In this document: piece after piece, positions 1 to 64,000 of the stretch
Layout of the letters: every line of letters begins with the position of its first letter
Numbering within the stretch: position 1 is the stretch's first letter
Assembly (NCBI GenBank): GCA_021827405.1
Contig: JAKAVY010000002.1
Location: 12,464-76,463, forward strand
DNA: 64,000 nucleotides
From: Thermoplasmata archaeon
Lineage (GTDB): Archaea > Thermoplasmatota > Thermoplasmata > Lutacidiplasmatales > UBA184
Reading direction: 5' to 3'
Notes under the pieces: generated by a model
Told to the model about the DNA's origin: nothing
Seen by the model: only the letters and a program-made list of their open reading frames with translations
Databases searched by the model: none
Program-made: the position numbers and the translations under genes

Positions 1-12
1 TACCTAAGGGAC

Positions 13-564
13 TTGGAGTTCGTCCGGTCCCCTCGGGGGGTCCCCCCCGGGTTCCTCACACTGGCGAACCCTCCGGCCTACCAGCCTCCCCCGGCCTACC
101 CTGCTGCCCCCCCCACCCGGGCCGCATCCCCCGGGGGGAACCCCGCCCCACCCCCCCCGGTCGGTTACCTGAACCTCCCCCCTCCTCCCTTCCCGCCGGT
201 CATGGCGCCCCCGGCCCGGGCGCCTCCGCCCTCCTCCGTCCCGCTGGCCTTCACCGCCTCCCCGGCGGGAGGGGTGGTCCCGGGACCGGAACCGGCCCGG
301 GCGGAACCCCCGGGCCCGTTCCCCCCCGCGACAGAGGAGCCGCCCGGTACCGGGCCCGGAACGAGTGTGGAGACCGAGTCCCCTCCCGGTGAGGGAGCGG
401 GCGCGACCGCTGTCGACGCTCCGGCGCCGGCGGCCGACCCGGAGGCATCCCCGATGCCGGGGCAGGACGGAACCCCCCCGAAGCGTCGTTCCGGCGGCCA
501 GGGCCGACGGAAGGGGGGTCGGTCGACCCCCAAGGGCAACGGCGACGAGGGCGGGTCTCCCTGA
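13..564 (+). CDS. Pro/Ala/Gly-rich low-complexity ORF with no stop in frame back to the window edge; possibly the C-terminal tail of a gene that starts upstream of the window, or spurious
   Basis: Open frame from position 1. Extreme PPPA/PGPG composition with no recognisable domain. Confidence 0.15.
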   Translation: MEFVRSPRGVPPGFLTLANPPAYQPPPAYPAAPPTRAASPGGNPAPPPPVGYLNLPPPPFPPVMAPPARAPPPSSVPLAFTASPAGGVVPGPEPARAEPPGPFPPATEEPPGTGPGTSVETESPPGEGAGATAVDAPAPAADPEASPMPGQDGTPPKRRSGGQGRRKGGRSTPKGNGDEGGSP

Positions 565-618
565 CCCCGGGTCCCGGATCGCCGCGGCCGGGGGTATCCC
601 CCGGCCCGCGGAAGGGGT

Positions 619-1158
619 TCAGGCGGCCGGGTAGACGAGCTCTCCGCCCGGCTTCTGGTGGGACGGGAGCTTCTTGGTCGCCACGTTCTTGGTCTTCCAG
701 AAGATCTCGGCGAACTCCTGGACGCTCGCGACCAGTTCCTGGGCAGCCAGGAGGTTGACCTCCTGCCGTGCCTTGGACGCTTGTTTGAGGATCTTGAAGA
801 CCAGTTCGTGGACCTGGGGGAAGGCCTTCACCATGTCCGGGGTGAAGTAGTCGCCCCAGATCACCCGGATCTCGTGCTTGACCTTCTCCGCATGCTGCTC
901 CTTGACCGCGGTGTAGCGGGCGGCCTTGGAAGCGAACGTGTGCCGCTCCTCCGGCTTGGCGTCCGGCCCCGGGGCCGGGAGCTCGTTCAGGAGTTGGACC
1001 ATTCGGACCACGGTCAACGCCCCGATCTGGGCCTCGTGGGGGTCGTAGATGCCACAGGGGATGTCGCAGTGGGCGTAGGCCGTTTCCGGAGGGGCGAGGG
1101 CGTCCAGGAGCCGGTAGGACCGGTCCTTCAGGGTCTGCCAGGGCTTCATATCGACCAC
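619..1158 (-). CDS. sodN: Nickel-containing superoxide dismutase (Ni-SOD) precursor
   Basis: Ni-hook motif HCDIPCGIYDP after a 29-aa propeptide. Downstream VIWGDYFTP and EIFWKTK match Streptomyces SodN signatures (HCDLPCGVYDP, VLWSDYFKP, IFWETK). Confidence 0.9.
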   Translation of the reverse strand: MVDMKPWQTLKDRSYRLLDALAPPETAYAHCDIPCGIYDPHEAQIGALTVVRMVQLLNELPAPGPDAKPEERHTFASKAARYTAVKEQHAEKVKHEIRVIWGDYFTPDMVKAFPQVHELVFKILKQASKARQEVNLLAAQELVASVQEFAEIFWKTKNVATKKLPSHQKPGGELVYPAA

Positions 1159-1202
1159 GAAGGGAGCGGGGTTTAAAGCCCTGCGCGGGCCCCCGAAAGG
1201 GC

Positions 1203-1634
1203 ATGGCGCTGGACCCGGAAGGAGGTTCCTGGCACAGCCGGCTTCGTCGTCGGCTCCGCGCCCGGCGCTTCATGGTAGCGGACGAGAGCCTCGTCCCCCT
1301 GCTGCACCCCGGGGACAAGGTCCTCATGGACCCGGGGGCTTACCGCCGACGTGCGCCGCGCCCCGGCGAGTTCGTGGTCCTGGTGGACCCTCAGGGGCGG
1401 GTGCCGTGGCTCATCAAGCAGGTGGTGGCAGTCCGCGGGTCTTCCAAGGAGGGGAGGGGGGACGGGCCGCAGGTGGAGGTCCAGGGCACGGACCCCAGCC
1501 GGAGCCGGGACAGCCGCACGTTCGGGCCCGTGCCCCTCTCCAGCGTTCTGGGGGAGGCCTACTTCCGTTACTTCCCCCCGGCCCGCCGGGGGCCACTCGG
1601 ACCGGGGTCGGGGGCACCGGACCGGGACCCGTAG
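1203..1634 (+). CDS. sodX: S26 signal-peptidase-like Ni-SOD maturation protease (SodX-like); start uncertain (possibly the internal Met near 1272)
   Basis: Divergently adjacent to sodN. ADESLVPLL...GDKVL resembles the S26 GDSM...GD catalytic region. Confidence 0.55.
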   Translation: MALDPEGGSWHSRLRRRLRARRFMVADESLVPLLHPGDKVLMDPGAYRRRAPRPGEFVVLVDPQGRVPWLIKQVVAVRGSSKEGRGDGPQVEVQGTDPSRSRDSRTFGPVPLSSVLGEAYFRYFPPARRGPLGPGSGAPDRDP

Positions 1635-1768
1635 GGGGGCGGGGGTCGGGGTGGCCCTTCGGTACCGGGTGGTGTCCAGGACGACAAGGCCCCCCGGGCG
1701 GGCCCCTGGGGGAGGTGTCGAGACCCAGAGCCCCGGGGCTGGACCCCCGGGAGACCCCTCCGCGTCCG

Positions 1769-2908
1769 CTAGCTCCTCTCCCGGCCCTCTGAGGGGGCAG
1801 ACCGCACGGACCCGGTCGACCGGATGGACTGGTTCAGCGCGACCTCTGCGATGGTCCCGCAGAGGTGTCGCGCCGTCCCCATCCCCCAGGCGAACATGGC
1901 GAGGGAGGCGGTCTGGCGACGGGGAAGTCGGGCCCTGGCGAGGGCCAACTCCGTCTGCCGGAGGGAGCGCTGCGCCTCCTCTTGCGAACGGAGGACCCGA
2001 TGGGCGAGAGCGCTGTCTTCCCGCAGCAGGGAGCGGGAGGCATCCGTCACCATGGCTCGCAACGCCTCCAGATGTGAGCAGAGGTCCCTACGGAGACGCG
2101 GCGGTATCTCCCGGCCCTCGAGCCCGTCCCCGAGCGCGGACCCGGCTCTGAAGAGCAGGTCCGCGATCTCCTCCAGGACCTTGCCGACGACCCGGCTACC
2201 GAGGAGGTCCGGGGGCTCGGAGACGTCGAGCAGGCCGGCAAGACCACTGTCCTGGTGGGCCAGCATCAACTGGCGAAGGGTAAGGGCGTAGAGCCGGTCT
2301 GCCTCCGACTCCATCTCCCTTAGTTCCTCCAGGGGGATCCGACCTTGGGTCTCCATGGCCCTGGACAGCAGTTGGGTCATCTCCGTCACCACCAGACCGG
2401 CCCGGGCAAGGATCTGGGGGATCGTGTGTCGCCGCGGGTCCACGAAGCTCTGGAGGGCGATGAGGTGCCGGTCCAGGTACACCACTTGGAGCCCAACGAG
2501 GGAGCGAGCCACCCGGGCCACCTCCTTCTGCCGGTCCCGGTCGAACCCCTTCCCGTCGGCCAGTTCGATCCGGTCGTATCCCACCACGTAGGCCCCGAAG
2601 ACGGTCCGGGCCAGGACCTCCGGCTCGGAGAAGTGGGCCTCCTCCACCCGCAATACGCGTTCCCGAAAACGAGGGGCCGGGCCGGAGCCGAACGGATCCA
2701 CCGCGAGGCGACCATCCTCCTGGCCGCAGAGCCAGACCACCGACCCCCGGGACAGGGCGTGGCGTTCCACCCAGTTCTTGGGCAAACTGACCGCGAGGGT
2801 GTGTGGCCCGGATCGGTGGAGGTGCCGGGGCGAAGGAGGGAGACCCGTCCAGGCGCGGGGGCCGGTGCGGGGGAAGGCCTTGCCCGAGGGTCTCTCCTCG
2901 ACCGGCAT
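1769..2908 (-). CDS. PhoU-domain regulator with N-terminal AbrB/SpoVT-like DNA-binding domain (archaeal phosphate-uptake-regulator-like)
   Basis: N-terminus SLPKNWVERHALSRGSVVWLCGQEDGRLAV (looped-hinge helix), followed by helical PhoU-like repeats. Start placed at the ATG near 2908; the 551-aa track ORF has an upstream low-complexity extension that was rejected. Confidence 0.55.
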   Translation of the reverse strand: MPVEERPSGKAFPRTGPRAWTGLPPSPRHLHRSGPHTLAVSLPKNWVERHALSRGSVVWLCGQEDGRLAVDPFGSGPAPRFRERVLRVEEAHFSEPEVLARTVFGAYVVGYDRIELADGKGFDRDRQKEVARVARSLVGLQVVYLDRHLIALQSFVDPRRHTIPQILARAGLVVTEMTQLLSRAMETQGRIPLEELREMESEADRLYALTLRQLMLAHQDSGLAGLLDVSEPPDLLGSRVVGKVLEEIADLLFRAGSALGDGLEGREIPPRLRRDLCSHLEALRAMVTDASRSLLREDSALAHRVLRSQEEAQRSLRQTELALARARLPRRQTASLAMFAWGMGTARHLCGTIAEVALNQSIRSTGSVRSAPSEGRERS

Positions 2909-3125
2909 GGGGGAGGAGGCTCCTTCGGCAGGCACGGTGGCCGGGGTTCCCCCGGGAGACCTTAACCCTAGCCCACGGAGGTCCTGACGGTCTTGGACCG
3001 TCTGGACCGCACGGGGAAGACCCCTCCCCCCCCTCGTCCCGGACGACCATGACGCCAGCGCGGGGATCCCCGCCCGGGACTTCCCCGGTCCCGGTGGGCG
3101 GAGGGACCTCCCTGCGGGGTCCCCC

Positions 3126-5192
3126 ATGATCCTGGCCGAGGCCCTTCTCCTGGGAGGGATGGTCCTCTTCGTAGGGGGCATGGTTGTCGCCTGGACCCGC
3201 CCGACCGCCGGTGGGGTACGCGGGTCGTTCCTCCTGGGCTCCCTTGGTTGTGCGGTCGCCGCCATCCAGGCCGTGGAGCTGCTCGTCACCGGGACGGCCC
3301 CCTCCCTGGCCATCGGGTTCCCGGGCACCACCACGGGCGTTCCCCTCCTGGCCCTCTCCATCCAGGAGGATCCCCTGTCCGCGTTCTTCCTGCTGGTGGT
3401 AGCGGTCAGCGGCGGCGCGGTCATGCTGGCCTCGGTGGGCTACGTCGACCGCTACGTCCACGAACGCCGGGGGAGGCTCGCCGGCTTGTGCAACCTGTTC
3501 CTCCTGAGCCTGGTGCTGGTCTGTACCGCCGGGACCGTCTTCCTCTTCCTGGTCGCCTGGGAGGGGATGACCCTGGTCTCCTTCCTCCTCGTGGTCCACG
3601 AGCACCACGAACCGGAGAACCGGCAGGCGGGTCTCCGGTACGTGATCATGAGCCACGCGGCCGCGACCGGTGTCATCGCCTCCCTCCTTCTCCTGGCCGT
3701 CGGGACCGGACAGGCCGGTTGGGGCGGCATCGCCCAGGGGACCGCCCGTCTGTCCCCCTGGGTACGGGACGGGGCCTTCCTCGCCGCCCTGGGAGGGTTC
3801 GGGACCAAGGCGGGGATGGTGCCGCTCCACGTCTGGCTGCCCGGCGCCCATCCGGCCGCTCCGAGCAACGTCTCGGCCCTCATGTCCGGCGTCATGGTCA
3901 AGATGGGGATCTTCGGCCTTCTCCGGGTGGTCCTGGACCTCCTGGGGGGTGGCCCCTCGTGGTGGGCCTATGCCCTCCTTGCCTTGGGGGCCCTTTCTGC
4001 CCTGGTGGGGGTCCTCTACGCCATCGTTCAGCACGACCTCAAACGCCTGCTGGCCTTCCATTCCATCGAGAACATCGGGATCATCCTGATGGGGATCGGA
4101 GCGGGGCTGCTCTTCCTGAACCTCGGGTATCCCGCCCTCGCTGCCTTGGCCTTGGCGGCCGCCCTGCTTCACACCTGGAACCACGCGTTGTTCAAGTCCC
4201 TCCTCTTCCTCGGGGCCGGGGCCGCCGTCGGCAGCACCGGGACGCGGGACCTGGAGCGGATGGGGGGGCTCATACGCCGGATGCCGGGGGTCGCCCTGGG
4301 TTTCTTGGTAGGCTCCCTGGCCATCTCGGCCCTCCCCCCGTTCAATGGCTTCGTGAGCGAATGGCTCCTCTTCCAGAGCTTCTTCGCGGCCTTCACCACA
4401 GGGTCCGCGGGGACCGAGATGACGTTCTCAGCCCTCGCCGCGGTGCTGGCCCTGACGAGTGGGCTCGCGGCCTACTGCTTCGTGAAGGCCTTCGGGATCA
4501 CCTTCCTGGCCCGTCCCCGCACTCCCGAGGCGGCGAAGGCGGCCCCCGCGCCCCGGACGCTCGTGGCCGGGATGGGGATCCTCGCGCTATTCTGCCTGGT
4601 GCTGGGAGTGGCGCCCATCCTCGCGTTGGACCTGGCGGGGGGCCCCCTCCGGGAGCTCACCGGGACCACGCTGGGTACGGGAGTCCCCTTTTCCGTGTTC
4701 TCGAGTCTGCCCGGCCCCGGTTCCGTATCCCTCCCCTTCGCCCCGGGCCTCCTCGCGCTCCTCTTGGCCGGTGTCCTCGTCGTGGCCTGGGCCTTCTGGC
4801 GTCTCCGGGGAGCACCGCAGGTCGCCCCGGGACCCACCTGGGATTGCGGGATGGATCGGCCGACCCCGCGCATGGAGTATACCGCGACCGGCTACGCCCA
4901 ACCGCTGACCAGGATCTTCCGGGATTTCTACCGTCCCCGTGACCATGAGGAACGGCGCCCGGCCCTCCAGCCGGGCTGGGGAGATCTCTCCCGGATCAAG
5001 CGCTGGGCCCGGGAGATCGAGGACCCGGTCTGGAGATGGTTCTACCTTCCCCTCTCGCAGGGGACCCTCCATCTGGCCCGAAGGACCAGCCGGCTCCAGT
5101 CGGGCCGGATCCACGCGTACCTGGCCTACATGTTCACCACTCTCGTCCTCTTGCTCCTGCTCGTCCGGGTCGTCTGGGGGGGTACCCCGTGA
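3126..5192 (+). CDS. Hydrogenase-4/complex-I antiporter-like membrane subunit (HyfB/NuoL/MrpA family)
   Basis: 688 aa, polytopic. Motifs WLPGAHPAAPSNVSALMSGVMVKMGIFGLLR and HDLKRLLAFHSIENIG are typical of NuoL/HyfB. Confidence 0.85.
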   Translation: MILAEALLLGGMVLFVGGMVVAWTRPTAGGVRGSFLLGSLGCAVAAIQAVELLVTGTAPSLAIGFPGTTTGVPLLALSIQEDPLSAFFLLVVAVSGGAVMLASVGYVDRYVHERRGRLAGLCNLFLLSLVLVCTAGTVFLFLVAWEGMTLVSFLLVVHEHHEPENRQAGLRYVIMSHAAATGVIASLLLLAVGTGQAGWGGIAQGTARLSPWVRDGAFLAALGGFGTKAGMVPLHVWLPGAHPAAPSNVSALMSGVMVKMGIFGLLRVVLDLLGGGPSWWAYALLALGALSALVGVLYAIVQHDLKRLLAFHSIENIGIILMGIGAGLLFLNLGYPALAALALAAALLHTWNHALFKSLLFLGAGAAVGSTGTRDLERMGGLIRRMPGVALGFLVGSLAISALPPFNGFVSEWLLFQSFFAAFTTGSAGTEMTFSALAAVLALTSGLAAYCFVKAFGITFLARPRTPEAAKAAPAPRTLVAGMGILALFCLVLGVAPILALDLAGGPLRELTGTTLGTGVPFSVFSSLPGPGSVSLPFAPGLLALLLAGVLVVAWAFWRLRGAPQVAPGPTWDCGMDRPTPRMEYTATGYAQPLTRIFRDFYRPRDHEERRPALQPGWGDLSRIKRWAREIEDPVWRWFYLPLSQGTLHLARRTSRLQSGRIHAYLAYMFTTLVLLLLLVRVVWGGTP

Positions 5193-6154
5193 GCCTGCGC
5201 GTGGTGGGGCCGATGGTCCTCCTCCTGCTGGAGTATGCGTTCGTTCTCGCCGTCGGCCCGCTGCTCCTTTCCCTCGGCCGCCGGGTGAAGGCCCGGAGCC
5301 AAGGCCGGACCGGCAGCCCCCTGCTTCAACCGTACCGGGACCTCTGGAAGCTCCTGGGAAAGGGCGCGATCTACTCTGACACCTCGTCCTGGTTGACGCG
5401 CTGGGCCCCCGCGGTCTCCTTCGCGGCCCTGCTGGCCGCGGTCCCGCTCATCCCCTGGCTCGTGCTTCCCGCCCCGTTGGGATACGTGGGGGACCTCATC
5501 GTCCTGGTCGGCCTCCTGGCCCTCTCCCGGTTCATCGTCGCCCTGGCCGCCTTGGATGCGGGGAGCACCTTCGGTGGAATGGGCTCGAGCCGGGACATGT
5601 GGATGGGGGCGCTGGCCGAGCCGGTCTTCCTCCTCGTGATCTTCGCTTTCGGGGGGCCCGCGGGATCCACCCAGGCTGACGTGATCGCCGCGCGCGGCGT
5701 GGCGCTCGGTCTCGGGTACCTGAGCCCTCCGCTCCTGCTCGCCGTGGTGGCCTACGTGCTCCTGCTGCTCGTGGAGACGGGTCGGCTGCCCGTGGACAAC
5801 CCTGCGACCCACTTGGAGCTCACCATGGTCCATGAGGCCCAGACCCTGGAATACACTGGGCGGGACCTCGCGTTGCTGGAGTGGGGTCAGGGCCTCAAGC
5901 TCGCCCTCATGCTCGGGTTGCTCGCCGCCCTGGCCGTTCCCTGGGGGCTCGCGACCACCTGGGGCCTCCTCTTCCTCCTGGCCGCGCTGGCCGTGACCAG
6001 TCTCAAGCTGCTCGGGGGTCATCTCTTCGTGAGCGGCCTGGAGACCCGACTGGCCAAGTGGCGGCTCTTTCGGGTCCCGGATCTCACGACCCTCGCCGTG
6101 GTCCTGGCCTTCGGGTCCCTGGCGCTGACCTACGTCGTGGGGGGGGGCGCGTGA
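5189..6154 (+). CDS. NuoH/HycD/HyfC-like membrane subunit
   Basis: PLLQPYRDLWKLLGK motif (NuoH/HycD signature). GTG start overlaps the upstream stop (GTGA at 5189-5192). Confidence 0.8.
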   Translation: MSLRVVGPMVLLLLEYAFVLAVGPLLLSLGRRVKARSQGRTGSPLLQPYRDLWKLLGKGAIYSDTSSWLTRWAPAVSFAALLAAVPLIPWLVLPAPLGYVGDLIVLVGLLALSRFIVALAALDAGSTFGGMGSSRDMWMGALAEPVFLLVIFAFGGPAGSTQADVIAARGVALGLGYLSPPLLLAVVAYVLLLLVETGRLPVDNPATHLELTMVHEAQTLEYTGRDLALLEWGQGLKLALMLGLLAALAVPWGLATTWGLLFLLAALAVTSLKLLGGHLFVSGLETRLAKWRLFRVPDLTTLAVVLAFGSLALTYVVGGGA

Positions 6155-6807
6155 CGTCGTTCGCGACCCTGGCGTTGGACCTCGCGGCGGCTTCCGCGCT
6201 GGTCACGGCCTGGATCTGCCTGGTCCACCGGAGGATCACGGCGCTCGTGGACACCTACGCCGTCCAGTCCGCCTCGCTGGCGGTCACCGAAGGCCTCATT
6301 GCCTACCTCTACTCCGCTCCGGACCTGTACCTCCTGGCGCTCCTTACCTTCGTCGTGAACGCCCTGGTCCTCCCCGGGGTCCTGCGCCGGGTGGTCCGGG
6401 CCCTGCGGGTGAACCGCATGGTGAACACCTATGCCTCCGTGCGCGTGAGCGCCCTCGCTGGCCTGGGCCTGCTTCTCTTGGCCATCCTGGTGGTCGGACC
6501 CGTCGTCCCGTATGCGGAGGTCTCCTCCGCCGGTCTCCTGCCCATCGCCACGGCCATCCTGCTCATCGGCTTCTTCCTGCTCATCAGCCGGGAGAAGGCG
6601 GTCACCCAGGTAGTGGGCCTCCTGGTGATGAACAACGGCATCCTCCTCGCCGGGATCGCGCTTACCTACGGACTCGGCCTCTTCGTGGAACTGGCCCTGG
6701 CGGCGAACCTCCTGGTGCTGGCCATCGTGGCGCGGATCTTCCTCGCACGCATGAAGGAGTCCTTCGACCACGTAGACGTCGACGCGCTGCGCTCGCTCGA
6801 GGGATGA
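6151..6807 (+). CDS. HyfE-like small membrane subunit (NuoK-related)
   Basis: 218 aa with about 6-7 TM helices, in the position and size of HyfE. GTGA overlap at 6151-6154. Confidence 0.65.
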   Translation: MTSFATLALDLAAASALVTAWICLVHRRITALVDTYAVQSASLAVTEGLIAYLYSAPDLYLLALLTFVVNALVLPGVLRRVVRALRVNRMVNTYASVRVSALAGLGLLLLAILVVGPVVPYAEVSSAGLLPIATAILLIGFFLLISREKAVTQVVGLLVMNNGILLAGIALTYGLGLFVELALAANLLVLAIVARIFLARMKESFDHVDVDALRSLEG

Positions 6808-8297
6808 TCCGGATGATCGAAGGCCCCTTCTGGATGCTGGCCCTGCTTCTGACCCCGCTGGTGGGAGGGGGACTGGTCTGGGTCTCCCGGACCCGGGCCC
6901 AGCTCAATGCCTCGGCGGCGGCCACGGGGGCGGCCTCCTTCGGGTTCCTGCTCTTTGTTTTGGACCAGGTCCTTGCCACTGGACCCACTTTCGCGGTCGG
7001 GGGTCTCCTTTACGTCGACGCCCTCTCGGGGCTGCTCCTGCTCGTCATCACGCTCGTGGGATTGGCGAGCCTGCTCTATTCCATCGACTACCTGGGCCGC
7101 AGCGGAAGCCCGCACGAGGCCTCCGTTCCTCGCCTTCGCCGATACTACGGACTGGTTCTTCTCTTCCTCTTCACCATGTACCTCGTTTCAGAGGCCAACA
7201 ACCTGGGGCTGCTGTGGACCGCCCTGGAGGGGACCACCCTTGTCTCCGCGCTCATGGTCGGCTATTACCAGACCCGCCGGGCCCTGGAGGCATCGTGGAA
7301 GTACCTCATCCTCTGCAGCGCCGGACTCGCCTTCGCCCTGTTCGGGACTCTCCTGCTCTACCTGGCGTCGATCCGGGCCCTGGGATCCGGGGCCTCCGGG
7401 CTCGATTGGACCACCCTCGTCCAGGCCGGCGGACATCTGGACCCGGGGCTGGTCCAACTGGCCTTGGTCTTCCTTTTCGTGGGCTACGGGACCAAGGCGG
7501 GGCTGGCCCCGCTCCACAACTGGCTCCCGGACGCCCACTCGGAGGCCCCCACCCCGGTCTCGGCCCTGCTCTCAGGCGCGCTCTTGAACTGCGCCATGTA
7601 CGCGTTGATCCGGGTAGACGCCATCACGTTAAGGATCCCGGGATTCACGTTGACCCATTGGCTCCTGCTGATCTTCGGTTTGAGCTCGGTCTTCGTCGCC
7701 GCCTTGTTCATCCTCGTCCAGCACGACCTCAAGCGTCTGCTCGCCTACCACTCCGTGGAGCACATGGGGATCATCACCCTAGGGCTCGCCTTTGGTGGGT
7801 TCCTGGGCGTCTTCGGCGCCCTGTATCACCTGCTCAACCATGCGGTCACCAAGGCCGCGCTCTTCCTCATTGGCGGAAACCTCGCCCTCCAGGCCCAGAC
7901 GAAGGACCTCGAACAGATCCAGGGTGCGCTCGCCGCCGTGCCCGCCACCGCGATCGCGCTCCTGCTCGGAGGCCTCGCCCTGGGGGGGGTCCCACCCTTC
8001 TCCGTCTTTGCCAGCGAGTTCGTCATCCTCACCGCGGGGTTCACCGATGGGAATGCCTGGGGGGCGATCCTCCTTCTCGTGGCCCTGGCCATCGTTTTCG
8101 CCGGGCTCATTGGCCATTTGGTCCACATGCTGTTCGGGGGGAACCCCTCCCGGCACTATCTCCCCGGACTGCGCCGTGCGGTGGGGGCTTCGATCGGCGT
8201 AGGGCTCCTTATGGCCCTGGCGCTTGGGCTGGGACTGTTCCTGCCCAACCCGCTCTCCCAGCTCTTGCACGGGGCCGTCCAGGCGGTGAACGGATGA
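6804..8297 (+). CDS. Antiporter-like membrane subunit (HyfF/NuoM/NuoN family)
   Basis: WLPDAHSEAPTPVSALLSGALLNCAMYALIR and HDLKRLLAYHSVEHMG motifs. ATGA overlap at 6804-6807. Confidence 0.85.
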   Translation: MIRMIEGPFWMLALLLTPLVGGGLVWVSRTRAQLNASAAATGAASFGFLLFVLDQVLATGPTFAVGGLLYVDALSGLLLLVITLVGLASLLYSIDYLGRSGSPHEASVPRLRRYYGLVLLFLFTMYLVSEANNLGLLWTALEGTTLVSALMVGYYQTRRALEASWKYLILCSAGLAFALFGTLLLYLASIRALGSGASGLDWTTLVQAGGHLDPGLVQLALVFLFVGYGTKAGLAPLHNWLPDAHSEAPTPVSALLSGALLNCAMYALIRVDAITLRIPGFTLTHWLLLIFGLSSVFVAALFILVQHDLKRLLAYHSVEHMGIITLGLAFGGFLGVFGALYHLLNHAVTKAALFLIGGNLALQAQTKDLEQIQGALAAVPATAIALLLGGLALGGVPPFSVFASEFVILTAGFTDGNAWGAILLLVALAIVFAGLIGHLVHMLFGGNPSRHYLPGLRRAVGASIGVGLLMALALGLGLFLPNPLSQLLHGAVQAVNG

Positions 8298-9940
8298 GCC
8301 CGCCTGCCCAGGAAGGAGAGGAGACCCCCCTTCCCCCTGTGGGGACCCGCCCCCCGCTCCCGGTGGACCGGAACCGTCCGGACCGGGTCGAGGAAGAGAG
8401 GACCCTGGGCGCGTTAGGAGCCGGCCCGGTGACCTGGTTGGAGGGCGAAGGCCTGTGGGCCCTGTCCGTAGACCCCGAGCGATGGCCGGCCATCTGCCGT
8501 TGCATATCCGAGGTGATGCACCACCCGCTCTCCACCCTCTTCGGCGAGGAGGCCCACGGGGGGATCCGGCTGCACGCGCTGTTCCTCGGCCACGACCCCA
8601 CTCCCGGGGTCCATGTCCGCTGTCCGCTGCACCCCGGCGTACTCTCAGCTCCTTCCCTCGCAGCCACCATCCCCTTCGTGGCCCCCTTCGAACGGGAGGT
8701 GGCGGAGATGTTCGGTGTCACCTTCCTAGGGGCCATGGACCGTCGACCGCTTCTCCTGCACGAGAGACACTCGGCCCCACCCCTGCGAAAAGGCCCTCCG
8801 GCCACCCCCACGGGTGAGCTGGAACCCTACGTCTTCCCGCCGGTGGAAGGGGAAGGGGTCTACGAGATCCCCGTGGGTCCGGTACATGCCGGCGTCATCG
8901 AGCCCGGCCACTTCCGTTTCCAGGCCGTGGGGGAGGAGATCCTCGATCTCGAGGTCCGCCTCGGGTACACCCACAAGGGCACGGAGCGCCTCTTCGAGGG
9001 GCAGCCGGTGGCCCGGGGCACCCTCTGGGCGGAGTCCATCTCCGGGGACATGTCCGTTGCGGGGGGAGTCGCCTACGCGCACGCGGCCGAACGGGCCCTG
9101 GACTCCCGGGTTCCGGCGGTCACGGAGGCCGCGCGCGGGCTCCTGCTGGAGCTGGAACGCATCGCGTTCCTCTGCGGAGACGTTGCGGGGATCTCCCTGG
9201 ATGTGGGCTACGCGGTGGGGGCGGCACGGGCCAACCGCCTCCGGGAACGGACCTACGCCGGGCTCCGGTCCCTCACCGGCTCCCGCCTGGGGCGCGCCAT
9301 CGTGGGAGTGGGCGGATTCCGCCGGCCACTCGTGCTGGGCGACCCGGCCGAACTGATCCTGACCCTTCGGGAGACCTCGGCCCGTATCCAGGCCCTCCGG
9401 GACCATCTTCTGGACAAGTCTTCGGTGGTGGACCGGCTCCAGGGAACCGGGATCATTCACCGGTGGACCGCCGAGCTGCTGCATTTCCTCGGACCTACCG
9501 CCCGGGCCTCCGGGCTCAGGATCGACCTCAGGGTGGACCGTCCGTACGGGCCGTACCGAGACGTGGAGGTCCATGTCCCGCGCGGTCTCCAGGGGGATGT
9601 GCAGGATCGCCTCACCGTCAAGGTCGACGAGGTGGTGGAGGCTTGCCGCCTTTCCGAGACCTTCCTAGGCCGCCTCGGGCAAGGGATCCCCCCGGCGCCT
9701 GCCACGCCTCCGCCCCCCGGGGAACCGCGCGAGGGACTCGGCTGGGTGGAATCCCCGCGCGGCGAGTTCCTCGTCTACCTCGCGCTCGCTCCTGACGGTA
9801 CCTTGGGACGGGTCCATGTCCGGGACCCCTCGTTCCTCACGTGGCCCGCCATCGAACAGGCCGTCCGAGGGAACATCGTCCCGGACTTTCCCCTGTGCAA
9901 CAAGAGCCTGAACCTCTCGTATTCGGGGTACGACCGATGA
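8294..9940 (+). CDS. NuoC-NuoD fusion / [NiFe]-hydrogenase large-subunit homolog (HycE/HyfG-like) lacking the NiFe-binding cysteines (Ehr-type)
   Basis: N-terminal NuoC-like domain (EREVAEMFGVTFLGAMDRRPLLL). NuoD/HycE-like core (PVGPVHAGVIEPGHFRF). The L1 motif RxCGxCxxxH is replaced by SISGDMSVAGG. The C-terminal DPCxxCxxR is replaced by DFPLCNKSLNLSYSGYDR. ATGA overlap at 8294-8297. The 908-aa track ORF is an upstream read-through. Confidence 0.85.
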   Translation: MSPPAQEGEETPLPPVGTRPPLPVDRNRPDRVEEERTLGALGAGPVTWLEGEGLWALSVDPERWPAICRCISEVMHHPLSTLFGEEAHGGIRLHALFLGHDPTPGVHVRCPLHPGVLSAPSLAATIPFVAPFEREVAEMFGVTFLGAMDRRPLLLHERHSAPPLRKGPPATPTGELEPYVFPPVEGEGVYEIPVGPVHAGVIEPGHFRFQAVGEEILDLEVRLGYTHKGTERLFEGQPVARGTLWAESISGDMSVAGGVAYAHAAERALDSRVPAVTEAARGLLLELERIAFLCGDVAGISLDVGYAVGAARANRLRERTYAGLRSLTGSRLGRAIVGVGGFRRPLVLGDPAELILTLRETSARIQALRDHLLDKSSVVDRLQGTGIIHRWTAELLHFLGPTARASGLRIDLRVDRPYGPYRDVEVHVPRGLQGDVQDRLTVKVDEVVEACRLSETFLGRLGQGIPPAPATPPPPGEPREGLGWVESPRGEFLVYLALAPDGTLGRVHVRDPSFLTWPAIEQAVRGNIVPDFPLCNKSLNLSYSGYDR

Positions 9941-10803
9941 CGTCCCGCCCGGACCTGCGTACGGTTGTCTCTGCGGCGGCTCCCGCCGGCCGTTCGGCAC
10001 GGGATGAGAGCCAGACCCTCCGCTACCCCCTCGGACCCCTACCGGTCCTGCCACGTCCTTGGCGGACCCCCCGACACGATGCGGGGCGCTGTGACGGCAC
10101 CGGGGCCTGCGCGACGGCATGCCCCACCGGGGCTCTCGAGGTCACCAGCACCGGTGGCCAGGACCGGGTGACGCTGGACTACGGGAAGTGCCTCTTCTGC
10201 TCACTCTGCGTGGATGCGTGTCCCTCCGGGGCCATGACCTCCACCCCGTTCGAGGAGCTCTCCGTCCGCCGACGGGGGGACCTGATCGCTGTCCACCCGT
10301 CCGTTGCGTCGCTCAACCCCTCCGACGAGCTCAGGCGCGAGGTGGCCACAAGTGTGGGCCGCCTCTTCGCGGGGTCCCTATCGATCCGGGCGGTGGACGC
10401 GGGCAGTTGCAATGGCTGTGAGGTCGAGGTGGGAGCGCTCCTTTGGCCCCGGTACGACCTGGAACGGCTGGGGATCCACCTGGTGGCTTCGCCGCGACAC
10501 GCGGATGCCCTCTTGGTCACGGGCCCGGTCACGCGCAACATGCGCCAGGCACTGGAGAAGACCTATCGTGCCGTCCCTCCTCCTCGATTTGTGCTGGCCG
10601 TCGGAGCGTGCGGGATCTCCGGCGGGCCCTTCGCCGGTTCGGCCGAGGTAGAGGGGGGGGTGGACCGGGTACTTCCCGTCGAGGTCTACATCCCGGGGTG
10701 CCCTCCCTCGCCGGTGGCTCTGCTCCACGGGTTGTGGCTCGCCCTCGGCAAGGTCGAACAACGGATGGTCCGGGGGGAGTTCTCCTCAGGGATCCCACCG
10801 TAA
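9937..10803 (+). CDS. Fusion of 2x[4Fe-4S] ferredoxin (NuoI/HycF-like) and NuoB/HycG-like small subunit
   Basis: KCLFCSLCVDACP (canonical) plus an atypical RCDGTGACATACP. Then the NuoB signatures SCNGCE, GACGISGGPF and YIPGCPP. ATGA overlap at 9937-9940. Confidence 0.85.
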   Translation: MTSRPDLRTVVSAAAPAGRSARDESQTLRYPLGPLPVLPRPWRTPRHDAGRCDGTGACATACPTGALEVTSTGGQDRVTLDYGKCLFCSLCVDACPSGAMTSTPFEELSVRRRGDLIAVHPSVASLNPSDELRREVATSVGRLFAGSLSIRAVDAGSCNGCEVEVGALLWPRYDLERLGIHLVASPRHADALLVTGPVTRNMRQALEKTYRAVPPPRFVLAVGACGISGGPFAGSAEVEGGVDRVLPVEVYIPGCPPSPVALLHGLWLALGKVEQRMVRGEFSSGIPP

Positions 10804-11033
10804 AGTGCGCCAGGGGCCGTCTGCCGGTCCCGACGAAGGGCGCGGGGGGGCCGGCGGTCCTATGGGCGGGGGTCGCCAACCCGTCCGGGAGGAGATCGGC
10901 CCGATCGGGGCTGCGCCGCCACCGGGTCGGTCCTCGTGGGCCGGGAGCGGTCCCCGCCTTCCGCGCGGGTATTCGAAGGAAGCCTTCGCCCGTCCCCGGG
11001 TTCCTCCCGGGGGCGTAGATATATCCCCAACCG

Positions 11034-12158
11034 GTGCGCCAACACGTGGAGGATGCGCTCCGGCGTCTCAGAGAGCAGGTCCGGAGGGTGGACACGGAGC
11101 TCCAACGGGCGATCCGCCGTCGTCTGAGGCTCGCCTTGGCGATCGGGAAGGCCAAGCGTTCCCGAGGGCAACCGCTACGGGATTATTCGATCGAGAGGGA
11201 GGTGGTCCGTCGATGGCGTTCGGGGCTTAAGACGGCCGGGGTCCAGGGGGACCGGGCGGAGGATCTGGCCCGGTGGATGGTCGAAGAGTCTGTCCGTGTC
11301 CAGGACTCCCTCGGGCCAATCCCGGAAGTGAGGACGGCGGGCACCGACGCCCTTGTCATCGGCGGAGCCGGAGGCATGGGGACCTGGTTGGCAAGCTTTC
11401 TTCACGCCGTCGGTCACCGGGTGGCGATCCTGGATCCCGCCGCCGACGGGCCCTCCCATGCGGGCTTCCCGGTCCGGACCGACCTGCCGGATGCGGCCGC
11501 GGAAGCCGGCTTGGTGGCCGTGACAACCCCCATGAGGGTCGCCCCGGCCGTCTACCGGGAGCTCTGGCGAACGGGAACCAAGGCCGTGGTCTTCGATGTG
11601 CTGTCGGTAAAGGCGCCCCTCATCCCGTGGATCCGACGCGGCGTGAGGGAAGGGTTCCAAGTGGGCAGCATCCATCCGCTCTTCGGCCCGGCGGTCCGAT
11701 CCCTGACCGGACGAAACCTGCTCGTGGTGGATTGCGGCGTCCCGGAGGCGAACCGACGTATCGAGGGACTCTTCTCCAAGAGTTCGGTGAAGGTCTCTAG
11801 GATCCCGCTGCGTTACCATGACCCGTGGATGGCGGACGCGCTTGCCCTCCCCCATGCGGTCAGCCTGGCCTTCGGGCTCGCCCTCGGGCCGGGGCTTGGC
11901 ACCCGCGGGCCACGGTCGGACCGGGTCCCCACGTCCTTCCTTCGGCAGGCGGAAGCGGCCCGGGTGGTCAGCCGTGAGAACCCGGAGCTATCCTTCGACA
12001 TCCAGAGCTTGAATCCCCACGTGGCCCCGATGTACGCCCGGCTCGAGAAGAGTCTCCGCCAGCTCCGACGGGCGGCGGAGAAGGAGGACCCGATCGAATA
12101 TCGTCGGCTGATGCGCCGGGTCAGGGCCCGCTTTCCGGGGGAGTCCAGGTCCTCCTAG
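11034..12158 (+). CDS. tyrA: Bifunctional chorismate mutase / prephenate dehydrogenase (T-protein-like)
   Basis: N-terminal AroQ chorismate mutase helix pattern (RLREQVRRVDTELQRAIRRRLRLALAIGKAK). Rossmann motif LVIGGAGGMGTWLA plus a prephenate dehydrogenase core. Confidence 0.8.
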   Translation: MRQHVEDALRRLREQVRRVDTELQRAIRRRLRLALAIGKAKRSRGQPLRDYSIEREVVRRWRSGLKTAGVQGDRAEDLARWMVEESVRVQDSLGPIPEVRTAGTDALVIGGAGGMGTWLASFLHAVGHRVAILDPAADGPSHAGFPVRTDLPDAAAEAGLVAVTTPMRVAPAVYRELWRTGTKAVVFDVLSVKAPLIPWIRRGVREGFQVGSIHPLFGPAVRSLTGRNLLVVDCGVPEANRRIEGLFSKSSVKVSRIPLRYHDPWMADALALPHAVSLAFGLALGPGLGTRGPRSDRVPTSFLRQAEAARVVSRENPELSFDIQSLNPHVAPMYARLEKSLRQLRRAAEKEDPIEYRRLMRRVRARFPGESRSS

Positions 12159-12355
12159 CATGGGCTCGCCCGGGGTGGGATGGCCCCGGTGGGACCGAAG
12201 GGACCCTAAATCCTCCGGTGGTGGGAGGGAGAGTCATCTGGGGGTCCGTGCCTGGAGAGCCCGGGCAAACCGGCGGGAAGGGAAGCCGGGGACCCCTCAG
12301 TCCTCTCGGGATGCGGCCCGGGTGAACCCCGGAGAACCGTCCTCTATCCCGCACC

Positions 12356-13492
12356 TCAGGACCGGGTCGGATTGGAAATGCTCACCGAATGGATCGCGGG
12401 GAACTGGAAGGGTAGCTTCCCCCAGGTCTTCCCGGCGTTCGGGCTGAAGAAGAGCTGGCCCGTGGTGGTCCCCACGTAGATCCCAGGGGGGTCGAGCGCG
12501 TCCGTGGCGATCCCTTCCCGCTGGACCCCGAAATGCCCGGGGAAGGCCTTCGGGGAGAGTAGCTTCCGCCACTGACGGGTCTCGTCGTTCCACTCCTGCA
12601 CTTGGAAGTGCCCCTCTCCCGTCACCCGGGCCCGGCCGCTGAGGCGGACGAAGTAGGCCCGGCCGGGAGCGGAGGGCGGGGACGCCACCGCGAAGCCGAA
12701 GTCGTCTCCCAGCGGCTTCCCGATCCGGGTCCACCGGGCCATCCGGTCGTGGGAGACGTACATCCCTCCGTGGTCCTGCCGGTAGAACGTGTCCGGATCC
12801 GCGGTATCGATAGCCACGTGGTGGACGCACTGGCCGGTCTCCGGATTCTTTTCGGGTAGGAACGGGGTCAGCACGCCCCGGTTGGTCGGTGTCCAAGAGG
12901 CCCCGGCGTCCTCGGACCGGAAGGTCCCGACCGCCGAGAGCCCGATGTAGAGCCGCCGGGGGTCGCGAGGGTCCACCAAGATGGTGTGCAGGCAGGCCCC
13001 GCCGAAGCCCGGTGCCCAGTCCTTCTTGGCCGGGTGTTGGTTGATGCTGTCGATGGGTTCCCAGCTACCTCCGAGATCGGGGGAACGGAACAGCAGGTGG
13101 GGGTCGGCGCCCAGGTAGAGGGTGTCCGGCTCGCTCGGATGCCCGGGCTCGATGTGCCAAAGATTGTTGATCACCCGAGGGACCGCCGTCGACGGATTCA
13201 CCGGGTCCATCTCGAACTTCCGTGCCTTGCGTTCCGGAAGGAGAGGAGTGGCTACCTCCTTCCAGGTCTTCCCCCCGTTCCGGGAACGTTGGACCGTCGG
13301 CCCGAAGAAGATGTCATTCACCGCCGCGTAGAGGTCCCCTGGGTGCCGGGGATCGGCCACCACATGGTAGACCTCGTTCCCGGCATGGGCCACTGGGGCT
13401 ACCTGCCAGGTCTTCCGTCGGGCATTCCCCTCGACGACGTACGTCCCCTTTCGCGTCCCGACCAAGATCCGCAGTTTCTGGTCTTTTGTCAT
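12356..13492 (-). CDS. BNR/Asp-box repeat beta-propeller protein (sialidase/xyloglucanase-like fold), no signal peptide
   Basis: Repeated S-x-D-x-G-x-(T/S)-W Asp-box motifs (SRNGGKTWKEV, SPDLGGSWEPI, SEDAGASWTPT, SPNAGKTWGKL). Confidence 0.6.
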   Translation of the reverse strand: MTKDQKLRILVGTRKGTYVVEGNARRKTWQVAPVAHAGNEVYHVVADPRHPGDLYAAVNDIFFGPTVQRSRNGGKTWKEVATPLLPERKARKFEMDPVNPSTAVPRVINNLWHIEPGHPSEPDTLYLGADPHLLFRSPDLGGSWEPIDSINQHPAKKDWAPGFGGACLHTILVDPRDPRRLYIGLSAVGTFRSEDAGASWTPTNRGVLTPFLPEKNPETGQCVHHVAIDTADPDTFYRQDHGGMYVSHDRMARWTRIGKPLGDDFGFAVASPPSAPGRAYFVRLSGRARVTGEGHFQVQEWNDETRQWRKLLSPKAFPGHFGVQREGIATDALDPPGIYVGTTTGQLFFSPNAGKTWGKLPFQFPAIHSVSISNPTRS

Positions 13493-13506
13493 TTGGTCCT
13501 CCCTCC

Positions 13507-13776
13507 TCAGCCACCGGCGATCGAGTGAAGGATATGGATGGTACGAGCGCCGGTCAACGGGGTGGAAAGACCAGAGGTGCGGCTCACGTCCTCCCCGTCG
13601 ACGAAGACCCGAACGTACCGCCGCAGGCTGCCGGCCTCGTCCCGGACCTTGAAGCGGAAGCGGGGATAGCGTTCCTCCAAGGTGTCAAGGAGCTGGTCGA
13701 TGGATTCCGCCCCCACCGTTTCCCGGGCCGGAGGGCCGAACTCCCGAAGCCAACTGTCGAAGTGAACCTCTACCAT
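13507..13776 (-). CDS. MoaD/ThiS-family ubiquitin-like small protein (SAMP-like) with C-terminal Gly-Gly
   Basis: 90 aa ending ...ILHSIAGG. Beta-grasp length and composition. The upstream in-frame extension in the track ORF is low-complexity and was rejected. Confidence 0.55.
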   Translation of the reverse strand: MVEVHFDSWLREFGPPARETVGAESIDQLLDTLEERYPRFRFKVRDEAGSLRRYVRVFVDGEDVSRTSGLSTPLTGARTIHILHSIAGG

Positions 13777-14132
13777 AAGGGAATCCCACCCTCCGCTTCC
13801 GCCCGGGTTCCCGCGACTCGCAGGGAGCGAGCCACCCGATCGTCCTCCCCCGGAGGATCCCTTCGGACTGCTTCCCGGGTCCCGGGCGCGATTGGGTACC
13901 GCGTATCCCGGCCCGACCCGCGGGCGGACCAAAGCGCCCTCCCTCTCGGGGAACCCCCATCCAGCTCTGAGCCCTTCAGGGGGTTCGCAGAGGTGGCCAT
14001 CGGGTCTGCCCGAGGGACTACGACCGCCATATCGCTGTGGCCGTCTCCGTGGGTCGGACCGGTTGCCCGAATATCTACCCTCCTACGGCCCCGACCGAAC
14101 ACTTTAGTATCCATCCGAACCCTCCGCCATAG

Positions 14133-14933
14133 GTGTCCGAGACGGGACTTCCGGCCTTCCTTTTCGAGATTGCCTCGCACGAGCGGCTCGGGATCCTTCA
14201 TGCTCTTTCCGCGAGCTCCTTGCGGCACACCGAACTGGCGCGGAAGCTCTCCCTCACGGGATCCGAGGCGACCAGGCACCTGAACCGGTTGATGGAGACG
14301 GGGCTCATCACCCGGGACCCCGGGGGGAGTTACGCACTGACCCCGCTGGCCGAAGCCCTCCGGACGGGACTACCGTTCTGGGAGTTCCTGCTGAGCCACC
14401 GTTCCTACCTCGAGAGCCACCGGGTCACCGGGCTGCCCTTGCCGTTCGTGGAACGGCTGGGAGAACTCACCCTGGGACGCTTCATCGAGGGGACCTACCC
14501 GGTCGTGGCGGTCCAGGAACAAGAGCTCCGCCGGGCGGAGAGGCAGATCTGGGTGGTCACCGAGCAACGATTCGAACAGGCCGTGCCGATCCTCCGGGAA
14601 AGGGCCTCCCGGGGAGCGGACGTACGAGTGGTCCGCTCCTGGCCCCTCCTGGAACAGGAACGACGGGAAGGACGGGACATCGAGAGGAACTTCCCCCTCC
14701 GTACGCTCCGCGAAGTGAAGGTCTTCCTCGCGGTGTTGGACAACCAGGCCGGGTTGTGCCTTCCCACCCTGGACGGGAAGGTCGACATGGCCTCGATGCT
14801 TCTGATGACCGACCCCACCGGCTACCAATGGGCCCGGGAGCTGTTCTTGAGCCTCTGGGAAAAGGGGGAGGACCTTCGGGCCCCCGGTTCGAGGCCCCTC
14901 CGAGGGGGGCGGCGGGTCGACGGACCGCCCTGA
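14133..14933 (+). CDS. Winged-helix (ArsR-type) transcriptional regulator with archaeal-type C-terminal domain
   Basis: HTH region LGILHALSASSLRHTELARKLSLTGSEATRHLNRLMETGLITR, followed by a roughly 180-aa domain. Confidence 0.55.
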   Translation: MSETGLPAFLFEIASHERLGILHALSASSLRHTELARKLSLTGSEATRHLNRLMETGLITRDPGGSYALTPLAEALRTGLPFWEFLLSHRSYLESHRVTGLPLPFVERLGELTLGRFIEGTYPVVAVQEQELRRAERQIWVVTEQRFEQAVPILRERASRGADVRVVRSWPLLEQERREGRDIERNFPLRTLREVKVFLAVLDNQAGLCLPTLDGKVDMASMLLMTDPTGYQWARELFLSLWEKGEDLRAPGSRPLRGGRRVDGPP

Positions 14934-15054
14934 CCCGCGAACGAAGGGGTCCCTTCCAGGGATTGGGAGGTTGAAGCCGGGAGATCTCGCAAGGGGATAT
15001 CGTATCCATCCCCTCCTCGCGGATCCAAGGGCGGGGCCTGCGATTGATACGTAC

Positions 15055-15070
15055 AGATACAGATTAAATA
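15055..15070 (+). promoter_or_regulatory. Candidate archaeal TATA box (ATTAAATA) upstream of the surface-protein gene
   Basis: The only AT-rich octamer in an otherwise GC-rich 200-nt intergenic region, about 80 nt upstream of the ATG at 15144. Confidence 0.3.
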
Positions 15071-15143
15071 TCGGAGGGAGCCATGTGTTCAGTCTCCGGA
15101 GCGCGACGGCCGGCTCCCCCCGGGGGTCGGAACCAGAGGGAAC

Positions 15144-17969
15144 ATGGGAGGGAGCCGGCGGGCATCCACGTCGAGACCCGGGGGTCCGCTTTGGAGGAGA
15201 GGGTTGTCGCCCCCACGTCGAGGCAAGCCCGCATTCGGCCGCGGATGCGGTGAGCCGGCCCCGGGCCCGAAACATGCGGTCGCCCTGCTCGGACTGATCG
15301 GCCTCCTCCTGGTTTCGGGATCGGCCCAGGGTCTGTTCGCGCCGGCGGAGCCCCTCTCGCGGGAGGCGGGGTCCGGTGCCCCCGGACATTCGGTCCTCCC
15401 TTCCCTGAGCGGCCGTCCCGCGCCCTCACGGCCGTCCGTCCCCGGGAAGGAGGCCACGACCAGACCCTTCGTCACCCCACCGACACCGATGTTCCGGGCC
15501 GGCCCTGAACCTCCCGTCTCCCCTCGGACGGGCATCGCGCATGCGAGCGGCACCGTCCTCTACGTGTCCCCCTCCGGCTCCAACGGGAACCCGTGTACCG
15601 CGACCGAGCCGTGCCGGCAGATCAACACCGCCGTAGACCGGGCCGCCCCGGGAGACACCGTGCTCGTGGCTAACGGGACGTACCTGGGCTTCGAACTGGA
15701 CGGGACTCACGGTGAGCCGGGCGCCCCGATCATCATCACCGACCCCGGCCACGACGCCGTGATCGAGACCAACGGGTCCTGCTGTAACTGGACCAGCCAG
15801 GGAGAGCAGGACCAGATGTACTTCAACCAGGTCTCCTGGGTGGTGGTCAACGGGCTCCGCAGCTACCAGATCCAATCCACCGTCCCTACCGCGAACCTCT
15901 GGGTGAGTCAGAGCAACAATCTCACGCTGAGCAATCTGACCTTCGAGAACGGCACCTACGTGAATGCCTCCACCGGGTGGCCGAGCAAGGCCAGCCTTTT
16001 CCTGGACCTCTCCACGAACATCACCATCGAGTATGACAACATCTCGGGGGCCAAGGGGTCCCATGGGATCTACTTCAACAACGACGGCCTGCCGTTGACC
16101 TACGGCGATGTGATCCGGAACAACATCCTCGACGATAACAATTGGACGGGGGTCCAACTGGTCTACGCCAGCCACTGCCAGGTGGAGGACAACGTGCTCG
16201 CCGGTAACGGGGCGGGGGGGGCCGCAGGGATCAGCCTTCGCGAAGTGGTGGACTCGGAGGTCCTGAACAATTTGGTCTATGACGAACTGGGGGCGGGCCT
16301 CAGCATCGTGGAGGATGCCTCCCCGGCGGGGGGAACGCAAACCTCGGGGAATCTCATCGCCTACAACACGGTGGTGGTGGGGGCAGCCGGGCGGGCCGCT
16401 CTCATTGTGGGGGCCGGATCCACGGGACCCGGGAATGTCCTGAGGGACAACATTCTCTACACGGAGGACAACGCCGTCTGGCCCTCTCTTGACTTCCAGG
16501 GCTCCAGCGGGACCGCAGACCTGGTGGGGGACCACAACGTGCTTCAATCTGTGGAAGACCCCAACGGAAGCTACTCCCTGGCCCAGTGGCAGTCCCTGGG
16601 CTACGAGAACGGTTCCCTCTCCGCCACCCCGTCGGAGCTCTTCGTCAACGCCACCCAGGGGGACTACCAGCTCGCTCCTCTATCCCCTGCGACGAACGCC
16701 GGCATCGCGATTCCCTCCGTGACCAGCGATATCCAGGGTGACCCACGTCCCGTCTCCGGGTCTTCGGACATCGGTTGCTATGAGAGCGCGAGTCCCTCGC
16801 TCCGGGCCGTGGCCTCGGCCTACCCGGGGAACGGGACCGCCCCTTTGACCGTGACCTTCACGGGCACCGGCTCCGGTGGGAGCGCTCCCTACCGCTACGA
16901 ATGGACCTACGGGGATGGGACCGCCCCCTCTCAGGCTGCCGACCCGCAGCACACGTACAACACCAGCGGCTCCTTTCCCGTGGAACTGACCATCGAGGAC
17001 GCCCGGGGGGGACTGGCCCACGCCTTCCTGAACGTCAGCGTGACGGCCCCCATCCCCTTCTCGGTCCAAATTCAAGCCAACCTCTCCGGTCCCACCGCGG
17101 GCGAGCCCGTGTTCTTCACCGGAGGGGCCTCGGGAGGGACTCCACCGTACTCCGGTTGGGATTGGACCTTTGGCGACGGCTCGACGGCCACGGGTCAGAA
17201 TGTCTCCCACGCGTTCACGAACCCCGGGAACTATAGCGTGGCTCTGAAGGCCACGGACTCACGGGATCGCACGGCCAACGCGTCCTTCCACCTCCAGGTT
17301 TGGGCTCAGCCAACCCTCGCCGTCTCCCTCCAGACCAATGTCACGAGCCTTCCGCTGGGGAGGGCGGTGGCGGTCTCGACCACGGTCAGCGGGGGGACCG
17401 GGCCGTACACGGTCCAGTACGCCGGCCTCCCCCCCGGTTGTGGCGGGGAGAGCGCCTTGGCCTTCTCCTGCGAGCCCGCACAGGCTGGCCATTACAACAT
17501 CACCGCGAAGGTGACGGACACGGTCGGCCGCGCTGGCCAGAGCCCTCCGGCCCCGCTATACGTCCAGGTTCCGTTGTTCCCCCTCTCCGTTCACCTGGAG
17601 ATCTCCTCCCCTTCGGTCCCGGCCGGCACCCTCGTGACGCTGACCTCGATCTCGTCGGGTGGGAGCGGGGGGCCCTTCTCTTACTCCTGGTCCGGACTCC
17701 CGGCGGGGTGCACGAACCTCGACGAGCCATCCCTGGACTGCGTTGTGTCGACCCCAGGGTCCTACCACATTTCCGTCCGGGTCACGGATGCCCAGGGGCA
17801 ATCCAACGCCAGCCAGCCGGTAGGTCTGGTGGTGGCGCCGTCCAAGGCACCTTCCCCGGGTGAGCCCTTCGGTCCCGAAGTGGTCTTCTCCATCACGGCC
17901 CTGATCGCAGGTGCGGTCGTGGTCGCCGGCGTGTATGTTCTACGCCGACGTGCGAGAGGGGCCCACTGA
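15144..17969 (+). CDS. Large secreted surface (S-layer-like) glycoprotein: parallel beta-helix (pectin-lyase fold) + PKD/Ig-like domains + C-terminal TM anchor
   Basis: Signal-peptide-like HAVALLGLIGLLLVSGSAQG. NGTY/NNLTLSNLTFENGTYVNAS beta-helix repeats. PKD motif (TAPLTVTFTGTGSGGSAPYRYEWTYGDGT). C-terminal VVFSITALIAGAVVVAGVYVLRRRAR. Very many N-x-S/T sequons. Start codon uncertain. Confidence 0.75.
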   Translation: MGGSRRASTSRPGGPLWRRGLSPPRRGKPAFGRGCGEPAPGPKHAVALLGLIGLLLVSGSAQGLFAPAEPLSREAGSGAPGHSVLPSLSGRPAPSRPSVPGKEATTRPFVTPPTPMFRAGPEPPVSPRTGIAHASGTVLYVSPSGSNGNPCTATEPCRQINTAVDRAAPGDTVLVANGTYLGFELDGTHGEPGAPIIITDPGHDAVIETNGSCCNWTSQGEQDQMYFNQVSWVVVNGLRSYQIQSTVPTANLWVSQSNNLTLSNLTFENGTYVNASTGWPSKASLFLDLSTNITIEYDNISGAKGSHGIYFNNDGLPLTYGDVIRNNILDDNNWTGVQLVYASHCQVEDNVLAGNGAGGAAGISLREVVDSEVLNNLVYDELGAGLSIVEDASPAGGTQTSGNLIAYNTVVVGAAGRAALIVGAGSTGPGNVLRDNILYTEDNAVWPSLDFQGSSGTADLVGDHNVLQSVEDPNGSYSLAQWQSLGYENGSLSATPSELFVNATQGDYQLAPLSPATNAGIAIPSVTSDIQGDPRPVSGSSDIGCYESASPSLRAVASAYPGNGTAPLTVTFTGTGSGGSAPYRYEWTYGDGTAPSQAADPQHTYNTSGSFPVELTIEDARGGLAHAFLNVSVTAPIPFSVQIQANLSGPTAGEPVFFTGGASGGTPPYSGWDWTFGDGSTATGQNVSHAFTNPGNYSVALKATDSRDRTANASFHLQVWAQPTLAVSLQTNVTSLPLGRAVAVSTTVSGGTGPYTVQYAGLPPGCGGESALAFSCEPAQAGHYNITAKVTDTVGRAGQSPPAPLYVQVPLFPLSVHLEISSPSVPAGTLVTLTSISSGGSGGPFSYSWSGLPAGCTNLDEPSLDCVVSTPGSYHISVRVTDAQGQSNASQPVGLVVAPSKAPSPGEPFGPEVVFSITALIAGAVVVAGVYVLRRRARGAH

Positions 17970-18311
17970 GTTCGCTCCATCCCGGAGGCGTTCACCGGAT
18001 ACACAAGGGCGCCGCAACGGTTAGGAGGGAGGGAGCCCGGGGCCGGGACGTTGCTAAGGAGCCGGCGGCAAAGCCATTCCCTGGCAACGTGGGAGACAGG
18101 GAAGGACTTCGGCGGCCCCGGCCCCGCCCTGAGCCTCTCGCGAAGGCCCAGGGGCCCAGTTCTCCCCCGGGCCGCGACTGGTGAATGGCCGACCCCGAAG
18201 GGCATGAACGAAGTGACTGCAGGGTCCCCCCGGTGAGGTATGGGCATTGCCCGATAGGGCAAGCCCGCTCTCCGTGCCCAGCTTAATGCTCTATCAAGAC
18301 CTCTCCGTCCC

Positions 18312-18701
18312 ATGACCGAACTGAGGAAGCTCTGGGTAGGGTCCATCGTGGTGGAATGCAAGAACTTCTCTGAGATGTTCACCTTCTGGAAAGCGGCCCT
18401 AGGGTACGAGGCCCGCGATCCGCCCTCGGAGGACTGGGTGGTGCTTCACGACCCCGAGGGGAAGGGGCCGAACATCTCCCTCCAGAAGGTCGGGGAGGGT
18501 CCAGGCCCCGACTACCGCTTCCACTTCGATCTGTATTCCTCCGCCCCGGAAGAGGAGGGCCAGAGGTTAGTGAGGCTCGGGGCCAGGATGCTGGAGCCTT
18601 TCCAGGAAGGACGCGACTTTGCGACCCTCCAGGACCCCGACGGGAACCCTTCCGATGTGATCGACACCCGGGGCTTCGCCTTCGGCCAGCGCGCAGCGTG
18701 A
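18312..18701 (+). CDS. VOC/glyoxalase-family protein
   Basis: 129 aa. Glyoxalase-like beta-alpha-beta-beta-beta pattern with conserved H/E positions (RFHFDLY, ATLQDPDGN). Confidence 0.65.
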   Translation: MTELRKLWVGSIVVECKNFSEMFTFWKAALGYEARDPPSEDWVVLHDPEGKGPNISLQKVGEGPGPDYRFHFDLYSSAPEEEGQRLVRLGARMLEPFQEGRDFATLQDPDGNPSDVIDTRGFAFGQRAA

Positions 18702-19099
18702 GCCCGGTTTGGGGGCTCTTGACCAAGGAGTCAGCCCCTCCGTTCTTCGGTCGGAAGCGCAACGACACGACCCGGTGGAAGTCCCGGAGGAGGAGGGTGA
18801 GGCACGCGAAGCGATGGGCCCGATGGGTGCCCCGCTCCTCCTTCGTCTTGACCGGCTGATTCCGCCTGGCGTCCGGGGTCTGACCATGGTAAGGCAGGTC
18901 GGGGTCGTCGATGGCGAAGTCGACCGGCTCGCCAGGAAGGATGGGTCAGACATGGCGGGGAAGGGCCAGGGTGATGGCGCGCTGGATCTTCCCGAGTGGA
19001 GGTGGCCGAGGACGTACGGGCGGTCCTGTCGGACCGACCACTCCGATACTGGGAGCGCGGGGCAAGGCCGGGGGAGCGCGTGGCGGACGCCCGGAGGAG

Positions 19100-19640
19100 A
19101 AGGTCCGCGTTGGCCACGCCTCCAAAGGAACTCGGAGGCGACGGGCGTTAGTCGTCTTCGTGGACGAGAGCGGTCTCTCGCCATCCCCTACCGTGCGAAG
19201 ACCTGGGTAACGGTGGGGAAGACCCCGGTGTTGGTGCATCAGGGGCGATGGCCGAAGGTCTCCGCGATCGGAGGGGGCACGTGTTCGCCTCCACCTGAAG
19301 GTGCGGAAGGGGTCCGTCCGCGGGTCTCAGGTGATCGCGTTCCTGAAGCGCCCCCTCCTGCACATCCGGAGGAAGCCGGTCATACTCCTCTGGGACAAGG
19401 GGCCGCACCCCGGTCCAAACTGGTGCGTGCCTTCCCGCGCCAGCCGCGTCCACTGGAGGTGCACCGACATCCCGGGCACAGCCCCGAACTGAACCCAGAG
19501 GAGTGGTTCTGGCCTCATCTCCAGACGCATGAACTGGCCAGCTACGTCCCCCATGCCCTGACAGAGTCGATGAAAGGGGTCTGGCTGGCGGTGATGAGAG
19601 CGCGGGACCACCCGCGTCTCTTGCGACCGTTCGCCCACGT
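19100..19640 (+). mobile_element. IS630/Tc1-mariner-family transposase gene remnant (pseudogene, at least 3 frameshifts, N-terminus missing)
   Basis: DDE motifs split over frames: ALVVFVDESGLSPSPTVRR, then (frame shift) VTVGKTPVLV, then KPVILLWDKGPHP (second D), then (frame shift) HSPELNPEEWFWPHLQ. No intact ORF. Confidence 0.7.
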
Positions 19641-19860
19641 CGGAGTCAGGGATCGCCGATGCGGATCGTCAAGGGACCTCATGTGAAGCCACAGCGGTGG
19701 GGTTCAAGGAAATTACTTGACGGTCAAGAATACCACTGTGCTTGCCTTACAAGCTTAACCCCACCCCTCGAGAGGTGCTTATCGCGGGGGAAGGACGGTT
19801 GGACGGACACGACCTGTGCCCAAAGACGGCTCCGGTGTCCAAACAGGGGGCAGACCTTCT

Positions 19861-20406
19861 TCAAGACCGAAATGTGAGGTAGGCTCCAGAAGGGAAGGAA
19901 ACAGACTCGGAATCAGAACTTGGGTTGAAGAGAATGAATACCCATTTTGAACTTCCACCGGCTATCCATGGAGTAGAATTGGCGAAAAATACGGCGCCAA
20001 GACTCCTATTAAAGTCACTAAGGTGGCTCAATGGTGACGAAATTATGGTCTGGTACTCCGACATTCTAAAAATCGCAAAGGAAATGTTCTGATATTGCCC
20101 TGGAAAGTCGACGGAAAGATTGAGCTGGCCTTGGGCGGAGGAGGGCGTGGTGAAGTTCACCGTCAGCAGCCCTCCCTGAGCGAGCGGCAGGGTGACTCCC
20201 GACGGCAGGAGACCTACCGTACACTCCGCAGCCGAAGAGACCGAATAGCACGTCCAGTCCTGAGATGGGGCGGTGGGCGGGGGCGGCCGGGTCAATTCGA
20301 AGATGAGGGTAGAGCCTGTGAACACTAGGGCAGCCACCAGGACGGCAATCACGACCCGCCCCCGGCCTAATCGCCTATCCTGCCGAACTGGGGGATCCAC
20401 TTCCAC
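19861..20406 (-). CDS. Hypothetical N-terminally anchored secreted protein in a low-GC segment
   Basis: N-terminal TM helix VVIAVLVAALVFTGSTLIF, then a Ser/Thr-rich ectodomain with N-x-S/T sequons. Local GC is about 50% against about 70% in the flanks. Confidence 0.4.
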   Translation of the reverse strand: MEVDPPVRQDRRLGRGRVVIAVLVAALVFTGSTLIFELTRPPPPTAPSQDWTCYSVSSAAECTVGLLPSGVTLPLAQGGLLTVNFTTPSSAQGQLNLSVDFPGQYQNISFAIFRMSEYQTIISSPLSHLSDFNRSLGAVFFANSTPWIAGGSSKWVFILFNPSSDSESVSFPSGAYLTFRS

Positions 20407-20822
20407 CCCTCCAAGGAAGCCTAAGGGTCAGGTCGACTGCGGGACCTGGGGCGATGAAACAACAAGGATCCTGATAAGAGCAGCGTTGGGTTCCTGACAG
20501 AAATAGAACAACTGCACTGATACCTGTCCGCCCCATACACGCCATATGTCCTTCGAACTTATACATCGGCCTGAGGCGAGTTAAGGAAGATACTAGACGG
20601 TTACTGTCGCTTCAGGCTTTGAGGCAAGACAACTACAGGCCCTCTCGCAGTCGGAGAAGCTGAGTCCGGGTCAGTGGGATGGGTCACCGCTCCACCTCGG
20701 ACGTCCCCGGGTGGATCTCCCGGATGACTTTTGCGAGTTCGCAAAACTCCGGACCCACTTTTGCGAACTCACATGGGAGACGGGGAAGAGGCTCTTATGT
20801 CCCCCCGGGGGTCTGCCTCATC

Positions 20823-21200
20823 ATGTTCCGAAAGGTGGACTGCGTGCGTCTCCACGTCGGGGACCTGGACTCTGCACTTGCGTTCTACTCCAGGAAGCTT
20901 GGGCACCCGCTCCTCTGGAAAGACGGCACCACAGCGGCGGGCCTCCAGATGGGAGGCTCCGGCTCCGAGCTCGTGCTCGTCTCTGGAGAGAGCCCACCGG
21001 AGACCGACCTCAAAGTAGACTCCGTGGAAAGGAGCATCCGGCAGTTCGTGGAGGCAGGCGGGAGGGTCGTGGAACCTCCCTTCGACATCAAGATCGGACG
21101 GTGCGCTGTGGTCCAAGACCCATGGGGGAATCGCCTGGTCCTCCTGGACTCGAGCAAGGGGCTCTTGAAGACCGATGCGGAAGGGAACGTTGTTGGATAG
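20823..21200 (+). CDS. VOC/glyoxalase-family protein
   Basis: MFRKVDCVRLHVGDLDSALAFY...VVQDPWGNRLVLLD is a classic glyoxalase/bleomycin-resistance fold signature. The upstream part of the track ORF was rejected. Confidence 0.7.
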   Translation: MFRKVDCVRLHVGDLDSALAFYSRKLGHPLLWKDGTTAAGLQMGGSGSELVLVSGESPPETDLKVDSVERSIRQFVEAGGRVVEPPFDIKIGRCAVVQDPWGNRLVLLDSSKGLLKTDAEGNVVG

Positions 21201-21747
21201 GCCATCGGCCAGGCGGCGAGGGCGGTCTAGGCCTCGAACCCCTCCAACTAACGGTCAGGGGACCCCTCACGTCAGCCATCGGACGAAGGGCTAGGGAACC
21301 TAGCCTCTCTCCGGTTGTCCCATAAGATTGGACCTCGCTCCTACGCTCGTATCCGAGTGCGGTCGTGAGACTCCCGCCGGGGGATCCCGGCACTTTTGGT
21401 GGCGGCCAATGGGTTGGCCTTCGAATACACCGTGCGGGAAGAGCTTGCGGCGGCCCCCTCCCCAAGTCACGGTAATGATCTCCGATGAGATCGCTGGAGC
21501 CGTTCGGGTGATCGGATGGCCCGAACGACATGCCAGATTCCACACGGCCAGGACCACCCCGGGGAGATTGGGAGCTTCCTGACACATCTGGACTTTCAGC
21601 CCGCGTCTGGCGGCTGAAAGACGCCCGGAGGGCGTTCGGAGAGAGCGGGGACCCTTGCGACCTCCGAGGGCAGGATGAGGAGGGGTCCACCACGACCTTC
21701 AAGCTCCCAAGCGCGCCTCTCCGATTGGGCTAACGGAGCGGTCTCCG

Positions 21748-22278
21748 ATGGTTCGAAATCAGGGTCGGGTCACACGGTTCGTCGTGATGGCCATGCTCCA
21801 GGCGGCCCGGGCGGAGAGGCTCGGGCTTACACGAGAGTCCGCCTACTCATGGGGGTTGAACCGAGCGATCTTCTATGCGGCGGCCAAGCGTGGGTTCAAG
21901 ACCGGGGAACCGGGAGAGGGGGGAGGCGACAAGAAGCCTCCCGGCCACATCTATCACCTGGGGGAGGATGAGGCGTTCCTAGACCCGGACGCCAAGGAGT
22001 TGCGGTTTACAATTGGGGGAGAGACGCAGACACCGGAACGTTTCGAGCAGCAAGTCATTGCCCGGTTCGTGACGAAGGAAAACTTCCACAAGGCGTGGGA
22101 GGAGGCCCAGCAGGTCGTGGCGAGGTTCGATGGTGCCACTCTCGGCTCACCCCACCGGTTTTACGCCGAGGTCTACCATCCCCGGCGGGACGAGCTCTCG
22201 GACCGGTGGACGAAGGCATACAACCCGGCCCCTCCGTCGAGAAGGGGTACCCGGGTAGAACCGGGGAGCGGAGCCTGA
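21748..22278 (+). CDS. Hypothetical protein
   Basis: 176-aa ORF with ordinary composition and no recognised motif. Confidence 0.35.
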   Translation: MVRNQGRVTRFVVMAMLQAARAERLGLTRESAYSWGLNRAIFYAAAKRGFKTGEPGEGGGDKKPPGHIYHLGEDEAFLDPDAKELRFTIGGETQTPERFEQQVIARFVTKENFHKAWEEAQQVVARFDGATLGSPHRFYAEVYHPRRDELSDRWTKAYNPAPPSRRGTRVEPGSGA

Positions 22279-22645
22279 GGCGACCGACCTCGACCCATGA
22301 ACGACCGGTCGAGGGGGCTCTCTTGGAAGCACCTGTTGTGGCGAGAATCTCCCTTCACGGGGCCGGCGAAGATGTTCCTGGTGCCCATCGAGAGCCAGTC
22401 CAGGGAGGGCCCCCGTCCGTTAAGGACCTCATTCGATCTTCCTCGACCCGGCAGGTCACGGCCGGGCTCGGCGCGGCCGCCTCCAAGGGTACCTCGCGAG
22501 AAGGAAGCATCGTGCTCCCCTCGCGAGGGTATCTCTGGAAGCAACCCTGAACCTGGCCTCTAGGCGTGGACCCAGGTTTCTCTCAGAAAGGTTCCGCTAC
22601 GTGGAGGACTACGGTAACGCTGGCGTCAGGGTGCAGGGAGGAAGT

Positions 22646-22719
22646 AGCGGGGCATGGATTTGAACCATGGATCTACGGGTTATGAGCCCGTCGGGATGAC
22701 CTGACTACCCTACCCCGCT
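22646..22719 (-). tRNA. Archaeal initiator tRNA-Met (anticodon CAU), no encoded CCA
   Basis: Reverse complement AGCGGGGTAGGGTAGTCAGGTCATCCCGACGGGCTCATAACCCGTAGATCCATGGTTCAAATCCATGCCCCGCT. A1:U72 pair. Anticodon stem ACGGG/CCCGT with 3 consecutive G:C pairs. CAT anticodon. T-arm CATGG-TTCAAAT-CCATG. Confidence 0.85.
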
Positions 22720-22928
22720 TCGGGGGCAATCACCACCCTTACGGTATTTGAAGCTGAGCGGACCCGAGGGCCCCGGCGCGGCCTTGGAGAGCGCGTCTGA
22801 GCAAGGGGACGGACCGCCGGGCCCAGACCTGCCGTCTGCCCCGGGATCGAGGCGGGACCTCCCAGGCGAGGACCCCCGATGCGAGGGAGCCGGTCCCCAC
22901 GCCGGGCCCCGCGAATCTTCAAGTACTC

Positions 22929-23312
22929 ATGTTGATTATCGTCGACATGATGTCGACCTCCGAGCTCGAGGCGCTGGGGCCACGTCTCGAGCGGCTCACC
23001 GGCGAGGAGACGACCTGCTGCCTTCCGGAATACCGCGCCCTCGCAGAGCGGATTGCCCGCTCCCAGCGCTTTCCTGAGCTTCTGCTTCAGGTCCGGGCGA
23101 TCGCAGACGAAAAGCGGCTTTTGGTCGTGCACCTGTTGAAGCGCCGCGGCGAGCTCTGCGCCTGCGAGGTCCAAGCGGCCATCGGCGTCGGTCACGCGAC
23201 AGTCAGCCATCACATGAGGGTGCTCACCGCCGCCGGGGTCGTGAGGGCCCGAAGGGAAGGGAAGTGGGCCTACTATCGCTTGACCCCCGCGGGACGGAGG
23301 CTTTTATCATGA
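22929..23312 (+). CDS. arsR: ArsR/SmtB-family metalloregulator
   Basis: ELCACEVQAAIGVGHATVSHHMRVLTAAGVV...EGKWAYYRL (metal-binding Cys pair plus wHTH). Confidence 0.8.
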   Translation: MLIIVDMMSTSELEALGPRLERLTGEETTCCLPEYRALAERIARSQRFPELLLQVRAIADEKRLLVVHLLKRRGELCACEVQAAIGVGHATVSHHMRVLTAAGVVRARREGKWAYYRLTPAGRRLLS

Positions 23313-24148
23313 CGCCACGTTCGATCGGGAACGTCGACCCCGATCGGGTCAGGGACCAGGTCCGGAAGCGCTACGCCCCGCTGGCCTCCGGGTCCGGCTG
23401 CTGCGGAAGCTCGTCCGACTCGACGGAGTGTTGCGGTGGCGACACCGCCTCCCTCGAACTGGGCTATTCCGCCGACGACCTCTCCGGTCTGCCCGAAGGT
23501 TCCCACCTCGGTCTTGGCTGCGGAAACCCGGTCTCTCTCGTCTCTCTCCGGCCCGGGGAGGTCGTCTTGGACCTGGGGAGCGGAGCCGGGGTCGACTGCT
23601 TCCTCGCTTCCCGGAAGGTGGGCCCCCGGGGCCATGTCATCGGTGTGGACATGACCCCCGAGATGCTGACGAAAGCACGGGCCAACGCTCGCCAGGGGGG
23701 GTTTGACAACGTGGAGTTTAGGCTTGGCGAGATCGAGCACCTCCCCGTGGCCGACCAGAGCATTGACGTGGTCCTGTCCAACTGCGTCATCAATCTCGCC
23801 CCGGACAAGGAGAGAGTGTACCACGAGGCCTTCCGGGTGCTGGCCCCGGGAGGCCGGCTCGCGGTGTCGGACGTGGTGGCGACCCGACGCATCGCTGCAA
23901 AGGAACGGGCCGATCCTTCCCTCTGGTCCTCCTGTTCCTCGGGTGCCATCGGAGTGGGCCGGCTGAGGAGCCTTTTGGGGCGGGTCGGGTTCCGCGACGT
24001 CCGGATCGACCTCGACCCCGGAGCCGGCTCAGCCTCCAGCCTCCAGGGACAGTCTTCCCTGGGGGTTGTGCCGGCCCGGATCTGCGGGTTGAAGCCCAAG
24101 GCCGGGCTTCCTCCCTCGCTCACAAGATCCCTGTCCCGCGCGGTCTGA
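23309..24148 (+). CDS. arsM: Arsenite S-adenosylmethionine methyltransferase
   Basis: Cys clusters (GCCGSSSDSTECCGG) plus SAM-MTase motif VLDLGSGAGVD. ATGA overlap with arsR at 23309-23312. Confidence 0.8.
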   Translation: MTPRSIGNVDPDRVRDQVRKRYAPLASGSGCCGSSSDSTECCGGDTASLELGYSADDLSGLPEGSHLGLGCGNPVSLVSLRPGEVVLDLGSGAGVDCFLASRKVGPRGHVIGVDMTPEMLTKARANARQGGFDNVEFRLGEIEHLPVADQSIDVVLSNCVINLAPDKERVYHEAFRVLAPGGRLAVSDVVATRRIAAKERADPSLWSSCSSGAIGVGRLRSLLGRVGFRDVRIDLDPGAGSASSLQGQSSLGVVPARICGLKPKAGLPPSLTRSLSRAV

Positions 24149-24288
24149 CGGCCGGTTCCGCGCCCGGTCGCCCGCCCGGGCCACCCTCCGCCCCGACCCC
24201 TTTGTCCCGAAAAGGGGGTTCCGAAAGATCCGGCGTCGCCTCGAGGGGCCCCGCCGAGTCTAAATCTCCCGGTCCATGGGTGGCGCCC

Positions 24289-25440
24289 ATGCTCGTGGAC
24301 GGGATCGCCGAATCCCCCATCCTCTCCCTCATCGACCAGATCTTCCGGCTCCAGCAGCGCGGGGAAGACATCCTGGGCCTGCACATCGGCGAGCCGGACT
24401 TCGAGACCCCGCTTGGCATTCGCCAGGCCGCGTGCCAAGCCTTGGAGGAAGGGCGGACCCACTACACGTCCGCCCAAGGGCTGCCCGAACTCCGACGCGC
24501 CCTCGCTTCCCGGCTGAAGACCCACTTCCGGATCCCATCGACGCCCGAGAGCCTCGTCATCTTGCCCGCCAAGTTCGCGATCTATGCCACGCTGCTGGCC
24601 TGTGTCAACCCCGGGGACGACGTCCTCCTCCCGGATCCCACGTATCTGTTCGAACAGCCCGTCCAGCTCGCGGGGGCGCGGCCGGTCTACTTCCCGCTAC
24701 GGGAGGATTTCTCCTTGGACCTCCGGTCGCTCGAAGCGCAAGTGACCCCCCGGAGCCGGGCCCTCTTCCTGGTCACTCCCGCGAACCCTACTGGACGCGT
24801 GCTCCGACGGGAGGAAGTGGAAGAGGCGCTGGCTCTCGCCCAACGGCACCACCTGACGGTGGTCAGCGATGAGACGTACGCTTCCCTCCTCTACGAGGGG
24901 TCGCTGGTCTCCCCGGCCAGCTTGGCCCCGGAAGAGGTGCCGGTGGCCACCATCGGGAGCTTCTCGAAGGAGTTCGCCATGACCGGTTGGAGGATCGGGT
25001 TCGTGAATTCTCCTCCCGCCATCACCCAGAGGTTGGTGAAGGTCGTAGAGCACACCCTCACCTGCCTTCCCCCGTTCATCCAGCGCGCCGCGCTTTGGGC
25101 GCTGGAGCATGGAGGGGAGGACGCCGCTCGCTTCCGCGAGGCCTTCCGTCATCGCCGGGACCTTATCTGTGGGCTCCTGAAAGGGGCCCCGGGTCTTTCC
25201 TGCCCCCGGCCGGAAGGGGCGTTCTACCTCTTCCCCCGCTTCCGCGCCCCCCTGACCTCCGTTAAGTTCTCCTACGCGCTTCTCAAGGAGGAACGGGTGG
25301 CGGTGGTCCCGGGGGTCGCCTTTGGGCCGCGCGGGGAGCATCACGTTCGGATCTCGTACACGGCTCCCGATGACGTCCTCCGGGAGGGCGCGGCCCGGAT
25401 CCGGCGGTTCCTGGCCGTTCACCCCGAAAGCCCTGGCTGA
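24289..25440 (+). CDS. Class I/II pyridoxal-phosphate aminotransferase (aspartate/aromatic aminotransferase-like)
   Basis: LHIGEPDF, SFSKEFAMTGWRIGF (PLP-Lys region), and the C-terminal fold. Confidence 0.8.
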   Translation: MLVDGIAESPILSLIDQIFRLQQRGEDILGLHIGEPDFETPLGIRQAACQALEEGRTHYTSAQGLPELRRALASRLKTHFRIPSTPESLVILPAKFAIYATLLACVNPGDDVLLPDPTYLFEQPVQLAGARPVYFPLREDFSLDLRSLEAQVTPRSRALFLVTPANPTGRVLRREEVEEALALAQRHHLTVVSDETYASLLYEGSLVSPASLAPEEVPVATIGSFSKEFAMTGWRIGFVNSPPAITQRLVKVVEHTLTCLPPFIQRAALWALEHGGEDAARFREAFRHRRDLICGLLKGAPGLSCPRPEGAFYLFPRFRAPLTSVKFSYALLKEERVAVVPGVAFGPRGEHHVRISYTAPDDVLREGAARIRRFLAVHPESPG

Positions 25441-25494
25441 GCCTCGTCCGGGACGGGGTTCGGCCCTTATGTACGGTCGGGCCGTCGCCCGGCC

Positions 25495-26154
25495 GTGGTC
25501 CCCCCGTCCCGCGTCTACGACCTCACCGCCCTCCTGGAGACCCACATGCCGGTGTGGCCGACCTCGCCTCTCCCCGTGTTCGAACCGACCGCGCTGGTGT
25601 CCCGGGACGGGTACTCCATCGAACGGATCGCCTGCATGAGCCACACGGGGACCCACATGGACGCCCCGTACCACTTCCTCGAGGAGGGTCTGACGGTGGA
25701 CCGGATCCCTCCCGAGAGGCTCATCGGCTCGGCCGCCGTTCTGGACCTGAGGGAGGCTTTGGAAGGGACCCGGATCGAGCGGGCGGCTCTCCAGGCCCGC
25801 TGGCCGCGGTCGTTCCAACCCGACATCGCGCTGCTCGAGACCGGCTGGAGCCGGGCCCGGGCCTCGACCCGAAAGTACCTGTACGATTTCCCTGGCCTGA
25901 CCCCAGAAGCGGCCGCCTGGGCCGCCGACCAGGGGATCCACGGGATCGGGACCGACACATTGGGCATCGATCCCTTCGAGAACGATCGGTATGAGGCCCA
26001 CAAGGTCCTGCTCCAACGCGGGATCTGGGTCCTGGAGGCGCTCGACCACCTGGACGAGCTCCATGAAGGAACGCGCTACACCCTCGTCGCCGCTCCCCTG
26101 AAGATCTCGGGGGGTAGTGGAGCCATGGCCCGGGTCCTCGCCTGGGAAGCGTAG
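25495..26154 (+). CDS. Cyclase-family protein (kynurenine formamidase/arylformamidase-like)
   Basis: HTGTHMDAPYHF metal-binding motif. Confidence 0.75.
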   Translation: MVPPSRVYDLTALLETHMPVWPTSPLPVFEPTALVSRDGYSIERIACMSHTGTHMDAPYHFLEEGLTVDRIPPERLIGSAAVLDLREALEGTRIERAALQARWPRSFQPDIALLETGWSRARASTRKYLYDFPGLTPEAAAWAADQGIHGIGTDTLGIDPFENDRYEAHKVLLQRGIWVLEALDHLDELHEGTRYTLVAAPLKISGGSGAMARVLAWEA

Positions 26155-26161
26155 GAACCGT

Positions 26162-26956
26162 ATGACCGTGACCACGGGCCTGAAGGGCGCCCGGGTCCTG
26201 ATCACCGCTGCGAGCCGAGGCATCGGCTTCGGGGCTGCCAGCGCATTCCTTCAGGAAGGGGCCCGGGTGGTCGTCAATTCCTCCCATGCCGACCGATTGA
26301 AGCAGGCCCTAGAGACCTTGCGCCCTTTCGGCGAGGTCTCGGGGGTCGTCGCCGACCTTTCCCGACAGGGGGATCTGGACCTCCTGGTGCGGGAGACCCG
26401 TGAGCGCCTTGGGGGCCTGGACACCCTCGTCTACGTCACCGGGTCTCCCCGGCCAGGGACCTTTCTCGAACAGGACTACTCCGACTGGAGCGCGGCGGCG
26501 AACCTCCTGGTGGTGAGTCCCGCCTACCTCGCCCGGCGCGCCGCGGAGCTGATGATCGAGACCTCCCCGGCGGCCCGGCAGGTCTTCCTGGCCTCGGTGG
26601 CCATCCGGGAACCTCTTCCGAACCTGGCCACCTCCAGTGTCTGTCGGATCGCGGTGGCCGGCCTGGTCCGGACCCTGGCCCGGGAGCTGGGCCCCCGCGG
26701 GGTCCGCGTGAACGGGATCCTTCCCGGGTACATCCGGACGGAAAGGATAGGCGAGGTGGCCCGGGACCAGGCGCGGCGGCACGGGACCCTTGTCGCCGAG
26801 GAGATCTCGTCGCTGGAAAGACAGATCCCCCTCGGGCGTCTGGGCACCCCGGACGAACTGGCCCGGACGATCCTCTTTCTGGGCAGCGACCTGTCCGCGT
26901 ACGTCACCGGGGCGATGGTGCCCGTCGACGGCGGGCTACTTCGGTCGGTCGGCTAG
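26162..26956 (+). CDS. SDR-family oxidoreductase
   Basis: TGASRGIG-type Rossmann motif (ITAASRGIGFGAA), plus Y-x3-K region. Confidence 0.8.
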   Translation: MTVTTGLKGARVLITAASRGIGFGAASAFLQEGARVVVNSSHADRLKQALETLRPFGEVSGVVADLSRQGDLDLLVRETRERLGGLDTLVYVTGSPRPGTFLEQDYSDWSAAANLLVVSPAYLARRAAELMIETSPAARQVFLASVAIREPLPNLATSSVCRIAVAGLVRTLARELGPRGVRVNGILPGYIRTERIGEVARDQARRHGTLVAEEISSLERQIPLGRLGTPDELARTILFLGSDLSAYVTGAMVPVDGGLLRSVG

Positions 26957-27321
26957 GGCCGGCGGGGGGGCGTCGCTTCCGGCAAGAAGTCTTCCCGCTC
27001 GGGCACGAAGACATCCAGGATGACGCTGGGGCCGGACGCGTCGGTCACCAGTTCATGAGGGACCCCTCCCGGGATCGAGTAGGCGGAGCCGGGGCGGAGG
27101 GTCCAAAGCTCACCGGCTACCCGAAACTCTCCCCCGCCCTCCAAGACCGTCCCCGCCTGCAAATGCGGGTGCGTGTGCATGGGGAACCGGGAGCTCGGGG
27201 CGATCCGGTAGAGCACCATCATCACACCCCCTCCATGCGTCAAGATCCGACGCTTAACCCCCGGAAGGACCTCATGCCAGGCGGAGGGGGAATCCTCCCA
27301 AAGGGGCATGTTCCCCGTCAC
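26953..27321 (-). CDS. Cupin-domain protein
   Basis: Cupin motifs HTHPHLQAGTVLEGGG...PGGVPHE. Confidence 0.6.
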   Translation of the reverse strand: MTGNMPLWEDSPSAWHEVLPGVKRRILTHGGGVMMVLYRIAPSSRFPMHTHPHLQAGTVLEGGGEFRVAGELWTLRPGSAYSIPGGVPHELVTDASGPSVILDVFVPEREDFLPEATPPRRP

Positions 27322-27661
27322 ACCCGTCCGTTATTTGAGCCTCTGCTCGGAGACCCGGTCGCGTCGGGCCCCTCCCAGCCGCGTTCCCGGTGAGAGCCAG
27401 CAGGGCGGGCTCCGCCATATGGCGAGGCGCTACAGCCGCCCGGCGGTCTTGGGTCTTCGGATGGGGGCCAGGGACGGACTCCTCCAACACCCGCATCCTT
27501 GACGGACCCTACCCCCGGACCCAACTCCGATGGCCAATCCGGCCCCTTGGTCCCTTCGGCCTCACCGAGGGGACAACCCCCCACGGGTCGGACACGATCG
27601 GCACCGCCACGCCAGGGTGCCAACGCTTTACTGGTGCCGGGGCTCTCGGGACTTGGAGCCC

Positions 27662-29044
27662 ATGGACCCTCTCCCCGCCAGACCCTACTTCCTTCCGGGG
27701 GGTTTCCCCTCCCCGGAGGAGGCCTTGTCCCCGGGAGCCGAGGAGGGAAACGACCCCCGGCCGGGCCCCCGCCTCCGGCCGCTGGACATCTCCGAGTTCG
27801 GGACCTTCAAGGACAGCAAGGCCGCTCCCATCCACGGCTGGTTCCAATATCCTGCCGGATTCAGCTACCGGGCGGTCGAGTTCGCCTTGGATTGGAACCG
27901 GCTCGGGAGGGGGGACCGGGTGCTCGACCCTTTCACCGGGACCGGGACGACTCAGGTGGTCTGCAAGGGGCGGGGGATCCCTAGCGCGGGGACGGAGGCG
28001 CATCCCTTCGTCGCCCGGATCGCCCGGACCAAAGTGTTCTGGGACTACGACTATGCGGAACTCCAGGAGGCCGTAGGGCGCTTCCAGGCCCACCTCCGCT
28101 CCAGCCGGGAGGAGGCCCGGCACGCCGCCGAGGAATCGGTCCCGCCCCTCCTGGGAAAGTGCTTCAGTCCCTCCAACCTCCGGGGACTCCTCTACGCCAA
28201 GCAGGAGATCCATCGCCGGGCGCCACCTCCGTTCCGGGACCTCTTTGAGGTCGCCCTCATCGGCGCCCTCCGGCAGGCGTCCGGGGCCGCTACGGGCTGG
28301 CCCTACATCTCCCCACGAAAGAGGATCACGGAGAAGGACGGGATCGACACCTTCCTCTCCCAGCTCGACCGATGCGTCCGAGACCTTGGGGGAACCCCCC
28401 CGCGCTTCCGACGGACCCCGGCGGAGGTCGTGGAGGGGGATTGCCGCCAGAGTCCCTTCCAAGACGCCTCCTTCACGTTCGCCTTCACCTCGCCCCCGTA
28501 CCTGAACAACTACGACTACGCGGACCGCACTCGGCTCGAGGGGTACTTCACCGGCTTCGCCCGGAGCTGGGGGGAGATCAGCCAGAAGGTCCGGGAGAAG
28601 CTGGTCATGTCCGCCACCACCCAGGTCCTGCGCTCTCGCTTCCGGACCACGGATATCCTGGAACCCGCGGTCTGGGACGCCTCCCCCGCGGTCGCTGAGG
28701 AGATCCAGCGGAAGGTCGACCTGCTCACCGAGCGACGTTGGGAGAAGGGCGGCAGGAAGAGCTACGACGTGCTCGTAGGGCAGTACTTCAATGACCTCAC
28801 CCGTTCGCTTAAGGAGGCGGCCCGTCTCCTGAGGCGGGGTTCCCGCTACATGCTCATCTTGGGGGATTCCGCTCCCTACGGGGTCCATGTCCCGACGGAA
28901 GCCTATCTGGGCAGGATCGCCTGCGGGCTGGGTTTCCAGAGCTATCGGTTGTTCCCGCTTCGTTCACGGGGAGACAAGTGGCGGTCGAACCCCCAGCGCC
29001 ACCAGGTCCCTCTGAAGGAGTCCCTGCTCGTTCTGGAACGCTGA
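27662..29044 (+). CDS. Amino-group (N4-cytosine/N6-adenine type) DNA methyltransferase, orphan
   Basis: Motif I VLDPFTGTGTT...GRGIPSAGTE, then about 230 aa later motif IV FTSPPYLNNYDY. Start chosen at the internal ATG (MDPLPARPYF). Confidence 0.5.
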   Translation: MDPLPARPYFLPGGFPSPEEALSPGAEEGNDPRPGPRLRPLDISEFGTFKDSKAAPIHGWFQYPAGFSYRAVEFALDWNRLGRGDRVLDPFTGTGTTQVVCKGRGIPSAGTEAHPFVARIARTKVFWDYDYAELQEAVGRFQAHLRSSREEARHAAEESVPPLLGKCFSPSNLRGLLYAKQEIHRRAPPPFRDLFEVALIGALRQASGAATGWPYISPRKRITEKDGIDTFLSQLDRCVRDLGGTPPRFRRTPAEVVEGDCRQSPFQDASFTFAFTSPPYLNNYDYADRTRLEGYFTGFARSWGEISQKVREKLVMSATTQVLRSRFRTTDILEPAVWDASPAVAEEIQRKVDLLTERRWEKGGRKSYDVLVGQYFNDLTRSLKEAARLLRRGSRYMLILGDSAPYGVHVPTEAYLGRIACGLGFQSYRLFPLRSRGDKWRSNPQRHQVPLKESLLVLER

Positions 29045-29078
29045 GACCGCGGAGACGCCTCCTCCTCTCCCTTGGCGG

Positions 29079-29540
29079 TCAGTCCTTCCCGCGGCCCCCT
29101 CTCAGGTCCTTCTCCAGGCGCCGGGCTTCGCGTTCCACGCGCTGCGCAGCCTCGTGCCAGGTCCGCGCCACGATCGGTCCCAGGGAGAAGACCACGGTGG
29201 TGATCACCGAACCGACCGAAACGAAGGCCATCACCGAGGCGTAGATCTTCGACGTGTCCGTGGTCAGCGGGAACGGCGGGCCCTGGCCGGTGGCCAACAT
29301 GCTCTCGAAGTAGAAGGCGTCCACCCAGTCGAGCCCGGCCGTCAAGCGAAACCCCACCGTCCCTACCACCAGAACGGCCGCGAGGAGGCTCAGGGCATAG
29401 ACCGCCCTCCGACGCGAGACCCGGGGAAGGTTGTCCAAAGGAACTCCCGGTGCGGGAGGGGTGGCTGGGGTCGCCGACCCGTTCACCCCGGGGAAGCCCG
29501 TGGACATGGGTCTCATGGGGGCACACCCCCCCTTCCCCAT
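29079..29540 (-). CDS. Small 2-TM pore-loop ion-channel-like protein with non-canonical filter
   Basis: TM1 AVYALSLLAAVLVVGTVGF, pore helix/filter DAFYFESMLATGQGPPFP (cf. K+ channel TxGYGD), TM2 IYASVMAFVSVGSVITTVVF. Confidence 0.5.
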   Translation of the reverse strand: MGKGGCAPMRPMSTGFPGVNGSATPATPPAPGVPLDNLPRVSRRRAVYALSLLAAVLVVGTVGFRLTAGLDWVDAFYFESMLATGQGPPFPLTTDTSKIYASVMAFVSVGSVITTVVFSLGPIVARTWHEAAQRVEREARRLEKDLRGGRGKD

Positions 29541-29705
29541 CTACCTTTGCGCGCGCCGCGGGCCTCCCGGACGGCCGGGCCGGACGGCCTCCTTGAAGGT
29601 CGCCCGCTCCCGAGGGACCCCCCGTGGACCCGGGGGGTCATCGGAATCGCGGACTTCCGCGACCCATGGTCAAGTCCCCGCGCCGGCGCGAATCCCCGGG
29701 GATCC

Positions 29706-30068
29706 TTACGGAGGGGGCCAAGAAGGGGAATCTGGCCGACCAGGACCCCCCCTCCGCCGTCGGCGCGGTGCGCTCCTCCGGGCAGGGACCCAGCCGTGGA
29801 GGTCCATGCGCACCCTTCCCCCGCGGAAAGTCACCCCTTCGATCTGAAGGCGGAGACGCTGCTCCAGCCCTTCTTCCCCTCGGAGCGAGATCCGACCTCC
29901 GGCCCCCACGACCCGGTGCCAGGGCAGTCCTCGCCCCTGGTGGAGCGCCCACACGGTCAAACGCGCGGCCCCCGGCAAACCTCCCGCCTCGGCGACCTGC
30001 CCGTAGGTGAGGACCTTCCCCCGCGGAATGCTCGAGATAACCTGTTGGAGCCTCCCCAACCGGGACAT
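29706..30068 (-). CDS. Alkyltransferase-like protein (ATL; MGMT-fold without the active-site Cys)
   Basis: YGQVAEAGGLPGAARLTVWALHQGRGLPWHRVV. The PCHRV active site of Ogt/MGMT is replaced by PWHRV, as in ATL proteins. Confidence 0.7.
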   Translation of the reverse strand: MSRLGRLQQVISSIPRGKVLTYGQVAEAGGLPGAARLTVWALHQGRGLPWHRVVGAGGRISLRGEEGLEQRLRLQIEGVTFRGGRVRMDLHGWVPARRSAPRRRRRGGPGRPDSPSWPPP

Positions 30069-30217
30069 GAACGCCCCCCGTCTCGGAGGGAGCCTCGAAG
30101 GTCTATGACGGTCGCCCTGGCGCTCCCGGCAGGGACCTCGCCGCCTCGCGCTCCTCCGGGAAGACGAGGCCGAGGACCTTGTCGTAAGGGATAGAACGCC
30201 GACCCCTGAAGAAAAGA

Positions 30218-30290
30218 AGCCGCGGGAGGGAATCGAACCCTCGACCTACTCCTTACCAAGGAGTCGCTCTACCGACTGAGCCACCGCGGC
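30218..30290 (-). tRNA. tRNA-Thr (anticodon GGU), no encoded CCA
   Basis: Reverse complement GCCGCGGTGGCTCAGTCGGTAGAGCGACTCCTTGGTAAGGAGTAGGTCGAGGGTTCGATTCCCTCCCGCGGCT. Cloverleaf with 7-bp acceptor stem, GGT anticodon in loop TTGGTAA, T-loop GGTTCGATTCC. Confidence 0.85.
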
Positions 30291-30403
30291 ACGCGTTCCG
30301 GGGGGCCGTACGGCGACGGGGTAATAGCCTTGCCTGAGACCCACCTCCGTTTCCCCCCGGTCCCCCCTCCTCGGGACGAGGACGACGGCGGTGGGTTTCT
30401 GGT

Positions 30404-31471
30404 TCAGGGTGGGGACCCGCGGGCGTCCCCTTCGGCGGTCCGCTTCCCTCGGTGGGCCAAACTGCCGCCCGGAGCTCCGGGGCCTCCATAGTAGTCTCCC
30501 CAGCGGGCCAGTGCCGGGTCGGGCCCGGACCCCCCTTCCTGGAGGTCCAACCGGGCGAGGTCCAGGGCCCGTTCGAGAGGGTTTCCCGGACGGACCCAGG
30601 GGAAGGCCGAGAGCGCGAAAAGGTCCCCGGCCCCGCGCGACAAGGGGCGAGGCTCCCGCTTCTCCAGGAAGGCCCCCATGCCCTCCCTCTGACCCTCCGA
30701 TTCGAACAGCATCCCCCAGAGGTCCCGTTCGTACTGCAATCCCTCCAGCCGGGCCTCGTCCGCCGCATGGCTCACCGCATACTTTGCCGCCGCCAAGGCC
30801 TCGGGGGGTTTGGCTGCCAAGGTCTGCGCCAAGGTGATGGCGGATTCCAGCAGTTGGTCCGGGGGGAGGAGCCGGGTGACCAACCCCGCCTCGAAAGCCT
30901 CCCGGGCCGTCTTCCGCGCCCCGGTGAGGATCCATTCCCTCGCCCGGGTCACCCCGAGGATCCGGGTCAGCCTCCGGGTCCCCCCCCACCCCGGGATGAT
31001 CCCGAGATTGATCTCCGGTTGCCCGAAGACCGCCTCCTCGCTCGCGAGGACGAAGTCACAGGCCTCGGCCAGTTCCGAGCCTCCGCCCAGGCAGGCCCCG
31101 TGAACCGCGGCGACGACCGGCAAGGGCATCCATTCGATCAAGTTCGTGACCGCTTGGCCCTTGAGCGAATGCAGTCGGGCCGTTTCGTGGGAAAGGGGGG
31201 CCATCTCCTTGATGTCGGCCCCGCCGGAAAAGGCTCGCTGTCCGACTCCGGTGAGGACCAACGCCCTCGCCGTGCCCTCCTCGAGGAGGTCCGCCAAGGC
31301 CTTGGCCAGGTCGCTCAGCAGGGCGCTGGAGAGGATGTTCAGCGGAGGATGGGAGAGGTAGACGACCGCCACCGGCCCTTGGCGCTGCACCCGGACCAGG
31401 GACTGGCGGCCGGCCGCTCCTCCCGACACAGGGGAAGGGCCGGGCGAAGGGGCGGAGCTGGGCCCCGGCAT
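30404..31471 (-). CDS. Enoyl-CoA hydratase/isomerase (crotonase) family protein with about 90-aa C-terminal extension
   Basis: ALVLTGVGQRAFSGGADIKE and GGGSELAEACDFVLASEEAVFGQPEINLGIIPGWGGT are crotonase signatures. Start chosen at the internal Met. Confidence 0.75.
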   Translation of the reverse strand: MPGPSSAPSPGPSPVSGGAAGRQSLVRVQRQGPVAVVYLSHPPLNILSSALLSDLAKALADLLEEGTARALVLTGVGQRAFSGGADIKEMAPLSHETARLHSLKGQAVTNLIEWMPLPVVAAVHGACLGGGSELAEACDFVLASEEAVFGQPEINLGIIPGWGGTRRLTRILGVTRAREWILTGARKTAREAFEAGLVTRLLPPDQLLESAITLAQTLAAKPPEALAAAKYAVSHAADEARLEGLQYERDLWGMLFESEGQREGMGAFLEKREPRPLSRGAGDLFALSAFPWVRPGNPLERALDLARLDLQEGGSGPDPALARWGDYYGGPGAPGGSLAHRGKRTAEGDARGSPP

Positions 31472-31733
31472 CCTCAGTCCCCCGGAGGGGATGGGAGCCC
31501 CCGGCCTGCGAGCTCCCCGACCCGTCGGCCGATGTTCCCTCGCTCTCCGTTGCCATACTCCCGGTCCCCGCCGTGCGCCATCCTGAATCCCGTTCGACTT
31601 CATCCTGCCCGGCTATTTCCCCCTTCTTTCCCGAGGGCGGGTCCGAGCGCCTTCCGGGAGGCTCGACCCCCGTCCCCAGGCACACGAATCCGAGGAAGGA
31701 TAGCCTGATAGGGGGCAGGGACCTCCTCCGATC

Positions 31734-32099
31734 ATGGCCGCGTCGCGGGAAGCCCAGACCTTGACCCGGCTGCTCGGCGGATTGAAAGGGGGTTCCCTCG
31801 CCATGGAGGTCTCCGGGGCCCCGCTTCTCATGCTCGACGCGAACGCAAGGGAGGTCCAGTTCGACCTGGACCCCCTTTTGCCCCGCCAGGGCGAGCTACG
31901 GGGCCTGCTCCACGAGGAGAAGGTGAGCCTGTGGAAGAACCTGGGGGTCCCGGGGGACCTCGCCAGGATGGGCTGGCGGGTCCGGCTGCGGCTCGAGCAG
32001 GAGGACGTGCTCGCTCTGGGCCGCGGGACGAACCCTCTCTTAGGGCACGTCCACCTTTCGCGAGGGAGCTTGAAGCTCCTGCGGAAGGAGCTTCACTGA
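31734..32099 (+). CDS. Hypothetical protein
   Basis: 121-aa ORF in a gap not explained by other genes. No motif. Confidence 0.3.
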   Translation: MAASREAQTLTRLLGGLKGGSLAMEVSGAPLLMLDANAREVQFDLDPLLPRQGELRGLLHEEKVSLWKNLGVPGDLARMGWRVRLRLEQEDVLALGRGTNPLLGHVHLSRGSLKLLRKELH

Positions 32100-32326
32100 C
32101 GGATCGCCGCGATATTGCTCGCCACGTGCGCTTCCTTCTCCGGGGCCGTGAGGTCGCGCATGTGGACGGCTATCGTGATCGTCCCGGATACCTTGACCCC
32201 CATGCGGGAGCCGCCCAGGTTCATCGTCAGGTCCTGGAGCCGGATGTCCACCTGGCTGTGCTTGTCCGATAGCGCCTCGATCAGTCCCTCGACCAGCCCC
32301 TTGCTCACGTCCTCGGATTCGTCCAT
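32093..32326 (-). CDS. Small hypothetical protein (possible amphi-Trp-like fold)
   Basis: 78 aa from the internal Met (MDESEDVSKGLVEGLIEAL...). The upstream part of the track ORF is Arg-rich junk. Confidence 0.3.
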   Translation of the reverse strand: MDESEDVSKGLVEGLIEALSDKHSQVDIRLQDLTMNLGGSRMGVKVSGTITIAVHMRDLTAPEKEAHVASNIAAIRQ

Positions 32327-32458
32327 GGGAATACCTCCCTCGGCACCGCGGCGCAGCGGATTAACCCTCGGGCGAACGTCCCTCTGCCCCGAACGCCGCT
32401 TTGGCTCGGCCCCTCGAGGCATTCCCAGAGGGGGTTGGCCAACGCGTCGCCTGACCGG

Positions 32459-32998
32459 TCAGGGCTTGTGCCCGCGGGCTCGCCGAACCGGTCGTGCCGG
32501 GGGACGGTTCAGGATCCAGACCATCTGGGGCGGCTTCCGGTCCATCTGCCAGAACAGGGCGATGATCTCCCCCAGGTGATGCGCCTCCTCAAAGGTCGTC
32601 TGCCAGAGGGCGTCCTCCACCGTGTAGTACCCCGGCATCCAGGGCGCTCGCACCCGGCGCTGAAGTTCCTCGTCGGTGAGGTCCCGGAGGGTCTTCGTCA
32701 CCATCTTCCAGACCCGGGCCGACTCCCGGCGGACGGCCGCATGGGTGTGAGGGGGAGGCTCCGCGCTCCGGGCCTGCCGGAGGGCCTGGAGCTCCCGAGC
32801 CCGGTCGTGGAGGATGTAGCCCAGCCACCCCTCGTACACCCCGAGGATGTGCAGCAAGGTCCCCGTCAAGGACTCGTGCCCCGCCCCCCGGGGCCGGGAC
32901 GCCTCCTCCCAGGGCAGTTCCCCCACCGCCTTCAGGAAACGCTCGAAGACCCGGTGATTGTAGGCGAAGAGCCTCCGGTAGTCCTCGACGTCGGCCAT
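32459..32998 (-). CDS. DinB/YfiT-family (DinB_2) metal-dependent four-helix-bundle protein
   Basis: HILGVYEGW ... EEAHHLGEI histidine triad pattern. Confidence 0.65.
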   Translation of the reverse strand: MADVEDYRRLFAYNHRVFERFLKAVGELPWEEASRPRGAGHESLTGTLLHILGVYEGWLGYILHDRARELQALRQARSAEPPPHTHAAVRRESARVWKMVTKTLRDLTDEELQRRVRAPWMPGYYTVEDALWQTTFEEAHHLGEIIALFWQMDRKPPQMVWILNRPPARPVRRARGHKP

Positions 32999-33818
32999 GT
33001 CGGAAAGTCACTCCGCCCGGGAGATAAGCGCTCCGGGCACCCTCAAGAGGGTGGCCGGGCTTCCGGGCCCCGTGAGCTCGGAGGTGACCCATTCCCTCAT
33101 CACCGGGGCCGGTAGCGGGATCGGGCTCGCCACGGCCCGACGGTTCTCCCAGCGGGGGGACGCCCTGGGGCTCCATGCCTTGTCCCACGCTTCCGAGGTC
33201 CAGGCGCTCGCCGAGGCCCATCGCCACGCGGGGGGCGAAGCGTGCACCTTCCGCGCGGACCTCTCCCGGCCCGCCGAGGTAGAGGCCTTCGCCGCAGGGG
33301 CCCTCCGTTCCTTTCCTTGCCTCGACGTCCTCGTCTTGAACGCCGGGGCGTACCCTCGCCGGAGGTTCCGGGAGATCTCCCGGGAGCAGTTCGAGGAGAC
33401 CCTGCGACTGAACCTCCTCGCACCCTTCCAGATCGTCCAACGCCTCTTGGAACCGCTCGAACGTAGCCCCTCCGGGGCCCGGATCGTGTTCGTCGCCAGC
33501 GTGCTCGCCTTCAACGGCTCCGATCACGGGGCGGACTACGCGGCGAGCAAGGCCGCCCTCCTGGGCCTCACCCGCTCCCTGGCCCGGGAGCTCGCTCCCC
33601 GGATCCGGGTGAACACCGTCGCCCCCGGGTCCATCGACACGGCCATCCTCGCCCAGGACACCCCCGAGCGGCGCTCCCGCCGCGAGGGTGCGATCCCCCT
33701 GCGCCGGGTCGGCCGACCCGAAGAGGTCGCGGCGGTGATCGACTTCCTCACCCGCGAGGACTCCAGCTATCTCACCGGGACCACCGTGCACGTCAACGGT
33801 GGCCTCAGGATGGACTGA
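32997..33818 (+). CDS. SDR-family oxidoreductase (FabG-like)
   Basis: ITGAGSGIGLATA Rossmann motif, NAG...YAASKAAL catalytic Y-x3-K, C-terminal GTTVHVNGG. Confidence 0.8.
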   Translation: MSESHSAREISAPGTLKRVAGLPGPVSSEVTHSLITGAGSGIGLATARRFSQRGDALGLHALSHASEVQALAEAHRHAGGEACTFRADLSRPAEVEAFAAGALRSFPCLDVLVLNAGAYPRRRFREISREQFEETLRLNLLAPFQIVQRLLEPLERSPSGARIVFVASVLAFNGSDHGADYAASKAALLGLTRSLARELAPRIRVNTVAPGSIDTAILAQDTPERRSRREGAIPLRRVGRPEEVAAVIDFLTREDSSYLTGTTVHVNGGLRMD

Positions 33819-33823
33819 TCCCC

Positions 33824-34858
33824 TTGGAGGTCGTCACCACCTGGTTCGGGGTCTTCCTGGTCCAGGAAGGGCGGATCCTCTCCGAGAAGCTCTTTCCCCG
33901 GGACCCTGAGGGGATCAAGGCCCGCTGGCGGCTCCGACGGGCCGGGGGCCTGGCCCCGGAGGAGCGGGAGCTCCTCTCGGAGCTCCCTCCGGAAGCGAAA
34001 GGCCATCTCACGTCCCGGGACCGCCGGCTCGCGGCCTGGGGAGCGGAGCCGGCCTTCGGTCCGCTCCCTCCGCTGGACGCGCTCCGCAAAGGTTTCCCGC
34101 CGGAGCTCCAACGACGCGTGACCCTGGAGATGGCGGAAGAGACCCTCCGGGAGGCCTGGGACCCCTCCGCCCATGTGGAGGAGGCGGTCCGGGCCATGAC
34201 CGACCTGGACGAGACCTCGAACCTACTGGGGGAACGCCTGGCCAACTGGCGCGCCCGGGAAGCCCCGGGCCTGCCGCTCTCCGATCTCTCCCCCGCCCTC
34301 AGCGCCTCCCACTTCGAGGCCGACCCTGGCGAGGGGCCCACCGCCCCTCCTCCTTCCGTGGCCGAGGCCCGTCGGGCCCTGGCCCGCACGTGGCGACAAG
34401 CCCAGCAGGCTCGCAGCGCCCTCGAGCAGGCCTTGCAGCAGGCCATGCCGGAACGCTACCCTAACCTCTGCGCGCTCCTGGGACCGCTTTTGACGGCCCG
34501 GCTCATCGCCCAGGCCGGTGGCCTCGACCGCCTCGCCCGGATGCCCGCCGGCACGGTGCAGGTCCTCGGCGCCGAGCGCGCCTTCTTCGAACACCTGCGG
34601 GGGCACGGCCCCTCCCCCCGACATGGCCTGCTCTTCCTGCACCCGCAGATCCACACGGCAAGCCAGGTGCGACGGGGAAGGCTCGCCCGGGCCCTGGCAG
34701 GCAAGGTGGCCATCGCGGCCCGGCTGGACGCCCAGGGTAGCCCCCTCAACCCGACGCTGCTGCGAGCCTTCGAGGCCCGGGCCCAGGAGGTCCTGCGTAG
34801 CCCCCCTCGGAGACCCGACCGGGCGGCTCGCCGGCCCGCCCCCTCCGACGGGGATTGA
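33824..34858 (+). CDS. nop5: Nop5/Nop56/Nop58 box C/D snoRNP core protein
   Basis: NOP domain LLGPLLTARLIAQAGGLDRLARMPAGTVQVLGAERAFFEHL...PRHGLLFLHPQI...RGRLARALAGKVAIAARLD. Confidence 0.85.
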   Translation: MEVVTTWFGVFLVQEGRILSEKLFPRDPEGIKARWRLRRAGGLAPEERELLSELPPEAKGHLTSRDRRLAAWGAEPAFGPLPPLDALRKGFPPELQRRVTLEMAEETLREAWDPSAHVEEAVRAMTDLDETSNLLGERLANWRAREAPGLPLSDLSPALSASHFEADPGEGPTAPPPSVAEARRALARTWRQAQQARSALEQALQQAMPERYPNLCALLGPLLTARLIAQAGGLDRLARMPAGTVQVLGAERAFFEHLRGHGPSPRHGLLFLHPQIHTASQVRRGRLARALAGKVAIAARLDAQGSPLNPTLLRAFEARAQEVLRSPPRRPDRAARRPAPSDGD

Positions 34859-34898
34859 GTCCTCCGCCAGAACGGGCCCCTCCCGGCGGCCGGGCGGC

Positions 34899-35450
34899 TC
34901 ACTCCCGCCACTTGATACTGCAGCCCAGGACGGAAGTGGTCTCAGGCTCGATAGGTCGGCCGTCCAGGGCGGCCTGGATCGCATGGCGGAGGTACGGATG
35001 ATGGACCTGGGCCGGGTCGTCGTGCCGGTCGTCGACGCGCCCTTGGAAGAGCAGGCGTTGCCGGGCGTCGAACAGGTAGGCGTGCGGGGTCACCAAGGCC
35101 CCGTAGGCCCGAGCCACCTGCTGCGTATCGTCCCTAAGATACGGGAACGGGTAACCCTTCTGCCGGGCGCGCTCGACCATCCGCTCCATCCGATCGTCCG
35201 GGTAGTGTTCGGTCTCGTTCGGATTGATCATCACCGTTGCCATCCCCCGGGGCGCGAACTCCTGGGCCAGGGCGATCAGCCGGCCCTCCCAGGCCTGGGC
35301 ATAGGGGCAATGGTTGCACGAGAAGACCACCAAGAGCAGCGGAGAGGACCGGAGGTCCTCGAGCCGGTGGACCTTCCCGTCGGTCCCCGGCAACGAATAG
35401 GGGGGCGCCGGGTCCCCGATCCGCATCTTCAGGTCGCTGAGCTCGGCCAT
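34899..35450 (-). CDS. Thioredoxin-fold thiol-disulfide oxidoreductase (AhpC/TSA/TlpA-like)
   Basis: CNHCPY (CxxC) in a thioredoxin-like beta-alpha pattern. Start placed at the internal Met. Confidence 0.6.
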   Translation of the reverse strand: MAELSDLKMRIGDPAPPYSLPGTDGKVHRLEDLRSSPLLLVVFSCNHCPYAQAWEGRLIALAQEFAPRGMATVMINPNETEHYPDDRMERMVERARQKGYPFPYLRDDTQQVARAYGALVTPHAYLFDARQRLLFQGRVDDRHDDPAQVHHPYLRHAIQAALDGRPIEPETTSVLGCSIKWRE

Positions 35451-35561
35451 GCCCCCCGGGTGGGGGAATGGCCTCAAGAGGATTGAGGTCCCTTGCGCCC
35501 CCGCCGTGCCCGAAGGGTCCTCCCGCTCCCCCGGGGCCTGGGGCCCGGACAGCCGTCCCTC

Positions 35562-36221
35562 ATGAGGCTCCTCGTCCATCCCCATCCGCAGGACGCCCGG
35601 GAGGTCCTCGCGCAGGACCTTAAACTACTGCGCTCCGGGGAGGAAGCGGTCGCGGTCGGCCAATTCTCCGAGGTGGCCGTGACCCTGGGGGTCTCCCAAC
35701 GGGGCACCTTCCCCGGCCTCCCTCTCGCCCTGGCGAGGGACCTCCCGGTCCTGTCGCGTCCCTCCGGCGGTGTGGGCCTCCTGCATCGGCCGGGGGACGT
35801 CCACTTTGCCCGGGTGATCCCCCGGGACTCTCCCCATTTCCCTCCCCGATTCCCCGATGCCTACACCCTCCTGGGAGCGGGAGTGGTCTCCTGGCTGAGG
35901 GGTCAAGGGCTTCAGACGCGGTGGGACCCGGCCCCGGGGAGCTATCCCGGCTACTGCCTGACGTCGGCCCGGGGCAAGGTCCTCACCGCGGCGGGGCGCG
36001 TCCTTGGCGGGGCCAGTCAGTACGTCACCCACCATGCCCTCCTCCACCACGGTGTGATCGCAACTTCCCTGGACCCCCCCCTCCTCGAGAGCCTCTTCGG
36101 CCTGCCCCGGGACCTGGCGGACCGCCAGCTCACGAGCCTCGAGCGGGAAGGCCTCCGGAGGCCCGGGACGGAAGCCCTGGAAGAGCTGGCCCGAGAGATC
36201 TCCCTCACGACCGGCCCCTGA
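35562..36221 (+). CDS. Lipoate-protein ligase catalytic domain (LplA-N type, stand-alone)
   Basis: ARGKVLTAAGRVLGGASQYVTHHALLHHGV matches LplA RKISGSAQ...HHGTLL around the catalytic Lys. The roughly 220-aa size suggests a split ligase as in Thermoplasma. Confidence 0.55.
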   Translation: MRLLVHPHPQDAREVLAQDLKLLRSGEEAVAVGQFSEVAVTLGVSQRGTFPGLPLALARDLPVLSRPSGGVGLLHRPGDVHFARVIPRDSPHFPPRFPDAYTLLGAGVVSWLRGQGLQTRWDPAPGSYPGYCLTSARGKVLTAAGRVLGGASQYVTHHALLHHGVIATSLDPPLLESLFGLPRDLADRQLTSLEREGLRRPGTEALEELAREISLTTGP

Positions 36222-36295
36222 TCCCGCTCGGGGCGGACCCCTTCCCCAGGGCCCGGCCCCCGTGCCTCCGTTGGGCCCCCGTCCGCCTCAAGCCC

Positions 36296-37612
36296 CTAGG
36301 GGCCGCCCTGGAGCATCAGGGACCGGGACGCGGCCTCGATCTCCCCCTGGACCTTCGCCCAGGGAAGCCGGACCAGCGCGCGGTCCCGGACCACCGCCTC
36401 CCCGTCCACGAACACCGTGTGGACCGCTCCCTCCGGCGCCCCGTAGACCAGGGAAGAGACCGCCTGGTCCAGACGGGTCGTCGCCAGGCTGGGGTGGGAG
36501 AGGTCGTAGAGCACCAGGTCCGCGCGGAAGCCGGGCGCCAGTTGCCCCAACTCATTCTCCCGGCCCAGGGCCCGGGCCCCCTCCCGGGTCGCCAGGTCCA
36601 GGGTCTCCTGGGCCGGGAGGACCGTGGGGTCATGCCGCGCGTGCTTCTGCAGAAGCGTCGCCAGATGCATCTCCCGCAGCAAGGAGAGGCCGTTGTTGGT
36701 GGTGGAGGAATCGGTCCCCAGGGCCACGGGGGAACCGGCGGCCCTGAGCTCGGGGACCGGACAGACCCCTCCCCCTCCCGAGGCCAGCTTGGTGTTCGAC
36801 CCGGGGCAGTGCGCGATGGCAACCTTCGATTCCCCGAGCGCCCGTATCTCCTCGGTAGTGAGCCAGACCCCGTGGGCGGCCACCTGGCGGGGCCCCAGGA
36901 GCCCCTTTTCGCGTAGCCAGAGCGCCGGGCGCAGCCCGGTGCGCTTCTCGTGCTCCACCACCTCGCCGCGGGTCTCCGAGAGATGATAATGGAGGAGGGT
37001 GCCCTCCCGAAGGGCGAGCTCCCGGGCCTTTCGCCAGGTCTCCTCCCCGCAGACGTAGACGCCCTGCGGCGCCACCAGAGGGCTGACCCAGCGATGTGCC
37101 TTCCAACGACCGAGGAAGCCCCGTGCGTTCTCCACCGGTACCCCCTTCTGCGTGGTCTTGTCCGGGTCCAGGACCGCCCAGCCGAGGAATCCCCGGATCC
37201 CCAGGCGGTCACAGGCCCGGGCCACGGCGTCCTGTCCATAATAGAGGTCCAGGAAGCTGGTGGTCCCGGAGAGGAGCATCTCGGCCCCTCCCAGGAGCGC
37301 CCCTAGCTCGATGTCCTTCTCGTCCCGGCGGGCATCCACCGCGAACATGCGCTCCAGGAAACGGGGGAAGTCCAGGTCGTCGGCGAGGCCGCGGAGGAGC
37401 GCGTTGGCCACATGGGTGTGGGCATTGATGAGACCGGGGGCCAGCAGGAACCCCCGGGCATCCACCTCCTCGTCGGCCCCCTCCCGCAAGCGGGGTCCCA
37501 CCGCCTCCACGCGGGGGCCCCGCAGGAGGAGGTCGCCTCTCAAAACGCGACGTCCCTCGTCCTGGGTGACGAGGAGCGCCTGGCGGAAGGCGACCGTACG
37601 TTCCTGGGCCAT
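36296..37612 (-). CDS. Amidohydrolase (MtaD-like 5-methylthioadenosine/S-adenosylhomocysteine deaminase, or related TRZ/ATZ family)
   Basis: LINAHTHV metal-binding HxH, HLSE, and ALGTDS motifs of the cytosine/guanine/MTA deaminase superfamily. Confidence 0.75.
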   Translation of the reverse strand: MAQERTVAFRQALLVTQDEGRRVLRGDLLLRGPRVEAVGPRLREGADEEVDARGFLLAPGLINAHTHVANALLRGLADDLDFPRFLERMFAVDARRDEKDIELGALLGGAEMLLSGTTSFLDLYYGQDAVARACDRLGIRGFLGWAVLDPDKTTQKGVPVENARGFLGRWKAHRWVSPLVAPQGVYVCGEETWRKARELALREGTLLHYHLSETRGEVVEHEKRTGLRPALWLREKGLLGPRQVAAHGVWLTTEEIRALGESKVAIAHCPGSNTKLASGGGGVCPVPELRAAGSPVALGTDSSTTNNGLSLLREMHLATLLQKHARHDPTVLPAQETLDLATREGARALGRENELGQLAPGFRADLVLYDLSHPSLATTRLDQAVSSLVYGAPEGAVHTVFVDGEAVVRDRALVRLPWAKVQGEIEAASRSLMLQGGP

Positions 37613-37685
37613 GGGTCTCCCCAGCCCCTTCGGGGTATGGACCTTTCTCCCGAGGCCGCCCCCCGGAAGGGCCGGACCGGGGAGG

Positions 37686-38123
37686 CTACGGCTTCAGCAG
37701 GATACCGGGCTGGCCCCAGAGCTTCAACCAGACCCGCTGGCCCACGAAGACCGTGGGGGAGAGCGACTCCCAGTACCGCACCTCCCACTTCCGGGCCCAC
37801 AGGACCACCTCCTTCACCGGAGCGTCAGGCCCCTTGGCCGGATGCAGGAAGTCCGAGACCGTCTTCAGGGTCGACCCGACGGATCCCTGGTCCCCGACCG
37901 CGGAGACGAGCAACGGTGCCGGATCCGGTAGCGGGATCGGAGGGTAGTCCGGGAGGGTCACCAGCCCCACCGGCGCCAGAGACCCCTGGCCCCGCTTAAG
38001 GGACTGGACCATGGCCTCGGCCGTCACCGGGGTCCCCCCCACGGAGGGGAAGGAGGCTTCGACCTCCGCGAACTGGCGAGCGAGGGGAAAGTCCTCCCAC
38101 CGGGGGACGACCGGGCTGGTCAT
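37686..38123 (-). CDS. Hypothetical protein
   Basis: 145-aa ORF filling a gap. No motif. Confidence 0.35.
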   Translation of the reverse strand: MTSPVVPRWEDFPLARQFAEVEASFPSVGGTPVTAEAMVQSLKRGQGSLAPVGLVTLPDYPPIPLPDPAPLLVSAVGDQGSVGSTLKTVSDFLHPAKGPDAPVKEVVLWARKWEVRYWESLSPTVFVGQRVWLKLWGQPGILLKP

Positions 38124-38178
38124 ATCAACGGCCGGAACCGTCTGCCCTATTTGGTCGTTCTCGGGCCCCGGGATCCCG

Positions 38179-39231
38179 TCAGCGCGCCCGGCCGGGCAGT
38201 TCGGGCAGCAACAGGTGGCTGTCCCCGAACTCGTGCCAGAGGAGCCCGGACCGCACCGCCACCCGGTAGGCCTCCCGGATCCACGGGGGAGCTCCTAGGG
38301 CGAAGAGCAGGGCGAGGTGGCTGGTGAGCGGGTCGTGCAGACCGGTGAGCAGCCCTTGGACGGCCCGCAGCGGGCCGGGGGGATGCACATAGAGCCGGGT
38401 GAAGCCTTCCCGGGGCTGGACCTGGCCGTCCTCCCAGCTGGACTCCAGGGCCCGGACCACGGTGGTGCCCACCGCCACCACCCGGTGTCCCCGACGCCGG
38501 GTCTCGTTCACCGCCCGGGCGGTGGCTTCCGGGACCCGGAACGGCTCGGGGTACAGCACCTGCGACTCCACCCGGTCCGACTCCACCTCGAGGCTGGAGA
38601 CCCCGCAGTGAAGGACCACCGTGGCGAGACCCACCCCCCGGCACGAGAGCGCGTCCATCACCCGGGGGGTGAACGGGCGGCCCGCGGAAGGCATCTCCAT
38701 GCTCCCCGGGACCCGGCCGAAGAGGGTCTGGTAGGCGGAAAGGGGCCAGGGCCTCCCGACGTAACCGTAACGGATGGGGACGCCCCGCTCCGGGAGCCTC
38801 GGGAAGAGGTCGTCCTCGGTGGAGACGAACCAGAGACGGGGGATCCCGGGGAAGGGCCCCAGGAGCCGGGCCGGGACGCCGGAGACCCGGGCCGGGGACC
38901 CGGGGGCGAACGGCAACGGTCCGGGCGTCTCGAAGGACCTCCGGGGCTCGCCCAGGTAGAGGGTGGGCCCGAACCGGGTGCAGAGGTTCAGCAGGAACGG
39001 GCCTGAGCCCCCCTCGGACGGCAGGCTCGCCGGAAGGGTCGCGCTCTCGTTCACCACGAGGAGGTCGCCGGGCTCGAGGAACCGCGGCAGGTCATGGAAC
39101 CCGGCCACCCGATGGTCCTCCGGCCTCGAGACGAGGAGCCGGACCGCGTCCCGGGAGCCCCGGGAGACCTCGGGGGGCTCTCGGGCCACCCGGTCGGGGG
39201 GGCGGGGGAACCGGAGCTCCTCCCGCCTCAT
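38179..39231 (-). CDS. queA: S-adenosylmethionine:tRNA ribosyltransferase-isomerase homolog
   Basis: Colinear with E. coli QueA: FHDLPRFLEPGDLLVVNESATLPASL, YQTLFGRVPGSMEMPSAG, HRVVAVGTTVVRALES, GLLTGLHDPLTSHLALLFALGA. The ATG at 39231 overlaps the upstream stop (ATGA). Confidence 0.8.
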   Translation of the reverse strand: MRREELRFPRPPDRVAREPPEVSRGSRDAVRLLVSRPEDHRVAGFHDLPRFLEPGDLLVVNESATLPASLPSEGGSGPFLLNLCTRFGPTLYLGEPRRSFETPGPLPFAPGSPARVSGVPARLLGPFPGIPRLWFVSTEDDLFPRLPERGVPIRYGYVGRPWPLSAYQTLFGRVPGSMEMPSAGRPFTPRVMDALSCRGVGLATVVLHCGVSSLEVESDRVESQVLYPEPFRVPEATARAVNETRRRGHRVVAVGTTVVRALESSWEDGQVQPREGFTRLYVHPPGPLRAVQGLLTGLHDPLTSHLALLFALGAPPWIREAYRVAVRSGLLWHEFGDSHLLLPELPGRAR

Positions 39232-39947
39232 GGCCCACGACCCCAGATGTCCGCCTGCGCCCGGAAGCGATGCCCCGTCACCTGGTCCCCCGGCTGGTTC
39301 AGTAGCCAGGCGAAGAACGGCACAGTGACCTCCGGCAGGGGCCGGTCCGAGATGTCCTCGCCGGGAAAGGCCGCCTGGTGCATGGCGGTCCTCAGGTCCC
39401 CCGGGTCCACGTTCACCACCGTGATCCCCTCCTCCCGGAGCTCGTGGGCGAGGGTCTTCCCCACCAGGTCCAACGCCGCTTTGCTCGCTCCGTACCCCCC
39501 CCATCCGGGATATCCTCCCACCGCCGCGTCGCTGGTGACGTTCACCACCCACCCCCGGTTCCGGCGGAGCTGGGGGTAGGCCTCCTGGACGAGCGCCATC
39601 GGGCTCTCCAGATTCGTCCGCAGGACGGAGCGGAACGCCTCCAAGGGGTAGTCCACCAACCGGGGCAGAGGGCTCGGGCCCAGGTCGGAAGCGTTGTTCA
39701 CCAGGAGCCCGAGGCCTCCCCGGCGCTCTGCCGCGGAGACGAGGGCCCGGCGGTGGTCGGGATCGTTCACGTCCCCCGGGAGGGCCAGCACCGGCGCTCC
39801 GAGGGCCTCCAGCGCCTCGGCCCGGGTCTGCAACGCCTCCGCCCCCCGGGCCGTGAGGAGAAGGGACCACCCCTGCCCGGCCAGGAGACCCGCGAGCGTC
39901 GCCCCCAGGCCCCGGCTGGCCCCGGTGACGAGCGCGACCCGGGTCAT
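39228..39947 (-). CDS. SDR-family oxidoreductase
   Basis: VTGASRGLGATLA, NNAS...YGASKAAL. Translationally coupled on both sides (ATGA at 39944-39947 and 39228-39231). Confidence 0.8.
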   Translation of the reverse strand: MTRVALVTGASRGLGATLAGLLAGQGWSLLLTARGAEALQTRAEALEALGAPVLALPGDVNDPDHRRALVSAAERRGGLGLLVNNASDLGPSPLPRLVDYPLEAFRSVLRTNLESPMALVQEAYPQLRRNRGWVVNVTSDAAVGGYPGWGGYGASKAALDLVGKTLAHELREEGITVVNVDPGDLRTAMHQAAFPGEDISDRPLPEVTVPFFAWLLNQPGDQVTGHRFRAQADIWGRGP

Positions 39948-40597
39948 GTCCACCCCCGGGGATGCACCACGAAACGGCAGACCGGGTCCCCGGCCACCAC
40001 CCGGTGCTGCGCTTCCACCCGGGCGCCGAGGAGGTTCTCGAAGAGCTCGCGCTCGACGTCGCAGGCCTCCCCATACTCCCGGGCCAGGGCGAGGATGGGG
40101 CAGTTGTGCTCGACGAACGTCAGAGGGGCCCCCGGGCGGCGCGCCCCAGGCTCCGCCATGTAGCCCATCTCCTCCCGGAGCTGGACCAGGGCGCGGGCCC
40201 GCTCTGGCAGGTCCTTCCCCTCGAACCGGTGCCGTTCGCGCCGGGCCACCTCCCGTGCCCGCTCCCGAAGGAGCTCCACCACCGCTTCCCGGCCCAGGCG
40301 TTGCTGCACGAACCGCAGCGCGCATCCGGCCATTTCGCTGTACGCCTGCGGGAAGAGGGTGGCCGAGGCCACCTTGAGGCGGAAGCGGGCCCGGGGCCGG
40401 CCGCGACCCCCGGTCTCCAGGGTCCGGGAGACCAGGGCCCGCTCCTCCAGACGGTTCAAGTGTCGGAGGGTGGCCACCTTGCTGATGCCCAGGTCCTGGG
40501 CGATCTCCCCCAGGGAGCGGTCCGGCCGCCGCTTGAGGATCTCCAGGATGTCCCGTTGCCGTCGCGGGAAGCCCAGCAGCGCGTCCGGTCCGGTCAT
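39944..40597 (-). CDS. wHTH transcriptional regulator with Cys-containing C-terminal sensor domain
   Basis: ILEILKRRPDRSLGEIAQDLGISKVATLRHLNRLEERALV HTH, with C-terminal HNCPILALAREYGEAC. Confidence 0.55.
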   Translation of the reverse strand: MTGPDALLGFPRRQRDILEILKRRPDRSLGEIAQDLGISKVATLRHLNRLEERALVSRTLETGGRGRPRARFRLKVASATLFPQAYSEMAGCALRFVQQRLGREAVVELLRERAREVARRERHRFEGKDLPERARALVQLREEMGYMAEPGARRPGAPLTFVEHNCPILALAREYGEACDVERELFENLLGARVEAQHRVVAGDPVCRFVVHPRGWT

Positions 40598-40655
40598 CCC
40601 TGTCCCTCGCCGCGGCGAGGGAGGGACCCTTCTTAAACCGTATTGTTAACAAAAG

Positions 40656-41105
40656 TCACGGGGAGGCCCCTTCCTTCGGGCTCTCCCAGGAGACGGTGAC
40701 CGGGGTCCCCCCCCGGACGCTCTGCGTCACCACACAGAAGTCCTCGAAGATCTCCCGGCAATGGGCCAGCCGCGGTGCGTCGGCCGGGTCGGAGAAGACC
40801 GGAGTGATGCGGACGGAGATCCCTCCGATCCTCAACCGTCCCTTCTCGTTCCGCACCAGGGTGGCCTCCGACCGGACCCGGATCTCCTTGAGCGGCACCC
40901 GGGACTTCTGCGCGCAGAGGTACAGGCTGGAGGCCAGGCAGTGCCCCACCGAGGCCGCCAGGAGGCGGGAAGGGTTCGGGCCGGCCCCGCCCCCCAGGGG
41001 GACCGCCTCGTCGAGCACGAGCGCGGGGAACCTCTCGCCGGGGAAGTTCGCCTCGAACCGGTACGCCTCTTGCTGTCGGAGCTCCACCGAGACCTGGTCC
41101 ACCAT
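40656..41105 (-). CDS. OsmC/Ohr-family peroxiredoxin-like protein
   Basis: GAGPNPSRLLAASVGHCLASSLYLCAQ has the two OsmC Cys in conserved context. Confidence 0.7.
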   Translation of the reverse strand: MVDQVSVELRQQEAYRFEANFPGERFPALVLDEAVPLGGGAGPNPSRLLAASVGHCLASSLYLCAQKSRVPLKEIRVRSEATLVRNEKGRLRIGGISVRITPVFSDPADAPRLAHCREIFEDFCVVTQSVRGGTPVTVSWESPKEGASP

Positions 41106-41171
41106 CGCCGATCCCTCCGCCGGAGGATACCGCCTCTCGCCTTTAGGCCTCAGGTCCGCCGGGGACCCCGC

Positions 41172-43088
<1,917 letters not shown>

Positions 43089-43447
43089 TCACTCTCGGGA
43101 AATCGGCCCTAAAGTGACCAGGGACCCCACCGCTTAAGGCTATCCCGCACACCGGAAAGAGGCCTCCTAAGCGCCCCGCCGGGAAGGGGGGCGCAGGAGG
43201 GTCAAAACCGCCTTCCTCCCACCCCAAAATGCCTTATCTTCCGGCGAGAAGGAGGGGGTCTCCCGCGGCCGGAGGAGCAGATGAGGCGAACGTTCTCCCG
43301 ACGGACCCGGGCGTTCGGGGCAAGACCGCGCGGAGGGAGGTCCTCGGCCCGCCCGAGCCCCCCCGGGCATGGGGCCCTCCCTCCCGGGGCCGCCCCGACC
43401 CGGGCCCCGCGCCTTTCCCCGGAGCGAAGGGGAGGGGGCCCCGACCC

Positions 43448-44038
43448 ATGACCCCCGACGAGCGGGAGGGGGGTGCCCCCCAGGCGAAGGGGGGGGAGCC
43501 CTCCGAGGACGCCTCCCCGGAGAGCGAGGACTGGAAGACCCGGTATCAATACCTCCTCGCCGAGTTCGAGAACTACCGGAAGCGGACCCAGCGGGAGATC
43601 AAGGCGGCCGCCTACGCGGCCCGCGCCGAGCTGCTGCTCCGGGTGATCTCCCTCCACGACGGGATCGAGCGGGCCCGTGACCACCTCCCGGCGGAGGCGG
43701 CCGATCTCCGGCGGGGATTGGACCGGGTCCTCGAGAACTTCCGCTCGCTCCTCGACGAGGAGCAGCTGCACACCGTGGCCCGGGTGGGCGATCCCTTCCG
43801 GCCCGAGGACCACGAGGCCGTCGGGAGCGTCCCTCCCACGCCCGAGGCCCCGGCCGGTACCGTGGCCGCGGTCGTCCAGGAAGGGTACCGCGGCCCGAAC
43901 GGGCTGTTGCGCCCGGCGAAGGTCCTGGTCTCCGCCTCCCCCTCGAGCGCGCCTCCGACGCCGGAAGAGGGCGCCCCCGGGGAGGAAGAGAAGGTTCAAG
44001 CCCCGGGGTCATCCCCCCCGGTCGGAGAGGGGAAGTGA
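43448..44038 (+). CDS. grpE: Nucleotide exchange factor GrpE
   Basis: YQYLLAEFENYRKRTQRE signature. Start at the internal ATG of the track ORF. Confidence 0.8.
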   Translation: MTPDEREGGAPQAKGGEPSEDASPESEDWKTRYQYLLAEFENYRKRTQREIKAAAYAARAELLLRVISLHDGIERARDHLPAEAADLRRGLDRVLENFRSLLDEEQLHTVARVGDPFRPEDHEAVGSVPPTPEAPAGTVAAVVQEGYRGPNGLLRPAKVLVSASPSSAPPTPEEGAPGEEEKVQAPGSSPPVGEGK

Positions 44039-45348
44039 GCCCGTCGTCCAGCGAAGTGAAGGGGTTCTACCGACGCAGCGCGGACGAGCGGCGGGAGGTC
44101 CTACGACAAGCCTCCGGGCTGGACCCCGCCGACCTCGCCCCATGGCAACCGGGACCCGGCATCCCCCCCGGCCTCCTGGAGCGGATGATCGAGAACGTGG
44201 TGGGGGCCTTTTCCCTGCCCTTGGGCTTCGCCACCCACTTCCGCGTGAACGGGGTGGACCGGTTCGTCCCCATGGCCCTGGAGGAGCCGAGCGTGGTGGC
44301 CGCGGCGAGCAACGCGGCCCGGATCGCCCGGCTCCGGGGAGGGTTCTCCGCCCAGGTGACCCCCCCGGTGATGATCGGTCAGGTCTCCCTGGTGGGCGTC
44401 CCCGACCCCCACGCGGCCCGGCTGAGGATCCTGGCCGCCCGGGAGGAGCTGCTCAAGCTCGCCAATGAGAAGGACCCGCTGCTAAACCGGGTGGGAGGCG
44501 GGGCCCGGGACCTGGAGGTGCATCTCCGGAGCACGGCCCGCGGCCCCCTGGTCGTCGTCCACCTCCTCGTGGACGTCCGGGACGCCATGGGAGCGAACGC
44601 GGTGAACACCATGGCCGAGGCCTTGGCCGGGGAGCTTGCCCGGCTCTCCGGGGGGCGCGTGAACCTCCGCATCATTTCGAACCTGGCCATCCACCGCCTC
44701 GCCCGGGTCTCGGCGGTCTTTCCCCGGGAGGCGCTGGAAGGGGAGGGGAGGTCGGGAGCGGAGGTGGTGGAGGGGATCCTGGACGCCTTCGAGTTCGCCC
44801 GCAACGACCCCTTCCGTTGCTCCACCCATAACAAGGGCATCATGAACGGCATCTCGGCCGTGGCCATCGCCACCGGGAACGATTTCCGGGCCCTGGAGGC
44901 GGGGGCGCACAGCTACGCGGCGTTCCGGGCCGCCCCGGGGGGCATCCTCTCTCCCCTCAGTACCTACGAGCTCACCCCCCAGGGGGACCTGGAGGGGACG
45001 CTCGAACTTCCCCTGGCCGTGGGGACGATCGGGGGGGCCGCGGCGGTGCACCCGGCGGCGAAGCTCAACTTGAAGGTCCTGGGGGTGAGCGGGGCCCGGG
45101 AGCTCGCCGAGGTCATGGCGGCGGTGGGGCTCGCTCAGAACTTCGCGGCCTTGCGCGCCCTCGCCAACGAGGGGATCCAGAAGGGGCACATGGCCCTCCA
45201 CGCCCGGAACGTAGCGGTGACCGCCGGGGCACGCCCGGAAGAGGTGGACCGGGTGGCCGAGCGCCTGGTCCGGGACCACGCCATCCGTCAGGACCGGGCC
45301 CGGGAGGTCCTGGAGGAGCTTAGACGGGCCGGGCCCGGCTCCCCGTGA
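44035..45348 (+). CDS. hmgA: Hydroxymethylglutaryl-CoA reductase, class II
   Basis: VRDAMGANAVNTMAE (class II DAMGAN motif), HNKGIMNGISAVAIATGND, ALAxEGIQKGHM. GTGA overlap with grpE. Confidence 0.85.
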   Translation: MSPSSSEVKGFYRRSADERREVLRQASGLDPADLAPWQPGPGIPPGLLERMIENVVGAFSLPLGFATHFRVNGVDRFVPMALEEPSVVAAASNAARIARLRGGFSAQVTPPVMIGQVSLVGVPDPHAARLRILAAREELLKLANEKDPLLNRVGGGARDLEVHLRSTARGPLVVVHLLVDVRDAMGANAVNTMAEALAGELARLSGGRVNLRIISNLAIHRLARVSAVFPREALEGEGRSGAEVVEGILDAFEFARNDPFRCSTHNKGIMNGISAVAIATGNDFRALEAGAHSYAAFRAAPGGILSPLSTYELTPQGDLEGTLELPLAVGTIGGAAAVHPAAKLNLKVLGVSGARELAEVMAAVGLAQNFAALRALANEGIQKGHMALHARNVAVTAGARPEEVDRVAERLVRDHAIRQDRAREVLEELRRAGPGSP

Positions 45349-45959
45349 CCGGGGCCGAGGCGGCCCCCGTCGGGGTGCTGGCCCTCCAGGGCGACGCCCC
45401 CGAGCACGCCGCGGCGGCCGCGGCCCTGGTCGGACCGAAGAGGGTCCGGCTCGTGCTGGAGCCCGCCGATCTCTCCGGCCTCGGGGCCCTGCTCCTGCCC
45501 GGAGGGGAGAGCACCACGCTCTCCCGGCTCCTGGACGAGAGCGGGCTCCGGGCCCCGCTGACCGCCGCCGGGAGATCCGGGCTTCCCATCCTCGGGACGT
45601 GTGCCGGGCTCATCCTCCTGGCCCGGGAGCTGGAACCGTCTCCCGGAGGCAAGGACCCCGTGCCCCTGGGGCTCCTCGGCGTGCGGGTCCGCCGGAACGA
45701 CTACGGCCGGCAGGCGGAGTCCTTCGAGGCCCCGATCCCCTTCCCAGACCTCCCGGGAGGTCCCTTCCCGGGAGCGTTCATCCGGGCCCCCCGGATCCTT
45801 GCCGTCATTCCCCCCACCCGGACCCTGGCGCAACTGGCCGGACATCCGGTGGCGGTCCGGGAGGGGACGCTCTGGGGGCTCACCTTCCATCCCGAGCTCT
45901 CCGGGGACCTCCGGCTCCACCGGCTCTTCCTGTCGAGCGCGGGACTCCTGGGCGGATAA
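45345..45959 (+). CDS. pdxT: Pyridoxal 5'-phosphate synthase glutaminase subunit
   Basis: VGVLALQGD...LLPGGESTT...GTCAGLILLA (Cys nucleophile)...HPE. GTGA overlap with hmgA. Confidence 0.85.
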   Translation: MTGAEAAPVGVLALQGDAPEHAAAAAALVGPKRVRLVLEPADLSGLGALLLPGGESTTLSRLLDESGLRAPLTAAGRSGLPILGTCAGLILLARELEPSPGGKDPVPLGLLGVRVRRNDYGRQAESFEAPIPFPDLPGGPFPGAFIRAPRILAVIPPTRTLAQLAGHPVAVREGTLWGLTFHPELSGDLRLHRLFLSSAGLLGG

Positions 45960-45962
45960 GGC

Positions 45963-46367
45963 TCAACCCGGCCGGGAGAGGAAGAGCGCGGTCAGGACCA
46001 CCGCGAGCAGGGTCGCTACCGCGAGCGGGACCAGATAGGGCCACATCTCCCGGCGGTTGCCGAAGACGATGGGGACCGGCCCCAAGAGGAGGAACCCGCC
46101 CACCTGGGGGGACCCGGCCCCCGGGGAGGGACCGGGAGTCTCCCGCCCTGCCGGCGAGGTCCCGAAGGAGAGGGTCAGGAAGAGGAGCACGAAGGTGAGG
46201 AGGAGGAAGCCCACGCCCAGGGCGAAGAGCGTGGAGGTCCCGTACAGGACCGGGACGAACAGGATGAAAGCGCCCTGGGCCCCCCCTTCCAGGAGCGCGA
46301 GGGTGAGCGTCGCGAGGGCCGCGCCCAGGCAGATCCCGGTGAGCAGCGCCAGGGGCCGCACCCGCAT
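45963..46367 (-). CDS. Hypothetical membrane protein
   Basis: 134 aa with 3-4 hydrophobic helices. Confidence 0.35.
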   Translation of the reverse strand: MRVRPLALLTGICLGAALATLTLALLEGGAQGAFILFVPVLYGTSTLFALGVGFLLLTFVLLFLTLSFGTSPAGRETPGPSPGAGSPQVGGFLLLGPVPIVFGNRREMWPYLVPLAVATLLAVVLTALFLSRPG

Positions 46368-46379
46368 CGCCGGTCCCCC

Positions 46380-47465
46380 TTACGGGTAGGTGTCGAAGCG
46401 ATAGGGAAGGAGGGGACGGTCCCCCAGCGCCGCCAGGAACTCCGGGGGGGTGAGGATGGGTCGGGGGAACTGCTCCCCATCGTCCAGGGCGATCCGGGGG
46501 CAGGCCACGGAGACGTAAGCCTCGAGGGCCCTCCCCACCAGGTCCCGGGGGTCCAGGCGGTCGAAGACGAGGATGTCCGCCTCCCGGCCCCGGGCCTCTG
46601 CCCGGGCCTTGAGAGCGAAGGCCATCCCCTGGCGGTTCTGGCCGTCGAAGGAGCTCGCGAGGATCCCCCATCGACGGGCCCCTGTGACCTGAGCGATGGT
46701 GAGCAGGCGTCGCCGGATCATTCCCTCCCGGTCCAGGGGCTCGGAAAGCTCCCCCGACAGGGGGTCCAGGGCCCAGACCGGCCGTTCCACCGCGTAGGCC
46801 AGCCCCAGGGGATGGAAGCGTCCCGTTCCCAGGAAGAGATAGCCGTCCACCTCCGGGAGGACCTGCTCCGCCCCGGTGTAGTTGCACCCCAGCGCCTGCC
46901 CGGCGTAGGCCAGGCGTGGTCCCCCGCGGCCGATCCGGGGGGAGAAGCCCCGCGCCTCAAGCTCCCGCGCGAGCGGCGGCAGAAGGTCCATGTGCTGGAT
47001 GGAACCCACCAGGCCCAAGCGCCGGGGAAGGGAACTGCGCTGAAGCTCCGCGGCCAGTTCGTCCGCCGGCCTTCCCTCCTGCCGCATCTCCACGAAGAAG
47101 GTGGGGAGCCTCAGCGGCATGTTCGGGATGGGAGCGTGCCCGAGAGTGACGATGGCCTCCGCCCCCGGGGCCTCCTCGGGGGAGGGGGGGTCGCAGGCCC
47201 CGAAGCAGGCCCGCACCAAGGTGAGGACGGCAAGTCCCGTCCCCTCCCGGAGCTGGGAGGACAGGGTGCTGGCGTCCCTCACCAGCCCGGCGGGGGTCTG
47301 GAGCACCACTTTCCGGTATCCTCCCGCCCGGAGGTCCCGCAAGAGCTCCGGTCCCAGGGTGGGGTAGACCCGCGCCCGGGGGGAGCCCCCAGGGACGGGG
47401 GTCGGACCCGCGGAGGCCCCCGTCTGTTCGGCGTCCATGACCTTCTCAGTGGGGGGGGAGCGCAT
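46380..47465 (-). CDS. dph2: 2-(3-amino-3-carboxypropyl)histidine synthase (diphthamide biosynthesis)
   Basis: Colinear with Pyrococcus Dph2: ACFGACDP, GRGGPRLAYAGQALGCNYTG, LFLGTGRFHPLGLA, VACPRIALDD (three Cys ligands). Confidence 0.85.
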   Translation of the reverse strand: MRSPPTEKVMDAEQTGASAGPTPVPGGSPRARVYPTLGPELLRDLRAGGYRKVVLQTPAGLVRDASTLSSQLREGTGLAVLTLVRACFGACDPPSPEEAPGAEAIVTLGHAPIPNMPLRLPTFFVEMRQEGRPADELAAELQRSSLPRRLGLVGSIQHMDLLPPLARELEARGFSPRIGRGGPRLAYAGQALGCNYTGAEQVLPEVDGYLFLGTGRFHPLGLAYAVERPVWALDPLSGELSEPLDREGMIRRRLLTIAQVTGARRWGILASSFDGQNRQGMAFALKARAEARGREADILVFDRLDPRDLVGRALEAYVSVACPRIALDDGEQFPRPILTPPEFLAALGDRPLLPYRFDTYP

Positions 47466-47484
47466 GAGGTTTCCCCGCCCCGGG

Positions 47485-48000
47485 TCAAGGGGTCGCCGGG
47501 ACTCCCCTCGCCGGGCCGCTTGCCCCCGGGGTGGGCCCGGGCGAGGGCCGGACGGGGAGGGCTCCGGGGACCAACCAATCCACCCGGCGGAGGGCCTCCC
47601 GGTTGTCCTCGAAGGCCAGGTAGAGTGCGGCCGGTCCCGGGGGGAGCCATTGGAACGCCGTGTGCTCGTCGCTCAGCCGGGGAGGCAGGGGCCGGGGCAG
47701 GCCTACCCCGTAGGCGTGCACGCGCCAGGTACGGCCGTCCCGCCCCGGGAAGGAGAAGGTCCAGTTCAGGTCCACCGGCGCCCCCTCGACCGGGAACCCG
47801 GTCTCCTCCAGGACCTCGCGCCGGACGGCGGCCGGGGGGTCCGGGTCCGTGGGCTCGATCCGGCCGCTCACCGGCTGCCAGAAACCGCCGCGCGCCTCGG
47901 TCCGCTTGAGCAGGAGGACCTGCCGGGGCTCCCCGGCCACCAGGTAGGCTTCTATGCACTCCTGGATCGGAAAGATCACCTTAGGCGGCGAAGCGGTCAC
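47485..48000 (-). CDS. NUDIX hydrolase
   Basis: Nudix box GGFWQPVSGRIEPTDPDPPAAVRREVLEETG. Confidence 0.75.
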   Translation of the reverse strand: MTASPPKVIFPIQECIEAYLVAGEPRQVLLLKRTEARGGFWQPVSGRIEPTDPDPPAAVRREVLEETGFPVEGAPVDLNWTFSFPGRDGRTWRVHAYGVGLPRPLPPRLSDEHTAFQWLPPGPAALYLAFEDNREALRRVDWLVPGALPVRPSPGPTPGASGPARGVPATP

Positions 48001-48036
48001 GGGCTCCGGAACTCCCCCCCGGCCCCCACCGGGGCG

Positions 48037-48432
48037 TCAGGCCTTGCGGCGGGAGAGCAGTCGGAGGATGGCCTCGGCCGGTTCCCCGGAGGTCTCCCGG
48101 AGCGCGGCCTCGGCCGTAGGGCGGTCCACCTGCGCCTGGCCCATGACCAGGGCGATGTCCTCCTCCGGCAGGGCCGCCGCGGCGGCCGGGGCGGTGGGGG
48201 GGGAGGGCGCCGGGGACGATCCCCGCGGACGGACCACCGGTTCGCCGGCGATCTGGTAGGTCTTCACGCCCTGGACGGTGACCACGGTGACGCTGGGGTT
48301 CCCCAGCACGACCTCTTCTGAGCGGCGGCGGATGATGACCTCCTCCACGTCGTCGAGCTCCTCCGTGGTCATCCCCATCCGCTTCATCATCATGCGGACG
48401 TTGCGGTCGTTCATCCGGCCCCCGGGCATCAT
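48037..48432 (-). CDS. nac: Nascent polypeptide-associated complex alpha subunit (archaeal NAC, NAC + UBA domains)
   Basis: MMMKRMGM...EEVVLGNPSVTVVTVQGVKTYQIAGEP NAC domain, with C-terminal UBA EEDIALVMGQAQVDRPTAEAALRETSGEPAEAI. Confidence 0.85.
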   Translation of the reverse strand: MMPGGRMNDRNVRMMMKRMGMTTEELDDVEEVIIRRRSEEVVLGNPSVTVVTVQGVKTYQIAGEPVVRPRGSSPAPSPPTAPAAAAALPEEDIALVMGQAQVDRPTAEAALRETSGEPAEAILRLLSRRKA

Positions 48433-48457
48433 GTTCGGTCCCCTCCCGTGCGTTGCC

Positions 48458-49741
48458 TCAGCGGCCCTTCCGGCGCGACGGAGGGAGGAGCGACCGGGAA
48501 AGACGCTCCTCCAGGCCCGGCTGGCCGGAGAGCTCCACGGCGTCCTCCGGCAGACCCTTGAGACTGGATAGTCGTTTCCCTCCCATCCTCTCCTCCTTCT
48601 CCTTGCGGACCTGCTCGGTGAGCTCTTCCAGCCCCCGGGCGGCCGCCGTGAGCACGCTCCAGTCGGTCCTCTCGGACGCGAAGGTCTCCCGGTCGGTGTG
48701 CATCCTTAGCGTCACCGTGGCCTGGCCGGTGCGCCGCTGGTCCTGGGGGACCACATGGACGGAGAGGGTGCGCGGCTCGGTCAGGCGGGCCAGCCGCTTG
48801 AGCCCCCGCGCCAGGGCCTGGTCCAGTTCCGAGAGCAGCCGGGGGTCGCTCCCGGGGGAGAAGCCCGTGATCTCCACGAACGCTTGCTCCCGGGGCCGGG
48901 TGCGGACCGCCAGGCGCAGGACGTCCCCCTGGGAGAAGAGGGCCAGCGGGCGGCCCTCCTCCTCCACGAAGACCGCGCTCAGCGCGCTCCGGGTCATCCG
49001 TCGGCACGCGTCGCCCACCGTGGCGTCGCTGGGGACCGTGATCGCGGGGGAGGTCATGACGCTGGAGACCGGCGGATTGGGGGGTTGTTCCCGGGTCCCC
49101 CGGTCACGTTTCCCGGGACTGGAGGCCCGCCAAAAGGCCTCGGCGAGGTCCTTCAGGGCGACCGCCCCCACCAGCCGCTCGCTCGCGTCCACCACGGGAA
49201 GGGCGAACTCCTCCAGGGTACGAAGGTCCGAGAGGAGGGTCCTCGCGCTCTCGTTCTCCCGGAGGACCCGCGGGGGGACCTGGGCGGCGGGAAGGACCGG
49301 CTGCCCGGCGAGCGACGGGATCGTGGCGGCGACCCGGGTGATATCGCTCCGGGAGACGATGCCCAGCAGCCGCCCGCTCCGGGGGTCCACGACGCACCCG
49401 GCGCGGCGGCCCGTCTCCAGCAGACGCTCGGCCACCTCCGGGAAGGTCGCCCGGGGAGGGAAGGTGGGGGGGACCACCATGACGTGCTCCGCCTTCGAGG
49501 TCATGGAGAGGCTGTGCCGGCGGGCCATGGCCTCGTAGAGGACCAGCCCGACGAGGCGCCCGGACTGGAGGACCGGGACCTCGTGGATCCCCTTCGCGCG
49601 CATCAGTCCGACCACGGAGGACAGGGGAGTGGAGGTCTCCACCGTGATCGGCTTACCGCTCATCATCTCGGAGGCCCGGGGCCACTCTGGAGCCATGATC
49701 GACCTGTTCGACTGGCCACCTTCCGGGGTAGAAATACCCAC
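48458..49741 (-). CDS. Multi-CBS-domain protein (four CBS repeats)
   Basis: Repeated CBS patterns (HEVPVLQSGRLVGLV, LLGIVSRSDI, LVGAVALKDL, PLALFSQGDVLR). Start may be the internal MMSGKP. Confidence 0.65.
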   Translation of the reverse strand: MGISTPEGGQSNRSIMAPEWPRASEMMSGKPITVETSTPLSSVVGLMRAKGIHEVPVLQSGRLVGLVLYEAMARRHSLSMTSKAEHVMVVPPTFPPRATFPEVAERLLETGRRAGCVVDPRSGRLLGIVSRSDITRVAATIPSLAGQPVLPAAQVPPRVLRENESARTLLSDLRTLEEFALPVVDASERLVGAVALKDLAEAFWRASSPGKRDRGTREQPPNPPVSSVMTSPAITVPSDATVGDACRRMTRSALSAVFVEEEGRPLALFSQGDVLRLAVRTRPREQAFVEITGFSPGSDPRLLSELDQALARGLKRLARLTEPRTLSVHVVPQDQRRTGQATVTLRMHTDRETFASERTDWSVLTAAARGLEELTEQVRKEKEERMGGKRLSSLKGLPEDAVELSGQPGLEERLSRSLLPPSRRKGR

Positions 49742-49772
49742 CGTGAGCGGGGATGGAGGAGGGACCCCTCGC

Positions 49773-50282
49773 TCAGAGCGGAAGGGCCATCTGGTAACCG
49801 CTCTCCCCGTCCGAGTAGTATCCCCGGAGCAGGTCGGTCACGGAGAAGCCGAAACGGGTGTAGAAGCGCAACGCGGTCTGGTTCCCCACCCGGACCTCCA
49901 GGGTCACCCGGACGAGCCCCCGGGCGCGCGACCGCCGGAGGAACTCCTCCATCAGGGCCCGGCCGATGGACCGGTCGCGCCAGCGGGCGTCGACCGCGAA
50001 CATGAGGATCCGGGCCTCCCCCGGGGTCTGGTTGACCCCCAGGAGGAACCCCTGGGGGACGGCGTCCCGGTCCTGGGCCACCAGGAAGCCCTGGGGCCAT
50101 TGCTGGGAGAGGGAGAGGTAGAGGGAGGCCTCGTAGTGCTCCCGCAGGGCGTCAGAGACGATCTCGGCGATCCGGGGGACGTCCCGGGGGTGGAAGTTCC
50201 TCAGGAACACGTCGCGCTCGGTGGCCCGGCGCCCCGGGACGACCGGGCCCGGCGTGGGGGCGGTCTCAGCGATACATCTCAC
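49773..50282 (-). CDS. GNAT-family N-acetyltransferase (RimI-like)
   Basis: Acetyl-CoA motif A region RDRSIGRALMEEF...GLVRVTLEVRVGNQTALRFYTRFGF. Confidence 0.75.
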   Translation of the reverse strand: MRCIAETAPTPGPVVPGRRATERDVFLRNFHPRDVPRIAEIVSDALREHYEASLYLSLSQQWPQGFLVAQDRDAVPQGFLLGVNQTPGEARILMFAVDARWRDRSIGRALMEEFLRRSRARGLVRVTLEVRVGNQTALRFYTRFGFSVTDLLRGYYSDGESGYQMALPL

Positions 50283-51039
50283 CCGCCCCGGGCTCGGAGA
50301 GCTCTTTCATGGACGCGCGCTGCTGGACGATGTTCCGCCGAAGCTCCCCCTCGATCTCCTCCGCCTTGCGACGCAGCGGCCGCGTATCGATCGCCAGGCG
50401 AGGGACCATGGGCCGGAGGATCTCGAGCACGCGCGCCGCGGCCCGGGCGTCCGGGTGGCCCTTGTGGGCCTGGGCCACCAGGCAGAGGACCGGCAGCTCC
50501 CTTCCCACGCTGGCCGAGAGGAGCGCCCCCGCGAAACCGGTGACGAGGCCGGTGGCCGGGGGGAACCGGTACTCTTCCCGGATCCTCGTGGCTGAACGGT
50601 TGCTCATGGCCACCACCCGCACGTCGCCCGGGGGCGTCTCCTCCACCGGCTGGCCCTCCAGGGCCACCACCAGCTTGACCCCCTTCGTCTCGGCGTAATC
50701 GAGCAGGCGCTTCCCGATCCCATTGAGCAGTTCCGGCGGGGGCTGGATGTCCGAGAGGACCGCCACCAGGGGGCTTCCCTTGCGCTCCGTCCCGGGGAAC
50801 TCCCGGCTGGAATAGAGCCGGACCGGGGGTTGGACCTCCCCGGCCTCCATGACCACCGTCGGGGGCAGGCGGTCGCTCTGGAGGTACCCGAGGGGGGTCA
50901 TCCCGAGGGAGTGGACCAGGTAGCTCACGGCCACCGAACCGACCAACCCGTGGGTGGGGAAGCCCACCACCAACGTGGAGCCCCGGAGGCTCTCGGGCCG
51001 GGTCTCCACGATCCGGGGGTCGGACCTCGGCCCAGCCAT
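50266..51039 (-). CDS. Proteasome assembly chaperone (PAC2) family protein
   Basis: LVVGFPTHGLVGSVAVSYLV N-terminal PAC2 signature, 257 aa. Confidence 0.7.
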   Translation of the reverse strand: MAGPRSDPRIVETRPESLRGSTLVVGFPTHGLVGSVAVSYLVHSLGMTPLGYLQSDRLPPTVVMEAGEVQPPVRLYSSREFPGTERKGSPLVAVLSDIQPPPELLNGIGKRLLDYAETKGVKLVVALEGQPVEETPPGDVRVVAMSNRSATRIREEYRFPPATGLVTGFAGALLSASVGRELPVLCLVAQAHKGHPDARAAARVLEILRPMVPRLAIDTRPLRRKAEEIEGELRRNIVQQRASMKELSEPGAGEMYR

Positions 51040-51102
51040 GGCGATAGGCGGGGAGAGGGCGGGGCCTACATAAGGGCCCGGCGGGGGCCCACCGACCGGA
51101 GG

Positions 51103-52125
51103 CTACCCTTCCGACGAGGCCGGGGGGTCCGGCGGGTCGGTCCGGGGCGTCGAGCTTTCGAGCCGGGCCCGGTCCTCCGGGGAGAGGCGGAGAAAGAGCA
51201 CCGAAGAGGGGAGCATCTCGAATCCCCGTTCCGTCAGGCCCCCCTTCACCCTCACGCTCAGGTTGGGGGGAAGGCCGGTCACCTCCAGCCCGAGGCCCCC
51301 GGCCTGCCAGTCCTCGAGGAGCCGTCCCAACCAGGGCCCCACTCCGGTCTTCGGGTCCAGGGGAAGCCAGCGGACCGAGTCCACCACGGAGTCCTCGGCC
51401 CGGAAGACCACCACCGGGATGCCGGCCGGCACGTTCCCCCGCTCCGCGTGGACCCGGGTGATCTCCTCCGCGAGCTGGGTCCGCTCCTCCTCCGCCCGCT
51501 GGGCGAGCTGCCGGAGCTGCGCGATCTCGTCATCCTTCTCCTCCAAGCTCTGGCGGAGGTTCGCCAGGGTCACCTTGAGCTGGGAGAGGTCGGACTCCTG
51601 GCTCTCCAGCTGGTCCCGGTACGGTTCGTGCTCGTGGGCGGGGAGTTCGTGCTCGTGGACCGGGAGCTCGTGGTCGTGGGAGGGGAAGGGATGGTCGTGG
51701 TCGGGGAGATCGTGTTCGTGGGGAGGGATGGCGAGGAAGGCTCCCGGCTCCTCCGCGCCGGGGAGGAGCCCCTCCGGTCCCGGTCCCCCGGTCTCCGGAC
51801 CCTCCGGGGCCCCCTCCCCGGTCTCCGGGGCTGGGAGGGCGTCCGTCTGGGCCTCGAGCTCCGGGGCGCTTTGGGGACCGGGGGGTTCCTCGCCGACCCC
51901 CTCGGAAGGGGCCGGGGCAGGGGCCACCCAGGGGGGGACGGTGGCATCGGGCGCCCCGGGAGGGGGGGGAGGGGGGACCGGAAGGGGGATCCCATGGACC
52001 CGGTTGCGGTGGACGGCCATCATCCGGGCGGGGAGTTCCCGGCCGCACTCCGGGCAGGTGTGGACCTCGGTCCCCGGGGAGGCCTCAGGCACCTCGCCCG
52101 GGGCGGGAGCTCCTTCCTCCGGCAC
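51103..52125 (-). CDS. Hypothetical Zn-ribbon/C2H2-like protein with Pro-rich linker, His-rich HEHELP-type tandem repeats and coiled-coil
   Basis: HTCPECGRELPARMMAVHRNRVHG. Repeat tract HEHDLPDHDHPFPSHDHELPVHEHELPAHEHEP. Heptad-like DLSQLKVTLANLRQSLEEKDDEIAQLRQLAQRAEE. Confidence 0.5.
   Translation of the reverse strand: MPEEGAPAPGEVPEASPGTEVHTCPECGRELPARMMAVHRNRVHGIPLPVPPPPPPGAPDATVPPWVAPAPAPSEGVGEEPPGPQSAPELEAQTDALPAPETGEGAPEGPETGGPGPEGLLPGAEEPGAFLAIPPHEHDLPDHDHPFPSHDHELPVHEHELPAHEHEPYRDQLESQESDLSQLKVTLANLRQSLEEKDDEIAQLRQLAQRAEEERTQLAEEITRVHAERGNVPAGIPVVVFRAEDSVVDSVRWLPLDPKTGVGPWLGRLLEDWQAGGLGLEVTGLPPNLSVRVKGGLTERGFEMLPSSVLFLRLSPEDRARLESSTPRTDPPDPPASSEG
51630..51735. repeat. Imperfect tandem repeat of about 18-nt units (gtgctcgtgg/gtggtcgtgg...) encoding the His-rich H(E/D)H(E/D)LP repeats
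   Basis: Visible periodicity gtgctcgtgggcggggagttc / gtgctcgtggaccgggagctc / gtggtcgtgggaggggaaggg / atggtcgtggtcggggagatc / gtgttcgtggggagg. Confidence 0.5.
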
Positions 52126-52252
52126 GAGGATACCAGGGACTCAAGGGGGGAAAAGTGTTCGCCCTCCCCCGGGGTACCCCGCCGAGGGGGGAGGGGGGGC
52201 ATCCTCGGGAGGGAGCAGGCTTTTACCGTCCCTGCGTCGTCCGTCTCCACCG

Positions 52253-53479
52253 ATGCGCATCCTCATCACCGGGATCGACGGCTACTCGGGTTGGGCGCTC
52301 GCCCTCCACCTGCTGAAGCGTGGTCATACCGTCAGCGGCCTGGACAACTTCGTCACCCGCCAGCGGGTGGCGGAAGTGGGCGGTTGGTCCGCCACCCCCA
52401 TCCCCACGTTCCGGGAGCGGCAGGCCGCCTTAGGGGACCTGGGGATCGGGACGATCTCCTTCCACGAGGTGGACCTGGGGGACTATGCGGCGACCCGACG
52501 GGTGCTCAGGGAGGAGCGGCCGGAGGCGGTGGTCCACCTGGGGGAACAGCGCTCCGCGCCCTACTCCATGATCGACGTCCATCACGCAGTGGCCACCCAG
52601 ACCCAGAACGTCACCTCCACCCTTCACCTGCTCTATGCCCTGCACGAGACCCTCCCCGACGCCCACCTGGTGAAGATGGGGACCATGGGGGAGTACGGCA
52701 CCCCGAACGTGGACATCCCTGAGGGGTTCTTCGAGGTGGAGTTCCGGGGCCGCCGGGACCGGATGCCCTTTCCCCGCCAGGCGAGCAGCTGGTACCACTG
52801 GAGCAAAGTGTTCGACTCCGGGGACGTGATGCTGGCGAACCGTCTCTGGGGGCTCCGGGCCACGGATGTGATGCAGGGGGTCATCTACGGGACCCGGACC
52901 CCCGAGATCACCGACGACCGCCTCCTGACCCGCTTCGACTTCGATGAGGTCTGGGGCACCGCGCTCAACCGCTTCTGCGTGCAGGCCGTGCTGGGGCTGC
53001 CGATCACCCCGTACGGGAAGGGAGGGCAGAAGCGGGGCTTCCTCGCCCTGGAGGACTCCGTCCAGAGCCTGACCCTCGCCCTGGAGAACCCCCCCGAGCC
53101 CGGGGAGTATCGCGTCTTCAACCAGTTCGATGAGGCCTACAGCGTACGGCAACTCGCGGACCTGGTGGTGGCCGAGGCCTGCGCCCGGGGCCTGGACTGC
53201 CACGTGGAGGCCTCCTACAACCCCCGGGTGGAGGCGGAGGAGCATTACTACCACCCGCTGCACGAGCGGCTCCCGGCGCTGGGATACCGTCCGCTCCGGA
53301 CGCTGAAGGACTCGCTGGGAGAGATGCTCACGGACCTCACCCGGTTCAAGGCCCGCCTGGAGGCCCGGCGGCACGTCGTCCAGCCCCGGATGGACTTCCG
53401 TTTGTCGGACAACAAGGCGAGACTGTCTGCGCCCCCCGGTGCCCGGGAGGTCCCGGCCGCGCCCTCGGGACACCGGTGA
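52253..53479 (+). CDS. agl3: UDP-sulfoquinovose synthase (SQD1/Agl3 family NAD-dependent sugar-nucleotide enzyme)
   Basis: MRILITGIDGYSGWALALHL (SQD1 GGDGYCGWATALHL motif), EQRSAPYSMID, HLVKMGTMGEYGTPNVDIPEGFFEV. The track ORF starting at 51263 is an upstream read-through. Confidence 0.8.
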   Translation: MRILITGIDGYSGWALALHLLKRGHTVSGLDNFVTRQRVAEVGGWSATPIPTFRERQAALGDLGIGTISFHEVDLGDYAATRRVLREERPEAVVHLGEQRSAPYSMIDVHHAVATQTQNVTSTLHLLYALHETLPDAHLVKMGTMGEYGTPNVDIPEGFFEVEFRGRRDRMPFPRQASSWYHWSKVFDSGDVMLANRLWGLRATDVMQGVIYGTRTPEITDDRLLTRFDFDEVWGTALNRFCVQAVLGLPITPYGKGGQKRGFLALEDSVQSLTLALENPPEPGEYRVFNQFDEAYSVRQLADLVVAEACARGLDCHVEASYNPRVEAEEHYYHPLHERLPALGYRPLRTLKDSLGEMLTDLTRFKARLEARRHVVQPRMDFRLSDNKARLSAPPGAREVPAAPSGHR

Positions 53480-53558
53480 AGGGCCGCTCCGGGCCCCGGC
53501 CGTTCCTTCAAGAAGGGGGACGCTCCTTCCCTTGCCCCGGGGGCGGGAGGCGAGGTCC

Positions 53559-54434
53559 GTGAAGGCCGTCATCACCCTCGCCGGCGAGGGGACCCGACTG
53601 TTGCCCGCGACCCGGGGCCTCCGCAAGGAGATGCTCCCGTTGTTCTACCGGGGAGTGCAGGGCACGGCGGTCCTGGCCCCGGTGGTCCATCATGTGGTCC
53701 GGACCCTGGTGGGGGCCGGCGCCAGGGAGATGGCGCTGGTGGTGGGGCCGGACCAGGGATGGGTCCGTCGCTACTTCGAGCCGGACGAGGCGTTCCTGAG
53801 GCGGCACCGCTCCCACCCCGAGCGCCTCCGGGAGACCCTCGCCCTGGAGCGCATGCTACGGGGGGTCCGCTTCCACTGGGTCGTCCAGCGTCGCCCCCGG
53901 GGCTTCGGGGATGCCCTGTTACGGGCGAGGGGCGTCATGGGAAAGGCCCCGTTCCTGCTGCACGCGGCTGATGCCGTCCTCCGGGAGCCTCACGAAGGAG
54001 AGCTCCCTCGGAGGATGGAAGAGCTCCGGGAGCGGGAGGGGGCTTCGGCGGTGCTGCTGGTCCGTCGGGTGAGGGACCCGCGGCGCTACGGGGTGGTGGA
54101 AGGGCGCCTGACGCGCGCCGGTGGGGGCCTCTCGTTCCTCGAGGTCCGGGGGATGGAGGAGAAGCCGACCCGGCCGAAGAGCCCGTGGGCGGCCACCGCG
54201 GTCTACGCCCTCTCCCCGGAGATCTTCCCGCTCCTCCGGCGGGAGGCCCGAGCCGGGAAGGAACTGGAGGTCACCCAAGGGCTCCGTGCCCTGCTGTCGG
54301 AAGGGCACCGGGTGCTCGCGGTGCGTCTGCCGGGGCCCGGTCACGCCTGGCTCTCGGTGGGATCGCCGGAGGGGTACTATCGGGCGCTCCAGCGGACCTT
54401 TCGGGAGGCCTCCCGGGGGCCCGCAGCTCCCTGA
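53559..54434 (+). CDS. Sugar-1-phosphate nucleotidylyltransferase (UDP-glucose pyrophosphorylase/Agl4-like)
   Basis: KAVITLAGEGTRLLPATRGLRKEMLPL nucleotidyltransferase G-x-G-T-R motif. GTG start preceded by GGGAGG. Confidence 0.75.
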   Translation: MKAVITLAGEGTRLLPATRGLRKEMLPLFYRGVQGTAVLAPVVHHVVRTLVGAGAREMALVVGPDQGWVRRYFEPDEAFLRRHRSHPERLRETLALERMLRGVRFHWVVQRRPRGFGDALLRARGVMGKAPFLLHAADAVLREPHEGELPRRMEELREREGASAVLLVRRVRDPRRYGVVEGRLTRAGGGLSFLEVRGMEEKPTRPKSPWAATAVYALSPEIFPLLRREARAGKELEVTQGLRALLSEGHRVLAVRLPGPGHAWLSVGSPEGYYRALQRTFREASRGPAAP

Positions 54435-54502
54435 CCGGCCGGAAGAGGGGGGCCCCCGGGCCCCCGGTCAACCTATATCATTCCAACGACTAGGCGACGG
54501 CC

Positions 54503-55654
54503 GTGTTCTCCTCCCGCGCGCGCGAACTGGAGATCTCCGGGATCCGCCGGATGTTCGAGGCGGCCCCTCCCGGGACGATCAACCTGGGGCTGGGGGAACC
54601 GGACTTCTCCCCCCCGAAGGCGGTCCAAGAGGCGCTCTTCGACGCGGTCCGCAAGGGCTACAACAAGTACGGCCCCTCGGCGGGCATCCTCCCGCTTCGG
54701 GACGCGCTGGCCCAACGCTATCGGCGCTGGGACGGCCGGACGGCCCGCGAGAGCGTGGTGGTCACCGAAGGGGGGACCGAGGCCCTCGCCGCTTGCGCTC
54801 TGACCCTCTATGAGGTGGGCGATGAGGTCCTGGTCCCGAACCCCGGGTTCGTCCTCTACGCCCCGCATGCCCGGATGGCGGGGGCCGTCCCCGTCCCCTA
54901 TCCCCTCGATGAGGCCAAGGGCTACCAGCCGGACCTGGACGTCCTGGAGTCCCGCATCACTCCCCGGACGCGGGCCCTGGTGGTGAACTCCCCCTCCAAC
55001 CCCACGGGCTCGGTCTACTCCCCAAGGGTGGTGGACCGCCTGGTGGACCTGGCCAGGGACCACGACCTGACCATCGTCTCCGACGAGGTCTACGACGAGA
55101 TCCTCTACGTCCCCCAGGGGCACCGGAGCTTCTGGGGCCGGTACGAGCATGTGGTGGTGGTCAACTCGTTCTCCAAGCTCTTCGCCATGACCGGATGGCG
55201 CCTCGGCTACCTGGTGGCCCCTCCCGCGGTGGCCCAGCAGGTGAACAAGGTCCACTACCATCTGGTGGCCTGCCCCTCCACTCCCGTACAGATGGCGGCC
55301 CTGGCGGGGCTTTCCGCCCCTCCGCGGGAGACCGCGGAGATGGTCCGCGAGTTCCGGGCGCGCCGGGACCTCTTCCTGAGGGGCCTCAAGGAGGTCCGGG
55401 GCCTACGGTGCGTGACCCCGGAAGGGGCGTTCTATGCCTTTCCCCGTATCGACTGGGGGATGACCCCCTTGGAGGCGGCCCAGGCGCTCCTCCAGCGGGG
55501 GCTGCTCTGCACCCCGGGGGACTCGTTCGGCTCCCTGGGGGAAGGGCACCTGCGGATGTCCTTCGCCACCTCACAGGAGAACCTCCGCCGGGCGCTACGT
55601 ATCCTGGAGGAGTTCGGGGAGGAGCGGGCCTCCCGGGGCCGGGACAGGCCGTGA
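54503..55654 (+). CDS. Class I/II PLP-dependent aminotransferase
   Basis: LGLGEPDF, SFSKLFAMTGWRLGY (PLP-Lys), and the C-terminal fold. Confidence 0.8.
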   Translation: MFSSRARELEISGIRRMFEAAPPGTINLGLGEPDFSPPKAVQEALFDAVRKGYNKYGPSAGILPLRDALAQRYRRWDGRTARESVVVTEGGTEALAACALTLYEVGDEVLVPNPGFVLYAPHARMAGAVPVPYPLDEAKGYQPDLDVLESRITPRTRALVVNSPSNPTGSVYSPRVVDRLVDLARDHDLTIVSDEVYDEILYVPQGHRSFWGRYEHVVVVNSFSKLFAMTGWRLGYLVAPPAVAQQVNKVHYHLVACPSTPVQMAALAGLSAPPRETAEMVREFRARRDLFLRGLKEVRGLRCVTPEGAFYAFPRIDWGMTPLEAAQALLQRGLLCTPGDSFGSLGEGHLRMSFATSQENLRRALRILEEFGEERASRGRDRP

Positions 55655-55781
55655 GGCACCGGCTCGCCTCTCTTCTACTGCGAGCCGTCGCGCCCTTTCA
55701 GCGGGACCCCGAGAGCCGGGAAGGGCTCCTTGCCCTTGCCCGTGAGGTCCGGGAGCTCTCCTCCCGGGTGCCTCGCCGGGT

Positions 55782-56930
55782 TCAAAGGGAGCGATAGAGG
55801 GTCTGGAAGGCCTCGCCGGTGCGCTCCCAACGGAAGGCCTGGACCCGCTCGCGTCCGCGGTCCGAGAGGTCCCGCCTCCGCCGGGGGTCTCCCAAGAGAC
55901 TGGCAAGGGCGGAGGCCAGGGCCTCGGCGTCCGAGTACGGGACCAGAAGGGCGTCGTCCCCCACCGCCTCCGGCACCCCCCCGACCCGGGTGGCCACGAT
56001 GGGGAGCCCCGCCGCCATGGCCTCGAGGAGGACCAGTCCGAACGCCTCGTATTCCGAGGGGAGGACGAAGGCCTCGGCGCCGGCGAAGGTCGCCCGGTAG
56101 TCTTCCGGGTCCGGTCGTTCTCCCAGGAAGATCACCTCCTTCTCCAGACCGCGTCTTTGGGCCTCCTCCCGGAGCGCGGGTCCCATCCCCCAGTCCCTCC
56201 CCATCAGCACGAGCGGGACGCGTCGGGAGGGGGGGACCCGGGAGAAGGCCTCCAGCAGGAACGGAAGGCCCTTGTTCCGGGCCAGGCGGCCGCTGAACAG
56301 GAGATAGCGCGAGGGGAGCCCGGTCCGTTTCCTGGCGGCCTCGGGCGAAGGGAGGCGCCCCCAGGGGCCGAGGTCGAGCCCGGGGGGGATGACCCGGATC
56401 TTGCTGCCCGGGGCGAACTCGGAGACCTGCCGGGCCTCGAACGCGCTCTCCACCACCAAGGCGGCGGCCGCCCGGTAGGCGGTCATCCCGAAGAGATGGT
56501 CCTGCACCCGGAGCAAGCCCCGCTTGAGGGGCGGCTCCGCCCGGTCGGCGGGATGGTAGTGCGTGGAGACGACCAGGGGGACTTCCTGGGACTCCGCCAC
56601 GGCGGCGGCCTGGATCACATGGCCGTAGCGGTGGGAATGCGCATGGATAAGGTCCGGGGCATCCTGTCGGAGCCGGTCCATCAGGCCGGGAAGTAGGGGA
56701 AGGGTGAGCCCCGGGATGAGGCGCCGGTAGACGGGGAAGCGTTCCACCGGGACCCCGTCGACCTCGGTGGATGGGTCCTTACGGCGGACCCATCGCCCCT
56801 CGTCATACAGGTCGCTCGCATAGATACGGACCGTCTCCCCCCGGGCCACGAGGACCCGGGTGAGCTCGCGGACCATGGTCTCCACCCCTCCGGGCGCGTC
56901 GTAGCGCAGGAGCACCTGGGCGATCCTCAC
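55782..56930 (-). CDS. GT4-family glycosyltransferase
   Basis: EYEAFGLVLLEAMAAGLPIVATRVGG (GT4 E-x7-E region). GTG start overlapping the upstream stop (GTGA at 56927-56930). The N-terminal 400 codons of the 780-aa track ORF were rejected. Confidence 0.8.
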   Translation of the reverse strand: MRIAQVLLRYDAPGGVETMVRELTRVLVARGETVRIYASDLYDEGRWVRRKDPSTEVDGVPVERFPVYRRLIPGLTLPLLPGLMDRLRQDAPDLIHAHSHRYGHVIQAAAVAESQEVPLVVSTHYHPADRAEPPLKRGLLRVQDHLFGMTAYRAAAALVVESAFEARQVSEFAPGSKIRVIPPGLDLGPWGRLPSPEAARKRTGLPSRYLLFSGRLARNKGLPFLLEAFSRVPPSRRVPLVLMGRDWGMGPALREEAQRRGLEKEVIFLGERPDPEDYRATFAGAEAFVLPSEYEAFGLVLLEAMAAGLPIVATRVGGVPEAVGDDALLVPYSDAEALASALASLLGDPRRRRDLSDRGRERVQAFRWERTGEAFQTLYRSL

Positions 56931-58159
56931 CGGGACCCCTTCCCCTCCGCGAGGACCTGGCGGTAGACCTCCTCCAGCCCATCGGCCACCCGGTCCCACG
57001 TGAACCGGGGCACGGTTTGGGTCCGGCCCAGATCCCCCATCGCCCGGGCCCGGGCCGGATCCGAGAGGAGGTCCTGGAGCGCCTGGGCGAGGGCAGAGGC
57101 ATCCCCGGGTGGGACCAGGAGGCCGTTTCGTCCATCCTCCACGATCCCCGGGATCCCCCCGACCCGGCTCGCCACGACCGGGGTGCCTTGGGCCAGGGCT
57201 TCCAACAGGACCAGGCCGAAGGCCTCGTACTCCGACGGGAGCACGAGGGCCGTGGCCTCCGCGTACGCCGAGGCCAACAGGGATTCCTCCGGGACGAACC
57301 CCACCCAACGGGCCCGGCTCTCGAGACCACGGCCTCGGAGGGCCTCTTGGAGCGCCGCCGCGTCCCCTCCGTCCTCTCCTACGAGGACGAGGGAGAGGTC
57401 CGGGTGGTCTTCCGTGATCCGGGAGAAGGCCTCGACCAGGGTCTTGAGGCCCTTGTTGGAGGCGAGGCGTCCGACGAAGAGCAGGAAGGGCCCGGGGACC
57501 CCGTAGCGCGCCCGGAACCCCCCGCTCCCCTGGGGGGGAGGAGGCAGCGGGCTGTAGCCGGGGGGGATCTCGACCACGTGATCGGGCTCGACCACCTCCC
57601 GCAGCAGGCGGCCTTCCTCGGGGGTCTGTACCACGACCCGGGAGGCGGAGCGGACCACGGGACCGGCGAGGTAGCGGTCGTAGAGGCGGCGCAGGCTCTT
57701 TCGCCGTTCTCCCCCCCAGATGGACCAGGTGGGGTGGAAATGCGCGGTGAGGACCCAGGGGGTCCGGTTCAGCCGGCGGGAGGCCAGGGCCGAGAAGCCC
57801 TGGTAGGTGCCGTAGGTGTGCACATGGAGGAGGTCCGGGTGTTCTCGGCGAAGCCTGGAGTAGAGGCCGGGGAGGAACGGGTAATGCAACTCCCCCGGTA
57901 AGCTCCAGGCGCGGTGGCGGAGGACGGGCACCCCCTCCTCCAGGGCCCAGGCATCCCGGGGGCCCGGGGGGAGCCGGACCCAGGGGATCTCGGTGTAGAG
58001 GTCGCTGGTGACGACCCGGGCGTCGAACCCTCGCGCCCGTTGCCGACGGACCAGCTCCCTCACATGGCGTTCCACGCCGCCGGGACCCGGGGGGTAGCGG
58101 GTGGTCAGGTGGAGCACCCGACATTCCCGTCCCGGGACCCCCTGCCCCGGTGCGGTCAA
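56927..58159 (-). CDS. GT4-family glycosyltransferase
   Basis: EYEAFGLVLLEALAQGTPVVASRVGG. GT-B fold with N-terminal HLTTRYPPGPGGVE. Confidence 0.8.
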   Translation of the reverse strand: MTAPGQGVPGRECRVLHLTTRYPPGPGGVERHVRELVRRQRARGFDARVVTSDLYTEIPWVRLPPGPRDAWALEEGVPVLRHRAWSLPGELHYPFLPGLYSRLRREHPDLLHVHTYGTYQGFSALASRRLNRTPWVLTAHFHPTWSIWGGERRKSLRRLYDRYLAGPVVRSASRVVVQTPEEGRLLREVVEPDHVVEIPPGYSPLPPPPQGSGGFRARYGVPGPFLLFVGRLASNKGLKTLVEAFSRITEDHPDLSLVLVGEDGGDAAALQEALRGRGLESRARWVGFVPEESLLASAYAEATALVLPSEYEAFGLVLLEALAQGTPVVASRVGGIPGIVEDGRNGLLVPPGDASALAQALQDLLSDPARARAMGDLGRTQTVPRFTWDRVADGLEEVYRQVLAEGKGSR

Positions 58160-58193
58160 GACCCCTCCGCTGCGGGACGGGCGGGACGCGCCT

Positions 58194-59270
58194 TCAGGAC
58201 CCCCGGGGGGAGCTCATGCGCATGGCGAACTTCTTGTACGTCTCGCTGGCCCTCACCACCGCCTCCATCTTCACGTACTCGTTGGCCTGGTGGGAAAGGT
58301 CCTCGTCCCCGGCCCCGTAGATCACCACCCGGGGGTTCACGGTGATGTAGTGCACGGCCTCCGAGGCGTGGACCAGGACCGCGAGCTCGGAGCCAGCGAC
58401 CTCCTTGAAGACGCGGATGTGCTCGGCGTTGGGATCCATCTGCAAAGAGGGGAAGGTGACGAGCCGCCGCAGGGTGAACGGCGTCTTGATCCGGCGCAGA
58501 TGCTCGTCCACCTCCCGGTACAGCTCCTCGATGGTGTAGGGCGGGGGGAAGCGGATGTCGACCTCCGCCACCGCCCGGGAGGGGACCACGTTCACCCGGC
58601 TGCCCCCGCTCAAGGTCCCCACGTTGATGGTGACGCTCCCGAGCTCGGGGTGGGCCACCCGGCCCCGGAAGGTCTCCAGGGCGCGGAGGATCCGCATCAT
58701 CTTCACCAGCGCGTTCTCCCCGAGCTGGGGCATGGCCCCGTGGGCCGCGCGGCCCCGGGTCTCGATGGCCAGGTCCAGCACGCCCTTCTCCGCGTAGCCC
58801 ACCCTCAGGCCGGTGGGCTCGCCCACCACGATGGCCTTGGCGCGGCGCAGCGGAAGGGTCTTGGAGAGGGCCACGGCCCCGGCCATGGTGGTCTCCTCGT
58901 CCGTGGTCAAGGCGAGGACGACCGGGATCTTGCGTGCGACCAGGTCCTGGGCGGCCTGGAGCATGGCCACCACGGTCCCTTTCATGTCGGCGCTCCCGCG
59001 ACCATACATCCGACCCCCGGTGAACTGGCTCTGGGAGAAGCTCCAATTGTCCCCCACCGAAGGGGTGTCCAGGTGTCCGGCGAAGACCACCCCACCCTGT
59101 CCGTACTCGGCCAGGAGGGCCGGGACGTGGGAGTCCCCGTGCAGGGAGTTGCGCATCCGGGCCTGTTCGGTGAAGGACTGGACGTAGTCCAGGATCTCGT
59201 GCCTGTCCGAAGGGGGGTCCGAGGAGATCTTGATCAAGTCCGCCAGAGTGTCCACCATCTGGCGCTTCAA
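58194..59270 (-). CDS. M20-family metallopeptidase/deacylase (ArgE/DapE/LysK-like)
   Basis: GHLDTPSVGD, GRGSADMKG, and the Glu-rich TDEETT metal-site motifs. Confidence 0.75.
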   Translation of the reverse strand: MKRQMVDTLADLIKISSDPPSDRHEILDYVQSFTEQARMRNSLHGDSHVPALLAEYGQGGVVFAGHLDTPSVGDNWSFSQSQFTGGRMYGRGSADMKGTVVAMLQAAQDLVARKIPVVLALTTDEETTMAGAVALSKTLPLRRAKAIVVGEPTGLRVGYAEKGVLDLAIETRGRAAHGAMPQLGENALVKMMRILRALETFRGRVAHPELGSVTINVGTLSGGSRVNVVPSRAVAEVDIRFPPPYTIEELYREVDEHLRRIKTPFTLRRLVTFPSLQMDPNAEHIRVFKEVAGSELAVLVHASEAVHYITVNPRVVIYGAGDEDLSHQANEYVKMEAVVRASETYKKFAMRMSSPRGS

Positions 59271-59490
59271 CGAGAGATTCCCCCCTGGTTCCCGGGTCGC
59301 ACGGGCCCCACGGACCGGAGGGGGGGTAGGCCGGGGGGTCTCTTAACTCCTCGCGAACGGACGAGGGGGGAAGACGGCGTCGTTCAACGGCAATTGTCGT
59401 AGAGGGACCTGGCTGGGCTGCCGGACGGGCGCCCCGGCCCCCGCCGTGCGGGGTCCCGGACGAGAGGTCCGACCTCCGCGGAAGGGGCGC

Positions 59491-60297
59491 CTAGAGGTGC
59501 GGGGCGAGCTCCGGCCGCCCCTCGGGGCCGAAGAGGGTCTTCTGCCGGGGGGTGGGGAGGGCCGAGCGCTCCCGGAACAGGCTCCGGAGCTTCTCCCCGG
59601 GGCTCGCCGAGACGGGGCGCCCGTGCCCCGGGAGGAGAAGCCGCACCTCCAGGTGCGTTAATCGCTCGAGCGACGAGATGGACCGATCCAGGTCGAAGGT
59701 GCTGCTCCGGGAGGGGAGGGTCAGCCGGCCCCCGGGGGCCACCACGGCATCCCCTGTGAAGAGGAACTTGCGCCCGGCATGGTAGAACGCCACGCTCCCG
59801 GGTGTGTGACCCGGCACGTGGAGGGCGGTGAAAGGGCCGAGGGTCTCCCCATCCTTCAACGGACGGTCGACCGAGACCGGGGGGCGTCGGACCAGCAGCC
59901 GGACCCAGAGAGGCGCGGTCCGGGGCCCCTGACCCTCGATCGCGGCCTGCTCGGAGACGTGGCAGGCGACCTTGGTCCCCCAGGCCCAACGGAGGTAGGC
60001 GGCGCCCCCCATGTGATCCGGGTGCTGGTGGGTGAGAAGGGAATAGCTCAGGTCGCGGGGGGTGAGCCCCACCCTTCCCAAGGCGGAGACGATGGGGTCC
60101 GCCCGCTCCGGGTAGCCCGCGTCGATCAGGTAGAGGGAAGAGCCCTCCCGTAAAACGAAGGAGTTGGCGATGGGTCCCTTGATCCAGCCCAAACCGCGGG
60201 CGAGGGGAAGGCCGGGAATGGTTCGGTCGGGTTCCGGGTCCACGGGGTCCGGGAGAGGGAGAGGGTCATAACCTTGCGGGAGACCCCCCTCCGGCAC
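59491..60297 (-). CDS. Metallo-beta-lactamase-fold hydrolase
   Basis: LTHQHPDHMGG (HxHxDH) and HVPGHTPGS. Confidence 0.75.
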   Translation of the reverse strand: MPEGGLPQGYDPLPLPDPVDPEPDRTIPGLPLARGLGWIKGPIANSFVLREGSSLYLIDAGYPERADPIVSALGRVGLTPRDLSYSLLTHQHPDHMGGAAYLRWAWGTKVACHVSEQAAIEGQGPRTAPLWVRLLVRRPPVSVDRPLKDGETLGPFTALHVPGHTPGSVAFYHAGRKFLFTGDAVVAPGGRLTLPSRSSTFDLDRSISSLERLTHLEVRLLLPGHGRPVSASPGEKLRSLFRERSALPTPRQKTLFGPEGRPELAPHL

Positions 60298-60371
60298 CCC
60301 CCTTCCCGGGGGTTCCCCCGGGGGGGGCCTGGACCTACCTTTATAGCCTGACCCCGCGAATCTTAGCCTTC

Positions 60372-62924
60372 GTGAACGCCCGCACGCTTGCCCTCGCGGC
60401 CCTGGTCGCTGGTCTGGCCCTTTCGTCGATCCTCCCGGGAGCCTTCGCCCAGGCCGCTCCCGGGAGTGCCCCGTCGCCCTTGACGACGGCCCGGAGCGCC
60501 GCCGCCTGCAACGTGAGCCCGAACCCGACCCTTCAGGTGTACTCCGGCCTGGACGCCGGTGGGGGGTTCGTGTCCCACTGCACGTTCAACCCAGGTGCCT
60601 GGACGGGGGAGAACGCGGTCTACTTCGAGATCTTCGACGGGGCGAAGGACCGCCAGGCGAACGTCACCCTGTTGGACCCTAATGCCACGGCCGACGGGTT
60701 GACCAACCCCGTGGCGCGCGCGACGGTGCCCCTGAGCCCCGCGGGGCCGGTGACGACCTTCGATAGCACCCAGAGCCTGCCGCCCCTCGGGCTGGCCATC
60801 CCGGCCTCGGTCCCCCAGTCCGGGACCTGGTGGCTCAACGTGACCACCGGGCCGGGCGCGAACCATACCACGCAGGTGCCCATCTCGGTGGACACGTTCT
60901 ACGTGGACCTGCAGGTCTCCGTCCCGGCCCCCCTGCCGGGAGCCACCGTGAGCGCGAACTTCCAGGTCCTCTCCTATGCCAGCGGGGGACCGGTCTCGCC
61001 GGCTCCCGCCCTGCGTCTCAAGGGCTGTGCCTACGAGAACGGGAACGCCACCTGCCAGCCGCTGCAGGACCTTCCCGTCCTCTCGGCGGAGAGCCAGGGG
61101 GCGTTCTCCTTCCTCCTGCCGGTGAACGCCACCAACTTCACCTCCCCCCGGATCACGCTCACGGCGAACCTGACCGCGGCGGGCCGGAGCTTCAGCGCGA
61201 CGGGCAGCGCTTCCTTCACCGTGCTCGCCCTAGACCCGCCGATCCTCTGTGCCTCGGACTCCCTGACCTATCTTCCGCTCACCTTCCCCGGATACTGTTA
61301 CCAACCGACGAGCACTTACACCGTGGGACAGCCGGTCTTCTTCGGGGTGCTGGCCGCGCTGGGGGACCCCTCGCTGGGGTACGTGGACACCCCCCTGGCC
61401 GGGGCCCCGGTGGACTTGAGCTACTCCCTGAACGGGCAACCGGTCGCCTCTCCGGCGCTTCCCCAGAACCTCACCACGGACTCCTCCGGGGCCGGGCTCC
61501 TGGTCCTTCCCACCGGCGGCCTCTCTCCCGGGGTGTTCTCCCTCCATGTGGAGGTCCAGACGCCCGGGGCCCCGGTCTTCAGCCAGAGCCGGGTCCTCAA
61601 CGTGACCCTGGTCTCCCCGATCGCCCCCGTCTCCCTGGTCCTCACCTTCAACCAGACGGTCTACGCTCCGGGGAGCACGGTCACCGGCCGGTTCTCCATC
61701 GTCAACGAGACCACAGGAGGGGCGCCGCCAGCCGGCTGGACCGCGTTCTACTACCAGGTCTACAGCTTTCCGAGCACGTCGTACTGCTCCGGGACCCCGC
61801 TCGTGGTATTGAGCGCGGGGAACCTCACCGGGGCTTCCGGGGCCCTCCCCCCCGTGTCTCTGGCCCCGTCGCTCCGGGGGAGCCTCTTGGTCCTGGTGGA
61901 GGCCCATAATGGGACCTTCCTGGCGCCCCCCGGGGCGGAGAGCTCCAGTTGTCTAGTGGTGCGTGCCCCGGGGATCAACCTTCTGGTGAGCGATGCCTCC
62001 TACGGGCCAGGCTCCACCGTCCAAGTGGTCCTTGCCCCGGTAGGCAGCCCCTTCTCCGGGGATACCTACCAGATCACGGTGGAGGCCTCGCCCGGGTCCG
62101 CTCCCGCTCCTCTCCCGGTGATCTACCAGGCGAACTCCACGACCCCCTGGTTCAGCTTTGTCATCCCCCGGGCGGGCACCGCGTCGAGCTACCAGATCAA
62201 CGCCGTGGTCCTAGGCCCCGGCCGGACGGTCCTGGCAGTCTCCTCCACCACGATCTACGAGTACGTGGGGATCAACCTGGTCCTGGGCGTCACCACCCTT
62301 TCCCACTACAGCGACGGTTCGTTCCAACCGGGAGAGACGATCACGGTGAGCTACCAGCTGGTGTCCGAGGGTGGGTACGTCCTGCAGGGGCCCTACCTGT
62401 TGGAGTATGGCTTCTACGACCAGGTGAACTACCAATCCGCCGTCGTCTCGGCGCCCTCGGGGACCTTTAGCGTGACGATCCCGGGGAGCGCCGGCAACGG
62501 GCTCTTGTTCTTGCAGGTCTACGGGTCGGGGCCGGCGCTGGTGGGCAGCGCGAGCTTCTCGGCGACTTCCGGGGTACTGGTGAACGGGCAGCCCTCCAGC
62601 CTCGCCTACGAGATCGTCCCCGGCAGCGGGTTCACCGCCGGACTGCTCTTGCTCCTCGTGCTCCTGGTGGTGGTGGGCCTCATGGCCTACGTACTTTACC
62701 GCCGGGCCACCTACGGCCGGCGACGGGGAGGCGGGGGGCACTTCGAGACGGAGCATGGACCGAAAGGAGAGGTGCTCCCGCCGGCGCCCTCCTCCGGGGG
62801 GGCCCCTCGGGACCCCTCCCCGGTCCAGGGCCCGGCCCCTGCGCCCGGCCCTTCCGCGCCCGAGGACTCCCCGGTGGAACCCCCGGTCTCCGCGAGCCCC
62901 TCCCCGCAGGACTATGTAGAGTGA
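60372..62924 (+). CDS. Large secreted surface (S-layer-like) glycoprotein with C-terminal TM anchor
   Basis: Signal peptide MNARTLALAALVAGLALSSILPGAFAQA. More than 25 N-x-S/T sequons (NVS, NAT, NHT, NGT, NFT, NLT...). C-terminal LLLLLVLLVVVGLMAYVLYRR followed by a Pro/Ser-rich cytoplasmic tail. Confidence 0.7.
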   Translation: MNARTLALAALVAGLALSSILPGAFAQAAPGSAPSPLTTARSAAACNVSPNPTLQVYSGLDAGGGFVSHCTFNPGAWTGENAVYFEIFDGAKDRQANVTLLDPNATADGLTNPVARATVPLSPAGPVTTFDSTQSLPPLGLAIPASVPQSGTWWLNVTTGPGANHTTQVPISVDTFYVDLQVSVPAPLPGATVSANFQVLSYASGGPVSPAPALRLKGCAYENGNATCQPLQDLPVLSAESQGAFSFLLPVNATNFTSPRITLTANLTAAGRSFSATGSASFTVLALDPPILCASDSLTYLPLTFPGYCYQPTSTYTVGQPVFFGVLAALGDPSLGYVDTPLAGAPVDLSYSLNGQPVASPALPQNLTTDSSGAGLLVLPTGGLSPGVFSLHVEVQTPGAPVFSQSRVLNVTLVSPIAPVSLVLTFNQTVYAPGSTVTGRFSIVNETTGGAPPAGWTAFYYQVYSFPSTSYCSGTPLVVLSAGNLTGASGALPPVSLAPSLRGSLLVLVEAHNGTFLAPPGAESSSCLVVRAPGINLLVSDASYGPGSTVQVVLAPVGSPFSGDTYQITVEASPGSAPAPLPVIYQANSTTPWFSFVIPRAGTASSYQINAVVLGPGRTVLAVSSTTIYEYVGINLVLGVTTLSHYSDGSFQPGETITVSYQLVSEGGYVLQGPYLLEYGFYDQVNYQSAVVSAPSGTFSVTIPGSAGNGLLFLQVYGSGPALVGSASFSATSGVLVNGQPSSLAYEIVPGSGFTAGLLLLLVLLVVVGLMAYVLYRRATYGRRRGGGGHFETEHGPKGEVLPPAPSSGGAPRDPSPVQGPAPAPGPSAPEDSPVEPPVSASPSPQDYVE

Positions 62925-62955
62925 CGCCTGGGGAGGTACCGGGGGACAGGGACCG

Positions 62956-64000
62956 GTGACCGTAACCGTCGTGGTGGGGGCCCAGTTCGGGGACGAGGCG
63001 AAGGGCAAGGTCGTCGACTATCTCTCCGGTGAAGCGGACTACGTGGTCCGCTATCAGGGGGGTCCCAACGCCGGCCACACCATCCGGCCCGCCGGCCGTA
63101 CGCTTGCGCTCCATCAATTGCCCGTGGGGATCGTCCGGGAGAACTGCACGGCCGTCTGTGGGGCGGGGATGGTCCTGGACCCGTTCGAGCTCGTCCGGGA
63201 GATGCGAGCCCTTCGGGACGAGGGGCTCTTTAGCGGGAAGCTCCTGATCAGCGATCGGGCGCATCTCATCCTGCCCTGGCATCGGCTCCAGGACGCCTGG
63301 GAAGAGGAGACCCGGGGGTCGGAAGCCGGGGGAACCACGGGTCGGGGGATCGGGCCGGCCTACATGGACCGCGCCGGCCGCTGGGGGATCCGGGTCGCCG
63401 AACTGTCCCGCCCGGAGATCCTTCGCAAGCGCCTCGCGTTGTTGCGCAAGACCAAGGGGTTCTTGGAGGGGCGGGAGGGCGTCCCGAGCCCCGAACAGGT
63501 GGAGGCGGACCTTCTCGCGGTGGCCCCGGAGATCCGGCCGTACGTGGTCTCCACCGAGCCGGTGCTCTGGACGGCGGTCCGGGAGGGGCGCCCAATCCTC
63601 TTGGAAGGGGCCCAGAGCGGGTTGCTGGACGTGGACTTCGGGACCTATCCGTTCGTGACCTCGTCCCACCCCACCACCGCCGGAGCGGCCCTCGGTAGCG
63701 GGATACCCCCCCGGGCCATCGATGAGGTCCTGGGGATCTCCAAGGCCTACGCCACCCGGGTCGGAGCGGGGCCGTTCCCCACCGAAGCCCGGGGGGCCGA
63801 CGGGGACCGGCTTAGAGAGCGCGGAGGGGAGCGTGGGGCCACCACCGGCCGTCCGCGCCGGTGCGGGTGGCTCGATCTGGTGCTCTTGCGGTATGTGGCC
63901 CGACTGAATGGCCTGACCGCTCTGGCCCTGACGAAAGTGGATGTACTGGGGGGAGAACCCCAGGTCCCGGTGGCGGTGGGATACCGGACGGTGGACGGGG
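62956..64000 (+). CDS. purA: Adenylosuccinate synthetase (3'-truncated by the window edge)
   Basis: VVVGAQFGDEAKGKVVDYL P-loop, GPNAGHT, TTGRGIGPAY, TKVDVL. GTG start. No stop before position 64000. Confidence 0.85.
   Translation, partial: MTVTVVVGAQFGDEAKGKVVDYLSGEADYVVRYQGGPNAGHTIRPAGRTLALHQLPVGIVRENCTAVCGAGMVLDPFELVREMRALRDEGLFSGKLLISDRAHLILPWHRLQDAWEEETRGSEAGGTTGRGIGPAYMDRAGRWGIRVAELSRPEILRKRLALLRKTKGFLEGREGVPSPEQVEADLLAVAPEIRPYVVSTEPVLWTAVREGRPILLEGAQSGLLDVDFGTYPFVTSSHPTTAGAALGSGIPPRAIDEVLGISKAYATRVGAGPFPTEARGADGDRLRERGGERGATTGRPRRCGWLDLVLLRYVARLNGLTALALTKVDVLGGEPQVPVAVGYRTVDG

Follow-up and report, generated by a model that had tools for sequence, protein, structure and literature searches.

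A fused ferredoxin-NuoB small subunit with a variant outer cluster site in an Ehr complex of a Thermoplasmata archaeon

The last gene of a six-gene operon in a high-GC Thermoplasmata archaeon (gene 6, positions 9937..10803, + strand, of the 64,000-nucleotide stretch of DNA analysed here, called the window below) encodes a single chain in which a HycF/NuoI-type ferredoxin domain precedes a NuoB/HycG-type module. The best explanation of the whole, to which we assign a probability of roughly 0.6, is that this protein would be the electron-transferring small subunit of an Ehr (energy-converting hydrogenase-related) complex, with a ferredoxin domain of the 7Fe type whose cluster I is the distal one. 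The gene is an ordinary member of its family and a modest cofactor variant; its only distinctive feature is a cysteine that is missing across its whole lineage, the fusion itself being common.

Domains and cluster motifs of the fused subunit

The gene is one stop-free frame of 288 amino acids, and an ATGA at 9937-9940 joins its ATG to the TGA that ends the preceding gene. Behind an N-terminal extension, Pfam places a dicluster ferredoxin at aa 45-100 (Fer4 E = 1.3e-11, Fer4_7 E = 1.8e-11) and, beyond a linker, Oxidored_q6 at aa 158-266 (E = 8.3e-29). HycF/HyfH/NuoI-like models of NCBIfam cover aa 22-118 and its NuoB models aa 155-276. Sequence matches in the PDB split along the chain, MbhJ and HycG aligning to aa 142-282 and HycF, NuoI and MbsN to aa 23-119. 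The NuoB half matches MbhJ (6cfw_J, E = 1.1e-41) and HycG (7z0s_G, E = 2.3e-40), and its Foldseek alignment to 6cfw_J has a TM-score of 0.91 (target-normalised) and an rmsd of 1.9 Å; any PDB chain recovered by Foldseek aligns to this half only. The initial annotation had described one polypeptide carrying a two-motif ferredoxin domain and a full NuoB module, and the continuous ORF and the Pfam and NCBIfam assignments agree with it.

All four cysteines ascribed to the NuoB module (10372..10767, +; aa 146-277, supported by PDB matches, Foldseek and the invariant cysteines) are indeed present, and are the predicted ligands of a proximal [4Fe-4S] cluster: C158 and C161 (SCNGCE), C225 (GACG) and C255 (GCPP). 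The first pair is a C-x2-C of the hydrogenase type, SCNGCE aligning with the SCNGC/GCNGC of MbhJ and HycG. The tandem CC of the NuoB cluster N2 is absent, since the CCAVE of mitochondrial PSST aligns to GCEVE and the first Cys lies three residues upstream (C158-N-G-C161). In the ferredoxin domain, translation and alignment uphold the earlier reading of a canonical motif 2 (10189..10224, +; C85-L-F-C88-S-L-C91-V-D-A-C95-P) and a motif 1 that lacks its second Cys (10090..10125, +; C52-D-G-T55-G-A-C58-A-T-A-C62-P). The spacing of motif 1 is normal (C-x2-X-x2-C-x3-CP) and its sole change is the replacement of CysII by Thr55, so that the domain has seven cysteines and not the eight of two complete CxxCxxCxxxCP motifs.

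The outer cluster site

In dicluster ferredoxins, CysI and CysIII of motif 1 bind one cluster together with CysIV of motif 2. With this usual cross-ligation, the outer cluster I would be held by C52, C58 and C95, and the inner cluster II by C62, C85, C88 and C91. The four cluster II cysteines and the four NuoB cysteines are invariant in 120/120 homologs, as is C62-P63. The cluster I cysteines vary as a set: the site has four ligands in 4 of the 120, three (CxCC) in 36, none in 79 and an odd pattern in 1. Where all are lost, C52, C58 and C95 are replaced together (W, A and S/D), and this joint loss of motif-1 CysI/CysIII with motif-2 CysIV is what cross-ligation predicts. About 19 of 80 genome loci have likewise lost every cluster I ligand and kept cluster II and the NuoB cluster.

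The lineage to which our protein belongs has a pattern of its own. Motif 1 reads C-x2-[not Cys]-x2-C-x3-CP in 36 of the 37 closest homologs, and the residue at position II in these 36 members is T in 19, S in 6, A in 3, G in 3, and D, V, N, E and Q in one each. C52, C58 and C95 are kept in all of them (36/36), and this retention in the face of a freely varying position II argues for a three-ligand cluster. A motif 1 of the form CxxXxxCxxxCP (X not Cys) beside a canonical motif 2 is the 7Fe-type pattern. For ferredoxins with CXX?XXC(X)nCP in which the variable residue is T, S, N, H, Y or F, the cluster found on isolation was [3Fe-4S] in every case (PMC6237146), and in the Zn-ferredoxins of Sulfolobus and Thermoplasma cluster I is [3Fe-4S] and cluster II [4Fe-4S], the missing corner being tied to the replacement of CysII (PMC2946596). 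Judged by this pattern, the outer cluster of the lineage is probably [3Fe-4S], and the ferredoxin domain most likely of the 7Fe type ([3Fe-4S] + [4Fe-4S]), to which the major ferredoxins of aerobic thermoacidophilic archaea also belong. The initial annotation had asked which residue could supply a fourth ligand, a question that presumes a [4Fe-4S] cluster; because seven cysteines in this arrangement are the classic [3Fe-4S] pattern, no fourth ligand is needed. Sequence does not reveal cluster type, and the site may instead hold a [4Fe-4S] cluster whose fourth ligand is water or a residue other than Cys.

The candidate for such a ligand is His47 (codon at 10075..10077, +), which the alignment shows to be lineage-specific and which lies five residues before C52 (H-x4-C52). 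Cluster I would then be [4Fe-4S], bound by the three Cys and by one residue of another kind, much as His serves as a ligand of the distal clusters in [NiFe]- and [FeFe]-hydrogenases and of N5 in complex I; we consider this unlikely but not negligible, and Asp53 or the Thr55 hydroxyl less likely candidates for the same role. His47 is present in 34/37 of the closest sequences, and its equivalent in the 80 other loci is hydrophobic or small (I/L/V/F/Y/M/A). The tree has two independent losses, in P0021 and in the P0017/P0007 pair, and at the CysII position these three relatives carry Cys (P0021, with the Cys present in 8/8 members of its cluster), Asp (P0017) and Ala (P0007). Cys or Asp thus occupies position II in 2/3 of the sequences lacking His as against 0/34 of those containing it (hypergeometric estimate P about 0.005, with phylogeny ignored), and His ligation of [4Fe-4S] is established in hydrogenases (PMC6237146). 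Against this, the covariation amounts to two events only, and P0007 lacks the His and has no residue at position II that could act as a ligand. In clostridial ferredoxin structures the -5 position ends a β-strand in the core between the clusters, and AF2 likewise has His47 at the end of a strand (44-47). The CysII corner of dicluster ferredoxins, however, faces the solvent (PMC2946596), and the cluster of isolated ferredoxins that have Thr or Ser at position II was [3Fe-4S]. Nor would Asp or Glu at motif position 2 be compensatory, being common there in eight-Cys relatives too. A broader proposal, that the entry cluster of the Thermoplasmata Ehr has been rebuilt either as a His47-ligated [4Fe-4S] or as a proton-coupled [3Fe-4S] flanked by His47 and Asp/Glu53, we regard as quite unlikely; if it were true, the rebuilt cluster would adapt the complex to 7Fe ferredoxins of higher potential and to the exposure of these archaea to oxygen. 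Under the same proposal, the series seen across the family, from eight Cys to seven, to a single cluster and to no ferredoxin domain (Hyq), would represent repeated shedding or retuning of the ferredoxin input by Ehr complexes, and would bear on the question of what these complexes do.

It is improbable that the cluster I site is instead empty or decaying in this lineage, as an intermediate towards the single-cluster forms of Acidobacteria, Verrucomicrobia and Thaumarchaeota. In that case cluster II would be the point of electron entry, or the complex would have ceased to rely on the ferredoxin wire. The complete losses of ligands (79/120 homologs, about 19/80 loci) and the Hyq-type relatives, in which a plain NuoB subunit has no ferredoxin domain (PMC3357923), do mean that cluster I is dispensable in the family. 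But C52, C58 and C95 persist in all 36 seven-Cys members, at identities down to about 54%, whereas true losses replace all three at once, and the retention of exactly the three [3Fe-4S] ligands suggests that purifying selection maintains a bound cluster.

The operon and its large subunit

Five further genes precede the fused subunit on the + strand. Gene 1 (3126..5192) encodes a NuoL/HyfB-like antiporter-type membrane subunit of 688 aa (Pfam Proton_antipo_M, E = 1.6e-50), and its stop overlaps, in a GTGA, the start of gene 2 (5189..6154), a NuoH/HycD-like membrane subunit (NADHdh, E = 5.1e-31) whose GTG start at 5189 was inferred from this 4-nt overlap, the maximal ORF running from 5036. Gene 3 (6151..6807; 218 aa) is assigned as a small HyfE-like membrane subunit from a weak Oxidored_q2 match (E = 0.0038) and from its position and size, which are the same as those of the third gene in the Thermoplasmata loci L081, L082 and L083 and the Chloroflexi locus L023. 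Gene 4 (6804..8297), a NuoM/N/HyfF-like antiporter-type subunit of 497 aa (Proton_antipo_M, E = 9.1e-54, and Proton_antipo_N), has ATGA junctions at both ends, and gene 5 (8294..9940) encodes the large subunit (548 aa), a HycE-like fusion of NuoC and NuoD (Complex1_30kDa and Complex1_49kDa). A 4-nt start/stop overlap occurs at all five junctions of the operon, and the six-gene order is identical in the same four loci.

The large subunit has HycE as its best PDB match (7z0s_E, E = 4.4e-46), with the VCGICG of HycE aligned to ISGDMS and its DPCYSCTDR to NLSYSGYDR. The four [NiFe] cysteine positions are thus S, M, S and G, and the L1 (RxCGxCxxxH) and L2 (DPCxxCxxH/R) hydrogenase motifs are absent. 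His38 and Tyr87 (T. thermophilus Nqo4 numbering), which we take to be the quinone-head ligands of complex I, align with I202 and G251 (ungapped alignment to 2fug_4, positions counted by hand). The large subunits of L081, L082 and L083 likewise lack the [NiFe] cysteines, which are missing from 74 of the 77 large subunits that adjoin fused small subunits. An Ehr is defined by a large subunit without the two CxxC motifs, N- and C-terminal, that bind Ni-Fe (PMC6349859, PMC10284858), and PDB and Pfam comparisons of the subunits also recover the rest of the Ehr gene set: NuoL-, NuoH-, HyfE- and NuoM/N-like membrane subunits with a NuoCD-like large subunit and a NuoB-like small one, the latter with the four proximal-cluster cysteines found in every homolog. 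Because all four [NiFe] cysteines are gone, we assign the complex, on its sequences, as an Ehr, neither hydrogenase nor complex I, and with the [NiFe] site lost it therefore neither makes nor consumes H2. The initial annotation had set the protein against complex I and FHL, a frame that does not fit a partner without [NiFe] ligands. Our literature search found no experimental work on Ehr complexes with the fused subunit.

That the operon encodes a true [NiFe]-hydrogenase of group 4, similar to FHL/Hyf or Ech, with the fused protein as its small subunit, is highly improbable. The best PDB sequence matches are HycE, HycG and MbhJ, the NuoB module has the hydrogenase-type C-x2-C, and three Chloroflexi loci (L023, L039 and L067) combine a fused small subunit with a large subunit that retains all four Cys, L023 with the same six-gene layout confirmed and a NiFeSe_Hases Pfam match. 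The large-subunit sequence contradicts a hydrogenase here, however, with every [NiFe] cysteine replaced in this locus and in L081, L082 and L083, the other Thermoplasmata loci compared, and hyp maturation genes were not found among the window ORFs scanned.

A gene for a PhoU-domain protein (1769..2950, -; Pfam PhoU, E = 2.9e-6) diverges from the operon; its start is uncertain, the maximal ORF extending to 3424. Homologs with 32-55% identity adjoin the same operon upstream and divergent in L081, and directly downstream on the same strand in L082 and L083, and the protein is possibly a regulator of the operon. A Ni-SOD gene with its S26 protease lies 2 kb upstream, which makes oxygen exposure of the host plausible. 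In none of the four Thermoplasmata loci (this one, L081, L082 and L083) does a donor module (FDH, CODH or NuoEFG) or a ferredoxin gene adjoin the operon.

The fusion as the family standard

The fusion had initially been thought unusual, and a search for further NuoI-NuoB fusions was suggested. This search returned so many that the fusion has to be called ordinary: the small subunit is fused as standard in a six-gene family. The best 120 protein clusters are all fused (259-324 aa), as are the best 120 found with a Geobacter-type query (237-256 aa), and 597 of 600 pattern-matched stretches from a one-genome-per-species collection encode relatives. Every one of the best 80 loci from species-representative genomes is fused; these loci are spread over a large number of phyla of both Bacteria and Archaea, with members of Acidobacteria, Planctomycetes, Verrucomicrobia, Geobacterales, Chloroflexi, Firmicutes, Alpha- and Betaproteobacteria, Nitrosopumilaceae and others. 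JGI labels homologs as 'Ni,Fe-hydrogenase III small subunit/formate hydrogenlyase subunit 6'. A ferredoxin and a NuoB module in one chain is the normal form in the Ehr family. The accompanying statement that these are separate subunits in complex I and FHL holds for the solved structures of FHL, Mbh and complex I, where the matched PDB chains are separate (HycF/HycG, MbsN/MbhJ and NuoI/NuoB).

Public collections already contain the identical 288-aa protein, its 90% cluster has 9 members of 288 aa each, and homologs at 59-76% identity do not differ from it in length or architecture, which excludes the frameshift or mis-called start that the initial annotation had already thought unlikely. It is next to inconceivable that a frameshift, mis-assembly or wrong start joined two genes, a general possibility whose one specific prop is that the maximal ORF could begin at GTG 9841, within the upstream gene: the frame is unbroken, several independent assemblies give identical and near-identical 288-aa proteins, fused homologs number in the thousands, ATG 9937 agrees with homolog N-termini and with the 4-nt overlaps of the operon, and the AF2 model of the whole chain is confident (mean pLDDT 83.8, pTM 0.81), its low confidence limited to aa 1-20 and, where the two parts join, aa 122-127.

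Comparison with known systems

The closest known systems are the ehr cluster of G. sulfurreducens (GSU0739-45) and the Ehr reported from Nitrospira, Margulisbacteria and ammonia-oxidising archaea, which share NuoL-, NuoH-, HyfE- and NuoM/N-like subunits, a large subunit without CxxC and a small subunit. The Geobacter cluster includes the NuoL-like EhrA, the HyfE-like EhrC, EhrL and EhrS (PMC7894505), with which the six-gene order here agrees. In Geobacterales genomes the same fused small subunit, about 252 aa long, adjoins a Cys-less large subunit, and homology to these genomes suggests that the name EhrS belongs to the fused form. The Geobacterales, Planctomycetes and Verrucomicrobia forms have eight ferredoxin cysteines, in contrast to the seven and the conserved His47 of this lineage; the host here is an archaeon, and identity to the bacterial forms is only about 42-54%. 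In the Hyq 'endo-hydrogenase' of Azorhizobium caulinodans (hyqBCEFGI), the six-gene order is the same and HyqG is a NuoC::D fusion without both CxxC, but HyqI is a plain NuoB homolog (Cys55, 58, 112, 152) with no ferredoxin domain (PMC3357923).

In E. coli FHL (PDB 7Z0S/7Z0T), HycG aligns with aa 142-277 (E = 2.3e-40) and HycF with aa 25-117 (E = 1e-10), and the order of the Fe-S relay (F1, F2, then G1) and the conserved N-terminal extension of the ferredoxin are shared (PMC9474812). FHL differs in having HycF and HycG as two chains, a [NiFe] site in HycE and a HycB/FdhF donor module; the cluster cysteines of HycF number eight, and it has in addition a C-terminal Cys4 metal site that is missing from the fused protein. 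Among the PDB matches, the NuoB half is closest in both sequence and fold to MbhJ of the Pyrococcus furiosus Mbh/Mbs (6CFW, 6U8Y), and these are ferredoxin-fed, ion-translocating complex I relatives, as the present complex may be. Mbh, however, has separate MbhJ and MbhN, a larger Mrp-type membrane module and true hydrogenase activity. The complex I subunits NuoI (Nqo9/TYKY) and NuoB (Nqo6/PSST) have homologous folds, with two ferredoxin clusters followed by the NuoB cluster, but are separate; NuoB has a tandem CC in place of C-x2-C, and the quinone ligands His38/Tyr87 of NuoD correspond to Ile/Gly in the partner large subunit.

More distant parallels exist for the single parts. The 7Fe ferredoxins of Sulfolobus and Thermoplasma share a motif 1 without CysII and a canonical motif 2 (PMC2946596), but are free soluble carriers with a Zn site and have Asp at position II, as against the variable Thr/Ser of this lineage; their close homology to the fused protein is confined to the ferredoxin core. 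FrhG, the gamma subunit of the F420-reducing hydrogenase, combines an Oxidored_q6 module and a Fer4 domain in one chain (weak matches), but in reversed order (Fer4 at positions 174-218 of 228 in the model) and as part of a soluble group 3 hydrogenase.

Proposed mechanism and implications

The small subunit would carry three Fe-S sites in a row: the outer cluster I, the inner cluster II and the NuoB-type proximal [4Fe-4S], the last predicted to face a pocket of the large subunit. We place cluster I distally on evolutionary logic, because a wire with a single ferredoxin cluster must keep the one that adjoins NuoB. Soluble reduced ferredoxin would give its electrons to cluster I, from which they would pass through cluster II to the NuoB cluster and on to an acceptor where the large subunit, NuoB and the NuoH-like subunit meet. 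The NuoH-like subunit and the two antiporter-like ones may couple this electron transfer to the translocation of ions.

Two results emerge: the fused ferredoxin-NuoB chain is standard in the family, and variation is confined to the outer cluster site. Ehr, rather than FHL or complex I, is the appropriate annotation for the locus. Iron content per subunit is predicted at 11 in Thermoplasmata, with a [3Fe-4S] EPR signal, at 12 in Geobacter and at 8 in Acidobacteria. The outer cluster should be the point at which Ehr complexes dock their partners and are tuned.

The operon encodes an energy-converting hydrogenase-related complex

The fused small subunit is encoded by the last of six plus-strand genes recognized by Pfam (the HyfE-like one only weakly) between positions 3126 and 10803. 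In order, these genes encode NuoL/HyfB-like, NuoH/HycD-like, small HyfE-like, and NuoM/N-like proteins, a NuoC-NuoD fusion (the large subunit), and the fused small subunit. All 5 junctions overlap by 4 nucleotides (GTGA twice, ATGA 3 times), which evidently makes the genes a single translational unit. Among solved structures, the large subunit is closest to HycE of the E. coli FHL (E = 4.4e-46). In the alignment with HycE, VCGICG is replaced by ISGDMS and DPCYSCTDR by NLSYSGYDR, which leaves S, M, S, and G at the 4 [NiFe] cysteine positions. Since complexes of the Ehr (energy-converting hydrogenase-related) type have been defined as group-4-like enzymes without the CxxC motifs (PMC6349859, PMC10284858, PMC10432482), the operon is, judged from its sequence, an Ehr complex. 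The same subunit set occurs in the Geobacter ehr cluster, with a NuoL-like EhrA, a HyfE-like EhrC, EhrL, and EhrS (PMC7894505).

A true hydrogenase was rejected at this locus because HycE's [NiFe] cysteines are missing from the large subunit, and complex I because its CC motif is replaced in the small subunit by C-x2-C of the hydrogenase type. A complex I-type quinone site was also set aside: Nqo4 His38 and Tyr87, which we take to be the quinone head-group ligands, correspond to Ile202 and Gly251 in an ungapped alignment with positions counted by hand.

Fusion of the ferredoxin and NuoB parts is a family trait

The gene for the fused small subunit (9937–10803, plus strand) is an unbroken frame of 288 amino acids whose ATG shares an ATGA with the TGA of the preceding gene. 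Pfam places a Fer4 dicluster domain at residues 45–100 and Oxidored_q6 at residues 158–266 (E = 8.3e-29), while NCBIfam models of the HycF/HyfH/NuoI type match residues 22–118 and NuoB models residues 155–276. The single ferredoxin-NuoB polypeptide described in the initial annotation is therefore real, and all of the motifs quoted there are found in it. AlphaFold2, run with a 120-sequence alignment, gave a confident 2-domain model (mean pLDDT 83.8, pTM 0.81) in which only residues 1–20 and the domain joint at residues 122–127 are poorly defined. Public collections already contain an identical protein, whose 90% cluster comprises 9 members, each of 288 amino acids. A frameshift or mis-called start, the caveat raised in that annotation, is excluded by the continuous frame, the ATGA overlap, and the 288-amino acid relatives; the homologues, the 9 cluster members, and the 4-nucleotide overlap pattern likewise rule out an artefactual fusion.

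The accompanying claim that such a fusion is unusual did not survive the search for other NuoI-NuoB fusions that had been proposed as a check. Both parts are present in all of the 120 best protein clusters (259–324 amino acids), the closest named ones coming from Thermoplasmata/Thermoplasmatota MAGs at 59–76% identity, followed by bacteria at approximately 50%. In a one-genome-per-species collection, relatives are encoded by at least 597 of 600 pattern-matched stretches, and the match covers both domains in 80 of the 80 best loci. The hosts of these loci are Acidobacteria, Planctomycetes, Verrucomicrobia, Geobacterales, Chloroflexi, Firmicutes, Alpha- and Betaproteobacteria, Omnitrophota, Nitrosopumilaceae, and Thermoproteota. 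A Geobacter-type query returned 120 more fused clusters of 237–256 amino acids. The fusion is thus widespread in bacteria and archaea rather than rare.

The [NiFe] cysteines are missing in 74 of 77 large subunits adjoining fused genes. They are kept in 3 Chloroflexi loci (L023, L039, and L067), where a fused small subunit accompanies a large subunit with all 4 [NiFe] cysteines; L023 also has a Pfam NiFeSe_Hases match and the same 6-gene layout as the window. Fused homologues occur throughout and extend to these hydrogenase-type loci; the fusion is therefore a trait of the family, shared by the Ehr lineage with sister hydrogenases, and the window locus is an ordinary Ehr member with a family-standard fused small subunit. 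That the fusion fixes the stoichiometry of its 2 parts, as had been pointed out, is true but trivial.

No solved structure has the 2 parts in one chain. Matches in the PDB fall on separate chains, and a Foldseek comparison with the PDB aligned the NuoB half alone, with no single-chain equivalent. Some relatives lack the ferredoxin domain altogether, such as HyqI of Azorhizobium, a plain NuoB homolog (PMC3357923). No description of a NuoI-NuoB fusion was found in the literature searched, while at JGI the fused sequences carry the label [quoted passage not shown]; the fusion has thus been recorded in databases rather than in papers.

A variable cluster, probably the outer one, and an invariant wire

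The ferredoxin domain contains 2 cysteine motifs, C52-DG-T55-GA-C58-ATA-C62-P and C85-LF-C88-SL-C91-VDA-C95-P, followed by the NuoB-module cysteines C158, C161, C225, and C255. The spacing of the first motif is canonical, and the threonine in place of the second cysteine (position II) is its sole replacement. Dicluster ferredoxins bind cluster I through cysteines I–III of motif 1 and cysteine IV of motif 2, and cluster II reciprocally (PMC2946596). Across 120 homologs, C62, C85, C88, C91, and the 4 NuoB cysteines are invariant, whereas C52, C58, and C95 vary as a unit: all cluster I ligands including cysteine II are present in 4, three in 36, and none in 79, with 1 odd case. That these three disappear together agrees exactly with the cross-ligation topology. 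Because many members retain only cluster II and the NuoB cluster, we infer that cluster II adjoins the latter, with cluster I as the distal entry site. Literature searches returned nothing usable on the N6a/N6b ligand assignment in Nqo9, and the paper on the FHL structure gives no assignment of the HycF cysteines to F1 and F2.

All cluster I ligands are lost in protein clusters P0038–P0120 and in approximately 19 of the 80 genome loci (e.g., L001–L005, L029, and L035), from Acidobacteria, Verrucomicrobia, and Thaumarchaeota. These subunits read W..A..A...CP at motif 1 and have S, D, T, or a gap at cysteine IV of motif 2, but retain the cluster II and NuoB cysteines; many also have an extra insertion of 25–60 amino acids at the domain joint. 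An automated alignment placed non-cysteine residues at some NuoB-cluster positions in L049, L050, L067, and L072, which could be misalignment or real degeneration.

Within the window's own lineage, 36 of the 37 closest sequences have C-x2-X-x2-C-x3-CP, with cysteine at X in P0021 alone. The residue at X is T in 19, S in 6, A and G in 3 each, and D, V, N, E, or Q in one each. The 3 cluster I cysteines are kept in all 36 while position II drifts freely; the former are evidently under selection, and the combination is the pattern expected of a [3Fe-4S] cluster. Where T, S, N, H, Y, or F takes position II, the ferredoxins have in every case been isolated with [3Fe-4S], one of them of the CXXTXXC type (PMC6237146). 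In Sulfolobus and Thermoplasma, the abundant ferredoxins share this arrangement, a [3Fe-4S] cluster I, which is the physiologically reduced one (−280 mV), and a [4Fe-4S] cluster II (PMC2946596). Given the 3 kept cysteines, the free position II, and the [3Fe-4S] clusters of T/S-type ferredoxins, we consider it more likely than not (roughly 0.55 to 0.6) that this domain is of the 7Fe type, with [3Fe-4S] at cluster I and [4Fe-4S] at cluster II.

Alternatively, His47, 5 residues ahead of the first cysteine, could compensate for cysteine II in a 3Cys+His [4Fe-4S] cluster. Of the 37 lineage members, 34 carry this histidine, whereas the 80 other loci uniformly have a hydrophobic or small residue there. 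Its 2 losses on a neighbor-joining tree fall in P0021, where cysteine II is present in 8 of 8 cluster members, and in the pair formed by P0017, with Asp at position II, and P0007, a pattern that hints at compensation. The covariation amounts to 2 events only, however, and P0007, which lacks the histidine yet has Ala at position II, is a counter-example. In the AlphaFold2 model, the His47 position ends a core β-strand, whereas the cysteine II corner is normally solvent-facing (PMC2946596), and we regard histidine ligation as unlikely. Asp/Glu53 was set aside as a compensating ligand, acidic residues there also being common in 8-cysteine relatives.

Cysteine II of motif 1 is missing in the Chloroflexi loci as well (Asp in L023, Ala in L039 and L067), so the 7-cysteine state arose more than once, beyond Ehr. 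An exhaustive representative search with the N-terminal 140 amino acids alone found no further 7-cysteine relatives, returning mostly polyferredoxins and unfused proteins of HycF/NuoI size.

Genomic neighborhood

The window has a GC content of 69.5% and contains archaeal markers (diphthamide synthase, HMG-CoA reductase, and PAC2). A PhoU-domain gene adjoins the Ehr operon in all 4 Thermoplasmata-type loci examined: at 1769–2950 (minus strand; Pfam) in the window, 415–1983 (minus) in L081, 10953–12101 (plus) in L082, and 10909–12042 (plus) in L083, the last with a weak AbrB/MazE-like match too. The copies share 32–55% pairwise identity and lie upstream and divergent in 2 loci and downstream on the same strand in 2; their product is a candidate operon regulator or accessory subunit. 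A bifunctional chorismate mutase/prephenate dehydrogenase gene directly downstream of the operon (11034–12158, plus strand) appears unrelated to it, because it is absent from this position in L081, L082, and L083. PKD-domain proteins flank the homologous operons in those 3 loci. In the window, a high-GC3 ORF of 941 amino acids (15144–17969, plus strand) probably encodes a surface glycoprotein, judging from its abundant N-x-S/T sequons and a hydrophobic stretch at the C terminus; another high-GC3 ORF, of 850 amino acids (60372–62924, plus strand), has no Pfam match.

Approximately 2 kb upstream of the operon lie a Ni-superoxide dismutase gene (619–1158, minus strand; Pfam Sod_Ni, E = 1.2e-43), whose product has the N-terminal motif HCDIPCGIYDP, and an adjoining S26 peptidase gene (1203–1634, plus strand), probably encoding a SodX-type maturation protease. 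Together they are suggestive of an oxygen-exposed host. We speculate that a surface [4Fe-4S] cluster might be a liability in such a host.

Proposed electron path and significance

The fused subunit places 3 Fe-S sites in series on one chain that is translationally coupled to a large subunit lacking the [NiFe] ligands and to 3 or 4 complex I-superfamily membrane subunits. From the homology with FHL, Mbh, and complex I, we would expect electrons to pass from cluster I through cluster II to the NuoB cluster and then into a pocket where the large subunit, NuoB, and the NuoH-like subunit meet, and their flow would be coupled to ion translocation. No donor module is encoded near the operon in the window, L081, L082, or L083, and among neighboring genes considered as electron donors in these 4 loci nothing is conserved apart from the PhoU-domain protein; ferredoxin is the likely donor.

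As far as we have searched, neither the lineage-wide 7-cysteine ferredoxin domain nor the family-wide contrast between a variable outer cluster and a constant inner wire has been described. Both are modestly interesting.

Follow-up and report, generated by a model that had tools for sequence, protein, structure and literature searches.

The ATL gene and its surroundings

The window, by which we mean the whole 64-kb stretch of DNA analyzed here, contains on its minus strand a gene for an alkyltransferase-like (ATL) protein. As the sequence-only reading had stated, this gene lies directly 3′ of a tRNA-Thr gene; the two are on the same strand. The gene, the elements within it and its neighbors on either side are as follows.

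29706..30068, minus strand: ATL ('MGMT family') coding sequence, 120 residues plus stop codon (ATG-to-stop ORF; PF01035 match; PDB matches; identity to YbaZ)
29778..30068, minus strand: folded ATL domain, residues 1-97, made up of an N-terminal helix, helix-turn-helix, PWHRV loop and C-terminal extension (AlphaFold2, Foldseek)
30003..30005, minus strand: Tyr22 codon TAC, the counterpart of the base-flipping Tyr25 of Atl1 (alignment, with Atl1 residues numbered as in the PDB chain)
29961..29963, minus strand: Arg36 codon CGT, equivalent to Atl1 Arg39, the arginine finger (alignment)
29919..29921, minus strand: Trp50 codon TGG, where AGT/Ogt proteins have their alkyl-acceptor Cys (alignments)
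29706..29777, minus strand: basic Arg/Pro-rich C-terminal tail, residues 98-120, and stop codon; predicted to be disordered (pLDDT)
30218..30290, minus strand: tRNA-Thr(GGT), the upstream neighbor of ATL; context, with no part in ATL function (ARAGORN)
29079-29540, minus strand: NaK/MthK-like 2-TM cation-channel pore, 153 residues (PDB NaK 3k0d, E 5.8e-5)
27530-29044, plus strand: DNA N6/N4 methyltransferase, 504 residues (partial PF01555 match, SPPY motif)

The translated ATL sequence, MSRLGRLQQVISSIPRGKVLTYGQVAEAGGLPGAARLTVWALHQGRGLPWHRVVGAGGRISLRGEEGLEQRLRLQIEGVTFRGGRVRMDLHGWVPARRSAPRRRRRGGPGRPDSPSWPPP, is 120 residues long and contains the motif LPWHRVV. The window has a GC content of ~69% and is crowded with spurious overlapping ORFs. 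The part of the ATL gene that encodes the folded domain has GC contents of 0.75, 0.54 and 0.80 at the first, second and third codon positions, a pattern like that of the real genes of the window, and its start codon is aligned with the starts of many homologs (MSTLARLR...). Residues 8-79 match PF01035 (DNA_binding_1, the 6-O-methylguanine DNA methyltransferase DNA-binding domain) with an E-value of 9.6e-16 and a score of 57.8 bits, set against a Pfam cut-off of 27 bits. This match is far beyond chance and the observation is real.

The ATG of the gene is separated from the tRNA by 149 nt. Inspection by eye of the sequence upstream of the ATG identified no clear TATA box, just a G-run at -12 to -7 and a weak TCATAGA. 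Directly after the 3′ end of the tRNA, at 30200-30217 on the minus strand, is a T-rich tract (CTTCTTTTCTTC) that fits an archaeal oligo-T terminator; with such a terminator in place ATL would have its own promoter.

An AlphaFold2 model of the protein, for which 42 homologs served as input, has a mean pLDDT of 82.7; by block, the mean is 87-94 up to residue 90 and falls to 72 in residues 91-100. The helices at residues 22-28 and 35-44 are modelled at pLDDT values above 90, and residues 99-108 and 110-116 fall below 50. Foldseek aligns the model along its entire length with the ATL structures 2kif and 3gva (101-102 columns; target TM-scores 0.79 and 0.75, respectively), and with AGTs over 77-91 columns that correspond to their C-terminal domain alone. 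The superposition on 2kif and 3gva, together with the PF01035 match, agrees with the earlier proposal that the MGMT DNA-binding fold is kept.

The 2-TM channel and the methyltransferase that had been noted beside ATL were both recovered. The channel assignment comes from a match to the NaK/MthK pore (E about 5e-5), and Pfam Ion_trans_2 scores just 15.5 bits, under its cut-off. The filter of the channel reads ATGQGP, compared with TVGYG in K+ channels and TVGDG in NaK, and its selectivity is therefore probably unusual, judging from this motif. The order ATL then channel recurs in at least one other archaeal locus. In the methyltransferase, which is recognized by its partial PF01555 match and SPPY motif, motif I (DPFTGTGTT) comes before motif IV (TSPPY) in the sequence. 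No recognizable restriction enzyme lies beside the methyltransferase and none of 80 related loci has a homolog of it near ATL, and it may be an orphan or a variable gene.

Other genes of the surrounding region were recorded in passing. A DinB_2/DinB superfamily protein is encoded at 32459-32998 on the minus strand (E 1.2e-15), 2.4 kb from ATL and with no evident functional link to it; an enoyl-CoA hydratase gene and two small ORFs without a family match lie between the two. On the other side, an ArsR-family HTH regulator gene (22929-23312, plus strand) overlaps the start of a gene for a SAM-dependent methyltransferase (Methyltransf_31, 23264-24148) just downstream of tRNA-Met (22644-22719), and the two look like a regulator-methyltransferase pair. 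Small ORFs with good coding GC3 and no Pfam match are present at 31734-32099 (plus strand), 32093-32422 (minus strand) and 21748-22278 (plus strand), for which matches were considered up to an E-value of 5, and at 37686-38123 (minus strand), for which the threshold was E ≤ 0.001. Two small ORFs without a Pfam match are found at 20.7-22.3 kb, and the 21748-22278 protein is conserved in three related loci.

A tryptophan at the alkyl-acceptor position

The features that define ATLs, the mechanism of these proteins and their occurrence in archaea have been described, and ATLs are known in all three domains of life, archaea included (PMC10779285). The protein encoded in the window is an ordinary member of this family. 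It consists of a single domain, and the N-terminal domain of AGTs is absent, with no room for one in the 149 nt that precede the ATG. At the position of Trp50, Atl1 (W56), YbaZ and vpAtl also have Trp in the alignments, and E. coli Ogt and M. tuberculosis OGT have Cys, so that the nucleophilic Cys of the AGT motif PCHRV is replaced by Trp. There is no cysteine anywhere else in the protein, and it is therefore impossible for it to act as a thiol alkyl acceptor. Y22 and R36, the counterparts of Atl1 Y25 and R39, are the Tyr and Arg finger that ATLs and AGTs share: both are invariant across the ATLs and AGTs of alignment A2, and in alignment A1 the Tyr is again invariant and the Arg is conserved in at least 90% of sequences. 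The Asn hinge of AGTs is absent, with HQ---GRG in the window protein versus GSNPIS in Ogt and GHNPIA in MtOGT, and its position is variable in the ATL family consensus.

The N-terminal helix and C-terminal extension are of the ATL type, and overall the protein is nearer to the characterized ATLs than to AGTs. PDB sequence matches are strongest for vpAtl (2kif, E 3.4e-15 over residues 7-97) and Atl1 (3gva, E 4.1e-10), compared with 8.9e-6 for the best AGT. E. coli YbaZ/Atl has 42% identity over 92 residues (E 2e-17), and the match to E. coli Ogt amounts to 36 bits over 60 residues. Alignment to YbaZ, Atl1 and Ogt, which the sequence-only reading had proposed as a check, thus places the protein closer to YbaZ and Atl1 than to Ogt. 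The curated models for Ogt and Ada all score it below their cut-offs: 28.5 against 46.4 for TIGR00589, 24.7 against 192 for NF007626 (the Ogt equivalog) and 15.3 against 345 for NF011964 (Ada). The central claim of that reading, an ATL with PWHRV in place of PCHRV, is accordingly borne out by sequence, profile, structure prediction and family conservation.

Since TGG differs from TGC and TGT by one third-position base, the gene might be thought a real canonical Ogt/AGT with a miscalled codon, or else a decayed ogt pseudogene. We consider this extremely improbable. Trp occupies the position of W50 in 42 of 42 sequences of alignment A1, in 119 of the top 120 homologs from the database and in all 80 related genomic loci (L001-L080), which come from different assemblies. 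This conservation across independent proteins and loci excludes the sequencing error at the Trp codon that had been named earlier as what would refute the assignment. The missing AGT N-terminal domain and the lack of space for it, the absent Asn hinge, the scores beneath the Ogt model cut-offs, and an intact ORF with coding-type GC3 all argue in the same direction. The sole variation in the motif affects its His, which gives PWSRV, PWYRV or PWQRV in a few members each (P0006, P0053, P0120; L040), with the Trp kept throughout. In AGTs the His of PCHRV belongs to the network that activates the Cys, and for this reason the His may be dispensable in ATLs.

Of the 982 source-named database homologs, the majority bear the name 'MGMT family protein [Thermoplasmata archaeon]'. 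Names from JGI are 'methylated-DNA-protein-cysteine methyltransferase related protein' and, once, 'alkylated DNA nucleotide flippase Atl1'. Existing pipelines thus already recognize the family. The gene is correctly annotated as an ATL, under the name 'DNA base-flipping protein' or 'MGMT family protein', and should not be called a methyltransferase. As one more archaeal ATL it has little significance past annotation; the probable Acidobacteriota origin of the archaeal clade and the loop and tail differences of the subfamily are its sole points of mild interest.

Genomic setting and descent of the gene

The sequence-only reading had also raised a possible island context, and this part of it found no support. 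According to this explanation the genes for ATL, the channel and the methyltransferase, all directly 3′ of tRNA-Thr(GGT), would have come in with a genomic island that integrated at the tRNA 3′ end. A 28-nt probe from this end, with up to three mismatches allowed, matches the tRNA alone in the 64 kb, so that the window contains no direct repeat of it, and such a repeat is likewise absent among the direct repeats of 18000-30300. Composition is flat, with GC of 0.665-0.705 across 27.5-30.5 kb versus ~0.69 in the flanks. The neighboring genes, unremarkable ones of metabolism and regulation, encode the enoyl-CoA hydratase, channel, DNA methyltransferase, cupin, SDR, cyclase, aminotransferase and ArsR-type regulator, and there is no integrase or recombinase among the ~24 neighboring ORFs with Pfam annotation. 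A megablast search of 27000-31700 gave no match in a plasmid collection.

Comparison with related loci gives the island explanation some footing. The methyltransferase is without a homolog near ATL in the 80 loci, the channel recurs in few of them, gene order around ATL differs among relatives, and the ATL family shows signs of ancient inter-domain transfer. Against this, the locus L026 has the order enoyl-CoA hydratase, tRNA-Thr(GGT), ~3.9 kb of other genes and ATL, all in the same orientation as in the window, and thus keeps the arrangement of these three genes. In a further locus, L018, ATL adjoins the aminotransferase/cyclase/SDR/cupin block that in the window lies at 23-27 kb. The archaeal ATLs moreover form one clade with ~73% mean identity, which fits vertical descent. 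Given these observations we judge it very unlikely that ATL is island cargo. The negative island evidence and the L026 and L018 arrangements indicate instead that ATL is a long-term chromosomal resident in a region with local gene turnover. No gene family is found in more than 5 of 40 archaeal loci when ORFs within 4 kb of ATL are clustered. Few loci have a tRNA close to ATL, and its identity varies (Cys, Ala, Thr).

The top match to the window protein has 81% identity in the protein database and 80% among GTDB representative genomes. The closest representative-genome loci (60-80% identity) are from soil Thermoplasmata MAGs and include the Lutacidiplasmatales (GTDB order UBA184) loci L001, L012 and L027; their genome GC of 65-71% matches that of the window. 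The window also encodes a Nop56/58-type snoRNP protein and gyrase B and is archaeal. The host is probably a Lutacidiplasmatales/UBA184-like archaeon; the sequence-only reading had not recognized its archaeal nature.

The next-closest ATL loci (52-68% identity) belong to Acidobacteriota (Bryobacterales, Terriglobales). When a neighbor-joining tree is rooted on vpAtl and Atl1, the archaeal ATLs group as a single clade inside an acidobacterial grade, with mean identities of 73% within archaea and 60% between the domains. These relationships suggest one old transfer from Acidobacteriota-like bacteria to archaea followed by vertical descent, and because the tree is built on 90 columns without bootstrap it is to be read as suggestive. 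The gene would then represent a probable move of a repair accessory gene from Acidobacteriota to soil Thermoplasmata. A separate observation concerns the contig DATGJP010000067.1 (locus L016, 10001-10309), which is labelled Bryobacteraceae and has an ATL that falls within the archaeal clade, beside that of L002; the contig may be archaeal and mis-binned, or the gene may have returned to bacteria by transfer.

Proposed function and comparison with studied ATLs

We consider it likely that the gene encodes a stand-alone ATL of a soil Thermoplasmata archaeon that marks lesions for excision repair, acquired long ago from bacteria and resident on the chromosome rather than carried by an island at tRNA-Thr. 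By analogy with the ATLs that have been studied, the protein likely binds O6-alkylguanine, does not transfer the alkyl group and hands the lesion over to excision repair. The helix-turn-helix would bind the DNA minor groove, and Arg36, helped by Tyr22, would insert into the helix and flip the O6-alkylguanine into the pocket. There Trp50, in place of the acceptor Cys, would close the pocket and the lesion would be held tightly; since Trp50 replaces the cysteine, the alkyl group would stay on the lesion. The resulting long-lived and strongly bent protein-DNA complex would mark the lesion for nucleotide excision repair. This is the mechanism that has been worked out for E. coli Atl, vpAtl and Atl1.

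The excision system that receives the lesion would probably be bacterial-type UvrABC, which Lutacidiplasmatales genomes, from the archaeal order of the host, are reported to encode (PMC9287336). On the strength of this report a hand-off from ATL to UvrA is plausible by analogy, and the Uvr partner system of the lineage, being of bacterial type, may also have been acquired. Gene linkage lends the downstream partner no support, as ATL has no repair gene nearby and no conserved neighbor: in tblastn with the E. coli proteins as queries, no hit for UvrA or UvrB reached 80 bits, either in the window or up to 10 kb from ATL at the 80 related loci, and no other repair genes are present over the same range. 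A canonical ogt was also sought, and E. coli Ogt has no tblastn match at E ≤ 1e-5 in the window or the 80 loci. An ATL-family HMM run against six-frame ORFs of at least 40 residues detects a single MGMT-type domain in the 64 kb, that of ATL itself, and the supplement of the Lutacidiplasmatales paper contains no entries for K00567 (Ogt) or K07443 (ATL) (PMC9287336). If the host is without a canonical Ogt, ATL would be its sole dedicated O6-alkylguanine sensor, as in S. pombe.

The absence of Uvr linkage at the window and the related loci would also suit an ATL fold that feeds a different downstream logic, such as an archaeal nuclease of the EndoV, XPF or Bax1-XPB type, a shield or stall signal, or recognition of a different modified base. 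ATL-EndoV and AGT-EndoV fusion proteins are reported in archaea (PMC10779285). In these the nuclease domain is part of the protein, whereas the ATL of the window is a stand-alone protein of 120 residues with a nuclease neither fused nor adjacent. The protein has a loop that is 3 residues shorter, an altered recognition helix and a basic disordered tail, and the replacement of the PWHRV His by Ser, Tyr or Gln in a few homologs might likewise be taken as a sign of altered use; every base-flipping residue is nevertheless kept. The nearest relatives outside the archaea, the Acidobacteriota ATLs, are expected to work with UvrABC, the system that the archaeal order is itself reported to possess (PMC9287336). 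For these reasons we hold a downstream route of this other kind to be unlikely and prefer the hand-off to UvrABC.

Several traits set the Thermoplasmata and Acidobacteriota proteins somewhat apart. Across the subfamily the loop that precedes PWHRV lacks 3 residues relative to the ATLs of E. coli, Vibrio and S. pombe. The recognition helix has the sequence ARLTVWAL or ARQVVWAL versus AR.VG.A in the studied ATLs, and basic tails of variable length and sequence are present in both archaeal and acidobacterial homologs. Lesion preference may differ as a consequence of the shorter loop and of the Arg found at the pocket position of Atl1 Arg69, which is Pro in most relatives. The shortened capping loop, the ARLTVWAL/ARQVVWAL helix and the basic disordered tail would also be the grounds for viewing this clade as a distinct functional subtype that, in the archaeal host, passes O6-alkylguanine or some different bulky lesion to an archaeal nuclease outside the Uvr system, or that acts as a lone lesion shield. 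We think it quite unlikely that the clade has diverged to this extent; were it so, the subtype would provide a handle on the poorly understood excision repair of archaea.

The canonical AGT/Ogt proteins (E. coli, M. tuberculosis and human AGT/MGMT) have in common with the window protein a homologous DNA-binding domain, C-terminal in AGTs, with the helix-turn-helix, the Tyr, the Arg finger and the P-x-H-R-V frame, and E. coli Ogt has ~90 additional N-terminal residues in alignment A2. V. parahaemolyticus vpAtl (2kif/2kim; 37% identity, 101 Foldseek columns) is the top match by both sequence and structure, and this match takes in the N-terminal helix and the C-terminal extension. It differs in having PWFRV where the archaeal protein has PWHRV, like Atl1 and YbaZ, and in its longer loop and lack of an Arg-rich tail. 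S. pombe Atl1 (3gva, 3gx4; ~31-39% identity) has PWHRV in common with the archaeal protein, and its Y25, R39 and W56 correspond to Y22, R36 and W50. Its R69 aligns with R63, a position at which the window ATL has Arg and most archaeal family members have Pro. Atl1 is a eukaryotic protein and is coupled to eukaryotic NER (Rad13/XPG). E. coli YbaZ/Atl (b0454, 'DNA base-flipping protein') shares the single MGMT C-terminal-type domain, PWHRV, the Tyr and the Arg finger, and differs in its bacterial host, in ~30 extra N-terminal residues, in having no basic C-terminal tail and in a loop before PWHRV that is 3 residues longer (LKRLPEGSTLPW versus LHQGRGLPW in the archaeal ATL). Its gene, ybaZ, is a stand-alone gene, as is that of the archaeal ATL.

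Follow-up and report, generated by a model that had tools for sequence, protein, structure and literature searches.

The window, by which we mean the entire stretch of 64,000 nucleotides of Thermoplasmata DNA that was analysed, contains three adjacent minus-strand genes that encode, in the direction of transcription, a SufR-like winged-HTH regulator, a classical SDR oxidoreductase and a QueA-like protein (Table 1). In the minus-strand reading, the regulator gene ends ...GGG TGG ACA TGA at 39944 and the SDR gene begins ATG ACC at 39947, the two genes sharing the ATGA at 39944-39947; the SDR gene ends ...GGG CCA TGA at 39228 and the QueA-family open reading frame begins ATG AGG at 39231, with the ATGA at 39228-39231 in common. 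Coordinates and sequence thus bear out the initial annotation, which had described ATGA overlaps at both junctions and translational coupling of a QueA-family gene to an SDR and to a Cys-containing winged-HTH regulator. Among homologous loci, 13 of 14 archaeal ones have an overlap of exactly 4 nt between the regulator and SDR genes, and of the 82 loci with an SDR gene within 1.5 kb upstream of the QueA-like gene, 69 have an overlap of that same length between the two. One overlap of 4 nt is commonplace when taken alone; its conservation exceeds chance.

Table 1. Features of the SDR/QueA-like module and its surroundings in the window.
Feature	Position	Strand	Assignment
ATZ/TRZ-type amidohydrolase resembling nucleoside deaminases	36296-37612	-	downstream; lineage-specific
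145-aa ORF	37686-38123	-	downstream of module; no family match
QueA-like protein, 350 aa	38179..39231	-	SDR-coupled QueA-like subfamily member; PF02547
Partner classical SDR oxidoreductase, 239 aa	39228..39947	-	PF00106 and SDR motifs
SufR-like winged-HTH regulator, 217 aa	39944..40597	-	HTH families and sub-threshold TIGR02702
G+C-rich inverted repeat CCCTCGCCGCGGCGAGGG	40604..40621		candidate leader hairpin or second operator
TATA-box-like element TTTAAGAA	40630..40637	-	predicted archaeal promoter of three-gene operon
Palindrome TTGTTAACAA	40643..40652		candidate operator of SufR-like regulator
OsmC-family protein, 149 aa	40656..41105	-	PF02566 at 48.8 bits

As had been noted initially, an OsmC gene on this strand lies just upstream of the regulator gene; the distance is 58 nt, and a promoter-like spacer separates the two. 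Its adjacency is confined to the three closest lineages (that of the window and those of loci L007 and L011), and OsmC is a lineage-specific neighbour that stands outside the conserved module. The downstream 145-aa ORF and the amidohydrolase gene are likewise kept beside the module only in L007 and L011; the amidohydrolase has PRK06380 as its best model (392 bits against a cut-off of 567) and scores 292 bits against the 5'-deoxyadenosine deaminase model, where the cut-off is 522. No tgt or que genes were identified within the 64-kb window, nor was QueG or QueH.

The contig is archaeal and is not a chimera. The closest named homologues of the QueA-like protein are bacterial, which might suggest that binning or assembly had wrongly placed a bacterial fragment in an archaeal contig; the chance of such an artefact is negligible. 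At least six independent assemblies contain the same 21-kb arrangement, their contigs being 35-112 kb long, and it is flanked on both sides by archaeal markers (NAC, the diphthamide synthase Dph2, Nop56/58, HMG-CoA reductase and DUF131, with PAC2 also on the contig). Synteny is kept in two more distant archaeal relatives, 67% and 80% identical, that also carry the module. G+C content is uniform along the window, with no compositional anomaly in a genome of 70% G+C, and the named best matches of Nop5 all come from Thermoplasmata or Euryarchaeota, at 50-55% identity. The archaeal host of the initial annotation, which had raised the possibility of a bacterial contig, therefore stands.

The three genes appear to follow a single promoter with a conserved palindromic candidate operator, the functions of both elements being predicted from their sequence and position. 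The TATA-like element lies approximately 33 nt upstream of the regulator ATG, reads TATAAA in relatives and forms an AT-rich island whose position is kept in 13 archaeal loci. In 13 archaeal loci from Thermoplasmata and Bathyarchaeota a dyad of the TTTGT(T/G/A)AAC type is found 5-8 nt upstream of the TATA-like box, and in locus L040 this dyad is a perfect 14-mer, TTTTGTTAACAAAA. The G+C-rich inverted repeat occupies the interval between the TATA-like box and the start codon; loci L011, L007, L049 and L038 have a dyad of other sequence at this position.

SufR is a [4Fe-4S] protein that represses the suf operon in cyanobacteria and actinobacteria. The regulator in the window resembles it in having an N-terminal winged HTH (MarR_2, HTH_24 and HTH_5 match at residues 9-65), conserved cysteines in the C-terminal part and a full-length profile alignment, covering positions 3-208 of the 208 in TIGR02702. 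It differs from SufR in scoring 88.5 bits where the cut-off of that model is 178.8, in its candidate operator, which is of the TTTGTTAACAAA type, and in its surroundings: neither in the window nor in the inspected loci does it adjoin suf genes. Cysteines are found at positions 92, 166, 179 and 207, and the C-terminal three, in the pattern C166-x12-C179-x27-C207, are invariant in 22 SufR-like orthologues of archaeal and bacterial origin; the HTH matches and these invariant residues agree with the earlier description of a winged-HTH protein with a Cys-bearing sensor domain. The gene is present in 22 loci and overlaps its neighbour in 18 of 21. It lies upstream of the SDR gene in 14 archaeal loci, all with the order regulator-SDR-QueA-like, so that the three-gene synteny whose presence elsewhere had been in question does occur in other genomes. 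Acidimicrobiia and other Actinomycetota have it on the other side of the pair, downstream of the QueA-like gene, which it overlaps. Because it is an overlapping member of the SDR/QueA-like operon and is not beside suf genes, we regard it as a dedicated paralogue of SufR and as a putative Fe-S redox sensor for the module, Fe-S binding being predicted from the cysteine pattern.

The QueA-like protein matches PF02547 over its full length (210.5 bits). The PDB chains of QueA (1wdi, 1vky and 1yy3) match it with E values of 1e-46 to 1e-30, 1wdi being the best at 1e-46. Its AF2 model has a pLDDT of 91.2, and in a Foldseek search with that model the only significant matches were these same three QueA structures, with a probability of 1.00. 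It scores far below the cut-offs of the three QueA equivalog models in NCBIfam: 159.7 bits against 324 for NF001140, 121.9 against 267.45 for TIGR00113 and 87.9 against 588 for NF002398. Canonical QueA proteins are 40-52% identical among themselves across phyla and only 29-33% identical to the QueA-like protein. A neighbour-joining tree (without support values) places the protein in a subfamily that clusters apart from canonical QueA, which answers the earlier call for a phylogeny of this protein.

A comparison of 81 subfamily sequences with eight canonical QueA sequences located these differences. Conserved in both groups are 39 core positions, including Y167-Q168, H208, E229, G255-T256-T257, H299 and G336-D337. 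At 12 further positions each group is separately conserved and the residue is switched: canonical A-G-L-H becomes A-G-R-P (AGLHF to AGRPF), T-N-F-H becomes T-G-L-H and LPPYI becomes PIRYGY. Another 37 positions conserved only in canonical QueA are lost in the subfamily, which has conserved polar residues of its own (E95, R97, E179, S213, E215, H305, H333 and E334). The window protein does not carry the canonical motif set (LPPYI, GSVAAPTAGLHFT, LHVGxGTF, TNFHLPxSTLLML and FGDAM) and instead contains all of the subfamily motifs, PGS[AM]EMPSA(G/A)RPFT, LHxGVSSxE, TG(L/F)HDPxxSHLA and WHEFGDS[HN], which are invariant or nearly so in 82 homologues. The beta-barrel insertion domain is kept and has its own conserved motifs, and the pI range of QueA-like proteins overlaps the canonical range.

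The subfamily thus resembles canonical QueA (EC 2.4.99.17; 1VKY, 1YY3, 1WDI) in its two-domain fold, PF02547 membership, similar length and common core (including YQ, LHxG, GTT and GD), but differs from it in sequence identity, equivalog scores and 12 switched positions, in having a near-obligate SDR partner together with predicted regulation by Fe-S sensors, and in the presence of the SDR/QueA-like pair in archaea and in a genome record without Tgt. The initial annotation saw a clear QueA in an archaeon. A QueA-family homologue of bacterial origin is indeed present in an archaeal genome, and the comparison of conserved positions finds the 39 core positions kept; it also finds 12 positions switched, and scores far below all three equivalog cut-offs, with a separate group defined by switched motif residues, argue against the word 'clear'. 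As judged from its sequence, the protein is not an equivalog of the tRNA enzyme and forms part of a distinct QueA-family group. A plasmid-borne QueA paralogue of Sinorhizobium and Rhizobium (e.g. on pRmeGR4a, WP_015241376; approximately 32% identity) is similarly a divergent family member outside a queuosine (Q) pathway context, which indicates that the QueA fold is recruited elsewhere; it belongs to another branch, and has no SDR partner, its neighbours being an NTF2-family protein, two radical-SAM proteins, a DAP-decarboxylase-like protein and a CPBP protease.

The partner SDR scores 143 bits against PF00106; no NCBIfam model reaches its own cut-off, and SDR families are the only ones matched in Pfam and NCBIfam. 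The protein has the motifs of a classical SDR, with a TGASRGLG cofactor motif, NNAS and a catalytic S (VTSDAA)-Y-K (YGASK), and an arginine after strand beta-2 suggests that it uses NADP(H). Of 83 distinct loci, 81 have an orthologous SDR gene (42-81% identity) upstream of the one for the QueA-like protein. A single 589-aa open reading frame, P0307, joins the SDR and QueA-like domains, although it comes from one 3-kb contig and could be an artefact of an indel where the two genes overlap. Beyond Fe-S redox sensors, no other conserved neighbour of the pair recurs among the approximately 80 loci; in particular, neither tgt and que genes nor QueG and QueH recur among the neighbours of 80 loci, and nucleic-acid-modifying or base-exchange enzymes are also without a recurrent representative near the loci.

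The second type of Fe-S sensor is SoxR, a [2Fe-2S] MerR-type activator whose regulons in non-enteric bacteria consist of a few genes for oxidoreductases, monooxygenases and transporters. In 13 bacterial loci soxR and the pair are divergently oriented. The one copy that was scored against TIGR01950 reached 191.6 bits (cut-off 116.9), all eight copies inspected contain CIGCGCLSLxxC, and seven of the eight soxR intergenic regions inspected have a TTGAC element followed by a SoxR-box dyad. These loci resemble the SoxR regulons of non-enteric bacteria, from which the window differs in having the SufR-like regulator in place of soxR. No QueA-family gene was found among the SoxR targets described in the literature that we searched. 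Taken together, an Fe-S-type regulator adjoins the pair in 35 of approximately 80 loci (22 SufR-like and 13 soxR); other loci have a GAF histidine kinase or unexplained upstream dyads, and redox control may not be universal across the subfamily.

Confirmed stretches from a motif-pattern search, in which the patterns were the subfamily motifs themselves, place the subfamily in at least 593 species-representative genomes. Among the matches listed, the bacterial hosts are Chloroflexota, Actinomycetota, Deinococcota, Acidobacteriota and Firmicutes and the archaeal hosts are Thermoplasmata, Bathyarchaeota and Haloferacaceae, with many metagenome-assembled genomes (MAGs). Nearly all members of the subfamily, which spans at least six bacterial phyla and three archaeal lineages, are paired with the SDR, and cultured Nonomuraea and Mycobacterium (M. 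colombiense and M. paraffinicum) have the pair. Archaeal and bacterial sequences interleave in the neighbour-joining tree (without support values). The named best matches of the QueA-like protein are from Chloroflexi, at 57-63% identity, in contrast to the 50-55% that separates the Nop5 of the host from that of other Thermoplasmata. We infer that the module reached the Thermoplasmata lineage from bacteria by horizontal transfer, and that the transfer is old, given the synteny in relatives just 67% identical and the host-like G+C content.

The initial annotation considered a bacterial-type QueA to be unusual for archaea. This QueA homologue is not the only one in archaea, many archaeal MAGs having members of the subfamily, and it has a precedent in the canonical QueA-QueH-Tgt pathway that Castelle et al. 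(2021; PMC8204110) described from DPANN and Methanosarcinales. In both instances genes of the QueA family and of bacterial origin reside in archaeal genomes. The DPANN and Methanosarcinales QueA genes are co-located with those for QueH and Tgt, which indicates true Q synthesis (PMC8204110), whereas here we find no Tgt or QueH in the window, a different QueA subfamily and SDR and SufR-like partners. We found no published description of the SDR/QueA-like module. Wherever the source names them, its homologues are labelled 'S-adenosylmethionine:tRNA ribosyltransferase-isomerase' or 'queuosine biosynthesis protein', those of Mycobacterium, Chloroflexi and archaeal MAGs included, and such labels invite a false inference of queuosine synthesis, especially in Archaea and in Tgt-less Actinomycetota.

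Could the module nevertheless be a working tRNA QueA, in hosts that make queuosine or epoxyqueuosine and in which the SDR replaces QueG or QueH? The latter are the epoxyqueuosine reductases (QueG is a cobalamin/Fe-S enzyme and QueH is DUF208) and act next after QueA in the Q pathway, hence the earlier proposal that the SDR is their substitute. We reject that proposal. The SDR has no homology to QueG or QueH and differs from them in cofactor and chemistry: transfer of a hydride by an SDR does not fit the removal of oxygen from an epoxide to leave an alkene. In bacteria and archaea alike, the subfamily has this SDR as its near-obligate partner, and it pairs with the QueA-like enzyme where Tgt is missing. 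The 11.85-Mb record of Nonomuraea gerenzanensis carries the pair and has no match to E. coli or Nocardia Tgt queries at E<=1e-5, a result that covers this one bacterial genome record; all 71 Tgt-positive records in the collection were accounted for. The co-occurrence with Tgt that marks a canonical QueA is thus missing in this family member, which stands in for the window genome. With no Tgt in that record there would be no preQ1-tRNA substrate there, which argues that the module does not serve queuosine synthesis and that its SDR does not stand in for QueG or QueH. The QueA fold, the 39 common core positions and the canonical bacterial Q pathway of some archaea (PMC8204110) are what a tRNA QueA still has in its favour. 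The scores far below the equivalog cut-offs, switches that sit in the loops most conserved in canonical QueA, the contrast with archaeal QueA genes that do lie with QueH and Tgt (PMC8204110), as against the lack of tgt and que genes in the window and among recurrent neighbours, and SoxR or SufR-like control, which is unusual for a housekeeping tRNA-modification gene, add to the evidence of chemistry and of the Tgt-less record in making it very improbable.

The alternative offered in the initial annotation, that a QueA paralogue has been recruited to another SAM-dependent reaction, is favoured by the family split, the Tgt-less record and the fixed SDR partner. Our preferred reading, to which we give a probability of roughly 60%, is that the module is horizontally acquired, regulated by redox stress and composed of two enzymes, one performing a QueA-type SAM reaction on another acceptor and the other a redox step. 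In the known mechanism of QueA, deprotonation of SAM at C5' gives a sulfonium ylide; adenine is lost as the ribose ring opens, a nucleophile adds and methionine leaves. In the module, an Fe-S sensor would report oxidative or redox-cycling stress and switch on expression. The QueA-like enzyme would still use S-adenosylmethionine and QueA-type chemistry, but its acceptor would not be preQ1-tRNA and would most probably be a small molecule; the retained core residues are the basis for proposing both SAM use and the type of acceptor. The SDR would be produced stoichiometrically with the QueA-like enzyme, probably in a complex with it, and would catalyse the coupled redox step between carbonyl and alcohol, acting either on the substrate or on the product that derives from the ribose.

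A more specific form of this proposal is tentative, and we think it less likely than not: a cross-domain stress pathway, hitherto unrecognised, might convert the ribose of SAM to a new carbocyclic or ring-opened C5 unit through QueA-type ylide chemistry and the SDR redox step. The unit, possibly reductone-like, would be attached to a non-tRNA acceptor or freed as a metabolite, in a pathway switched on by SufR-like or SoxR sensors.

The nature of the acceptor and the use of SAM each admit a competing explanation. The pair could install a new, stress-induced modification on some other amine-bearing nucleoside in tRNA, rRNA or DNA, by ribosyl transfer of the QueA type, as might be expected from the only characterised relative, which acts on tRNA, from the retained beta-barrel insertion domain with its own conserved motifs and from the overlapping pI ranges. 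We think this unlikely, since no nucleic-acid-modifying or base-exchange enzyme recurs near the loci, RNA-modification enzymes do not typically have an obligate SDR partner and we know of no single amine-bearing nucleoside common to Actinomycetota, Chloroflexota, Deinococcota and Thermoplasmata. The other possibility is that the QueA fold has been repurposed without SAM, for instance for binding or isomerising a compound, nucleoside-like or redox-active, which would be reduced by the SDR, the two forming a detoxification pair of the SoxR type. In favour of this are the typical products of SoxR regulons outside the enterics, namely oxidoreductases and enzymes that modify redox-active metabolites, as well as the many switched motif positions and the new conserved residues H305, H333, E334, E179 and E215. 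Set against these are the 39 positions in common with canonical QueA: they are the most conserved of the family and lie in the catalytic alpha/beta domain, from which we argue that the SAM-handling core is intact, and this makes a reaction without SAM unlikely.

To our knowledge, QueA is the sole enzyme known to transfer the ribosyl moiety of SAM. A second widespread branch of the family with a fixed redox partner, as in our preferred reading of a redox-stress module with another acceptor, would extend this rare chemistry to a new substrate. The system is tractable, having just two enzymes and offering the release of adenine and methionine, the use of NAD(P)H and induction by redox stress as read-outs. 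Its wiring to SufR-like and SoxR sensors points to an unrecognised component of the response to oxidative or redox-cycling stress, one that would be common to soil bacteria and archaea and would have moved between the two domains.

The three genes of the operon lie head to tail on the minus strand of the window, with ATGA overlaps at both junctions (see the table). The initial annotation had described a coupled regulator-SDR-QueA-family operon, and this is correct as written: the ORF order, the two overlaps, the Pfam domains and the upstream OsmC gene all agree with it. The operon is translationally coupled and is served by one promoter with a conserved dyad. At the Rfam gathering threshold, the window contains only two distant tRNAs and no riboswitch or RNA leader. 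An amidohydrolase gene and a 145-aa ORF that follow on the same strand occur beside the QueA-like gene only in the window lineage and its two closest relatives; flank comparison across loci showed these two genes and OsmC to be lineage-specific, and they were rejected as members of the module. The amidohydrolase resembles 5'-deoxyadenosine, MTA or SAH deaminases, every match being below cut-off; a connection to a by-product derived from SAM is conceivable, though nothing supports it.

Features of the operon, its surroundings and related loci (window coordinates unless a locus is named)
Feature	Position	Strand	Remarks
Regulator, 217 aa	39944-40597	-	winged-HTH families (Pfam)
SDR, 239 aa	39228-39947	-	PF00106, 143 bits
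QueA-family protein, 350 aa	38179-39231	-	PF02547, 210.5 bits, full length
ATGA overlaps	39944-39947; 39228-39231	-	regulator/SDR; SDR/QueA-like
OsmC, 149-aa ORF	40656-41105		upstream of regulator (Pfam)
Dyad TTGTTAACAA	40643-40652		TTTGT(T/G/A)AAC type
TATA box-like element TTTAAGAA	40630-40637
Perfect G+C-rich dyad CCCTCGCCGCGGCGAGGG	40604-40621		between TATA-like box and regulator start codon
ATZ/TRZ-family amidohydrolase and 145-aa ORF	36296-38123	-	3' of QueA-like gene; ORF without family match
GyrB, 637 aa	41172-43085		without intein
Nickel superoxide dismutase homolog	619-1269	-	PF09055, 148 bits; N-terminal extension
913-aa ORF	60183-62921	+	without Pfam match
973-aa protein	15048-17966	+	PKD repeats, NosD-like beta-helix; probably a surface protein
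GyrB of the 67%-identical relative, 836 aa	L007 3557-6067		intein, PF14890
SDR-QueA-like ORF P0307, 589 aa	L101 793-2562		SDR domain N-terminal, QueA-like domain C-terminal
Anaerolineales module (P0416)	L009/L010 9088-10919		pair, then GAF-HisKA_3 sensor kinase and LuxR-type response regulator
Divergent QueA paralog, Sinorhizobium meliloti pRmeGR4a	L094 4992-6017		~32% identity

The 350-aa protein is predicted to have the QueA fold: its AlphaFold model (pLDDT 91.2, pTM 0.92) matches only the three solved QueA structures that the protein also matches at E values of 1e-46 to 1e-30. By sequence it is not an equivalog of canonical QueA, the tRNA preQ1 SAM ribosyltransferase-isomerase. It scores 160, 122 and 88 bits with the NCBIfam QueA models, against equivalog cut-offs of 324, 267 and 588, and its identity to canonical QueAs is only 29-33%, as compared with 40-52% between Thermus QueA and canonical QueAs from six phyla. 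We compared 81 members of the SDR-coupled subfamily with eight canonical sequences and found 39 positions conserved in both groups, including Y167-Q168, G176, P181, A183, F187, L207-H208, G210, E229, A253, G255-T256-T257, R260, E263, H299 and G336-D337. At 12 further positions each group conserves its own residue (canonical to subfamily: V to T65, P to I153, P to Y155, V to A178, A to M180, T to S182, L to R185, H to P186, N to G297, L to H305, V to L309 and F to W332), and these switches are located in the loops most conserved in canonical QueA (GSVAAPTAGLHFT, TNFHLP). Another 34 positions are conserved in the subfamily only (E95, R97, E179, S213, E215, H333 and E334 among them) and 37 in canonical QueA only. 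In a neighbour-joining tree, computed without support values, the subfamily clusters apart from all canonical sequences. The scores, the switches and the tree run against the clear QueA of the initial annotation. The QueA catalytic scaffold is retained and the specificity loops are altered. One rival explanation is a SAM-independent repurposing of the QueA fold; no ligand-bound QueA structure exists.

A second divergent QueA paralog was seen on a Sinorhizobium meliloti plasmid and on Rhizobium megaplasmids. Its neighbours in S. meliloti are an NTF2-family protein, a small hypothetical protein, two radical-SAM proteins, a diaminopimelate-decarboxylase-like protein and a CPBP protease. The cluster has the look of one for natural-product synthesis or peptide modification, and the paralog is an apparent second recruitment of the fold.

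The SDR is a close to universal, near-obligate partner of the subfamily. A tblastn search of 83 distinct loci (80 from the pattern scan described below, plus L001 and the close relatives L007 and L011) with the window SDR detected an ortholog 5' of the QueA-like gene in 81, at 42-81% identity, which is far above the usual level between SDR paralogs. In the two exceptions the QueA-like gene starts at a contig edge (L074) or the SDR match is only partial (L080). In 82 loci an SDR match lies no more than 1.5 kb upstream, and in 69 of these its stop codon shares exactly 4 nt (NTGA) with the start of the QueA-like gene; one annotated bacterial example has the same arrangement. The two domains form one ORF in P0307, a protein from the HMMER search described below. 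It comes from a single 2977-nt contig of one sequencing run and reflects either a genuine gene fusion or a 1-nt indel where the overlap normally lies. The nearest solved or curated relatives of the SDR gave only generic matches (YciK-like, FabG-like), none at cut-off, and no substrate could be read from them. All-against-all clustering of flanking ORFs and a Pfam census of 111 of them identified the SDR, the SufR-like regulator and MerR/SoxR as the only recurrent neighbours; apart from the regulators there were no further conserved partners, and genes for transporters, tRNA enzymes or the SAM cycle did not recur. That result speaks against a second rival explanation, a new nucleic-acid modification. 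Isoelectric point (pI) and net charge, taken as a proxy for tRNA binding, are uninformative here, as the subfamily and canonical QueA overlap in both.

A third rival is true QueA activity within queuosine (Q) synthesis. The 11.85-Mb replicon ('plasmid I') of Nonomuraea gerenzanensis carries the SDR/QueA-like pair with an ATGA overlap, its QueA-like protein being 46.5% identical to that of the window. We searched the plasmid collection by tblastn with the E. coli and Nocardia (actinobacterial) versions of Tgt, the enzyme that places preQ1 in tRNA, and neither query found Tgt in this one bacterial record. Each query returned 71 records, all assigned by organism; the E. coli query found E. coli records at 100%, and actinobacterial orthologs were 68-71% identical to the Nocardia query. 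A genome lacking Tgt cannot place preQ1 in its tRNA and thus offers QueA no substrate. Rfam at the gathering threshold detected tRNAs only, and neither a preQ1 nor a SAM riboswitch, in 18 bacterial loci. The proposal that the SDR substitutes for QueG/QueH is made unlikely by the Tgt-less record and is chemically awkward, since SDRs transfer hydride onto carbonyl groups and are not known to deoxygenate epoxides. In the published archaeal cases of a Q pathway, QueA lies together with QueH and Tgt (PMC8204110), whereas no tgt or que gene was identified in the 64-kb window and none recurred near the 80 loci. These observations together make a Q-pathway role unlikely, and it is highly probable that we are dealing with a distinct SDR-coupled subfamily that does not serve Q synthesis.

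Members of the subfamily are widespread. A scan for the patterns WHEFGDS[HN] and PGS[AM]EMPSA, using one genome per species, confirmed at least 593 stretches, and HMMER found 595 proteins at E<=1e-30 among 1.84 billion representatives. The best 80 of the at least 593 stretches were examined in detail, with crude gene calls in the flanks. They come from Anaerolineae, Caldilinea, Dehalococcoidia, Chloroflexia and Thermomicrobia, from Acidimicrobiia, Nonomuraea, Mycobacterium, Pseudonocardiales, Rubrobacteraceae and Solirubrobacteraceae, from Trueperaceae and Deinococcaceae, from Thermoanaerobaculia, Bryobacterales and other Acidobacteriota, and from Alicyclobacillaceae, Thermaerobacter, Dormibacteria and Eremiobacterota. 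The archaea are represented by many Thermoplasmata (including Ca. Lutacidiplasma), a Bathyarchaeota MAG, a Methanobacteriota-labelled MAG and a Haloferacaceae chromosome. Cultured Mycobacterium colombiense, M. paraffinicum and many Mycobacterium sp. isolates also have members (P0440, P0460, P0487, P0494, P0503), which are labelled QueA or 'queuosine biosynthesis protein'.

The window regulator aligns along the entire SufR profile with a score below the cut-off. SufR-like orthologs are present in 22 loci and three cysteines are kept in all of them (C166, C179 and C207 in the window; C-x12-C-x27-C), while C92 is kept in only eight; Fe-S binding by the protein may be expected from this pattern. 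The regulator gene lies 5' of the SDR in 14 archaeal loci, with a 4-nt overlap in 13, and 3' of the QueA-like gene in Acidimicrobiia and other Actinomycetota, with a 4-nt overlap in five of seven. No suf genes lie beside the SufR-like gene in the loci inspected, so for these a genuine suf-operon SufR was rejected and the regulator is taken to be a dedicated paralog. Upstream of the archaeal regulator copies is a TTTGT(T/G/A)AAC-type dyad, 5-8 nt before the TATA box, that in L040 is a perfect 14-mer. This layout fits an autoregulated archaeal promoter, and TTTGTTAACAAA-type dyads are candidate operators of the SufR-like protein. The G+C-rich dyad nearer the start codon has counterparts of other sequence at the equivalent position in L011, L007, L049 and L038, and may form a hairpin in the leader or serve as a further operator.

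Thirteen bacterial loci (Acidimicrobiia, Mycobacterium, Pseudonocardiales, Acidobacteriota and an alphaproteobacterial MAG) have a divergent MerR-family gene immediately 5' of the SDR. The SoxR [2Fe-2S] motif CIGCGCLSLxxC is present in all eight copies inspected, and the one copy tested scored 191.6 bits against a SoxR equivalog cut-off of 116.9. Seven of eight intergenic regions inspected have a TTGAC element followed by a dyad, such as TTGACTTCAAGTGCACTTGAAGTC or TTGACTTAAACATTAGTTTAAGTC, resembling the E. coli SoxR box, CCTCAAGTTAACTTGAGG. Fe-S-sensor control is therefore recurrent, with two unrelated redox sensors recruited to one gene pair, SufR-like in some lineages and SoxR in others. 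Redox control of the module is frequent, if not shown to be universal, and redox-stress regulation in the window archaeon is likely. The kinase and LuxR-type regulator of Anaerolineales are a third kind of regulator tied to the module. Bacterial loci with no adjacent regulator share, across phyla, an architecture about 120 nt upstream of the SDR (L020, L021, L022, L028, L030, L048, L060, L063, L069, L078, L084 and L092): a dyad (GGTCCTAGGACC or CCTGTCCTTTCGTCCAGG), ~25 nt, C[CG]GATG[TC]G, 17-19 nt and a TAnnnT box. Chloroflexi loci have CTGTAC-N4-GTACAG instead, and Nonomuraea start codons appear to be leaderless. The cross-phylum upstream dyads have no Rfam match.

The contig is archaeal. An identical QueA-like protein is found, in the same gene order, on 35-112 kb contigs of at least six independent assemblies, flanked by genes for NAC, diphthamide synthase, Nop56/58, HMG-CoA reductase, DUF131, GyrB and GrpE, and this context is kept in two relatives that are 80% and 67% identical; PAC2 is also encoded in the window. 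Every named relative of the window Nop5 belongs to Thermoplasmata or Euryarchaeota, and identities reach only 50-55%, so the host is a deep-branching archaeon of Thermoplasmata type. The bacterial contig considered in the initial annotation is contradicted by these flanks, the synteny and Nop5; with G+C even as well (0.73 across the operon, ~0.70 to either side), chimerism or contamination is excluded for practical purposes. The GyrB gene contains an intein in the 67%-identical relative and lacks one in the window. Nickel superoxide dismutase is mainly known from Actinomycetota and cyanobacteria, and the window homolog may likewise have been acquired from bacteria, again with a link to oxidative stress.

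Among named homologs, those nearest to the QueA-like protein come from Chloroflexi and one Planctomycetaceae MAG; their 57-63% identity exceeds that of the host Nop5 to other Thermoplasmata. In the neighbour-joining tree, which has no support values, the early-diverging subfamily sequences are from Firmicutes and Actinomycetota, and the archaeal sequences are dispersed over at least three clusters, interleaved with those of Trueperaceae and Chloroflexota. The nearest homologs and this interleaving suggest that the module is of bacterial origin and crossed into archaea, probably more than once. Transfer into the window lineage would be old, given the synteny kept at 67% identity and a composition that matches the host.

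The explanation that we favour overall has a probability of roughly 0.6. The sensor would report oxidative or redox-cycling stress, leading to expression of the operon, and the QueA-like enzyme would use SAM through QueA-type chemistry. In the scheme of Iwata-Reuyl and co-workers for QueA, a C5' ylide reportedly forms, the ribose ring opens and adenine is lost, after which a nucleophile is said to add, a carbocycle to form and methionine to be displaced. The acceptor would be something other than preQ1-tRNA; SAM-dependent transfer to a small-molecule acceptor is a tentative choice. The SDR would be produced in the same amount as the QueA-like enzyme, probably in a complex with it, and would catalyse an adjoining alcohol/carbonyl redox step, acting either on the acceptor or on the product derived from ribose.

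The presence of QueA-family genes in archaea is not in itself novel: canonical Q genes are reported in DPANN (Castelle 2021, PMC8204110), and the QueA fold has been described (Kozbial and Mushegian 2005). We found nothing in the literature on an SDR-linked QueA paralog or on its SoxR- or SufR-type control. Databases already annotate the gene family as QueA, misleadingly in our view. The value of the finding lies in an annotation correction and a tractable lead for enzyme discovery, for which the Mycobacterium carriers are convenient experimental organisms, rather than in a categorical surprise.
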